This document shows, piece after piece, positions 1 through 36,704 of a stretch of DNA of 36,704 bases. Both the position numbers and the translations under genes were made by a program. The stretch lies in sequence record DRR378314_543; one strand, 5' to 3'. The notes under the pieces were generated by a model. That model was not told the DNA's origin and did no database searches. It saw only the letters and a list, made by a program, of their open reading frames with translations. How positions within the stretch are numbered: the stretch's first letter is position 1; each line of letters starts with the position of its first letter.

Positions 1-1
1 C

Positions 2-1462
2 TACACCGCCGGCGGCTTCACCCACAGCTATGATCGCAACGGCTATGAGTGGGACGTGGGCGTGCACTACATCGGCGATGTGGGCGCGGACCACACCCTG
101 AGCAAGCGCCTGTTCGACCACATTACCGACGGCCAATTGAAGTGGGCGCCCATGGACAGCCACTTTGACCGCATCTTCATCGGCAACCGCCATGTGGATC
201 TGGTCGCTGGCCCCGATGCGTTCAAGGCCGAGCTTAAGAAGGAATTCCCTGGCGAGGAGCAGGCCATCGACACCTATCTGGGCTACCTGCGCCAGGTGGC
301 CAAGGCCATGCCCGGCCTGGTACTCGGGAAGGTCTTGCCGGACCTGGCGGCTGGCCCGCTGCGCAAGCTGGTGACCAGGGCTGCACCGTCTTTCCTGAAC
401 CGACCCACGCGGGAAGTGCTTGAAGGCCTGACCAACAACCAGGAACTGATCGCGGTGCTGACCGGCCAGTGGGGCGACAACGGCCTGCCGCCGGCGGAAT
501 CCAGCTTCATCATCCACGCCCTGATCGCTCGCCATTATCTTTATGGTGGCTACTATCCCATCGGCGGTGCCTCGGAAATGGCCAAGACTATTATTCCGGT
601 CATCCAGCAGAGCGGTGGGGAAGTGTTCACCTACGCCGATGTGAAAGAAATCCTGATCGAGAAGGGCAAAGCCGTGGGCGTGCGCATGGCGGACGGCGAG
701 GACGTTCGCGCCCCACTTGTGATCAGCAACGCCGGCGTATTCAACACCTTCGACAAGCTGTTGCCGGAAACCGCGCCCCACCGGGACTATTACCAGGAAA
801 AGCTGAAAACCGTGGAACGTTCCATGGCCAGCAACTGCCTGTACATCGGCCTGGAAGATACCGCCGAGAACCTGAAGTTGCCGAAGACCAATTACTGGAT
901 GTACCCGGGCACCAACTATGAGAAACAGGTCAGCGACTTCATCGCCGCACCGGATGAGCACGACATTCCGCTGACGTACATCTCGTTCCCGTCCGCCAAG
1001 GACCCGAGCTTTGCCGAGCGCTACCCTGGCCGCGCCACCATCGAGATCGTCGCCCCCGGGCCTTATGACTGGTATGAGGACTGGGCGGATGAAACCTGGG
1101 GCAAGCGTGGCGACGAGTACGAAGCCAAGAAAGAAGCCTACGCCCAACGGCTGCTGGCCAAGCTGTACGAGAAGTTCCCGCACCTGGAAGGCAAGGTGGA
1201 CTACTACGAACTGTCCACGCCGCTGTCCACCGACTACTTCTGCCGCTACAGCAAGGGCGAGATCTACGGCCTGAACCACACCCCTAGCCGATTTGAGCAG
1301 GATTGGCTGAAGCCCAAAACCCGCATTCCCGGCCTGTACCTGACCGGTCAGGACGTGATGACCTGCGGCGTGGCCGGTGCGATGATCGGTGGGTTACTGG
1401 CCACCGTGGCGGTCAGTGGCCTGAAGGGATTGCCGTTGGCGAAGAAGATGTTTGTGGGGTAA
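2..1462 (+). CDS. NAD(P)/FAD-dependent oxidoreductase, phytoene desaturase / all-trans-retinol 13,14-reductase-like (5'-truncated by window edge)
   Basis: The frame is open from base 2 (YTAGGFTHSYDRNGYEWDVGVHYIG). It has GGYYPIGGASEMA, VISNAG, the STPLS...GEIYGL segment and a C-terminal TRIPGLYLTGQD..TCGVAGA, all typical of the CrtI/RetSat family. Confidence 0.8.
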   Translation, partial: YTAGGFTHSYDRNGYEWDVGVHYIGDVGADHTLSKRLFDHITDGQLKWAPMDSHFDRIFIGNRHVDLVAGPDAFKAELKKEFPGEEQAIDTYLGYLRQVAKAMPGLVLGKVLPDLAAGPLRKLVTRAAPSFLNRPTREVLEGLTNNQELIAVLTGQWGDNGLPPAESSFIIHALIARHYLYGGYYPIGGASEMAKTIIPVIQQSGGEVFTYADVKEILIEKGKAVGVRMADGEDVRAPLVISNAGVFNTFDKLLPETAPHRDYYQEKLKTVERSMASNCLYIGLEDTAENLKLPKTNYWMYPGTNYEKQVSDFIAAPDEHDIPLTYISFPSAKDPSFAERYPGRATIEIVAPGPYDWYEDWADETWGKRGDEYEAKKEAYAQRLLAKLYEKFPHLEGKVDYYELSTPLSTDYFCRYSKGEIYGLNHTPSRFEQDWLKPKTRIPGLYLTGQDVMTCGVAGAMIGGLLATVAVSGLKGLPLAKKMFVG

Positions 1463-1466
1463 GCCC

Positions 1467-2423
1467 TCATTCACAACATTCCAGCAACCGAGTGGCGTGC
1501 TCCCGCAGGGCATCTTTGAGACCGTCAGGCTTGAGGATGGTAAACCGGAACGGGAGCTGCGCCAGCCACCAGGCGAACCACTCAAAACTGTCGGTTTGGG
1601 TGGTCAGCAGCAGGCCATCCTCCCGCTGTTCAAACCCCTCGGCGCAGGAGGAGTGAAAACCGAACACGGCTGAGGCGGACTCGCGGTCCGTATGGAGCAA
1701 CAGGGACACCTCGTGGGTGCGGCCCCAGGACAGAAAGCTTTCACTCAGAAAATCCGCCGCATCGAAATCTGGTGGCCGCTGGAAAGTGGTCGTTAACAGG
1801 TGGACCCTGCTGATGCGATCCAGCCGGAACGAGCGCATGGCCTGACGGAGATGGCAGAAGCCGGTGAGGTACCAGCGGCCCTGGCGGAACACCAGGCCGT
1901 AGGGATCAACGCTGCGGTCGATGCCGCCATGATCCGGGGAGTGGTAGGTAAACCCTACCGAGCGCATCGCTTCCGTGGCAACGGTCAGGGTTTGCAGGGC
2001 GCGGTCGTCCAGGCTGGGTTCGCCGCGCGGCAGGATCACCCGGGTGGTGTCGCTGACACCGCGTACCCGCTTCTTCAGGTTGGCCGGCATCACCCGTTCG
2101 AGTTTCGCCTGCACGCTGGCAATGGCCGGCGCGGCATCCGCCAGCCCAAGCTGTCGGGCGGCCAGCAGCCCAAGGGAGACCGCCAGGGTTTCCTCGTCGG
2201 TGAACATCATCGGTGGCAACTTGAAGCCTGCCACCAGCCGGTAGCCACCGTAACGCCCCTGCTCTGTCATCACGGGAATGCCCAGGTCTTCGAGCACGGT
2301 GATGTAGCGCCGGATGGTTCGCCGGTCCACACCCAGCCGTTCCGCCAGTTCGGCACCGCCGATCTGACCGTGGGTCTGCAACAACTCCAGCACGGTTAAC
2401 ACCCGTGTCGTAGGGCCAGACAT
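1467..2423 (-). CDS. YafY-family HTH-WYL transcriptional regulator
   Basis: N-terminal winged HTH (GAELAERLGVDRRTIRRYITVLEDLG...GRYGGY), LPPMMFTDEE linker and WYL domain (RWYLTGFCHLRQAMRSFRLDRI). Strong AGGAGG-type SD upstream on the minus strand. Confidence 0.92.
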   Translation of the reverse strand: MSGPTTRVLTVLELLQTHGQIGGAELAERLGVDRRTIRRYITVLEDLGIPVMTEQGRYGGYRLVAGFKLPPMMFTDEETLAVSLGLLAARQLGLADAAPAIASVQAKLERVMPANLKKRVRGVSDTTRVILPRGEPSLDDRALQTLTVATEAMRSVGFTYHSPDHGGIDRSVDPYGLVFRQGRWYLTGFCHLRQAMRSFRLDRISRVHLLTTTFQRPPDFDAADFLSESFLSWGRTHEVSLLLHTDRESASAVFGFHSSCAEGFEQREDGLLLTTQTDSFEWFAWWLAQLPFRFTILKPDGLKDALREHATRLLECCE

Positions 2424-2486
2424 CGTCGCCTTCCTCCTGGCAGCTTTTTCGGTTATTCACATTAAAAATGCATCTTCCCATTTATC

Positions 2487-2520
2487 TAGGACAGATATTG
2501 GCCTATTTCCACATTAATCT
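2487..2520 (+). promoter_or_regulatory. Putative WYL-regulator operator (TAGGACA-N5-TGGCCTA) plus -10 box TAATCT for the GST gene
   Basis: 19-bp inverted repeat at 2487-2505 (7-bp arms, one mismatch) in the divergent intergenic region, with TAATCT at 2515-2520. Confidence 0.6.
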
Positions 2521-2573
2521 GATCTCGCAGTAACCCATTCCCCTGAAAACACAGGCTTGAAAAGGAGATCAGC

Positions 2574-3209
2574 ATGTCGGAACTCACCTTTTACACCCAC
2601 CCCATGTCACGCGGCCGTGTTGTACGCTGGATGCTGGAAGAAGTCGGCATTCCCTACACCGTCGAGACGATGGACTTCGGCCCGGACATGAAAACCCCGG
2701 AATACCTGGCCATCAACCCGATGGGCAAGGTGCCCGCCATCAAACACGGCAACACCGTTGTGACCGAGGTGGCGGCCATCTGTGCTTACCTCGCGGACCA
2801 GTTCCCGGACAAGAAGCTCGCCCCACCGTCAGGCTCTGCGGAGCGCGGCGCCTACTATCGCTGGCTGTTTTTCATGGCAGGCCCTTTCGAGATGGCCACC
2901 AGCGCCCTGGCTTACGGCTGGAAGATAGACAGCACAAACGTCCAGGCCGTCGGCTGCGGCCGGGTGGAAGACAGCATCAATACACTGGAGAAGGTGCTGA
3001 GTAAGAGCCCCTACATTTGCGGCGATACCTTCACCGCAGCGGATGTGCTGGTCAGCAGTTACTTGTGGTGGGAAACCATGCAGAAGAACATCCCGCCAAA
3101 CGCGGTGTTCAAGGACTACATCCAACGCACGGAAGGCCGGCCAGCGGCGAAGCGCGCCAATGAACTGGATGATGCTTTGGCTGAAACGATGAAAGCAGTC
3201 GAGGCCTGA
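2574..3209 (+). CDS. Glutathione S-transferase family protein
   Basis: SRGRVVRWMLEEVG, INPMGKVPAI, TEVAAICAYLAD and YICGDTFTAADV motifs. AAGGAG SD upstream. Confidence 0.93.
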   Translation: MSELTFYTHPMSRGRVVRWMLEEVGIPYTVETMDFGPDMKTPEYLAINPMGKVPAIKHGNTVVTEVAAICAYLADQFPDKKLAPPSGSAERGAYYRWLFFMAGPFEMATSALAYGWKIDSTNVQAVGCGRVEDSINTLEKVLSKSPYICGDTFTAADVLVSSYLWWETMQKNIPPNAVFKDYIQRTEGRPAAKRANELDDALAETMKAVEA

Positions 3210-3211
3210 GT

Positions 3212-4129
3212 TCAGCCAGCAGCAGCCGGCGATACTGAGCACAATCCGCCTGGTACGTTCAGTACCCAATCGCGGATAGCCAGTATCGTCGGGTCTTGCC
3301 GGCGGCTTTCCGGGTACACCAGGTAGAAAGGCTTACCTTCAAGCTCGGGGCCGAAGGGCTGCACCAGGCGCCCTTCGGCCAACTCATCCTCAATCAACGG
3401 CCGGCTCATCAATGCCACGCCCTGGCCACCTACCGCAGCGGAGATGGCGTGGGTTTCATCCGAAAACACCAACCCGGCACTGACATCCATCCCCGGTATT
3501 CCCGCCTGTTTCTGCCAACCCGCCCAATCTATCGGGTTGACTATGGTCTGCTGGGGACGAAAGTGAATCAACGGATGGTTGGGCAGATCTTCAGGCCGTT
3601 TCAGCCCGAGGTGGGGGCTGCAAGCCGGTATAAACGTGTTATCGAACAGCTTCTCCGCGACCACACCCGGCCAATGACCATCACCGTAGCGAACGGCGAG
3701 ATCCGCCGTGACCCCGTCCAGGGCCACTGGTTCGTGTGAGGCGTGGATGCGCAGATCAATGTTCGGATGGCTGTCCCGCAAGATACACACCCAGGACAAA
3801 AGCCAGCGAACCGCCACAGCCGGCGTGGTCGACAGGGTCACCGCCTGGCGCGATGGCACCGCCTTCAGCCGCTCAATAGCATTGCTGATGTTATCGAACG
3901 CAGCCCCCAGCACCTCCTGCAGTTCTCGCCCTTGGGACGTCAGCACCAATTGCCGGGGTTTGCGAATGAATAGCTCAACCCCCAGTGCCTCCTCAAGCCC
4001 GCGAATCTGATGGCTGATGGCCGTGGCGGTCACCGACAGCTCCTGGGCAGCCTGCTTGGCACTCTCATGGCGGGCGGCGGCCTCGAAGGCTCGCAAGGCG
4101 GATAGCGAAGGCAGGCGACGGGGATTCAT
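3212..4129 (-). CDS. LysR-family transcriptional regulator (GcvA-like)
   Basis: LPSLSALRAFEAAARHES...AAQELSVTATAISHQIRGLEEALGVELF HTH, followed by a GcvA-like effector domain (DLAVRYG, AVGGQGVAL). Confidence 0.93.
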   Translation of the reverse strand: MNPRRLPSLSALRAFEAAARHESAKQAAQELSVTATAISHQIRGLEEALGVELFIRKPRQLVLTSQGRELQEVLGAAFDNISNAIERLKAVPSRQAVTLSTTPAVAVRWLLSWVCILRDSHPNIDLRIHASHEPVALDGVTADLAVRYGDGHWPGVVAEKLFDNTFIPACSPHLGLKRPEDLPNHPLIHFRPQQTIVNPIDWAGWQKQAGIPGMDVSAGLVFSDETHAISAAVGGQGVALMSRPLIEDELAEGRLVQPFGPELEGKPFYLVYPESRRQDPTILAIRDWVLNVPGGLCSVSPAAAG

Positions 4130-4132
4130 GGC

Positions 4133-4145
4133 TGAATTTGTCTCA
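4133..4145. promoter_or_regulatory. Putative LysR recognition site (T-N11-A, TGA-N7-TCA)
   Basis: TGAATTTGTCTCA lies directly upstream of the lysR start codon, in the lysR/azoreductase divergent region. Confidence 0.5.
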
Positions 4146-4250
4146 TCTATAGGTGCGAAAAATCATCGTTTGTGGCCCTTTAAGTATGGTTTTAGGCTTA
4201 ATTCACTGTCAACAACAGATGAATTTACTTACAACCTGATGGAGCCCAAA

Positions 4251-4973
4251 ATGACCCATATCCTGCAACTCGACGCCTCCGCCCGTCCCGGCCGCGCCGG
4301 CATCCATGAACACGGTTCCCACAGCCGCAGCCTGACACACCGGTTTGTTTCCCGGTGGCAGGCCCGGCGCCCCGGCGATACGGCGACCTACCGTGACATC
4401 GGTAGCACGCCGCCATCCTTCATTGATCGGGAGTGGATACAGGCGGCCTTTACTCCCCCCGAAAAGCACGAGCCCTGGATGAACGACACGCTGGAAGAAA
4501 GTGACCAGTTGATAGACGAACTTGTCGCAGCGGACATCCTCATCATCGGCGCTCCACTCTATAATTTTGGTATGCCAGCAGCGCTGAAAGCATGGGTGGA
4601 CCTGGTTGTTCGCATGGGCAGGACCGTGGAATACGACCCCTCCACTCCCGAAGCCCCCTTTACCCCGCTACTCGCCGACCGCCCGCGCCATGCGGTTATC
4701 CTGTCTTCCCGCGGTGGCGTTGGCTTTGGACCGGGAGGCGAGCTGGCACACATGAATCACCTTGAACCAAGCCTGACCACGGTGCTTGAGTTTATCGGCA
4801 TCACCAACGTGCACAGCATTGCCATTGAAAATCAGGAGGAAGGCGGTGAGGTGTTGGCGGAATCCGTTGCCGAGGCGGAACGGCGGGTGGATGGACTGGT
4901 GGTGCAGTTGCAGGAAAAACTCGCGGGCACCGCACCTGCAACGACCTCGCCATCACTGGTAGGCTCCGTGTAA
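4251..4973 (+). CDS. azoR: FMN-dependent NADH-azoreductase (AzoR/AcpD family)
   Basis: ILQLDASAR, SDQLIDELVAADILIIGAPLYNFGMPAALKAWVD and SSRGG motifs. Start moved to ATG 4251, which has a GGAG SD at 4241-4244; the longer ORF from 4017 overlaps lysR. Confidence 0.88.
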   Translation: MTHILQLDASARPGRAGIHEHGSHSRSLTHRFVSRWQARRPGDTATYRDIGSTPPSFIDREWIQAAFTPPEKHEPWMNDTLEESDQLIDELVAADILIIGAPLYNFGMPAALKAWVDLVVRMGRTVEYDPSTPEAPFTPLLADRPRHAVILSSRGGVGFGPGGELAHMNHLEPSLTTVLEFIGITNVHSIAIENQEEGGEVLAESVAEAERRVDGLVVQLQEKLAGTAPATTSPSLVGSV

Positions 4974-4992
4974 TCGCCAACAAGGACATTCC

Positions 4993-5487
4993 ATGCTCTG
5001 CTTCTGCTACGGCTCCAACATGTCACACCGACGACTCCAGGCCCGGGTTCCCTCCGCCCGGTTCGTGGCCGTGGCAGAGCTTCCCGCCCATCGGCTCCGC
5101 TTCCATAAATCCGCCGGGGACGGCTCCGCCAAATGCGACGCGGAGGAAACCGGCAACCCGGAAGACCGGGTGATTGGTGTGGTTTATGAGATCGCCGATG
5201 CGGAAAAGCACGATCTGGACCGGCATGAGGCACTGGGATTTGGTTATGATGAAAAGCAGGTAGTGCTGAAAAGCGCAAAGGGCGCCCTGCACGCCTGGAT
5301 GTACTACGCCACTCGCATCAACAACTCGCTAAAGCCCTTTCACTGGTACAAGGACCACGTGCTCATCGGTGCCCGGGAAAATGGCCTGCCGACGGACTAC
5401 ATTGCGCGGATTGAAGCCGTGGAGTCCATTGATGACCCCAAACCTGAGCGGCATGCCCGGGAGCTGTCCATTTACAGCAATACATAA
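4993..5487 (+). CDS. Gamma-glutamylcyclotransferase family protein
   Basis: N-terminal FCYGSNM, VIGVVYEI and LDRHEA (catalytic-Glu position). AAGGA SD upstream. Confidence 0.85.
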   Translation: MLCFCYGSNMSHRRLQARVPSARFVAVAELPAHRLRFHKSAGDGSAKCDAEETGNPEDRVIGVVYEIADAEKHDLDRHEALGFGYDEKQVVLKSAKGALHAWMYYATRINNSLKPFHWYKDHVLIGARENGLPTDYIARIEAVESIDDPKPERHARELSIYSNT

Positions 5488-5552
5488 GTTGCCAAAAACA
5501 AAAAAAGAAACTAATGTGTTTCTTAAACCCGGAAAAGCAACTTATAAGTTTC
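5477..5552. promoter_or_regulatory. Three 16-bp palindromic operators upstream of the hipBA-like operon
   Basis: GCAATACATAAGTTGC (5477-5492), GAAACTAATGTGTTTC (5507-5522) and GCAACTTATAAGTTTC (5537-5552) start exactly 30 bp apart in an AT-rich stretch. Confidence 0.7.
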
Positions 5553-5555
5553 CAA

Positions 5556-5879
5556 ATGACTTCACTACTGGACCAGATCAAACAACGCAGGTTGGACATG
5601 AGGCTGAAACAGCACGATATGATGATGCGTGTCGGCATGTCCCGTCAGCAATACCAGCGCCTGGAAACCAAGGGTAACCCCAGGCTCGATACGCTTGAAC
5701 TGGTTGCCATGGGACTGAAAAGCGAGCTGGTTCTGGTCCCCCAGGAAAAGCTGGAAGCAGTTATGGCTGTCCTGGCGAACACAACGACCGAACAACCCAC
5801 TCACGATAGCCGCCCCTCCGAACCGGAAAAGCCGCTTTCGGATGATCCCTGGCGAGGTTTGCTGGAGGATAACGAATGA
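5556..5879 (+). CDS. hipB: HipB-like XRE/Cro HTH antitoxin
   Basis: IKQRRLDMRLKQHDM...VGMSRQQYQRLETKGNPRLDTLELVAMGL is an XRE HTH. Its stop overlaps the hipA start (ATGA at 5876-5879). The start could instead be 5514. Confidence 0.82.
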   Translation: MTSLLDQIKQRRLDMRLKQHDMMMRVGMSRQQYQRLETKGNPRLDTLELVAMGLKSELVLVPQEKLEAVMAVLANTTTEQPTHDSRPSEPEKPLSDDPWRGLLEDNE

Positions 5880-7150
5880 ACGATCCAGCAAGCGAGGACG
5901 TCAATGTCCTTCAACTGACGCTTCACGGACGACTGGTGGGCTATCTGGCCGGCTTCAGGAATGGCCGCAATGTTCTGAGTTTTGTGGGCGAATTTACGAG
6001 AGACGCAAACCGCCCGACTTTCAGCCTGATCACTCACCCCCAATTTCCGAACTCCGAAAAGCTTCTCAGAGAATCCTGGGCCCGTAACCAAAGGCTTCAT
6101 CCCGCGCTATCCAACCTCTTGCCGGAAGGATCGCTCAGGGAATTGCTTGCACAGAGTTTGAAGGTTCATATCGATAACGAATTTCACCTGTTCTCCTATC
6201 TTGGGGAAGACCTGCCAGGCGCATTGATCGCCACCCCCATGGCACCCGAAGACGTTCCAGACAGCGTGCTATCCACCCACGGCAAGGCGAAGGCTGTGAA
6301 GTTCGAAAAACCCAATCTCGAAAACCGGTTCTCCCTGGCGGGCGTGCAGATGAAATTTTCCATGAAGGAAAAGGAAGGGCGCTACAACTTGACGAAGGGT
6401 GACGAACTGGGCGACTGGATTATCAAAACCCCTTCCACCAAACACAGTCATGTCCCCCTGAACGAATACACGGCAATGACCCTGGCCTCCATGGCCGGCA
6501 TCGATATCCCGGACATCAAGCTGGTGGACCTGGATAAGCTTGATAACCTTCCACCCATTAATCTACCGGAGGAGAGGCAAGCATTCGCGATCAAGCGGTT
6601 TGACCGGGATGGGCGCACGCGCATTCACATGGAGGACTTTGCCCAGATCCTGGTGAAGTATCCCCACGAAAAATACGACTCGGCGAACTACGAGCAGATC
6701 GGCAGAGTAATTTACGACTATTCCGGCGATGGCCTGGCAGACACCCAACAACTTGCCCGCCGGCTGTTAGTGAATATCCTGCTCGCCAATGGGGATGCCC
6801 ATCTGAAAAACTGGAGCCTGGTCTATCCTGACCAGGTTACGCCCCGGCTGTCACCCGCCTACGATATCGTCACAACCCGCGTTTATATCGAGAATGAGAG
6901 TGAGTTTGCGCTTAACCTGGGGAAAAACAAGCGCTGGTACACCACGACCATGAACCACTTCCAGGTCTGGGCAGAGAAGTCCGGGATACCTTGGCGGGTC
7001 ATCAAGCCCCATCTGGACGACACTCTGGAAAAAGCCCGAACCTTGTGGCCACAGGCCCTCCAAGAACTACCCATGGCGGACGCCCACAAAAACATATTGA
7101 GAGCCCACTGGCAGGCGCTGGAAGACGATTTCAGGATACAGCTCCGTTAA
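5876..7150 (+). CDS. hipA: HipA-family Ser/Thr kinase toxin
   Basis: SNLLPEG (HipA N-terminal domain), FSLAGVQMK P-loop, WIIK, IKRFDR, HMEDFAQ, NGDAHLKNWS catalytic loop and LSPAYD. Confidence 0.93.
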   Translation: MNDPASEDVNVLQLTLHGRLVGYLAGFRNGRNVLSFVGEFTRDANRPTFSLITHPQFPNSEKLLRESWARNQRLHPALSNLLPEGSLRELLAQSLKVHIDNEFHLFSYLGEDLPGALIATPMAPEDVPDSVLSTHGKAKAVKFEKPNLENRFSLAGVQMKFSMKEKEGRYNLTKGDELGDWIIKTPSTKHSHVPLNEYTAMTLASMAGIDIPDIKLVDLDKLDNLPPINLPEERQAFAIKRFDRDGRTRIHMEDFAQILVKYPHEKYDSANYEQIGRVIYDYSGDGLADTQQLARRLLVNILLANGDAHLKNWSLVYPDQVTPRLSPAYDIVTTRVYIENESEFALNLGKNKRWYTTTMNHFQVWAEKSGIPWRVIKPHLDDTLEKARTLWPQALQELPMADAHKNILRAHWQALEDDFRIQLR

Positions 7151-7152
7151 AG

Positions 7153-8436
7153 TCACACCCCCAACCGATCCCGCAACGCGTAGTACCAGGCACCCATTGC
7201 CGTCAAAGGCACCCGGAATGTTCGCCCACCCGGGAACGGGTAATGCGGCAGGCTGGCGAAGGCATCGAAACGCTCGGCTTGGCCCTGAATGGCCATCGCC
7301 AACGCCTTGCCCGCGACATGGGTGAAGGTAACGCCGTGGCCGGAGCAGCCCTGGGAATAGAACACATTATCCTGCAGCCGACCCATTTGCGGCAGGCGTG
7401 ACAGGGTGAGGAGGAAGTTACCGGTCCAGGCGTAGTCGATCTTCACATTCGCCAGTTGCGGGAAGGTTTTCAGCATATTCGGGCGAATCAGCCTCTCAAT
7501 GTTGGCCGGGTCGCGGGCGCCGTAGACCACGCCACCGCCGTAGATCAGTCGTTTGTCGCCGGACAGGCGGAAGTAGTCCAGCAGGTAGTTGCAGTCTTCC
7601 ACGCAGTTGTCCTGCGGCAGGAGTTGTCTGGCGAGAGCCTCTTCCAACGGCTCGGTGGCGATAATCTGGGAGCCGCAGGGCATGGACTTGGCGCCCAGCT
7701 GCGGCACCAGGCCGCCAAGGTAGGCATTGCCCGCCAACACCACAAACGGTGCCCGCACCTCACCTTGAGCGGTTTTCACCGTGGCTGGCTGGCCATGGAC
7801 GATGCCTGTGGCGGCTGAATGCTCGTGGATTACGCCACCGAGGGATTCCAGGGCGGCCGCCTCGCCCAGGGCCAGGTTCAGGGGGTGGATATGGCCGCCG
7901 CTGTGATCAATTGCACCGCCCACATATCGCTCGGTGCCGACCCGGGCATGAATCCCTTCCCGGTCCAGCAATTCCAGTTCTCCGTATCCGAACCGCCGCC
8001 AGAGTGCCTGCTGGTCTTCCATATGGCGAAGCTGCCGCGTATTCAGGGCCGCAAAAATGCCGCCGTCTTTCAGGTCACACTGGATGCCGTAGTCCCGTAC
8101 TCGTTGACGGATAATCTGGCTGCCCTCAAACGCCATGTTCGCCAGCAGGTTCAAATGGTCTGGCGTGGTCTGGCGCTCAATAGCGTCCAGGTCACGGCTG
8201 AAGCTGTTGACGATCTGTCCGCCATTGCGGCCGGAGGCACCCCAGCCCACGGTGGCCGCTTCCAGAACCACCACCCGGAAACCGGCTTCGGCAAGGAAGA
8301 GTGCGGTGGATAACCCGGTATAGCCAGCGCCGACCACGCACACATCGGCCTCGCAAACGCCCTGAAGCGCCGGCCGTGCCGGGGCCGGATTGGCCGACGC
8401 TGCGTAATAGGATGGAACCGGGGAATACTGGGTCAT
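7153..8436 (-). CDS. puuB: Gamma-glutamylputrescine oxidoreductase (FAD-dependent, PuuB/PauB-like)
   Basis: SYYAAS, VVGAGYTGLSTA, GASGRNGGQ, HIHPLNLALGEA, DYAWTGNFLLTLSRLPQ and GCSGHG motifs. It neighbours puuC- and puuA-like genes. Confidence 0.88.
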   Translation of the reverse strand: MTQYSPVPSYYAASANPAPARPALQGVCEADVCVVGAGYTGLSTALFLAEAGFRVVVLEAATVGWGASGRNGGQIVNSFSRDLDAIERQTTPDHLNLLANMAFEGSQIIRQRVRDYGIQCDLKDGGIFAALNTRQLRHMEDQQALWRRFGYGELELLDREGIHARVGTERYVGGAIDHSGGHIHPLNLALGEAAALESLGGVIHEHSAATGIVHGQPATVKTAQGEVRAPFVVLAGNAYLGGLVPQLGAKSMPCGSQIIATEPLEEALARQLLPQDNCVEDCNYLLDYFRLSGDKRLIYGGGVVYGARDPANIERLIRPNMLKTFPQLANVKIDYAWTGNFLLTLSRLPQMGRLQDNVFYSQGCSGHGVTFTHVAGKALAMAIQGQAERFDAFASLPHYPFPGGRTFRVPLTAMGAWYYALRDRLGV

Positions 8437-8572
8437 GGAGGTGCGCCAAATGGGTTATCAAAAGGGTTCTTGGGCAGGCAATGAAAAGGGCAATCCTGTC
8501 GCCCGCCGAGCCCAGTCTATGCCGGCTTTCAGCGCACGGGAAGACACGTTCTTGTACCTATATGGAAGGCCG

Positions 8573-8600
8573 TCGACGCGGCTCAAACACCTGCTATGAT
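8573..8600 (+). promoter_or_regulatory. Possible sigma70 promoter for puuC (extended -10 TG-C-TATGAT)
   Basis: TGCTATGAT at 8592-8600 and a weak -35 TCGACG at 8573-8578 (16-bp spacer), about 30 bp upstream of ATG 8630. Confidence 0.4.
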
Positions 8601-8629
8601 GGCCCCATTCCATTGCCTGCGAGGCTGCC

Positions 8630-10174
8630 ATGTCCGACCCTGTTTCCGCCACTTCCGCTCCCAGCTCCAACGCTTCGGTCACACCCACCACACTGGCCCA
8701 GTGGCAAGCGATGGCCGACACCCTCGCCATTGAGGGCCGCGCCTACGTTAAGGGCAGTTATCGCTGGGCGGTAAACGGTGACACTTTCCCTTCCGTCAGC
8801 CCGGTAGATGGTCGCGAGCTGGCTCAAGTGGCCAGTTGCGACAAGGCCGATGCGGACAAGGCCGTAGCCATCGCGCGAAAAGTCTTTGAGCGCGGCGACT
8901 GGCGGGAACTGGCACCGGCCAAACGCAAGGCAGTGCTGATTCGCTTTGCCGAATTGATCGAAGCCCACGGCGACGAACTGGCCCTGCTGGACACCCTCGA
9001 CATGGGAAAACCCATCAGCCATGCCCGCACGGTGGACGTACCGGCCACCACCCGTGCCATACGCTGGACCGCCGAAGCCATCGACAAGGTGTATGGGGAG
9101 CTCGCCCCCACACCCCACAACCAGATCGGCATGATTTCCCGGGAACCCATGGGCGTGGTGGCCGCCATCGTGCCTTGGAACTTCCCGATGATCATGGCGG
9201 CCTGGAAAGTTGCGCCAGCCCTGGCAACCGGTAACTCGGTGGTTCTCAAGCCGTCGGAAAAGTCGCCGCTTACGGCCATTCGCCTGGCCGCACTGGCCAC
9301 CGAAGCCGGCATCCCCGATGGCGTTTTCAATGTGCTGCCCGGCTTTGGCCACACCGTGGGCAAGGCCCTGGCCCTGCACACGGATGTGGACTGCCTGGTG
9401 TTCACCGGTTCCACCAACGTGGCCAAGCAACTGATGGTCTACGCCGGCCAGTCCAACATGAAACGGGTGTGGCTGGAGGCCGGCGGCAAGAGCCCCAACA
9501 TTGTGTTTGCCGATGCCCCGGACCTGAAAAAAGCCGCCGCCGAAGCCGCCAGTGCCATCGCCTTCAACCAGGGGGAAGTCTGCACCGCTGGTAGTCGGTT
9601 ATTGGTGGAAGAAAGCATCCGCGCTGAATTCGTCGGGCTGATCCGCGAGGCCCTCAAAACCTGGCGCCCTGGCCATCCGCTGGACCCGGCCACCACCTGC
9701 GGCGCCATCGTCGACCAGGCCCAGCTTGATCGCATCATCGACTACATTGGCATCGGCCGGTCCGAAGGGGCAACGCTGGTGGAAGGCGGGCAACGGGTGA
9801 TGGCAGAAACCGGCGGCCTGTTCGTTCAGCCCACGGTGTTTGATGGCGTGAACAACCGCATGCGCATTGCCTCGGAGGAAATCTTCGGGCCGGTGCTCTC
9901 GGTGATCGGGTTCAACACCCCCGAAGAGGCCATAAAAATCGCCAACGAGTCCATCTACGGCCTGGCCGCAGCGGTGTGGACGTCCAACATCAACACCGCC
10001 CACAAAGTGGCCAAGGCACTGCGGGCCGGCAGCGTGTGGATCAACCACTACGACGGCGGCGACATGACCGCGCCCTTCGGCGGCTTCAAGCAGTCCGGCA
10101 ATGGTCGCGACAAGTCCCTGCATGCGTTCGACAAGTACACGGAACTGAAGGCCACCTGGCTGGTGCTTGAATAG
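8630..10174 (+). CDS. puuC: Aldehyde dehydrogenase (gamma-glutamyl-gamma-aminobutyraldehyde dehydrogenase, PuuC/KauB-like)
   Basis: IVPWNFP, KPSEKSP, FTGST, LEAGGKSP, FNQGEVCTAGSR, EEIFGPV and PFGGFKQSGNGRDKSLHA (PuuC-type C-terminus). Confidence 0.9.
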   Translation: MSDPVSATSAPSSNASVTPTTLAQWQAMADTLAIEGRAYVKGSYRWAVNGDTFPSVSPVDGRELAQVASCDKADADKAVAIARKVFERGDWRELAPAKRKAVLIRFAELIEAHGDELALLDTLDMGKPISHARTVDVPATTRAIRWTAEAIDKVYGELAPTPHNQIGMISREPMGVVAAIVPWNFPMIMAAWKVAPALATGNSVVLKPSEKSPLTAIRLAALATEAGIPDGVFNVLPGFGHTVGKALALHTDVDCLVFTGSTNVAKQLMVYAGQSNMKRVWLEAGGKSPNIVFADAPDLKKAAAEAASAIAFNQGEVCTAGSRLLVEESIRAEFVGLIREALKTWRPGHPLDPATTCGAIVDQAQLDRIIDYIGIGRSEGATLVEGGQRVMAETGGLFVQPTVFDGVNNRMRIASEEIFGPVLSVIGFNTPEEAIKIANESIYGLAAAVWTSNINTAHKVAKALRAGSVWINHYDGGDMTAPFGGFKQSGNGRDKSLHAFDKYTELKATWLVLE

Positions 10175-10182
10175 TTCCCACG

Positions 10183-10207
10183 AAAAACGGCGCCCTAAGG
10201 CGCCGTT
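10183..10207 (-). terminator. Intrinsic terminator between convergent puuC and puuA
   Basis: AACGGCGCC-CTAA-GGCGCCGTT forms a 9-bp stem. The A-run on its left gives a U-tract on the minus strand; it may be bidirectional. Confidence 0.8.
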
Positions 10208-10226
10208 ATCGGATGACGGGAAGCAA

Positions 10227-11591
10227 CTAAACCGTGTGCAGGTACCAGAGATATTCCAGGTCCGAAATGGTCATCTCGAACTCGTTCAGTTCGTGCTCTT
10301 TACAGGCAACAAACACATCCAGGAATTCCCTGCCCAGATAATCCGCCATCACCGCTGACTGACCAAGCTCCCGCAGGGCATCCCGCAGGTTGTTCACCAG
10401 ACTGGCTTCGTGCTGTTCGTGAGCATTGCCCACGGTCACCGGCGGTGGTTCGATACGATTCGAGATTCCGTAATGAATGCCGGCCAACACCGCTGCCATC
10501 AGCAGGTAGGGGTTGGCGTCTGCACCCGCAACGCGGTGTTCAATTCGTAGTGCCTCAGGATCTCCGCCCGGCAGGCGCAGGCTCGCCGTGCGGTTGTCCA
10601 CCCCCCAGGTCGGCGCACAGGGCACGTAATACTCCGGGCTGAACCGGCGGTAGGAGTTGATGTTGGGGCAGAACAACGCCATGGCATCGTTCATGGTGGC
10701 CACCAGCCCGCCAACGGCCCAACGCAACCTATCGTTGGGCTCCTCGGCGTCGCCGGCAAATACATTGCGCCCGTCCCGGTCGAGCAGGCTGACGTGCAAG
10801 TGCATGCCGCTACCCGCCTGGTTGTGATAGGGCTTGGCCATGAAGGTGGTGTCCATCTCATGGTCGTAGGCCATGTTCTTGATCAGGCGCTTGAGCAGCG
10901 TGGCGTGGTCGCAGGCCTGCACCGCGTCATTCACGTAGTGCAGGTTGACCTCAAACTGGCCAGGGGCGGATTCCGCCACCAGGGCGTCCGCTGGCAGCTC
11001 CTGCTCATGGGCCGCATCCAGCACATCCGCCAGGAATTCTGCGTATTCGTCCAGATCGTCAATGGAATAGGCCTGGGTGCCCGCCGGGCGCTTGCCGGAA
11101 ATGGGCGATTTGGGTGGCTGGGGGCGGCCGGCCAGGTTTTCCTGGTCGATCAGGTAGAACTCCAGCTCATAGGCTGCGACCGGGGTCAGGCCCAGTTCCT
11201 CGAAACGCTTGACGATGTTTTGCAGCACCACGCGCGGGTCCGCAAAAAACGGCGTCTCGCGATCCAGCTCGTACATGGTCAGCAGCAGTTGGGCGGTAGG
11301 CCGCTTCTGCCAGGGCTCCATGGTGAGCGTGCCGTCAATAGGCAGGCACACTCTGTCGGCCTCGCCAATATCCAGGCCCAGGCCGGTCTCTTCCACGGTA
11401 GTGCCCTGGATATTCAGGGCAAAGATGGACGCCGGCATCGCGATGCCCCGCTCAAACACCTTGCGCAGGGTTGAAGGGTCCACGCGTTTGCCGCGGACAA
11501 TGCCGTTCATATCCGGGATCAGCAGGTCAATAAACTGCAGCTCGGGGTGCGCCTGAAGGAATGCGTCAGCGCTCGCAAAACCAGAACCCAT
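10227..11591 (-). CDS. puuA: Glutamine synthetase-like gamma-glutamylpolyamine synthetase (PuuA/PauA/SpuI-like)
   Basis: DMNGIVRGKR, ELEFYL, ESAPGQFEVN, FMAKP..QAGSGMHLHVS, NSYRRF, WGVDNRT and RIEHRVAGADANPYL motifs, in a polyamine gene context. Confidence 0.87.
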   Translation of the reverse strand: MGSGFASADAFLQAHPELQFIDLLIPDMNGIVRGKRVDPSTLRKVFERGIAMPASIFALNIQGTTVEETGLGLDIGEADRVCLPIDGTLTMEPWQKRPTAQLLLTMYELDRETPFFADPRVVLQNIVKRFEELGLTPVAAYELEFYLIDQENLAGRPQPPKSPISGKRPAGTQAYSIDDLDEYAEFLADVLDAAHEQELPADALVAESAPGQFEVNLHYVNDAVQACDHATLLKRLIKNMAYDHEMDTTFMAKPYHNQAGSGMHLHVSLLDRDGRNVFAGDAEEPNDRLRWAVGGLVATMNDAMALFCPNINSYRRFSPEYYVPCAPTWGVDNRTASLRLPGGDPEALRIEHRVAGADANPYLLMAAVLAGIHYGISNRIEPPPVTVGNAHEQHEASLVNNLRDALRELGQSAVMADYLGREFLDVFVACKEHELNEFEMTISDLEYLWYLHTV

Positions 11592-11710
11592 AAGGTAAGC
11601 CTTTCAAAACTCAAACAGGCCTGTGGCGAGGGGCCGGCACAGGGGTTTCCAAGGCTCCTTTATCCTGCTTTCCGGGGCGTTTTGCAAGATAGGGACATAC
11701 CACAGCTCGC

Positions 11711-12787
11711 CTAATCGTCCTGCTCCCGAATCTTGCCTTCGCGGATGTTCTCACGGGCTTCCTGGTGTTCGTCGCGGTCTGCCTCGGGAACCTCATGTTC
11801 ATCCGCTCTTGAGGGGCGGAAGCACAGTGTGGTCAGTATCGGAAAGTGGTCGGAGCCAAAGGGAGCAAGCCTTTCAATTCTACCCAACGTAAAATGCTCG
11901 GTCGTGAAGACATGGTCCAGAGGCCAGCGCAGGTACCAGCGCTCCGCGTGGAAGCTGTTGAACATGCCTCGTCCCCGACGTGGGTCCAGCATGCCGCTGA
12001 CGCGACAGAACAGCCGTGTGGTGCGGGACCAGGCTACGTCGTTCAGGTCACCGGCCACAATCGCGGGGTCACCGTCTTTGTGAATCTGTTTACCCACCAG
12101 CAGCAGTTCGGCATCGCGCCAAAGGGATTCCTCACTTTCACTGGGCGCGGGTGGGCGCGGGTGCACGGCGTGGAGTTTCACGCGGTCACCCGAGGGCAGC
12201 TTCAGCCATCCGTGGATCGAAGGAATATCGTCCTGAATCAAATAGTTCACTTGAACCTCTTCCAGCGGCAGCCTTGAGTACAGGTGCATGCCGTAGAGGT
12301 TGTCCAGTGGCACACGGATAACGGTCGGCCAGTCACCGAAGGCCACGTCCAATTGATCGCCCCACCACTGATCCGATTCCAGCGTCAGTAACACATCCGG
12401 CCTATGTTCCCGGACCTGGCGAATCAGCCCCTCACTGTTGCGATTGGGCGTCAGTACGTTGGCAATCATCAATGAGACACAACGGTCTTCCTGGCCAGGC
12501 TCGGACGACTGCACCTGCAGGGGCCATAGGCGTGTCCACGGCAGAATTCGATACAACTGCAACATCAGCACCACAGCCAGTATCACAAGTACCCAGGTTC
12601 GCAGCCCGCCACTTCCCAGCCAGAACGCTACAACGGCAACCAACACCGTCAGGCCAACGATCTGAACACGAGGAAACTCACAAGCACGGATCCACCAGTC
12701 ATGGAGGCGCACTTTGCCAAGTACGGTCACCGCCAGCAGGGCAATGGCCAACGTCAGCAGGATGTAGTTAATCAAACGGGCCTCCAT
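11711..12787 (-). CDS. Endonuclease/exonuclease/phosphatase (EEP) family protein with N-terminal transmembrane helices
   Basis: Three hydrophobic N-terminal segments, then ANV, LTLE, HAVHP, AGDLND, LDHVF and GSDHFP motifs. The start may be 12787 or 12817. Confidence 0.85.
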   Translation of the reverse strand: MEARLINYILLTLAIALLAVTVLGKVRLHDWWIRACEFPRVQIVGLTVLVAVVAFWLGSGGLRTWVLVILAVVLMLQLYRILPWTRLWPLQVQSSEPGQEDRCVSLMIANVLTPNRNSEGLIRQVREHRPDVLLTLESDQWWGDQLDVAFGDWPTVIRVPLDNLYGMHLYSRLPLEEVQVNYLIQDDIPSIHGWLKLPSGDRVKLHAVHPRPPAPSESEESLWRDAELLLVGKQIHKDGDPAIVAGDLNDVAWSRTTRLFCRVSGMLDPRRGRGMFNSFHAERWYLRWPLDHVFTTEHFTLGRIERLAPFGSDHFPILTTLCFRPSRADEHEVPEADRDEHQEARENIREGKIREQDD

Positions 12788-13073
12788 GACATAGGTTTTC
12801 CTCAGAACCTCCACCATAAACGATTAGCGGAACGTCTGCAGACTCTCAATAGGTACGCACAACACCGGACTCGTCGTTCGAAAATTTCTCTAGCGCGCCC
12901 TGACTTCTCGTGATACATATCGCGCGAGTACGGTCGGTTCTCTCTGCTCTCTGCCACCGTTTCCAGGACAAGCCTCAAAGGAGCCGCTTGCGGCCACCCT
13001 CAGCAGACCTGCACAACACCGCGTGCGTCCTGCACGCTTTGTATCCATCCCTTTTCAGTGAGGGACAACACCG

Positions 13074-14180
13074 ATGTTGAAGTTGTGTAAGCCTACGGCG
13101 CTGGCCGCCGCTATTGCTGTGTCATTGGGTGCGTCTTCTGCCATGGCGGCGGAAGAAGTGCGTGTATATAACTGGTCGGATTACATCGCCGAGGACACGC
13201 TGGAGAAGTTCACCGCGGAAACCGGCATCAAGGTGATCTACGACGTCTACGACAGTAACGAGATCCTGGAAGCCGCACTGCTCTCCGGCCGCTCCGGCTA
13301 TGATCTGGTGGTGCCTTCCAACCACTACGTGGCCAAGCAGATTTCCGCCGGCGCCTTCGTGGCACTGGACCACGCCAAACTGCCGAACATGGCCAACCTG
13401 AACCCGGACCTGATGGACGATCTGGAAAAGGTGGACCCGGGCAGCCAGTACGCCATTCCCTACCTGTGGGGAACCAATGGCTATGGCTATAACGAGGGCC
13501 GTATCCAGGAAATCCTGGGGGACAGCGCGCCCACGGACTCCTGGGCCCTGGTGTTTGATCCTGCGGTGACGGGGAAACTGGCCGCCGGCGGCTGCGGCAT
13601 TGCCATGCTGGATTCCGGCGAGGAAATGGTGCGCGCGGCCATGGCCTACATCGGCCTGAACCCCAACAGCAACAACGCTGAGGACATCAAAAAAGGCGGT
13701 GAGGTCATCAAGGCAGCACGCCCGAACATCACCTACTTCCATTCCTCCCGTTACATCGCCGACCTGGCCAACGGTGACCTGTGCGTGGCTGCCGGCTATT
13801 CCGGCGACATCCTGCAGGCCGCTGCCCGTGCCGAAGAAGCCGGCAATGGCAATGTGATCCGCTACACCATTCCCAAAGAGGGCGCGGTGCTGTGGTTCGA
13901 CATGATGACCATCCCGGTCGGTGCTCCCAACGTGGAAAACGCCCAAAAACTGATGAACTTCCTGATGCGCCCGGAGATCATCGCGGACGTGACCAACTAC
14001 GTGTGGTACGCCAACCCCAACAAACCCGCCAACGAGTTTGTTGATGCCGAAATCCTCGGCGACACCAGCATCTATCCCACCGATGAAGTGATGAAGAAGC
14101 TGTACATCATGGAAGGTCGGCCACAGGACGCCCAGCGCCTGATGACCCGCACCTGGACCAACGTGAAGTCTGGTCGTTAA
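13074..14180 (+). CDS. potF: Polyamine (putrescine) ABC transporter periplasmic binding protein
   Basis: Signal peptide, then VYNWSDYI, YDVYDSNE, GYDLVVPS, PYLWGT, FHSSRYI, GYSGD and IPKEGA..WFD motifs. Confidence 0.92.
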   Translation: MLKLCKPTALAAAIAVSLGASSAMAAEEVRVYNWSDYIAEDTLEKFTAETGIKVIYDVYDSNEILEAALLSGRSGYDLVVPSNHYVAKQISAGAFVALDHAKLPNMANLNPDLMDDLEKVDPGSQYAIPYLWGTNGYGYNEGRIQEILGDSAPTDSWALVFDPAVTGKLAAGGCGIAMLDSGEEMVRAAMAYIGLNPNSNNAEDIKKGGEVIKAARPNITYFHSSRYIADLANGDLCVAAGYSGDILQAAARAEEAGNGNVIRYTIPKEGAVLWFDMMTIPVGAPNVENAQKLMNFLMRPEIIADVTNYVWYANPNKPANEFVDAEILGDTSIYPTDEVMKKLYIMEGRPQDAQRLMTRTWTNVKSGR

Positions 14181-14183
14181 GGG

Positions 14184-15302
14184 GTGGAAAACGGCAACAG
14201 CGCCTCCGCGAAAGCGGAGGTGCTACTCAGCATTCAGGGCATATCCAAGAGCTTCGACGGCACGCTGGCCGTGAACAATGTGAGCCTGGACATCCACAAG
14301 GGTGAAATCTTCGCCCTGCTGGGTGGTTCCGGCTCTGGCAAATCGACACTGCTGCGAATGCTGGCGGGCTTTGAGGCGCCCAACGCCGGTCGCGTGGTAC
14401 TGGATGGCCAGAACATTACCGCCCTGCCCCCATACCTGCGGCCCACCAATATGATGTTCCAGTCCTACGCGCTGTTCCCCCATATGACGGTGGAGCAGAA
14501 CATTGCCATGGGGCTGAAGCAGGACAAGCTGCCCAAGGGCGAGATCCGCGACCGGGTCGAGGCCATGCTGAAGCTGGTCAAGATGGAGAGCTTTGCCAAA
14601 CGCAAGCCCCAGCAGCTCTCCGGCGGCCAACAGCAGCGTGTGGCCCTGGCCCGTTCCCTGGCCAAACGCCCGAAACTGCTGCTGCTCGACGAACCCATGG
14701 GCGCACTGGACAAGAAACTGCGCACGGAAATGCAGCTGGAACTGGTGGAAATCCTGGAACAGGTGGGCGCCACCTGCCTGATGGTCACCCATGACCAGGA
14801 AGAGGCCATGACCATGGCCAGCCGTATTGCCATCATGGCCCAGGGCCGTATTGCCCAGGTGGGATCCCCCATCGATATCTACGAAAGCCCGAACAGCCGC
14901 ATGACCGCCGAGTTTATCGGCTCCGTGAATATCTTCGAGGCCCGTATCCGTGAGGACGAGTCCGACAGTATTACACTGGAGAGCACCGCCCTGGACGCCC
15001 CGGTGTTCATTGACCGAGGCGTCAGCACCCCGGCGGAGAGCACCGCCACACTGGTTGCCCTGCGCCCGGAGAAAGTCTACATCTCAAGCGAAAAGCCGGT
15101 CGGTGACACTAACTGGAGCCGTGGCACGGTCGACAACATCGCCTATCTGGGGGATATCAGTTGCTACTACGTAAAGCTGGCCAGCGGTCAACGGGTCCAG
15201 GCCACCATGGCCAACGTGGAACGCCGTGGCGAGCGGCCAACCTGGGGCGATACGGTGTTCGTGTCCTGGGAAGCCTCCAGCCCCATCCTGCTGTGGAACT
15301 GA
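14184..15302 (+). CDS. potG: Polyamine ABC transporter ATP-binding protein
   Basis: Walker A GGSGSGKS, FQSYALFPHM, LSGGQQQRVALAR, LLLLDEP and VTHDQEEA, with a TOBE-like C-terminus. Confidence 0.93.
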   Translation: MENGNSASAKAEVLLSIQGISKSFDGTLAVNNVSLDIHKGEIFALLGGSGSGKSTLLRMLAGFEAPNAGRVVLDGQNITALPPYLRPTNMMFQSYALFPHMTVEQNIAMGLKQDKLPKGEIRDRVEAMLKLVKMESFAKRKPQQLSGGQQQRVALARSLAKRPKLLLLDEPMGALDKKLRTEMQLELVEILEQVGATCLMVTHDQEEAMTMASRIAIMAQGRIAQVGSPIDIYESPNSRMTAEFIGSVNIFEARIREDESDSITLESTALDAPVFIDRGVSTPAESTATLVALRPEKVYISSEKPVGDTNWSRGTVDNIAYLGDISCYYVKLASGQRVQATMANVERRGERPTWGDTVFVSWEASSPILLWN

Positions 15303-15306
15303 TACC

Positions 15307-16236
15307 GTGGCCCAAAACCTGACGTCTATCCCGCTGAGGGAGCGGGTGCGTGCCGTGTTGTTCCACCGCCGGGTGGTGTTCGGCATTCCCTTTCTGTGGT
15401 TGCTGCTGTTCTTTCTGCTGCCGTTTGCGCTGGTGCTGAAGATCAGTTTCTCCTCGGCGGTGATGGCCATTCCCCCCTACCAGCCGGTGTTCACCTTTGT
15501 GGACGACACCTTCTCGGTGGTGGTGAATTTCAGCAACTACCTGTTCCTGCTGTCCGACAGCCTGTACATCGCCGCGTACTGGGGCTCGGTCAAGATCGCG
15601 TTCGTTTCCACCCTGGTATGTTTGCTGATCGGCTACCCCATGGCCTATGCCATGGCGCGCGCCTCGGCCAGGATGCAGCTGGTGTTATTGCTGATGGTGA
15701 TGCTGCCGTCGTGGACCTCGTTCCTGATCCGCGTGTACGCCTGGATGGGCATCCTCGGTAACCAGGGCCTGCTGAACAACCTGCTGATGTGGCTGGGTGT
15801 GATCAGCGAGCCGTTGAAACTGCTGAACACCAACTTTGCGGTGGTGCTGGGCATCGCCTACGCCTACCTGCCGTTTATGGTGCTGCCCATCTACACCAAC
15901 CTGGTAAAGCTGGACGTACGCCTTCTCGAAGCAGCATCCGACCTGGGCTGCCGTAGCCTGACCACCTTCTGGGCCATCACGCTGCCGCTGTCGAAAGCGG
16001 GCATCATTGCCGGTTCCATGCTGGTGTTCATACCTGCGGTGGGCGAGTTCGTGATTCCGGAACTGCTGGGCGGGCCAGATACCCTGATGATCGGCAAGGT
16101 GCTTTGGGAAGAGTTCTTCAACAACCGCGACTGGCCGGTGGCGTCTTCCCTGGCCATCGTGATGCTGGCGTTGCTGCTGATCCCCATAGTGCTGTTCCAT
16201 CGACTCCAGGCGAGGGAGATGGAAAAGGATGGTTAA
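15307..16236 (+). CDS. potH: Polyamine ABC transporter permease
   Basis: Multiple TM segments, PSWTSFLIRVYAW, EAASDLG loop and NNRDWPVAS. Start set at GTG 15307, just after the potG stop. Confidence 0.9.
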   Translation: MAQNLTSIPLRERVRAVLFHRRVVFGIPFLWLLLFFLLPFALVLKISFSSAVMAIPPYQPVFTFVDDTFSVVVNFSNYLFLLSDSLYIAAYWGSVKIAFVSTLVCLLIGYPMAYAMARASARMQLVLLLMVMLPSWTSFLIRVYAWMGILGNQGLLNNLLMWLGVISEPLKLLNTNFAVVLGIAYAYLPFMVLPIYTNLVKLDVRLLEAASDLGCRSLTTFWAITLPLSKAGIIAGSMLVFIPAVGEFVIPELLGGPDTLMIGKVLWEEFFNNRDWPVASSLAIVMLALLLIPIVLFHRLQAREMEKDG

Positions 16237-17047
16237 GTCGCAGCCGTTCAGTTTCTCGAAGGTGATGCTGGTACTGGGCCTGCTGTTCCTGTACCTGCCG
16301 ATGCTGGTGTTGATCGTCTATTCCTTCAACGCCTCACGCCTGGTGTCGGTATGGGCGGGGTTCTCGGTTCACTGGTACGGCGAACTGTTCCGCGATCAGC
16401 AGATTCTCTCAGCGGTATGGATGAGCCTGAAGATTGCCTTCTACTCCGCCAGTATGGCGGTGTGCCTGGGCACCCTGTGCGCCTTCGTAATGACCCGGTT
16501 CAAGCGTTTGCGGGGGCGCACGCTGCTGTCCAGCATGATCAGTGCGCCGCTGGTCATGCCCGAGGTCATCACTGGCTTGTCGCTGTTGCTGCTGTTCGTG
16601 CAGATGGCGCAAACCATCGGTTGGCCGGTGGATCGGGGCATGGCTACGATATGGATTGCCCACACCACCTTCTGTAGCGCCTACGTGGCCGTCGTGGTGA
16701 GCGCCCGGTTGCGGGAGGTGGATCGTTCCGTGGAGGAAGCCGCCATGGACCTCGGCTGTACACCGCTGAAGACGTTCTTCGTGATCACCCTGCCGGTGAT
16801 TGCGCCGGCGCTGGTGTCCGGATGGCTACTGGCATTCACGCTGTCGCTGGACGACCTGGTCATCGCCAGCTTTGTCTCCGGGCCCGGGGCGACTACACTG
16901 CCAATGGTGGTATTCTCCTCCGTGCGAATGGGGGTGTCACCCAAGATCAACGCACTGGCCACGATCATTATCCTGACGGTGTCCCTCATTGCATTCATTG
17001 CCTGGTATTTGATGCGACGAGGCGAGGAAAAACGGAAAAGGAGCTAA
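16229..17047 (+). CDS. potI: Polyamine ABC transporter permease
   Basis: FLYLPMLVLIVYSFN, PLVMPEVITG, EEAAMDLG and FTLSLDDLVIASF motifs. It overlaps the potH stop. Confidence 0.92.
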   Translation: MVKSQPFSFSKVMLVLGLLFLYLPMLVLIVYSFNASRLVSVWAGFSVHWYGELFRDQQILSAVWMSLKIAFYSASMAVCLGTLCAFVMTRFKRLRGRTLLSSMISAPLVMPEVITGLSLLLLFVQMAQTIGWPVDRGMATIWIAHTTFCSAYVAVVVSARLREVDRSVEEAAMDLGCTPLKTFFVITLPVIAPALVSGWLLAFTLSLDDLVIASFVSGPGATTLPMVVFSSVRMGVSPKINALATIIILTVSLIAFIAWYLMRRGEEKRKRS

Positions 17048-17050
17048 CCA

Positions 17051-19018
17051 TTGGATCTCGCCCAGGCCTCATTGCAATTTGATGCCGCCCTGGCAGACTT
17101 TGCCCGCGCCCGCAGCGCGTCGCCTCAGGCCTCCAGCCTGGGCATACTTGAACGGGCGCGACTACTGATGACGCTGCCCGGCGGTTTCGACGTGATTTAC
17201 CGCCGGGTTCGCGCGCTTGAGTCCGCGGGCATCTTTGGCACCAGCGACTGGGCCAAACCCGCCATCCTGCAGCCAGCCCTGGCAAAACATTCGCTGCGCG
17301 AAGCCGGCGCCGTGACCACCGTTGTTGAAGCCATCAGCGAGATCCGCCTGCTGGCCGTCGTTCGGGGTGATTATTTCCACCCCGGCATTTCCTCCGAGCA
17401 GGCCCGGCATTTCCTCACCCAGGTGATGGCCCTGAACCTGGACCTGCTGTCCGGCACACTCACCGAAGCCGATCGCGAACGGCCGAAGCAACTCGGCCCC
17501 CTGGTACTGGGGCTGTATCAATACCTGATCTCCCACCTTGGCTACGACAACCTGCTGGACAGCCTGGTGGCAGAGGTGTGGCGGCTGCTGGAACAGGGGC
17601 CTGTGCAGGTGGACAGTATCTGCGACATGATCGGCCAGATCGCCAAATGCCTGTACGACCCGGCATTGAAAACCACCGGCACCGCCGACGCCACCCGCCT
17701 GGTGAGAGCGCTGTTTGCTCCCACGCCCGGCAGCCGCGAAGACCCCGGGCTGGACGTGTATCAACTACGCCTGGCCAAAATGGACGACGTTGAGCTGTCC
17801 GCGGAAGCCAATGAGTTCGCACGCAATATGCACGATACCGGGCTGGCGTCGCCGTACCATGCGGTGTTTTTACGATTCCTGCGCACCAGTGACGAGGAAG
17901 AGCTTATCCCCACCGCTTTGGGGCTGACGATGACGGGGCTGGACGATTTCTATTGCTACAACCAGCTCGTGGACGCGCTGATTGATGAAGCCATCCATCC
18001 GGAAACCTGTCAGGCGGTCTATGGCCTGACGATGATGCTGGAGCGGGGTTCGCTGTTCACGCCGCCGGTCGCCCAGGCGCTCTGGCGTCAGATCAAGCTC
18101 AAACTGTCGACAGAGACCGAGCAGTTGCTCACAGAGGCCTTCGGCGATGCCGTGCCACCGAGGGTGTTCCTGCTGGCCGGGGTGCTCAACCTGTTGGGGC
18201 AGCCCCTGGGCGTGGGGCAAGGCAATAACCCCAGCTGCCAGTCCGCCATCGGGCTGTCCATGTGGGCCGCCAACGAGGCCGACTACCTGCTTCAGGTATT
18301 GGCCTGGGCCGCCCGCGACAACGAGGTATTAAGCCGGTTCGAGGGCTGGGAAGTGTCCTCGAAGAACCTGGAGCCGGGACTGGTCGAAGACACACCGATG
18401 GATGTGGACCCAGTGTCGCTGATCCTGATTCCCCACCTGGACCGGATCTACGGTGAGATGTGGCGCCGCTGTGAAGACCGTACCGACGACGCCCATCGCT
18501 GGATCAACCCGGAATTCTATGGCTGGTGGGTCAGCCACGGTTTCAAGGTGGTGGCCGATATCCACACAGGAGAAGTCACGGACTACGACGATTTCATCCG
18601 GCACTTCTACGCCAGTTATCACCCCTACTACAACGGTAATATTCCGGTGATCCACCACCAGCCAGCCGGTATCGCCGTGACGGACAGCGCCGCGCGCTTC
18701 GTCGGTCGCCATGCGATCGCGATTTTGCGGGTTGCCTTGAGCCCCAGCAACGAAATGCGGGTGTATTTCTTCAACCCCAACAACGACAGCGGCCAGGACT
18801 GGGGCCAGGGCATTACCTGCTCAACACGGGGCAACGGTGAAATTCGCGGCGAAGCTTCCCTGCCCGTGGCGGAATTTGCTTCTCGCCTCTACGCCTTCCA
18901 CTACGACACCCTGGAACTGGGAGATCTGGCCGCCATACCCGAGGCCGACGTGGCGCGGGTTAAGTCGTTGGGTTACGGCAGTTGGGCGGCGCCTTTACCC
19001 CTGTCCCGAACGGTCTGA
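17051..19018 (+). CDS. Uncharacterised 655-aa protein with a putative C-terminal papain/calpain-like Cys-His-Asn catalytic domain
   Basis: Long ORF with host-like codon usage. TTG start 3 bp after the potI stop, with SD AAAGGAG (17037-17043) inside potI. Motifs GQGNNPSCQSA, GRHAIAIL and VYFFNPNNDSGQDWG. The CDS is well supported; the fold call is inference. Confidence 0.8.
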   Translation: MDLAQASLQFDAALADFARARSASPQASSLGILERARLLMTLPGGFDVIYRRVRALESAGIFGTSDWAKPAILQPALAKHSLREAGAVTTVVEAISEIRLLAVVRGDYFHPGISSEQARHFLTQVMALNLDLLSGTLTEADRERPKQLGPLVLGLYQYLISHLGYDNLLDSLVAEVWRLLEQGPVQVDSICDMIGQIAKCLYDPALKTTGTADATRLVRALFAPTPGSREDPGLDVYQLRLAKMDDVELSAEANEFARNMHDTGLASPYHAVFLRFLRTSDEEELIPTALGLTMTGLDDFYCYNQLVDALIDEAIHPETCQAVYGLTMMLERGSLFTPPVAQALWRQIKLKLSTETEQLLTEAFGDAVPPRVFLLAGVLNLLGQPLGVGQGNNPSCQSAIGLSMWAANEADYLLQVLAWAARDNEVLSRFEGWEVSSKNLEPGLVEDTPMDVDPVSLILIPHLDRIYGEMWRRCEDRTDDAHRWINPEFYGWWVSHGFKVVADIHTGEVTDYDDFIRHFYASYHPYYNGNIPVIHHQPAGIAVTDSAARFVGRHAIAILRVALSPSNEMRVYFFNPNNDSGQDWGQGITCSTRGNGEIRGEASLPVAEFASRLYAFHYDTLELGDLAAIPEADVARVKSLGYGSWAAPLPLSRTV

Positions 19019-22000
19019 ATCCATTGGTAGAAAACAGGCACCAGCAAGGTACCAAGAATGGTGGCTGCCACCATACCGCTCAACACGGTAATACCGAGGC
19101 TTACTCGACTGGCGGCACCAGCACCGCTGGCAAATACCAATGGCAACACACCAAGAACGAACGATAGCGCTGTCATCAGTACGGCCCTGAAACGCAGTAC
19201 GGCGGCTTTCTGGGCGGCTTCCTGAGCGCTCAGGCCGGATTGCCGTAGCTGCATCGCAAACTCCACGATGAGGATGGCTGTTTTGGTCGACAACCCAACC
19301 AACAGCACGAGCCCCACCTGAGCATAAATATTGTTGGCCATCCCAAACAGCCAAAGCCCGCCCATGGCACCAAACATGGCCAGAGGAACGGCACCGATCA
19401 CCGCCAACGGCAGGCTCCAGCTTTCATACTGTGCCACCAGGAACAGATACACGAACACTATAGCCAGCAGAAAGATCACCGTGGCCAGGCTGCCCGCCTC
19501 AATTTCCTGCAAACTCTGACCGGCCCAACTGAATTCGTAACCCTGGGGTAGTTTCTCGGACAACGCCGCCATGGTGTTCAGGGCATCGCCACTGGCGAAT
19601 CCGGCGGCCGCTTCACCAGAGATGGTCACCGCGCGCTTGAGGTTGAAGTGCTGGATACTGGAAGGCCCCAAAATGGGCTCCAGCGACGCCAGGGTTGTCA
19701 GAGGAACCATGTCGCCCTGCTGATTGCGAACGAAGTAATAGGAAAGGTCCTCCGGCTTTTGTCGGAAGCTGCCCTCCGCCTGCAACAGTACCCGGTAATT
19801 CTTGCCGAATCGGGTAAAGTCATTGACGTATAGCGAGCCGAGCTGGGTTTGCAGGGTGGAGAAAATATCAGACAACTGAATACCCAGCGCCTTGGCCTTG
19901 TTTCGATCCACCTGTAACAGATACTGGGGAATGTTGGCGCGATAGGTACTGTAAACGCGGGACAGGGCGTCTTGCTGATTGGCCTCGTAGATCAGCCCGT
20001 TCATCACCTGCGCCAGTTCGGACACGTCTCGGCCCAGGTTATCCTGAAGGCGGAAATCGAAGCCCGCCGAGGTCCCAAGGCCCGGAATGGGAGGCGGATT
20101 AAACACCATCACCTGAGCCTCCGCGACCGTCCATAACCGCGACGACAGCCGCGGTATGCCCGCTGATAGCTTCAAGGCGGCGTCTTCCCGCTCCTCCCAA
20201 TCCTTGAGCATGGCGATGCCGAGGCCATTATTGGTATTGGAGCCGCCCAGCAGGGAAAAACCGGATACGGTGATGAAGTCCGTCACTGCCGGGTCGTCCA
20301 GCACCATGCCGGTAACCTTTTCAAGAACGTTGTCCGTGCGTTCAAGCGCGGCGGCATCTGGCAACTGCACATCCACAAAGAGGAACCCCTGATCCTCAGG
20401 TGGCACGAAAGCCGTCGGCACTGATTTGAACAGCCCCGCACTGGCAAGAAGGACGGCCGCCAAGCCAACACCAACAAGCACGCCCTTTCGAAGCAGACGC
20501 GAAACCACCCCGTCGTATCCGCGGGTGCTTCTGACAATCAATTGTTCAAAAGGCCTGAGCCAACGGATCGGCTGCCCCTGATTACGACCAAGCAACGACA
20601 CACACAATGCAGGGCTGAGCGTCAGCGCGTTGATCGAGGAAATGATCACCGCCACGGAAATGGTGACCGAAAACTGCTTGTACAATTCACCGGTAATACC
20701 CGGCATGAAGCCCACCGGCACGAATACCGCCAACAGCACCAGTGTCGTGGCGATCACCGGGCCTGTGACCTCCGCCATGGCTTTGCTCACCGCCTCGCGG
20801 ATGGGCAGGCTTTCTTCTTTCAGGATACGCTCGACGTTTTCGATCACCACGATGGCGTCATCAACCACAATGCCAATGGCAAGTACCAGCCCAAACAGGG
20901 TGATGGTGTTGATGGAGTAACCCAGCACCGACATGATCGCAAAGGTACCAATCAGTGACACTGGAATGGCAATGCTGGGGATGAGAGTCGCCCGCCAGTT
21001 CTGCAGAAACAGAAAGACCACCAGAATCACCAACCCGATGGCCTGGAAAAGCGTTACGACGACTTCGTCAATGGAGCGGCTGATAAACTCGGTGGTGTCA
21101 TAGAGAATGCTATAGCCAACGCCGTCCGGGAACCCGACAGCGGCCTCGGCCACCACCTGTTTAACCCGTCCCGCAACATCCAGCGCATTGGCGCTGGGCA
21201 ACTGGTAAATCACGACAAACGCGGTGTCCTGATTGTTCAGCTTGGCGGTGGAGCCGTAGGAACGCGAGCCCAGTTCAATGTTCGCCACATCCCGCAGGCG
21301 CACAAACCCGCCATCGGGCTTGGCCCGGAGGATTGTCTGGGCAAATTCGTCCGGGTCCGACAGGCGCTCCCGACTCTGGATGCTGTAAACGAATTGCTGC
21401 CCTTGCGGCACGGGTGGCTGCCCAAGCTTACCCGCGGCCACAATCTGGTTCTGTTCCCGCAATGCCGCAGACACGTCTGTAACGGTGACATCCAGGGAAG
21501 ACATCCGCCTCGGGTCCAGCCACACCCGCATACTGTAGTCTTTTGCGCCCATGACCTCGGCCGACCCTACGCCGGGGACCCGTCCCAGAGCTTCGACCAG
21601 GTTGTTGGAGGCGTAATTACTGAGAAACACACCGTCCAGATCCGGGCGATCAGACGTGAGGTTGATGCCCATCAGCATATTACCGGCCTGCTTGCTGACG
21701 ACCACGCCCTGGCGACGCACTTCATCGGGCAGAGATGGCTCGGCCAGCGCAACACGGTTCTGCACATTCACCTGGGCGATGTCGGTATCGGTGCCGCTTT
21801 CAAACGTCAGGGTTATTTTTGCCGTACCGTCACTGGACGCGGTTGATTCAATATAGATCATGCCCTCGACCCCATTGAGCTGCTGCTCAATGGGACGAAC
21901 AACCGCTTCCTCAACAACCTGGGAGCTGGCTCCGGGCAACGACGCTGTCACTTGAATCTGCGGCGGCGCCATGTCCGGATACATATTGACGGGCAATCCC

Positions 22001-22086
22001 CGAAGCGCCAGGAGACCTGCAAGGGTAATCAGGATGGAAATAACAAACGCGAATTTCGGTCGTTGAATGAAGACGCTACTGATCAT
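18973..22086 (-). CDS. RND efflux transporter permease subunit (HAE1, AcrB/MexB-like)
   Basis: 1037 aa. FIQRPKFA start, SMRVWLDP, GIVVDDAIVVIENVER (proton-relay Asp pair), GLSTKTAILIVEFA and LRFRAVLMT motifs. Confidence 0.94.
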   Translation of the reverse strand: MISSVFIQRPKFAFVISILITLAGLLALRGLPVNMYPDMAPPQIQVTASLPGASSQVVEEAVVRPIEQQLNGVEGMIYIESTASSDGTAKITLTFESGTDTDIAQVNVQNRVALAEPSLPDEVRRQGVVVSKQAGNMLMGINLTSDRPDLDGVFLSNYASNNLVEALGRVPGVGSAEVMGAKDYSMRVWLDPRRMSSLDVTVTDVSAALREQNQIVAAGKLGQPPVPQGQQFVYSIQSRERLSDPDEFAQTILRAKPDGGFVRLRDVANIELGSRSYGSTAKLNNQDTAFVVIYQLPSANALDVAGRVKQVVAEAAVGFPDGVGYSILYDTTEFISRSIDEVVVTLFQAIGLVILVVFLFLQNWRATLIPSIAIPVSLIGTFAIMSVLGYSINTITLFGLVLAIGIVVDDAIVVIENVERILKEESLPIREAVSKAMAEVTGPVIATTLVLLAVFVPVGFMPGITGELYKQFSVTISVAVIISSINALTLSPALCVSLLGRNQGQPIRWLRPFEQLIVRSTRGYDGVVSRLLRKGVLVGVGLAAVLLASAGLFKSVPTAFVPPEDQGFLFVDVQLPDAAALERTDNVLEKVTGMVLDDPAVTDFITVSGFSLLGGSNTNNGLGIAMLKDWEEREDAALKLSAGIPRLSSRLWTVAEAQVMVFNPPPIPGLGTSAGFDFRLQDNLGRDVSELAQVMNGLIYEANQQDALSRVYSTYRANIPQYLLQVDRNKAKALGIQLSDIFSTLQTQLGSLYVNDFTRFGKNYRVLLQAEGSFRQKPEDLSYYFVRNQQGDMVPLTTLASLEPILGPSSIQHFNLKRAVTISGEAAAGFASGDALNTMAALSEKLPQGYEFSWAGQSLQEIEAGSLATVIFLLAIVFVYLFLVAQYESWSLPLAVIGAVPLAMFGAMGGLWLFGMANNIYAQVGLVLLVGLSTKTAILIVEFAMQLRQSGLSAQEAAQKAAVLRFRAVLMTALSFVLGVLPLVFASGAGAASRVSLGITVLSGMVAATILGTLLVPVFYQWIQTVRDRGKGAAQLP

Positions 22087-23276
22087 TACTCAACCTCGCC
22101 AGCGACGGCGAGGGCACCGGTATCCGGATCAATACGCTTTTGTACCGGGTTAACAGTGGCGCCCGAACGGACCTTCTGCAGCCCCTCGACAACCACCTGC
22201 TCACCAACTTCGAGACCGGAATTGGCAACCATCATGGCACCGCGGCGTGGCCCTGTTTTGATAAAACGCTGCGCCACTGTCTGATTGCTGTCGACCACCA
22301 GGACAAACTTTCCCTCAATGGTTTCCTGCACCGCCACCTGGGGCACAAGTATCTGGGGCTCGCCAGCCTGCCCCTCCACATGAAGCGTCACGTAGAGACC
22401 TGGAAGGAGTACCGCCGAGGCATTGGGGAACACAGCCCTCATCGCAACGGTGCCCGTACTGGCATCGGTGCGCACATCCGCGAAATCGAGCGCACCTGCT
22501 TGAGAATAGCGTTCGCCATCCGGCAATGTGAGATACAGCGACAGGTTGCTTACGATATCCTCGGAGGCATCCCGTCCCGCACGCCGGAAGGAGACATAAT
22601 CCGCTTCGTTCAACTGGAACTCCACATAGATGGGGTCTGTCACGAGAAGCTCAGTAATCGCGCCGTTGGACGGGCTTACGACAGCCCCTACATCAAAATT
22701 CAGTTTTCCGATCCAGCCATCGAATGGGGCCCGTATTTCGGTGTACCCGAGGTTATTGGTCGCTCTTTGTACGGCAGCTTCTGCCGCCTGTAACCTTCCT
22801 TCGGCGGCATTAAAGCGATCCCTGAGCTTGTCCAGGTCAGCCTCTGAGAGGTAGCCCTTGCCTGCCACGTTTTCGCCGCGCTTGAGATTTCTGGTGGCTG
22901 ACTCCACTTCGGCACGGGACGCTTCCAGCTCTGCTTTTGCCTGGCTCAGATCCGCCGTTGCATTGGTGTCTTCGAGGCTCACAAGCAGCTGCCCCGCTTC
23001 CACCTGCGCGCCTTCCTGAAAATGAATGGCTTTGATTTCCGCCTCTACACGGGCGGATATGTCAGCCTTCGCAGACGCAGCCGTTCTGGCGACAAACTCG
23101 CGGCTTGGACGCACCTCGGCGTTTTCGAGCACCACGACCGAGACGGACACCGGCGCAGCCGCTGTCACCTCAGTGGGTTCGGAACAACCGCTGACGGCAA
23201 GAAACGAGACAACCGACACCAGAACAGCAACCACCGGATGCCAGACGTTTCGGTTATGACAACGGGAGCTCATCAT
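22086..23276 (-). CDS. RND efflux periplasmic adaptor (membrane fusion protein)
   Basis: Lipobox-like LAVSGC, ISARVEAEI, alpha-hairpin, YTEIRAPFDG, DASTGTV..RAVFPN and LLPG motifs. One-base overlap with the permease start. Confidence 0.9.
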   Translation of the reverse strand: MMSSRCHNRNVWHPVVAVLVSVVSFLAVSGCSEPTEVTAAAPVSVSVVVLENAEVRPSREFVARTAASAKADISARVEAEIKAIHFQEGAQVEAGQLLVSLEDTNATADLSQAKAELEASRAEVESATRNLKRGENVAGKGYLSEADLDKLRDRFNAAEGRLQAAEAAVQRATNNLGYTEIRAPFDGWIGKLNFDVGAVVSPSNGAITELLVTDPIYVEFQLNEADYVSFRRAGRDASEDIVSNLSLYLTLPDGERYSQAGALDFADVRTDASTGTVAMRAVFPNASAVLLPGLYVTLHVEGQAGEPQILVPQVAVQETIEGKFVLVVDSNQTVAQRFIKTGPRRGAMMVANSGLEVGEQVVVEGLQKVRSGATVNPVQKRIDPDTGALAVAGEVE

Positions 23277-23488
23277 GCAAATTCTTCCTTGATATGGGGC
23301 GCAGAGGTGCCGGGGAAACCGGCACAGGTTTGCTCTTAATCCTAGTCAACGCCATCAACAGCCGCCATTTATTCGTCCTTCAACCTGGCGAGACGATGCC
23401 GTTGGTGTCCCTGCATCCTGCTGAGGATCGCTTGCTCCGGTCGGTCTACCTCTGTGTCGGAAGCCCTGCCATGGACTTTTGATACCAC

Positions 23489-23517
23489 AAAAAAAGCCGC
23501 CCGGGCAGGCGGCTTTT
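23489..23517 (-). terminator. Intrinsic terminator downstream of the liv-like operon
   Basis: AAAAGCCGCC-CGGGCA-GGCGGCTTTT with a 7-A run on the left, giving a U7 tract on the minus strand. Probably bidirectional. Confidence 0.85.
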
Positions 23518-23540
23518 AGATTGATCGGGGATCACGGACG

Positions 23541-24536
23541 CTAGCTCATATTCTTGCGCATAAAGTTCTGGATCTCACCCACAATGCCTGAGCGGAAAGC
23601 CATCACCGTTAACACGAAGATGCCCCCAAGGATCGGGTCGACCCAGTCACCCAATGGCCCTTGGGCCAACTGGTATTCCAGGTTGACCACGAAGGTCGCA
23701 CCGACCACCGGGCCAAGCAACGTACCGGTGCCGCCCAGCAGGGTCATAAGGATCACCTCGCCGGACGTGTGCCAATGAGCGTCGTTAAGGGACGCGAGCT
23801 GGAACACCACGGTTTTCAGCGATCCGGCGAGGCCGGCCAGGCTTGCTGAAATCACGAAGGCAAGCAACTTGTAGCGATCTACGTTGTAGCCCAGGGACAC
23901 CGCTCTTGGTTCATTTTGCTTGATGGCCTTGAGCACCTGTCCGAAGGGTGAGCCAACGATGCGCTGCACCAGAAGGTAGCCCCCCAGGAACACCGCCAGT
24001 ACGAAATAGTACATGGCGTAGTTGTTCTCCAGATCAATCAGGCCGAACAGGTGGCCCCGAGGCACACCATGCATACCATCCTCACCGCCGGTAAAGGGCG
24101 CCTGCACGAAGAAGAAGTACACCAACTGCGCCAGTGCCAGGGTGATCATGGCGAAATAAATGCCCTGGCGGCGGATGGCGACAATCCCGAAGCCCAGGCC
24201 CAGCACGGTCGCCACCACCGTGCCCGCGATAATGCCCATCTCTGTCGTCAGTCCGGAGAAATTCGAGAGCAGGTAACCCGTGGTGTAGGAACCCGCCGCC
24301 AGGAACGCCGCATGCCCGAAGGACAGCAGGCCGGTATAACCCAGCAGGAGGTTGAACGCCACCGCGAACAACGCAAAGCAGAGGATTTTCATCAGGAACA
24401 CGGGGTACATCACCGCCGGTGCCAGCAGGAGCAATGCCAGCAATACAAGGTTGAGTATCTGCTTCTTGCGTTGCTCGGACTTCTGTTGCTTGACGATACT
24501 TTCTTGGATATCTGTCTGTGTGGTTGTGCTCGCCAT
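23541..24536 (-). CDS. livM: Branched-chain amino acid-type ABC transporter permease (LivM-like)
   Basis: NLLLGYTGLLSFGHAAF, GIYFAMITLALAQ, TGGEDG and SPFGQVLKAIKQNE motifs. Confidence 0.88.
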   Translation of the reverse strand: MASTTTQTDIQESIVKQQKSEQRKKQILNLVLLALLLLAPAVMYPVFLMKILCFALFAVAFNLLLGYTGLLSFGHAAFLAAGSYTTGYLLSNFSGLTTEMGIIAGTVVATVLGLGFGIVAIRRQGIYFAMITLALAQLVYFFFVQAPFTGGEDGMHGVPRGHLFGLIDLENNYAMYYFVLAVFLGGYLLVQRIVGSPFGQVLKAIKQNEPRAVSLGYNVDRYKLLAFVISASLAGLAGSLKTVVFQLASLNDAHWHTSGEVILMTLLGGTGTLLGPVVGATFVVNLEYQLAQGPLGDWVDPILGGIFVLTVMAFRSGIVGEIQNFMRKNMS

Positions 24537-24538
24537 GA

Positions 24539-25426
24539 TTATGCCTCCTTACCAAACAGGCCCGACGGGCGAATCAACAGGACAACCACCATCACTAGGA
24601 AGATCACGGCTGCCGACCCTTCCGGGTAGAACACCTTGGTGAACCCTTCCACTACCCCCATCATCAGACCGGTAATCACCGCACCGGCGATGGAACCCAT
24701 GCCGCCGATAACCACCACGGCAAACACAACGATCAGAATGTTGGAGCCCATCACCGGCGACACCGAGTAGATGGGTGCGGCGAGCGCGCCGGCGAACGCG
24801 GCGAGCATAACCCCGAAGCCATAGGTGAGACTGATCAACAGCGGTACGTTGATGCCGAACCCCTGCATCAGTTGGGAATCTTCCGTACCTGCTCGCAGGT
24901 AGGAGCCAAGTCGGGTTTTTTCAATCATGAACCAGGTTGCAAAGCACACCAGCAAGGCGGCCACGATCACCCAGGCACGATAATAGGGCAGGAACATGAA
25001 CCCGAGATTCATACCACCCCTGAACACCTCCGGCATGGAGTAACGCAAGCCGGAAACGCCATAAATATTGGTCAATACACCCTGAATAATGAGGGCAACA
25101 CCAAACGTCAGCAGCAAGCTGTAGATATGATCCTGGCCCGCGATACGGCGCAGCAGGAAATACTCCAGCAGAATGCCAAAACAGCCCACCACGATGGGTG
25201 CAACAAAGAGAGCCACCCAGTAATTGATGCCGAAGGCATCGAACATCAGGACAGTGCACATGGCACCGAGCATGTACATGGCACCGTGGGCGAAATTGAT
25301 GATTTTCAGCAAGCCGAAGATGACTGCCAGCCCCAGACTCAACAGGGCGTAAAAGGCGCCATTGATTACCCCGAGCATTAGCTGGCCGGACAACACGGCC
25401 ACGGGGACTCCCAAAATCTCGGTCAT
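24539..25426 (-). CDS. livH: Branched-chain amino acid-type ABC transporter permease (LivH-like)
   Basis: YALLSLGLAVIFGLLKIINFAHG, VVVIGGMGSIAGA and LLIRPSGLFG motifs. Confidence 0.88.
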   Translation of the reverse strand: MTEILGVPVAVLSGQLMLGVINGAFYALLSLGLAVIFGLLKIINFAHGAMYMLGAMCTVLMFDAFGINYWVALFVAPIVVGCFGILLEYFLLRRIAGQDHIYSLLLTFGVALIIQGVLTNIYGVSGLRYSMPEVFRGGMNLGFMFLPYYRAWVIVAALLVCFATWFMIEKTRLGSYLRAGTEDSQLMQGFGINVPLLISLTYGFGVMLAAFAGALAAPIYSVSPVMGSNILIVVFAVVVIGGMGSIAGAVITGLMMGVVEGFTKVFYPEGSAAVIFLVMVVVLLIRPSGLFGKEA

Positions 25427-25491
25427 GTTACAAACTCCAAAAGCAGCGCAACGTACAGCGTCCGATTGCGTGTCTGCAGGTCAGTGGCCGC

Positions 25492-25518
25492 CCCGCCCGA
25501 ACTTCAGGATGGGGCGGG
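25492..25518 (-). other. GC-rich stem-loop between the substrate-binding protein gene and livH
   Basis: CCCGCCC...GGGCGGG arms with no U-tract. This position is typical of mRNA-stabilising or stoichiometry hairpins after SBP genes. Confidence 0.45.
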
Positions 25519-25539
25519 ACGGCCCAGTCGGTCAGAACA

Positions 25540-26754
25540 TCAGTTTTGGGTGACGAGCTTGCACTTGCTCTCGGACAGCGGACGGTACGCCTCCTCGCCC
25601 GGGATGGTGCGTACGATGTCGTACAGGTCCCACTCACCTGTGGACTCTTCAGGCGTTTTTACTTCCGCCAGATACATATCGTGCACCATGCGGCCGTCCT
25701 TACGGATGTAGCCGTTCTTGGCGAACATGTCGTTGATGGGGGTATCCATCATCTGCTTGCGGACCGCCTGGGAATCATCCGAACCGGTGGCCTTGACGGC
25801 GTTCAGGTACTGAATGGTGCTGGAGTAGATCCCCGCGTGAACCATGGTGGGGCGAACGCCGGTCTTTTCCATGAAGCGGTCAGACCAGGCACGGGCTTCG
25901 TCGTTCATGTCCCAGTACCAGCCGGTGGTGAGCTGGATGCCCTGAGCGGATTGCGCGCCCAGCGCATGAACGTCGGTGAGGAACAGCAACAGGGCCGCCA
26001 GGGTCTGGCCGGACTGGGTCAGGCCGAATTCACCGGCGGTGGTGATGGCGTTAGTGGTATCCGCGCCCGCGTTTGCCAGGGCAACCACATCGGCACCAGA
26101 CGACTGCGCCTGCAGGATGAAGGACGAGAAGTCAGAGGTCGGGAACGGATGACGTACCGCCTGAATCACTTCACCACCGTTTTCTTCCACCACGCGGGTG
26201 ACGTCGCCTTCCAGGGCGTGACCAAACGCGTAGTCAGCGGTCAGGATGAACCAGCTTTTGCCGCCTTCTTTCACCACGGCACTGGCGGTGCCGTTAGCCA
26301 GCGGGTAGGTATCGTATACGTAGTGGATGTGGTTCGGCGTGCAGTGCTCATTGGTGATACTGGACGCGGCGGAACCGGAGACAATACCGAGCTTGTTGTT
26401 CTCTTCCAGAATGTTGCTGACGGCGATGGTGACCGAGGAGGCCACCAGGCCAGCGATCAGGTCAACGTTTTCGTTCTCTACCCAGCGACGGGCCGTGCTG
26501 GAGGCGGAATCCGGGCTGTTCCGGTCATCCGCGCTGACGACCTCGATCTTGGCACCATTCACCGTGCCGCCGAAGTCTGCAATGGCCATTTCCAGGGCTG
26601 TCTGGCCATTCGGGCCTGCCAGGTCACGGTAGGTACCGGACATATCGGCCAGGTAACCAATTTTTACGGTGTTGTCGGATATCTCAGCCTGGGCAGCACC
26701 CACAAACATGGCTGATGCAATCGCTGATGTCAGAAGCTTTTTGGTGATTGTCAT
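25540..26754 (-). CDS. ABC transporter substrate-binding protein (LivK/PBP1 type)
   Basis: Signal peptide, then KIGYLADMSGTY, WFILTADYAFGHALE, DFSSFILQAQSSGA and IRKDGRMVHDMYL motifs. GGAG SD upstream. Confidence 0.9.
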   Translation of the reverse strand: MTITKKLLTSAIASAMFVGAAQAEISDNTVKIGYLADMSGTYRDLAGPNGQTALEMAIADFGGTVNGAKIEVVSADDRNSPDSASSTARRWVENENVDLIAGLVASSVTIAVSNILEENNKLGIVSGSAASSITNEHCTPNHIHYVYDTYPLANGTASAVVKEGGKSWFILTADYAFGHALEGDVTRVVEENGGEVIQAVRHPFPTSDFSSFILQAQSSGADVVALANAGADTTNAITTAGEFGLTQSGQTLAALLLFLTDVHALGAQSAQGIQLTTGWYWDMNDEARAWSDRFMEKTGVRPTMVHAGIYSSTIQYLNAVKATGSDDSQAVRKQMMDTPINDMFAKNGYIRKDGRMVHDMYLAEVKTPEESTGEWDLYDIVRTIPGEEAYRPLSESKCKLVTQN

Positions 26755-26832
26755 TGTTGTTTCTCCGCTACTGTCGTTGCGTTGGTTTTCGGGTTTCGTT
26801 CTTGTTGCTCTTGTTACACTCTTGGCCTGGGC

Positions 26833-27555
26833 TCAGACCCCCAGGTACTTGTCCAGCGTCGACTGCTTGGCTTCAAGCTCGTCAGCGCTGATCTCCTCCA
26901 CAATCTGGCCGTGCTCCATCACATAGTGACGGTCCGCCAGGGGTGCGGCGAAATGGAAATTCTGTTCCACCAGGACAATGGTCAGGCCCTTTTCTTTCAG
27001 CTTGACCAGTACTTCACCCAGCTTTTCAACGATGACCGGGGCCAGGCCCTCGGTGATTTCATCCAGCAACAGCATGTTGGCGCCGGTTCTCAGGATCCGG
27101 GCCATGGCGAGCATCTGTTGCTCGCCACCGGACAGTTTGGTGCCAGGGCTGGTACGGCGTTCATACAGGTTCGGAAACATGGAGAAAATCTCCTCCAGCC
27201 CCATTCCGCCGCTTCGCACGACCGGTGGAAGTGTCAGGTTTTCCATGACGTTCAGGCCGGAAAAAATGCCCCGGTGTTCGGGGCAATACCCGACTCCCAA
27301 CCTTGCAATGTGGTGAGGCGCACAGGACATGGTCTCCTCACCGTTGATCATGATGGAGCCAGTACGCCGGCCCACCATATTCATGATGGCTTTCAGGGTT
27401 GTGCTGCGGCCGGCACCGTTTCGGCCCAGCAGGGTGACCAGCTCCCCGCGCTGAACTTCCATATCAATGCCATGGAGAATGTGGGACTCGCCGTAAAAGG
27501 CATGCAGCCCGGAGATCCGCAGTTGTTCGTAGTCTTTCGGGTGGGCCTGGCTCAT
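26833..27555 (-). CDS. livF: ABC transporter ATP-binding protein (LivF-like)
   Basis: LLGRNGAGRS, LSGGEQQMLAMAR, LLLDEITEGLAP and LVEQN motifs. Start at ATG 27555 overlaps the livG stop. Confidence 0.9.
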   Translation of the reverse strand: MSQAHPKDYEQLRISGLHAFYGESHILHGIDMEVQRGELVTLLGRNGAGRSTTLKAIMNMVGRRTGSIMINGEETMSCAPHHIARLGVGYCPEHRGIFSGLNVMENLTLPPVVRSGGMGLEEIFSMFPNLYERRTSPGTKLSGGEQQMLAMARILRTGANMLLLDEITEGLAPVIVEKLGEVLVKLKEKGLTIVLVEQNFHFAAPLADRHYVMEHGQIVEEISADELEAKQSTLDKYLGV

Positions 27556-28328
27556 TCCGCCGCCTCCTGCTTGCTGGTGGCAGTGCCGCCCATGTACACC
27601 TCGCGCACTCGGGGGTCGTCGGATACCTGTTGGTAATCGCCTTCGGTCAATACCGAGCCCTGGGCCAGTACAGTGACCCGGTCGCACAGTTTGCTGACCA
27701 CACCCAGGTTGTGCTCCACCATCAGTACCGTGCGGCCCTGGGCCGCCTTGCGTACCAGCTCGACAACCCGCTCAACGTCTTCACTGCCCATGCCCTGGGT
27801 CGGTTCATCCAGCAACAGCAGTTCTGGCTCCATGGCCAGGGTTGTGGCCAGCTCCAGGGCGCGTTTGCGGCCATAGGCCAGCTCCACGGTGGTGGTGTTG
27901 GCAAACTCGGTCAGCCCTACGCTGTCCAGCAGCTCCATGCAGCGTTCGTTGAGCTTGTTCAGGGACTCGCCGGATTTCCAGAAGCGAAAGGAGTTGCCTT
28001 CAAAGCTCTGCAGCGCCACGCGAATGTTCTCGAGCGCGGTCATGTGGGGGAATACAGCGGAAATCTGGAAGGAACGCACAACCCCCTTTCGGGCGATGGC
28101 GGCCGACTTCATCGCGGTGATGTCCTCACCCTTGAACAGAATTTTTCCGCGAGTGGGAATGAGGAATTTGGTGAGCAGGTTGAACACCGTGGTCTTGCCC
28201 GCGCCGTTAGGGCCAATCAGGGCATGAATGTGGCCACGCTGCACCTTCAGGTTGACATCATCGACCGCGACAAAGCCTTTGAACTCTTTAACGAGGCTTT
28301 GGGTCTCCAGAACGAACGGGTCACTCAT
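27552..28328 (-). CDS. livG: ABC transporter ATP-binding protein (LivG-like)
   Basis: LIGPNGAGKTT, RSFQ, LAYGRKRALE, LLLDEPTQG and VEHN motifs. Start set at ATG 28328. Confidence 0.9.
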   Translation of the reverse strand: MSDPFVLETQSLVKEFKGFVAVDDVNLKVQRGHIHALIGPNGAGKTTVFNLLTKFLIPTRGKILFKGEDITAMKSAAIARKGVVRSFQISAVFPHMTALENIRVALQSFEGNSFRFWKSGESLNKLNERCMELLDSVGLTEFANTTTVELAYGRKRALELATTLAMEPELLLLDEPTQGMGSEDVERVVELVRKAAQGRTVLMVEHNLGVVSKLCDRVTVLAQGSVLTEGDYQQVSDDPRVREVYMGGTATSKQEAAE

Positions 28329-28372
28329 GAGCCATTCTACCTTTGTTATTGTTGTGCGTTTATACTGCCTAC

Positions 28373-28402
28373 AGAGTAGATTGACGTCTACGTAAACGTC
28401 AA
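28373..28402 (-). promoter_or_regulatory. sigma70-like promoter (TTGACG-N18-TACTCT) overlapped by a LiuR-like palindrome
   Basis: Plus-strand TTGACGTCTACGTAAACGTCAA (28381-28402) is a dyad. On the minus strand, -35 is at 28402-28397 and -10 at 28378-28373. Confidence 0.7.
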
Positions 28403-29208
28403 CCGAAAATCGTACTTTTTTGACCAACGTCTATTCGTAAAAAATCACGAAGCATCGCCAGTACCCGATCAGGCTGCTGCAAGTGGGGCGAATGCCCTGT
28501 TTCGGCCATGAACACCGGTTCGGCCCGGTCTCCAATACCTTCCACAATACGGGTGACCTGTTCCGCAACCCCGTATTCGTCATCCTCCCCCTGAATGATC
28601 ATAGCCGGGCAGCGAATCGCGTCGAGCCAGGGGGCAAAATCCAACGAGTTCTGGAAGCCTTCATCCAGCCAGATGTCCTGCCAGGCGAAGAACAACTCGT
28701 CGGTTCGGTCGCCGTGATGCCGCAACAGTTTCTCGCGGATACCCTCTTCCAGATAGCGCCGGCGCATGTCACGGATACCTGCCAACGTCAGGTGATCGGC
28801 CCAGGTGTGGGCGGCCATGGTGACCAACCCCTTCACCCGTCCTTCCAGCGCTGCTGCAGCAATCAGGGCGATGGAACCGCCGTCGCTGTGACCCACCAGA
28901 ATAATTTCGTCAATCGCCAGAGCATCCAGCAACCGCGGTAACCACACGGTGCCTTCCTGCTCCAGGTAGTCGTAGGGACGAGGCAATGGCTCGTCGCTGG
29001 AGGCCCCGTAACCCCGACGCTCGTATACCAGTGCGTCAAGGCCCGTCACCTCCGCCAGCCGTTGTGGAAACTGCTTCCACAAGGCGATATTGCCCAGGGA
29101 TTCGTGCAGAAAGACCAACACCGGCCCTGCGCCGTTGCGATGACACAGCCGTTGTGCCTGGACACTGACGCCATCCCCCAGCGGAACGGTGAGATTACGA
29201 ACGTCCAT
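28399..29208 (-). CDS. Alpha/beta fold hydrolase
   Basis: LVFLHESLG, YERRGYGAS, nucleophile elbow GHSDGG, IQGEDDEYG and C-terminal GHSPH. Start set at ATG 29208. Confidence 0.88.
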   Translation of the reverse strand: MDVRNLTVPLGDGVSVQAQRLCHRNGAGPVLVFLHESLGNIALWKQFPQRLAEVTGLDALVYERRGYGASSDEPLPRPYDYLEQEGTVWLPRLLDALAIDEIILVGHSDGGSIALIAAAALEGRVKGLVTMAAHTWADHLTLAGIRDMRRRYLEEGIREKLLRHHGDRTDELFFAWQDIWLDEGFQNSLDFAPWLDAIRCPAMIIQGEDDEYGVAEQVTRIVEGIGDRAEPVFMAETGHSPHLQQPDRVLAMLRDFLRIDVGQKSTIFG

Positions 29209-29212
29209 ACCG

Positions 29213-29629
29213 CTACCGTTTCGCCGGGATGGCATAGGTGATGGTTGCGTGGGCAACCGGGTCTTCCAGTCCGTCGGAGAGGACATAGACTTCACCCACA
29301 CCGCTGGTCTTACCGACCCTCAACAGATTGGCCCGTGCCCGAATCGGGCTGTGGGCCACCGGCTTGCGCAGAAAATTGATGTTCAGATTGCTGGTTACCG
29401 CCAACGGCACCAGACCAATTTTGCCCAGCAGCGCAGCGTACAAAGCCACGTCCGCCAGCGCCATCATGGCGGGACCGGACACCGTACCACCGGGGCGCAG
29501 GTGCTCGTCCTCCACCTCCAGTTTCATTTCGGCCCAGCCATCACCCAGTTCCTCCAGGGTGCCGTAGCGGGCCCCCTGGGGAAACTGCTCGGCGAGGAAA
29601 GCCTGCAATTCCTCGAAGGTGACAATCAT
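29213..29629 (-). CDS. PaaI-family (hotdog fold) thioesterase
   Basis: HLRPGGTVSGPAMMALAD, AVTSNLNINFLRKP and VAHATITY motifs. Confidence 0.87.
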   Translation of the reverse strand: MIVTFEELQAFLAEQFPQGARYGTLEELGDGWAEMKLEVEDEHLRPGGTVSGPAMMALADVALYAALLGKIGLVPLAVTSNLNINFLRKPVAHSPIRARANLLRVGKTSGVGEVYVLSDGLEDPVAHATITYAIPAKR

Positions 29630-31275
29630 CCCTGCTTTTCTTCCTTTGCCTGGTTGCGCAGAACAAAGCGCTGGATCTTGCCACTGGGCGTTTTCGGCAG
29701 CTCATCCACGAACTCGATCTCACGCGGATAGGCGTGGGCGGAAAGGCGATGGCGAACCAGTTCCTGCAGTTCGTCCTTCAGGGCGTCTTCGCTTTCCGGC
29801 TCCTGGTCACCCTTGATCACCACGTAGGCTTTGATGATCGAGCCACGCTTCTCATCGGGCTTGGCGACAACACCGGACTCGGCCACCGCCTTGTGTTCAA
29901 GGAGGGTGCTTTCCACATCGGCCGGGCCGACGCGGTAGCCGGCCGTGGTGATGATGTCATCGTCACGGCCACTGAAGGAGAAGCAGCCACCACCGTGATT
30001 CACAACCATGTCGCCGGTCAGGTAATAGCCGTTCACGAAGGGATCTTTCTCACCCCAGGTGTAGCCGTCAAAGTGGAACAGTGGCGAGGCCTTCACATCC
30101 ACCGCCAGCTGGCCGATTTCACCTTCACCCACAACCTCGTTCTTCTCGTTGAGGGCAACGACTTTGTGGCCTGGGGAGGAATACCCCATGGAGCCCTGGC
30201 GCACGGGATGCTCAAGACCGTGGAAGTTGCAGCAGGTCATACCGGTTTCAGTCTGGCCGTAATGGTCCTTGACCGGGCAGAAGTGGCGACGCTCAATCCA
30301 GCTCACCACTTCCGGGTTCAGCGGCTCGCCGGCACTGCTGGCCACCCGCAGCCCCAGGTTCTCGCCTTCCGGCAGCACGTGGTCATTGGCCTTGAGAAGC
30401 CGATAGGCCGTGGGCGCCGCAGCGAGGTTGGTGATCCTGTACTTGCGAATCATGTCGTAGGTGGTTTCCGGAGTGAACGCACCCGGATTGAAGTGGGTGG
30501 CATGCCCCATCAGCAACGGCCCCACCACGGCGTAATACAGGCCATAGGCCCAGCCTGGATCGGCCACATTCCAGAAGACGTCGTCGTCCCGCAGGTCAAT
30601 GGCGTACTTCATATACACGTAGAATGCCAGCAGGGCCTTGGCAGGAACCGCGACACCCTTGGACTTCCCCACGGTGCCGGACGTGAACATCTGCAGGAAC
30701 GGATCGCTGCCTTTGATCATCACCGGCTCGAACTGGTCAGACTGATCGGCCAGGGTTTTCTCGAAGTCAGCAATATCGCCGCTCACCTCAACCGCGTTCA
30801 CACACACCACCGGTGCGCAATCTTTCACTTCGGTGAGCTTGGGGTAGTTGACCGGGTCGGTCACCACCAGTTTGGTCTTGGCACGCTCGAAACGGTACTC
30901 GATGGCACCAGGGCCGAAGGCGGTGAACAGGGGCTGGTACACAGCACCGGCGCGCAGGGTGCCGGCAATCACAATCAGCAGTTCCGGGCCGCGAGGCAGC
31001 AGGGCGGCAACCCGGTCACCCTTGCCAATGCCCCGGGAGGCCAGTTCATTCGCGAAACGGGCGGATTTCTCTTTCAGCTCAGCGAACGTCAGCTTGCCGG
31101 AACCGCCGTCGGCTTTTTCGTAATACAGCGCAACCCGCTGAGGATCGTCGGCCCACTTGTCGCAGATTTCCGTACAGACGTTCAGGCCGCCGTTTAGGCT
31201 ACCTTCCAGGACCTCGGCTTCAAGGCTGGCAGGGTCGAAATTGTCATAGACCGATTGGTATTCCGGGAGACTCAT
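29626..31275 (-). CDS. Acyl-CoA synthetase (AMP-forming, short/branched-chain acid-CoA ligase-like)
   Basis: FTSGTVGKSKG, ADPGWAYG, SAGEPLN, DHYGQTE, YLTGD, GRDDD and LPKTPSGKIQR motifs. Confidence 0.9.
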   Translation of the reverse strand: MSLPEYQSVYDNFDPASLEAEVLEGSLNGGLNVCTEICDKWADDPQRVALYYEKADGGSGKLTFAELKEKSARFANELASRGIGKGDRVAALLPRGPELLIVIAGTLRAGAVYQPLFTAFGPGAIEYRFERAKTKLVVTDPVNYPKLTEVKDCAPVVCVNAVEVSGDIADFEKTLADQSDQFEPVMIKGSDPFLQMFTSGTVGKSKGVAVPAKALLAFYVYMKYAIDLRDDDVFWNVADPGWAYGLYYAVVGPLLMGHATHFNPGAFTPETTYDMIRKYRITNLAAAPTAYRLLKANDHVLPEGENLGLRVASSAGEPLNPEVVSWIERRHFCPVKDHYGQTETGMTCCNFHGLEHPVRQGSMGYSSPGHKVVALNEKNEVVGEGEIGQLAVDVKASPLFHFDGYTWGEKDPFVNGYYLTGDMVVNHGGGCFSFSGRDDDIITTAGYRVGPADVESTLLEHKAVAESGVVAKPDEKRGSIIKAYVVIKGDQEPESEDALKDELQELVRHRLSAHAYPREIEFVDELPKTPSGKIQRFVLRNQAKEEKQG

Positions 31276-31332
31276 AATCCAGTCCTTTTATTGTTGTCAC
31301 GAATTCTGATCTCAATGTGTAGCACAGGCTAT

Positions 31333-31352
31333 AGTTTACGTAAAGGTAAACT
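31333..31352. promoter_or_regulatory. LiuR-like operator upstream of the acyl-CoA synthetase
   Basis: AGTTTACGTAAAGGTAAACT is a near-perfect palindrome, one mismatch from TTTACGT-WW-ACGTAAA. Confidence 0.75.
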
Positions 31353-31360
31353 TTGAGCTA

Positions 31361-31426
31361 AAAATAGGCGCCTTCAAAACTCATCGACCTGAGCGAAAAA
31401 CTCGCTTCGGATGGTTCTGAAGGCGC
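31361..31426 (-). terminator. Long stem-loop with U-tract downstream of mmsB
   Basis: GCGCCTTCA (31368-31376) pairs with TGAAGGCGC (31418-31426), with inner stems CATC/GATG and AGCGA/TCGCT. It is followed by CTATTTTT on the minus strand. Confidence 0.55.
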
Positions 31427-31433
31427 TGCCTGT

Positions 31434-32327
31434 TCAGCCCTGCTCGCGGTAGTAGAACTTCTGTATGCTGGAGAAATCCAAGCCGCCGTTACCCTCATTG
31501 GCGTGGAGCGCAAACAGGTTTCGGGCCAGTGATCCCATGGGAATGGGTGCCTGATTCTTGACGGCATTATCGAAAGCCAGACCCAGGTCCTTGTTCATCA
31601 GGTTCACCAGGAAGCCGCCTTCATAGTTGCGGGACGCCGGCACACCCTCCATAACCCCCGGCCAGGGGTTGTAGACATTCAGCGCCCAGTTGCCGCCGGA
31701 GCTCTGTTTCATGATTTCCGACAGTACCGCAGGGTCCAGGCCGTTCTTCACACCCAGGGCCAGGGCCTCGCTGGTGCCGCTCATGAGAATGGCTAGCAGC
31801 ATGTTGTTGCAGATCTTGGCAATCTGCCCGGCACCGTGAGGGCCGGCGTGGAAGATGTTCTTGCCCATGGCGTCGAGGATGGGTTTGGCGCGCTCGAACG
31901 CGTCCGCCTCGCCACCACAGATAAAGGTCAGGGTGCCCGCCTTGGCGCCACCCACACCGCCGGAGACCGGCGCGTCCATAAAGGTTATCCCGGCAGCAAC
32001 AGCCGCCTCTGCCACGCCCTTGGCCGTTTCCGGTGCGATGGTGGAGGAATCAATCACCAGGGTGCTGGATGGCAGCTGTTTCAGCAGTCCGTTGTCACCC
32101 AGGTATACCGACTCCACGTGCTGGCCGGCCGGCAGCATGGAAATCACCACATCGGCACCTTCCACCGCTTCCTGGATGGTGGCCGCGGACTTCGCACCTT
32201 CGCTGGTCAGTGTCTTGACAGCCTCGGAAGACAGATCGAATACCGTCAGGTCATGCCCTGCCTTGACGAGGTTGGACGCCATGGGGCCACCCATGTTGCC
32301 AAGACCGATAAACGTGATAGTCGCCAT
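31434..32327 (-). CDS. mmsB: 3-hydroxyisobutyrate dehydrogenase
   Basis: FIGLGNMGGPMASNL, DSSTI, DAPVSGG, GAGQIAKICNNM and YNPWPG motifs. Confidence 0.94.
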   Translation of the reverse strand: MATITFIGLGNMGGPMASNLVKAGHDLTVFDLSSEAVKTLTSEGAKSAATIQEAVEGADVVISMLPAGQHVESVYLGDNGLLKQLPSSTLVIDSSTIAPETAKGVAEAAVAAGITFMDAPVSGGVGGAKAGTLTFICGGEADAFERAKPILDAMGKNIFHAGPHGAGQIAKICNNMLLAILMSGTSEALALGVKNGLDPAVLSEIMKQSSGGNWALNVYNPWPGVMEGVPASRNYEGGFLVNLMNKDLGLAFDNAVKNQAPIPMGSLARNLFALHANEGNGGLDFSSIQKFYYREQG

Positions 32328-32374
32328 ATTATTGTTCTCCGTGTTTTGATCAGTGTTGGTCTGTTCGATGTTGG

Positions 32375-33460
32375 TCAGGATTCAATAAAGAACCGCTCGA
32401 TCCACTCCGGGTCCACGCGTTCCAGTGTGGGGAAATGCCAGCGTGGTTTGAGATCCTTGTCGATGAGCAACGCCCGGACGCCCTCGGCAAACTCGCCCAT
32501 TTTGAGGCAGCGCTTTGATATCTGGAGTTCCTTGTCGAACACCTGGGAAAGGCTGTCGTGCAGAGTGTCGTGGTAGTGTTGCCAGGTCAGGGTCAGCGAC
32601 GTCGGCGATGCCGCCGCAACGGTCTTGACCGCCTTGATCAGCCAGGCGTCCTCTCCGGCGTACCGCCCCAGGTTGTCCACCACTTCCACCAGGGAATCGC
32701 CGTCAGTGAGCGCCTGAATCACATCAAAGTGCTCGCGCACCACCGCCTGTGGCATGGCCTCGCGAGAGCCTTCCTCGAACCGACGCAATACCTTGCTGAC
32801 CGCAGCATGGGCACCGCCCTCAAAGCCAGACTGTTGCAGCGCCTGCTTGGCCTCCTCGCGCATGTCGTGGCGAATAAACCGGTCCGCCAGGCCGGTGAAC
32901 ATGGCATCTGCCGCATTCATCCGTGCACCGGTCAGGCCCAGGAACAACCCGACCCGGCCCGGCATTTTGTTGAGGAACCAGCCAGCGCCCACATCCGGGT
33001 ACAGGCCAATGCTCACCTCTGGCATCGCCACGCGGGAATGCTCCGTGACCACACGATGGGAACCGCCGGACATCAAGCCGATACCACCCCCCATCACCAC
33101 GCCGTTGCCCCAGACAATAAACGGTTTGGGATACGTGTGAATGAGGTAGTCCAACTCATATTCGTCGGTGAAAAAGGTTTCCCCCTCACTGGCAGCGCGG
33201 CTGTCGGAACGGGGCTCGGTCATATCCCGGTACAGCGCCACAATGTCGCCACCCGCACACAGGGCCTTGTCGCCCTCGCCCTCCAGCCAGACGGCGCGGA
33301 TGGCGTCGTCCGCCGCCCACTGGTCCAGCTTGGGCTTCAGCAGGTGGATCATTTCCAGCGACAGGGCGTTCATGGCTCTGGGCGTATTCAGCCTGGCCAC
33401 GCCAATGCGGCCGCCGCCGGCGGCTTCCAGTTCCTCAAAAACAACGACTTGTTCGCTCAT
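32375..33460 (-). CDS. Enoyl-CoA hydratase/isomerase family protein, 3-hydroxyisobutyryl-CoA hydrolase-like
   Basis: AMNALSLEM, LCAGGDI, EYELDY, GVVMGGGIG, MPEVSIGLYPDVG and EGVRALLIDKD..PRW motifs. Confidence 0.87.
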   Translation of the reverse strand: MSEQVVVFEELEAAGGGRIGVARLNTPRAMNALSLEMIHLLKPKLDQWAADDAIRAVWLEGEGDKALCAGGDIVALYRDMTEPRSDSRAASEGETFFTDEYELDYLIHTYPKPFIVWGNGVVMGGGIGLMSGGSHRVVTEHSRVAMPEVSIGLYPDVGAGWFLNKMPGRVGLFLGLTGARMNAADAMFTGLADRFIRHDMREEAKQALQQSGFEGGAHAAVSKVLRRFEEGSREAMPQAVVREHFDVIQALTDGDSLVEVVDNLGRYAGEDAWLIKAVKTVAAASPTSLTLTWQHYHDTLHDSLSQVFDKELQISKRCLKMGEFAEGVRALLIDKDLKPRWHFPTLERVDPEWIERFFIES

Positions 33461-33500
33461 ACCATTCACTCAGTCATCCAGTCCGGCTTATCGGCTCTTT

Positions 33501-34280
33501 CTAACGGTTCTTCCATTCTGGAGTACGTTTCTCCAGGAAGGCGTTTACCCCTTCGCGCTGGTCTTCGGTGCTGAACAGTTCGATAAACAGTTCCCGCTCC
33601 ATTCTCCAGCCATCGTCGTGGCTGCGGCCGTCACGGGCACTCATCACCAGGTTCTTGCAGCGGGCCACGGACGACGGGCTCTGTTTGCCAGCCATCTCGG
33701 CCAACTCCAGGGCCTTGTCCAGGGCCGCACCCTGTGGCACCACTTCCTCCACCAGGCCGATGCTCAACGCCTTGTCGGCCTTGATACGCTCACCGCAGAG
33801 AATCATCCGCTTGGCCCAACCTTCACCCACCAGCCAGGGCAGGTTCTGGGTGCCACCGGCGCAAGGCAGCAGACCCACGGTAGCTTCCGGCAATGCCATC
33901 TGGGCATGTTCCTCGGCAATGCGGATATCACAGGCCATGGCGCACTCCAGGCCACCGCCCATGGCATAACCGTTCACCGCTGCGATGGACACACCGCGGA
34001 AGCGGCTCAGGGTGCTGAACGCCTCGCCGAAGGCCTGGGCCATGATGCTGGCGTTGGCGATATCCCCGTCGGCAAAGGCCTTGAGGTCGGCACCGGCGGA
34101 GAAGAACTTCTCGCCCTGGCCGGTCAGCACCAGCGCAAAAATATTTCGATCGGCGTTCAACGCCTCGATGGTCTCCTCCAGCGCCTTCAGGGACGCTTTC
34201 GTCCAGGTGTTGGCCGGAGGGTTGTTGATGGTGATGATCGCGGTGTGGCCGCGTTTTTCCAGCTGAATCAATTCGCTCAT
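33501..34280 (-). CDS. Enoyl-CoA hydratase (probably methacrylyl-CoA hydratase)
   Basis: FSAGADL, AAVNGYAMGGGLE, LPEATVGLLPCAGGTQ and EGVNAFLEKR motifs, in a valine-degradation context. Confidence 0.9.
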   Translation of the reverse strand: MSELIQLEKRGHTAIITINNPPANTWTKASLKALEETIEALNADRNIFALVLTGQGEKFFSAGADLKAFADGDIANASIMAQAFGEAFSTLSRFRGVSIAAVNGYAMGGGLECAMACDIRIAEEHAQMALPEATVGLLPCAGGTQNLPWLVGEGWAKRMILCGERIKADKALSIGLVEEVVPQGAALDKALELAEMAGKQSPSSVARCKNLVMSARDGRSHDDGWRMERELFIELFSTEDQREGVNAFLEKRTPEWKNR

Positions 34281-34316
34281 GTGAATTCTCGCCTTTTTGT
34301 TTATGGGCTGAAGCTC

Positions 34317-35483
34317 TTATTGAATGGCTTCGGCAACACCGGGCTCAAGCAGCCGGCGAGCCACGATCAACCGCATGATTTCATTGGTGCCTTCCAGTAT
34401 CTGGTGCACTCGCAGGTCACGAACGTACCGTTCTAGCGGGTACTCGCGGATATAGCCGTAACCACCGTGGAGCTGAAGCGCCTCGTTGCAGACCTCGAAG
34501 CAGGCATCGGTGGCAAAGCGTTTGGCCATGGCGCAATGCAGCGTGGCTTCGGTATCGCCCTGGTCGAGCCGATAAGCCGCCAGGCGAACCATCTGCCGGG
34601 CGGCCACCAGGTTGGTCGCCATGTCCGCCAGCTTGAACTGCAGCGCCTGGAAACCCGCCAACGACTGGCCGAACTGCTCCCGCTCGTGCATGTAGTTGCG
34701 GGCCCGAAGCAGCGCCGCCTGGGCGCCACCGATGGAGCAGGTGGCAATGTTGAGGCGACCGCCGTCCAGGCCCTTCATGGCAATCATGAAGCCCTGGCCT
34801 TCTTCCCCCAGCCGGTTATTGGCTGGCACGCGGACGTTCTCAAACGTTATCTGTCGAGTGGGCTGACTGTTCCAGCCCATCTTTTCCTCAGCCTTACCGT
34901 AGTGGATGCCGTCGCTGTCGGCGGGCACCACAAAGGCGCTGATGCCCTTGGGACCGCTGTCTGGGGCGCCCGTCCGTGCCATCACCACCAGCATCTGGGT
35001 GGCGCCAGCGCCGGAGATGAACACTTTGCTGCCATTGAGCAGGTAGCTGTCGCCGTCCCGGGTGGCCTTGGTGCGCAGGTTTCCGGCATCCGAGCCGGCA
35101 CCCGGCTCGGTCAGGCAGTAGGAGCCCAGCCATTCACCGCTGGCCATACGCGGAGCAATCTGTTTCTGAATATCGGCATTGCCGAATTTCGCCACCATCC
35201 ATGTCGCCATGTTGTGGATGGTGATGTAAGCAGCCGTGGACGGGCAGGCCGCCGACAGCTCTTCCACGATAACGCTGGTATCCAGCCGTGACAGCCCCAT
35301 ACCGCCCTGGGCTTCCGGCGTGTAGATGCCGCAAAAGCCCATCTCGCCGGCCTCGCGAATCACTTCCACCGGAAACACATGCTCGGCATCCCATTTCGCC
35401 GCGTGGGGCGCCATGGCTTTTTCCGCGAAGGCCTTGGCGGCCTCGCGGAAAGCCAGTTGATCTTCCGTCAGATCAAAGTTCAT
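34317..35483 (-). CDS. Acyl-CoA dehydrogenase (isobutyryl-CoA dehydrogenase-like)
   Basis: SYCLTEPGAGSDA, NGSKVFISG, KMGWNSQPT, GLDGGRLNIA and QLHGGYGY...RDLRVHQILEGTNEIM (ACAD8-type). Confidence 0.9.
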   Translation of the reverse strand: MNFDLTEDQLAFREAAKAFAEKAMAPHAAKWDAEHVFPVEVIREAGEMGFCGIYTPEAQGGMGLSRLDTSVIVEELSAACPSTAAYITIHNMATWMVAKFGNADIQKQIAPRMASGEWLGSYCLTEPGAGSDAGNLRTKATRDGDSYLLNGSKVFISGAGATQMLVVMARTGAPDSGPKGISAFVVPADSDGIHYGKAEEKMGWNSQPTRQITFENVRVPANNRLGEEGQGFMIAMKGLDGGRLNIATCSIGGAQAALLRARNYMHEREQFGQSLAGFQALQFKLADMATNLVAARQMVRLAAYRLDQGDTEATLHCAMAKRFATDACFEVCNEALQLHGGYGYIREYPLERYVRDLRVHQILEGTNEIMRLIVARRLLEPGVAEAIQ

Positions 35484-35492
35484 GGATTCTCC

Positions 35493-36704
35493 TTACCGCA
35501 TGCGGATGGAGAAGTTGGTTTCGGCGACGGCATCACTGCTGAACCAGCGGGCTGTGATGGTCTTGGTTTCGGTGTAGAACTTCACCGCCTGCTTGCCGTA
35601 GGCATGCTGGTCACCGTAGAAGGAGCCCTTCCAACCGGTGAAGGAGAAGAACGGCAGGGGCACCGGAATGGGCACGTTGATACCCACCTGGCCCACTTCG
35701 ATTTCGTGCTGGTAGCGGCGTGCCGCGCCACCGGAGCTGGTGAAGATGGAGGTGCCGTTGCCATAGGGGCTGTCGTTCACCAGATTGATGGCATCTTCCA
35801 GGGTGTCCACTTCCATGCAGGCCAACACCGGGCCGAAGATTTCTTCCTTGTAGATGTCCATGTCCGGTTTTACGCCGGCGAACAGGGTGGGCCCCACCCA
35901 GTTACCGTCCGGCAGCCCGTCGACGGTGCAGTTGCGGCCGTCCAGCAACAGGTTCGCACCCTCTTCCGTGCCACGGGTGATCAACGATTCAACCCGCTCT
36001 TTCGCTTTCTTGCTGATGATCGGGCCATAGCTGGCGGACTTGTCGTTCCAGGCACCGGGCCTGACCGCAGCCAGAGCTTCCTTCACTTCCGGAATCCACG
36101 CCTGGGCCTCGCCCACGAAGACCGCCACGGAAATCGCCATGCAACGCTGGCCGGCGGCGCCCACGGACGCACCTACCAGTGCTTTTACAACCTGGTCCTT
36201 ATCAGCATCTGGAAGAACGACCATGTGGTTCTTGGCACCGGCGAAGCTCTGTACGCGCTTCATGTTCCGAGTACCGGTTTCATAGATGTAACGGCCAACG
36301 GGCACGGAACCGACGAAGGATACGGCCTTGATGGCCGGGTCGGTCAGCAGTATGTCGACCTGCTCCTTGCCACCATGGACCACTTGCAGCACACCCTTGG
36401 GCGCACCGGCTTCCTCAAACAGCTCCGCAAGACGCATCGGGGTCAGCGGGTCCTGCTCGGACGGCTTGAGGATAAAGGTGTTACCGCTGGCGATCGCCAT
36501 CGGGAACATCCACAGGGGAATCATGGCCGGGAAGTTGAACGGGGTGATACCGGCACACACGCCCAGGGGCTGGGTGTAGGAATAGGTGTCGATTTCACGG
36601 GCGACGTTCTCAACCGTCTCGCCCATCATCAGGGATGGGATGTTGGCCGCATGCTCCACCACTTCAATGCCACGCCAGACATCGCCCTTGGCATCCTCAA
36701 AGGT
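35493..36704 (-). CDS. mmsA: CoA-acylating methylmalonate-semialdehyde dehydrogenase (5'-truncated by window edge)
   Basis: The frame is open to the window end ([19 protein letters not shown]). It has [38 protein letters not shown] and [12 protein letters not shown] motifs. Confidence 0.93.

Follow-up and report, generated by a model that had tools for sequence, protein, structure and literature searches.

An unnamed protein family with a predicted papain/calpain-type core and a recurrent ATP-grasp ligase neighbour

The gene called X655 here (positions 17051–19018, plus strand; related copies are called X) lies in a 36,704-nucleotide stretch of DNA, referred to as the window, and encodes a 655-residue member of an unnamed family with a predicted helical N-terminal domain and a predicted catalytic domain of the papain/calpain fold. 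We propose, with a probability of roughly 55%, that X655 is a clan-CA thiol hydrolase or transferase directed at an amide bond made by an ATP-grasp carboxylate–amine ligase, the copy in the window being a solitary paralogue. It is the conserved pairing of the family with such a ligase that leads us to this reading; catalysis by X655 and its link to the ligase product are both points that we infer.

Gene structure and the junction with potI

Four genes of a polyamine-type transporter operon precede X655 on the same strand. The first encodes a potF-like periplasmic polyamine-binding protein (13074–14180; Pfam SBP_bac_8, NCBIfam PotF NF007962 at E 8.8e-124 and 413 bits, under the equivalog cut-off of 636) and is followed by a potG-like ABC ATPase (14184–15302; PotG NF008621, E 1.7e-164), which also scores 412.8 bits against the potA subfamily TIGR01187, over its cut-off of 355.6. 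The permeases are potH-like (15226–16236; PotH NF007963, E 1.3e-131) and potI-like (16229–17047; PotI NF007889, E 7.1e-129); since the potH family match begins only at residue 46, the true start of potH is probably downstream of the listed ORF start.

The X655 ORF starts with a TTG codon at 17051, in the same frame as potI, whose TAA stop (17045–17047) is separated from it by the three nucleotides CCA. A Shine–Dalgarno-like aaaaggag (17036–17043, plus strand) was read within the last codons of potI, with its GGAG (17040–17043) seven nucleotides 5′ of the TTG. Both the start codon and the Shine–Dalgarno sequence are kept in the five closest loci (L001–L005) regardless of what lies upstream, and it is from this codon that the database entries for close relatives are translated (MDLAQAS...). 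A consensus scan of the potI–X655 junction returned neither a promoter-like site nor a convincing terminator. We infer that X655 is co-transcribed with potI; its translation in the window probably draws on the potFGHI mRNA. The highest 19-residue Kyte–Doolittle mean in X655 is 1.52 versus 2.89 for PotI, and by hydropathy the protein has neither a transmembrane segment nor a signal-like N-terminus. The preliminary description had reported a 655-residue ORF of this kind after potI, which the coordinates, gap, Shine–Dalgarno position and hydropathy bear out, and had called it an apparent fifth gene of a polyamine transporter operon; junction, gene order and family matches agree with this for the window, where X655 comes fifth after the four pot genes and is translationally coupled to them.

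At its other end, X655 meets a convergent gene for an RND efflux permease (18973–22086, minus strand; Pfam ACR_tran, NCBIfam NF000282) that is outside the X655 unit. The 3′ end of the permease gene overlaps the last 46 nucleotides of the X655 ORF and sets its C-terminal tail; the permease is missing from L001, and the tails of X655 relatives differ.

Putative catalytic residues and predicted fold

The family is sizeable, with at least 2100 proteins after clustering at 90% and 253 clusters when the identity threshold is 50%, and relatives of X655 occur in 593 stretches from a collection with one genome per species. All source names seen for its members are “hypothetical protein”, with the exception of one “HDOD domain-containing”. 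With X655 as query, no match was obtained to Pfam (E up to 0.01) or NCBIfam, and a sequence search of the PDB found nothing. A Pfam search of 43 aligned members, run with E up to 1, yielded isolated single matches, none of them (0/43) to a papain-like Pfam family or to PF00648. Designed PPR-repeat proteins, returned by a PDB profile search, were rejected as repeat artefacts (individual stretches at E above 100). In the ESM Atlas, whole X655 matched unnamed clusters only, and its catalytic part reached a best score of 0.79 among named clusters, which gave no lead. The PADLOC defence models matched neither X655 nor the ligase, Rfam reported nothing at gathering scores for the window and six loci, and X655 found no match in phage records; the sole match among plasmid records is a 1.8-Mb Halomonas replicon that carries a ligase–X pair, unannotated.

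Position, conservation and structural model together mark four candidate catalytic residues on the plus strand. QGNNPSC from residue 390 (18218–18238) holds Q390, the putative oxyanion-hole glutamine, and C396, the putative nucleophile (codon TGC, 18236–18238). H554 (CAT, 18710–18712), the putative general base, opens the motif HAIAIL, and N575 (AAC, 18773–18775), the putative third member of the triad, is contained in YFFNPNNDSGQDWG, which runs from residue 572; P576 follows it directly and Q582-x-W584-G comes further on. The order is Gln, Cys, His, Asn, and His and Asn are 21 residues apart.

These residues are nearly invariant. Among 43 diverse homologues with 29–46% identity to X655, Q390 and C396 align in all 43 and H554 and N575 in 42, the one homologue without the histidine (P0184) being the same one that is without the asparagine. 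All four residues are present in 82/82 copies, made up of the one in the window and 81 from 80 genome loci, L021 contributing two; among the 82 are 32 copies for which no adjacent ATP-grasp gene was found (28 solitary, 4 without upstream sequence). Near-invariance down to 29% identity, combined with the placement of the residues on the secondary-structure elements of a papain fold, indicates that the motif set is more than chance. Further invariant positions are W67, L73, E93 and R99 in the N-terminal domain, and many charged ones around the core (D453, R560, R570, E597, E601, H482, H617). P0184 is the one point in favour of regarding X655 as a catalytically dead scaffold, a pseudo-peptidase; with the Gln/Cys/His/Asn set in every one of the 82 copies and in 42 of the 43 diverse homologues, we regard this as highly improbable.

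The full-length AlphaFold model of X655 is confident (pLDDT 91.3, pTM 0.90), as is a model of residues 335–655 (pLDDT 93.6). By DSSP, residues 1 to ~385 (17051–18205, plus strand) form an all-alpha, solenoid-like domain, consistent with the roughly 380-residue helical region that had been predicted before; no significant structural match to it was found, and matches to ARM/importin proteins stayed at a probability of at most 0.33. The model and the fold matches delimit the catalytic domain to residues ~386–655 (18206–19015, plus strand). In it, helix 396–408 begins with C396 (C62 of helix 62–74 in the domain model), H554 lies inside strand 550–563, and N575 comes directly after the next strand, 569–574.

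Foldseek comparison of the domain model with the PDB placed calpain protease cores at all of ranks 1–10, as weak matches (E 5.8e-3 to 1.2e-2, probability 0.84–0.97, TM 0.30–0.37); they are cores of calpain-1, -2, -3 and -8 or whole m-calpain. Cathepsins L and B, bleomycin hydrolase and staphopain come after the calpains, and every fold class among the best 50 matches listed belongs to clan CA, although none of these 50 reaches E 1e-3 (TM 0.30–0.38, rmsd 8–11 Å). A papain/calpain-type (clan-CA) Cys-His-Asn core in X655 is thus supported by residue conservation, a confident model and calpain cores as the top, if weak, fold matches. The preliminary description had read a papain- or calpain-like enzyme out of the C-terminal half from the same four residues, which the ORF translation places at the codons it gave; it had also suggested a glutathionylspermidine amidase (CHAP) or transglutaminase fold, and this is not supported, as neither is among the best 50 PDB fold matches listed and neither Transglut_core nor CHAP is matched in Pfam by X655 or the 43 homologues.

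The closest known system is the two-lobed calpain core (MEROPS C2, Pfam PF00648), the best structural match to the domain model. Calpain motifs have the shapes QG...C, HA-hydrophobic and N-P...W-G. The motifs of X655 are similar, and so is their order on the fold, in which Gln comes first, Cys begins a helix, His is part of a strand and Asn belongs to the next one. Unlike that calpain motif, X655 has seven extra residues between N-P and W-G; unlike calpains, it shows no detectable sequence match to PF00648, its TM scores reach only 0.30–0.38, and the helical domain of ~385 residues at its N-terminus is unique to the family. Bacterial calpain homologues have been surveyed by Rawlings (2015; PMC4631099), and the survey reports that most of them carry the peptidase domain at the C-terminus, as X655 does, and that the calcium-binding sites of the eukaryotic calpain core are missing from them. 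The paper contains no mention of ATP-grasp, Marinobacter or Halomonas.

The ATP-grasp neighbour, solitary copies and the polyamine transporter

A six-frame HMM search revealed a gene for an ATP-grasp carboxylate–amine ligase of ~410 residues adjoining X in 49/80 loci: directly upstream on the same strand in 43, divergent in 5 and downstream in 1. Gaps range from -4 to 109 nucleotides in the 34 same-strand upstream pairs that were measured, and eight of the ligase-linked loci are from Nocardia or Dietzia. Counting by ORFs gave 40 loci, because in high-GC loci the ATP-grasp gene was masked by an antisense ORF of greater length (“cluster 23”) or the X ORF itself was missed. X is thus usually directly behind the ligase gene and probably co-transcribed with it. 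NCBI names the neighbour “carboxylate--amine ligase”, and 23/23 ligase proteins match Pfam ATP-grasp_4 at 24–26 bits, just under the cut-off of 27. The nearest solved sequences are the L-amino acid ligases 4wd3 and 3vot (E ~2e-3 over ~115 aligned residues), which are similar in size, and the match is too weak for a substrate to be inferred.

The ligase is the better conserved of the two proteins, with a median pairwise identity over 36 pairs of 84.7% against 71.9% for X; between Halomonas and Nocardia the values are 80% and 70%. In our reading the two genes have travelled together, as one module, between Gammaproteobacteria and Actinomycetota. No ligase–X fusion was found among the 150 best family representatives, the longest of which has 745 residues, or by a weak search of proteins of at least 1148 residues. 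The pair has no third conserved gene for a carrier, exporter or precursor, and its flanks vary by lineage. Literature searches returned nothing that joins calpain-like proteins with ATP-grasp enzymes or a carboxylate–amine ligase with a cysteine peptidase, and nothing relevant on Halomonas ATP-grasp, cysteine protease or osmotic topics.

Solitary copies of X occupy 27 of the 76 loci with upstream sequence; the heterogeneity of their neighbours suggests that the enzyme may work without the ligase. The window belongs here: its 36.7 kb hold no ATP-grasp homologue, and an adjacent ATP-grasp gene was found in 0/12 rows of its copy's own clade. At L021 two X paralogues stand in tandem after a ligase gene, and one of the two is placed with the solitary clade; Marinobacter sp. 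DUT-3 has a solitary (L008) and a ligase-linked copy (L027). Judged by sequence, the window X655 is a member of a clade of solitary paralogues that keeps all catalytic and other invariant residues.

Copies without a ligase, in 27 loci, could also mean that X655 is a stand-alone regulatory endoprotease of the calpain kind that acts on folded proteins, recognizes its substrates through the helical domain and has the ligase beside it for incidental or regulatory reasons. Calpain protease cores being the best fold matches would suit such a role, and the size and conservation of the helical domain point to a macromolecular binding partner. We nevertheless consider it unlikely, as the same-strand, short-gap order of ligase and X in 43 loci from two phyla is hard to call incidental and the ligase is unusually well conserved.

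The position of X655 in the window calls for a different alternative, namely a polyamine-conjugate amidase (of the gamma-glutamyl-polyamine or glutathionylspermidine type) or a protein-polyamine transferase tied to uptake by PotFGHI. The gene abuts potI with a three-nucleotide gap and a Shine–Dalgarno sequence inside potI, and this adjacency is older than the divergence of the closest relatives, with potI intact upstream of X in L004 and L005 and remnants of it in L001, L011 and L002. Upstream in the window lies a puu-like catabolic set (a GS-like ligase, an aldehyde dehydrogenase and a DAO oxidase), and no Peptidase_C26 (PuuD-type) hydrolase is among the window ORFs scanned. A second, independent case comes from the unrelated locus L061 (Saccharospirillum), where a PotABCD-like transporter is directly upstream of the ATP-grasp/X pair. 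The conserved partner, too, belongs to the carboxylate–amine ligases, the enzyme class of glutathionylspermidine synthetase.

Against this stands the neighbourhood survey. Orthologous potFGHI is upstream of X in only 4 of the 80 loci (L002–L005), all with at least 89% identity, and no PotI trace was found upstream of X in the loci other than those named above, so that potFGHI or potI remnants before X are confined to a shallow Marinobacter subclade. “potI-like” genes beside the Vreelandella copies of X were examined as candidates and turned out to be the sulfate transporter CysPTWA. Marinobacter salarius R9SW1, with a 96% identical X protein, has wholly lost potFGHI and kept X; the genes that surround the other solitary copies have no connection with polyamines, and CHAP and transglutaminase folds are, as noted, not among the best 50 matches listed. 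The functional link to polyamines that the preliminary description had drawn from gene order is thus not supported by the survey that it called for, in which homologues seldom adjoin polyamine genes; we take the abutment of X655 and potI to be a local operon fusion that is no evidence for a polyamine substrate, and we judge a polyamine-specific enzyme improbable.

Proposed function and meaning for the family

In the reading that we prefer, X655 would be a cytoplasmic, calpain-like clan-CA enzyme in which the all-helical domain of ~385 residues packs on a catalytic core of ~270 residues. C396, at the N-terminus of its helix, would attack an amide or peptide carbonyl to give a thioester acyl-enzyme, with H554 acting as base, N575 orienting the histidine and Q390 making the oxyanion hole. 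The acyl-enzyme would then be resolved by water, most likely, as a hydrolysis, or by an amine, as a transfer, while the helical domain would serve to bind the substrate or a partner. The earlier suggestion that the substrate is an amide conjugate and the enzyme an amidase or transferase, not a general protease, thus gains support from the conserved carboxylate–amine ligase neighbour and loses its polyamine part.

A precedent for the combination is glutathionylspermidine/trypanothione synthetase-amidase, in which an ATP-grasp-type synthetase is fused to a CHAP papain-like amidase (see PMC2427367). Both systems would bring together an ATP-dependent carboxylate–amine ligase and a Cys-His enzyme of the papain superfamily that is able to undo the bond. 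The ligase–X pair differs from that enzyme in consisting of two separate genes, in having a calpain-like and not a CHAP thiol enzyme, in a ligase that resembles L-amino acid ligases and in having no family-level link to polyamines. Clan-CA domains beside amidoligases also have a precedent in the papain-like DUF3335 family, which the review PMC10318531 (citing Iyer et al., 2009) describes as coupled to GNAT-type peptide ligases; the X655 family is distinct from DUF3335, as it matches no papain-like Pfam family.

The same neighbour evidence would also fit a biosynthetic partner, whose acyl-enzyme would hand the acyl or peptidyl group made by the ligase to an amine acceptor and so build an oligomer or a modified metabolite. 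Such a reaction would be a transpeptidation or acyl transfer like that of phytochelatin synthase or BtrH. The many invariant charged residues around the core fit a defined small substrate, and in PMC10318531, phytochelatin synthase and the BtrH acyltransferase are grouped with calpains in a papain-like cluster and DUF3335 is fused to putative peptide ligases. A biosynthetic role is nonetheless rather unlikely in our view, given that the pair has no third conserved gene and variable flanks and that neither the phytochelatin synthase nor the BtrH family of Pfam is matched.

A more speculative extension of the hydrolase/transferase reading, which we put forward only tentatively, is that the ligase and the X655-type enzyme form an undescribed writer/eraser pair and that solitary erasers have been recruited to operons for cationic-solute uptake. 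An amino acid or short peptide, added by the ligase to a conserved cellular target (a protein terminus or side chain, or an abundant metabolite), would be removed again by the calpain-fold enzyme, which would recognize the target through its helical domain; such a bacterial cycle may be likened to those of tubulin tyrosine ligase and vasohibin and of glutathionylspermidine synthetase and amidase. Horizontal transfer would have carried the pair between Gammaproteobacteria and Actinomycetota, and solitary copies, at PotFGHI in the window and beside transporters of the OsmF glycine-betaine type in six other loci from three lineages, might act on imported or stress-formed conjugates.

For a sizeable, unnamed family that has no Pfam or NCBIfam model, the annotation gained is that of a predicted thiol enzyme of the calpain fold, with a constant helical domain and an ATP-grasp ligase as its conserved partner, and it extends the bacterial reach of calpain-like cores past what sequence profiles detect. 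The close abutment on potFGHI arose recently and at the level of strains, and the X655 gene should not be named after it. The two-gene module of ligase and X, in turn, can be co-expressed to seek the product of the ligase.

Sequence, family and predicted fold of X655

The 655-codon open reading frame at 17051–19018 (+), here called X655, starts with TTG and follows a PotI-type permease gene (16229–17047, +; NCBIfam NF007889, E 7e-129) of the putrescine-type transporter set potFGHI. The potI stop, TAA at 17045–17047, is followed by CCA and then by the TTG in the same reading frame, with a purine-rich aaaaggag (17036–17043, +) 7 nt before the start. The preliminary description had proposed a hidden papain/calpain-like enzyme, encoded by the fifth gene of a polyamine ABC transporter operon; the reading frame and its junction with potI are as described there and the finding is real, as are the motif positions read from it: Q390 to C396 (TGC, 18236–18238, +), H554 (CAT, 18710–18712, +) and N575 (AAC, 18773–18775, +), the last two spaced by 21 residues. 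The protein is acidic (83 D+E vs 52 K+R) and has no membrane-spanning hydrophobic stretch (top 19-residue hydropathy 1.52, against 2.89 in PotI). Because its GC3 (0.77) matches that of the pot genes (0.78–0.81), the gene looks native. A consensus scan found neither a promoter-like site nor a convincing terminator at the junction; judged from the sequence, co-transcription with potI is plausible, X655 would be translated from the potFGHI message, and the label of hidden fifth gene holds for this strain.

X655 matches no Pfam or NCBIfam model and no PDB sequence, yet it does have relatives, with matches to at least 2100 clustered proteins; the closest among the matches listed (95–96%) come from strains of Marinobacter salarius, M. 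algicola and their relatives, and the named matches are all “hypothetical protein” save one labelled “HDOD domain-containing”. When 1.84 billion representatives were searched, 253 clusters matched at E up to 1e-3. Full-length members span 600–690 residues, down to about 30% identity, and each aligns as a single stretch over nearly the whole query, so the two-domain architecture, with its N-terminal helical domain, is fixed. In the homologue alignment that the preliminary description had called for (43 full-length sequences, 29–46% identical to the query), every sequence carries Q390 and C396, and H554 and N575 are each present in 42/43, both missing from the sole exception, P0184. Further invariant positions cluster in the C-terminal half (D453, S456, P525, R560, R570, Y572, P576, Q582, W584, E597, G600, E601, S603, and H617). 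At E up to 1, no papain-like Pfam family matches any of the 43.

An AlphaFold2 model of X655 was built with this alignment (mean pLDDT 91.3, pTM 0.90). Residues 1 to ~385 are modelled as wholly helical; C396 opens helix 396–408 as its first residue, H554 lies within the long strand 550–563, and N575 comes immediately after strand 569–574, so that in the model the invariant Gln/Cys/His/Asn set sits on secondary-structure elements in the papain-fold arrangement. Foldseek against the PDB gave weak matches for the whole model (best E 0.076), with calpain protease cores recurring at probability 0.7–0.9. For a separate model of residues 335–655 (pLDDT 93.6), calpain cores take all of the first ten places (E 5.8e-3 to 1.2e-2, probability 0.84–0.97), at TM 0.30–0.37 with large rmsd and none reaching E 1e-3; next in the ranking come cathepsins L and B, bleomycin hydrolase and staphopain, and no fold outside clan CA is among the matches listed. 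Foldseek found no significant structural counterpart for the helical domain, armadillo and importin folds reaching a probability of 0.33 at most. Membership of the calpain family was rejected because the Peptidase_C2 profile is unmatched. We therefore place the predicted catalytic domain in a clan-CA family of its own, new and very divergent, with calpains as its nearest solved relatives; the earlier fold call appears right at clan level.

An RND efflux permease gene (18973–22086, −), with an RND adaptor gene beside it (22086–23276), is convergent to X655 and shares the final 46 nt of its reading frame (18973–19018). X relatives lacking the RND pair, such as that of M. salarius R9SW1, end in ...GYGSWAASDD at a length of 650 aa; the ending ...AAP(L/S)PLSRTV is common to X655 and two 655-aa database proteins. 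As the tails differ with RND presence, the few terminal codons were apparently rewritten when the RND module inserted.

An ATP-grasp ligase as the recurrent neighbor

A one-genome-per-species scan identified 593 stretches encoding an X relative, of which the best 80 were fetched with 8-kb flanks (L001–L080), a set mostly from saline or marine genera and biased toward relatives of the Marinobacter query. Clustering of the flanking reading frames revealed one recurrent neighbor, of about 410 residues. It matches Pfam ATP-grasp_4 in 23/23 members at 24–26 bits, just below the cut-off, and is named “carboxylate--amine ligase” or “ATP-grasp domain-containing protein” at NCBI; its nearest solved sequences are the L-amino acid ligases 4wd3 and 3vot (E ~2e-3). 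Arrangements were counted by a six-frame HMM search of the 80 loci, which also finds the ligase gene in several high-GC loci where ORF calls miss it. The ligase is directly upstream of X on the same strand in 43 loci, upstream and divergent in five, and downstream in one; X is solitary in 27 loci with upstream sequence available, and four lack upstream sequence. A co-oriented ligase is thus the conserved neighbor of X in most lineages, with a gap of −4 to 109 nt (34 same-strand pairs measured). Paired loci include Halomonadaceae, Marinimicrobium, Saccharospirillum, Nitrincola, Oceanimonas, seven Nocardia, and one Dietzia; the gene at 6651–7910 of L048 is an example among the ligase genes of L036–L080.

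Over 36 pairs the ligase has a median pairwise identity of 84.7% vs 71.9% for X, in which the helical domain stands at 66.5% and the catalytic domain at 77.6%. Between Halomonas and Nocardia the ligase is 80% and X 70% identical, which implies that the two moved as a module under strong constraint. An extended −10-like CGTGTATGGT, read by eye, recurs 55–80 nt before the ligase start, in many Halomonadaceae loci; it stands in L042, L043, L048, L051, L056, L060, L061, L068–L070 and L073, and suggests a promoter belonging to the module itself. The window and six loci were negative for riboswitches and other Rfam elements. In a wider protein search, the ligase of Marinobacter sp. DUT-3 found counterparts of 88–94% identity among proteins named for Marinobacter, Zhongshania, Halomonas, Methylonatrum, Porticoccus, and others. 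The ligase of Nocardia testacea (L047, 6638–7910) lies in two overlapping reading frames (6638–7387 and 7113–7910), hence a frameshift, reflecting either a pseudogene or a sequencing error.

Solitary copies and the polyamine link

Unrooted trees of 76–81 X copies (FastTree and IQ-TREE quick) group X655 with M. salarius R9SW1 (SH-aLRT 97), inside a seven-sequence clade (99) within a 12-sequence Marinobacter clade (100) in which none of nine informative members has an adjacent ligase; the window holds no ligase homologue. Ligase-linked copies occur on either side of the tree midpoint. Marinobacter sp. DUT-3 carries both a solitary X (L008) and a ligase-linked one (L027), and M. adhaerens, M. szutsaonensis, and Marinobacter sp. 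BW6 are named among both X and ligase homologues. At L021 (4050–9920) two tandem X paralogues (5874–7880 and 7884–9920) come after a divergent ligase; they fall in different parts of the tree, one grouping with solitary Halomonas copies, and may show how solitary paralogues came about. Read most simply, these sequences make the solitary copies paralogues of the second gene in the module, the direction of change being only inferred because the tree is unrooted. The Q, C, H and N residues, together with eleven further positions checked, are kept in 82/82 copies, ligase present or absent, with W584L, seen once, as the sole exception.

The polyamine interpretation, by its own measure of how often homologues lie near polyamine genes, fails at the family level: orthologous potFGHI (>90% identity) is upstream of X in only 4/80 loci (L002–L005). 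It abuts X exactly as in the window in L004, lies ~110–140 nt away in L005 (potI ORF end 7887), and is separated from X in L002 and L003 by an opposite-strand ORF of ~1 kb with methyltransferase domains. In M. salarius R9SW1 (L001), whose X protein is 96% identical, potFGHI is absent and X is preceded by a divergently oriented endonuclease/exonuclease/phosphatase-family gene. Two potI 3′-end fragments are retained there directly upstream of X (7905–7965, aligning with window 16846–16906 at score 95 vs a shuffle maximum of 27, and 7965–8008, aligning with window 17016–17058), so the transporter genes were deleted. When the 500 nt preceding X in each of the 80 loci were searched with PotI (tblastn), only L004, L005, L001 (E 4e-9), L011 (1e-3), and L002 (0.017) matched, a distribution by which, on this sequence comparison, potI–X adjacency goes back to the ancestor of a shallow subclade (~88% identity or more) and is missing outside it.

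“PotI-like” genes a few genes from Vreelandella X copies were rejected, being the sulfate transporter CysPTWA. One independent case is a PotABCD-like transporter just upstream of the ligase–X pair in Saccharospirillum (L061). In six loci from three lineages (L006, L009, L016, L022, L031, L033), solitary X has an OsmF-type glycine-betaine ABC transporter (binding protein, two permeases, ATPase) one to three genes away, and the remaining solitary copies have unrelated neighbors, e.g. TPM phosphatase, DUF2959, catalase-peroxidase, patatin, amidase, and HPP. These transporter associations are a lead, not evidence.

Upstream of the transporter, within 4993–11591, is a set resembling one for putrescine utilisation: an FAD oxidase (7153–8436, −), an aldehyde dehydrogenase (8630–10174, +), and a glutamine-synthetase-family ligase (10227–11591, −; best NCBIfam model gamma-glutamylputrescine synthetase, 220 bits, cut-off 650). 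An AIG2/gamma-glutamyl-cyclotransferase-like gene is at 4993–5487, and no PuuD-type (Peptidase_C26) hydrolase is among the window ORFs scanned. A HipA-family kinase ORF (5876–7150; HipA_C and Couple_hipA domains) and a WYL/HTH regulator (1467–2423) are unrelated to X655. The 468-aa ORF at the left edge (56–1462) matches no Pfam family at E up to 1e-5.

A possible ligase–thiol enzyme pair

Our literature search found nothing joining calpain-like proteins with ATP-grasp or a carboxylate-amine ligase with a cysteine peptidase; an earlier description is possible in Iyer et al. 2009, reportedly the key comparative paper on amidoligases. X would act by thiol catalysis through an acyl-enzyme, attacking the amide made by the ligase, with hydrolysis most likely and transfer possible, and its helical domain would bind substrate or a partner. 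Glutathionylspermidine and trypanothione synthetase-amidases offer a precedent for pairing a ligase with a papain-superfamily enzyme (PMC2427367), and ligase associations noted in a classification of papain-like proteins offer another (PMC10318531); the portions of these two papers drawn on here do not describe the X655 family. Of greater interest is that X is paired, at the level of the family, with an unusually conserved ATP-grasp ligase, a pairing that makes an anonymous reading frame a testable two-enzyme system.
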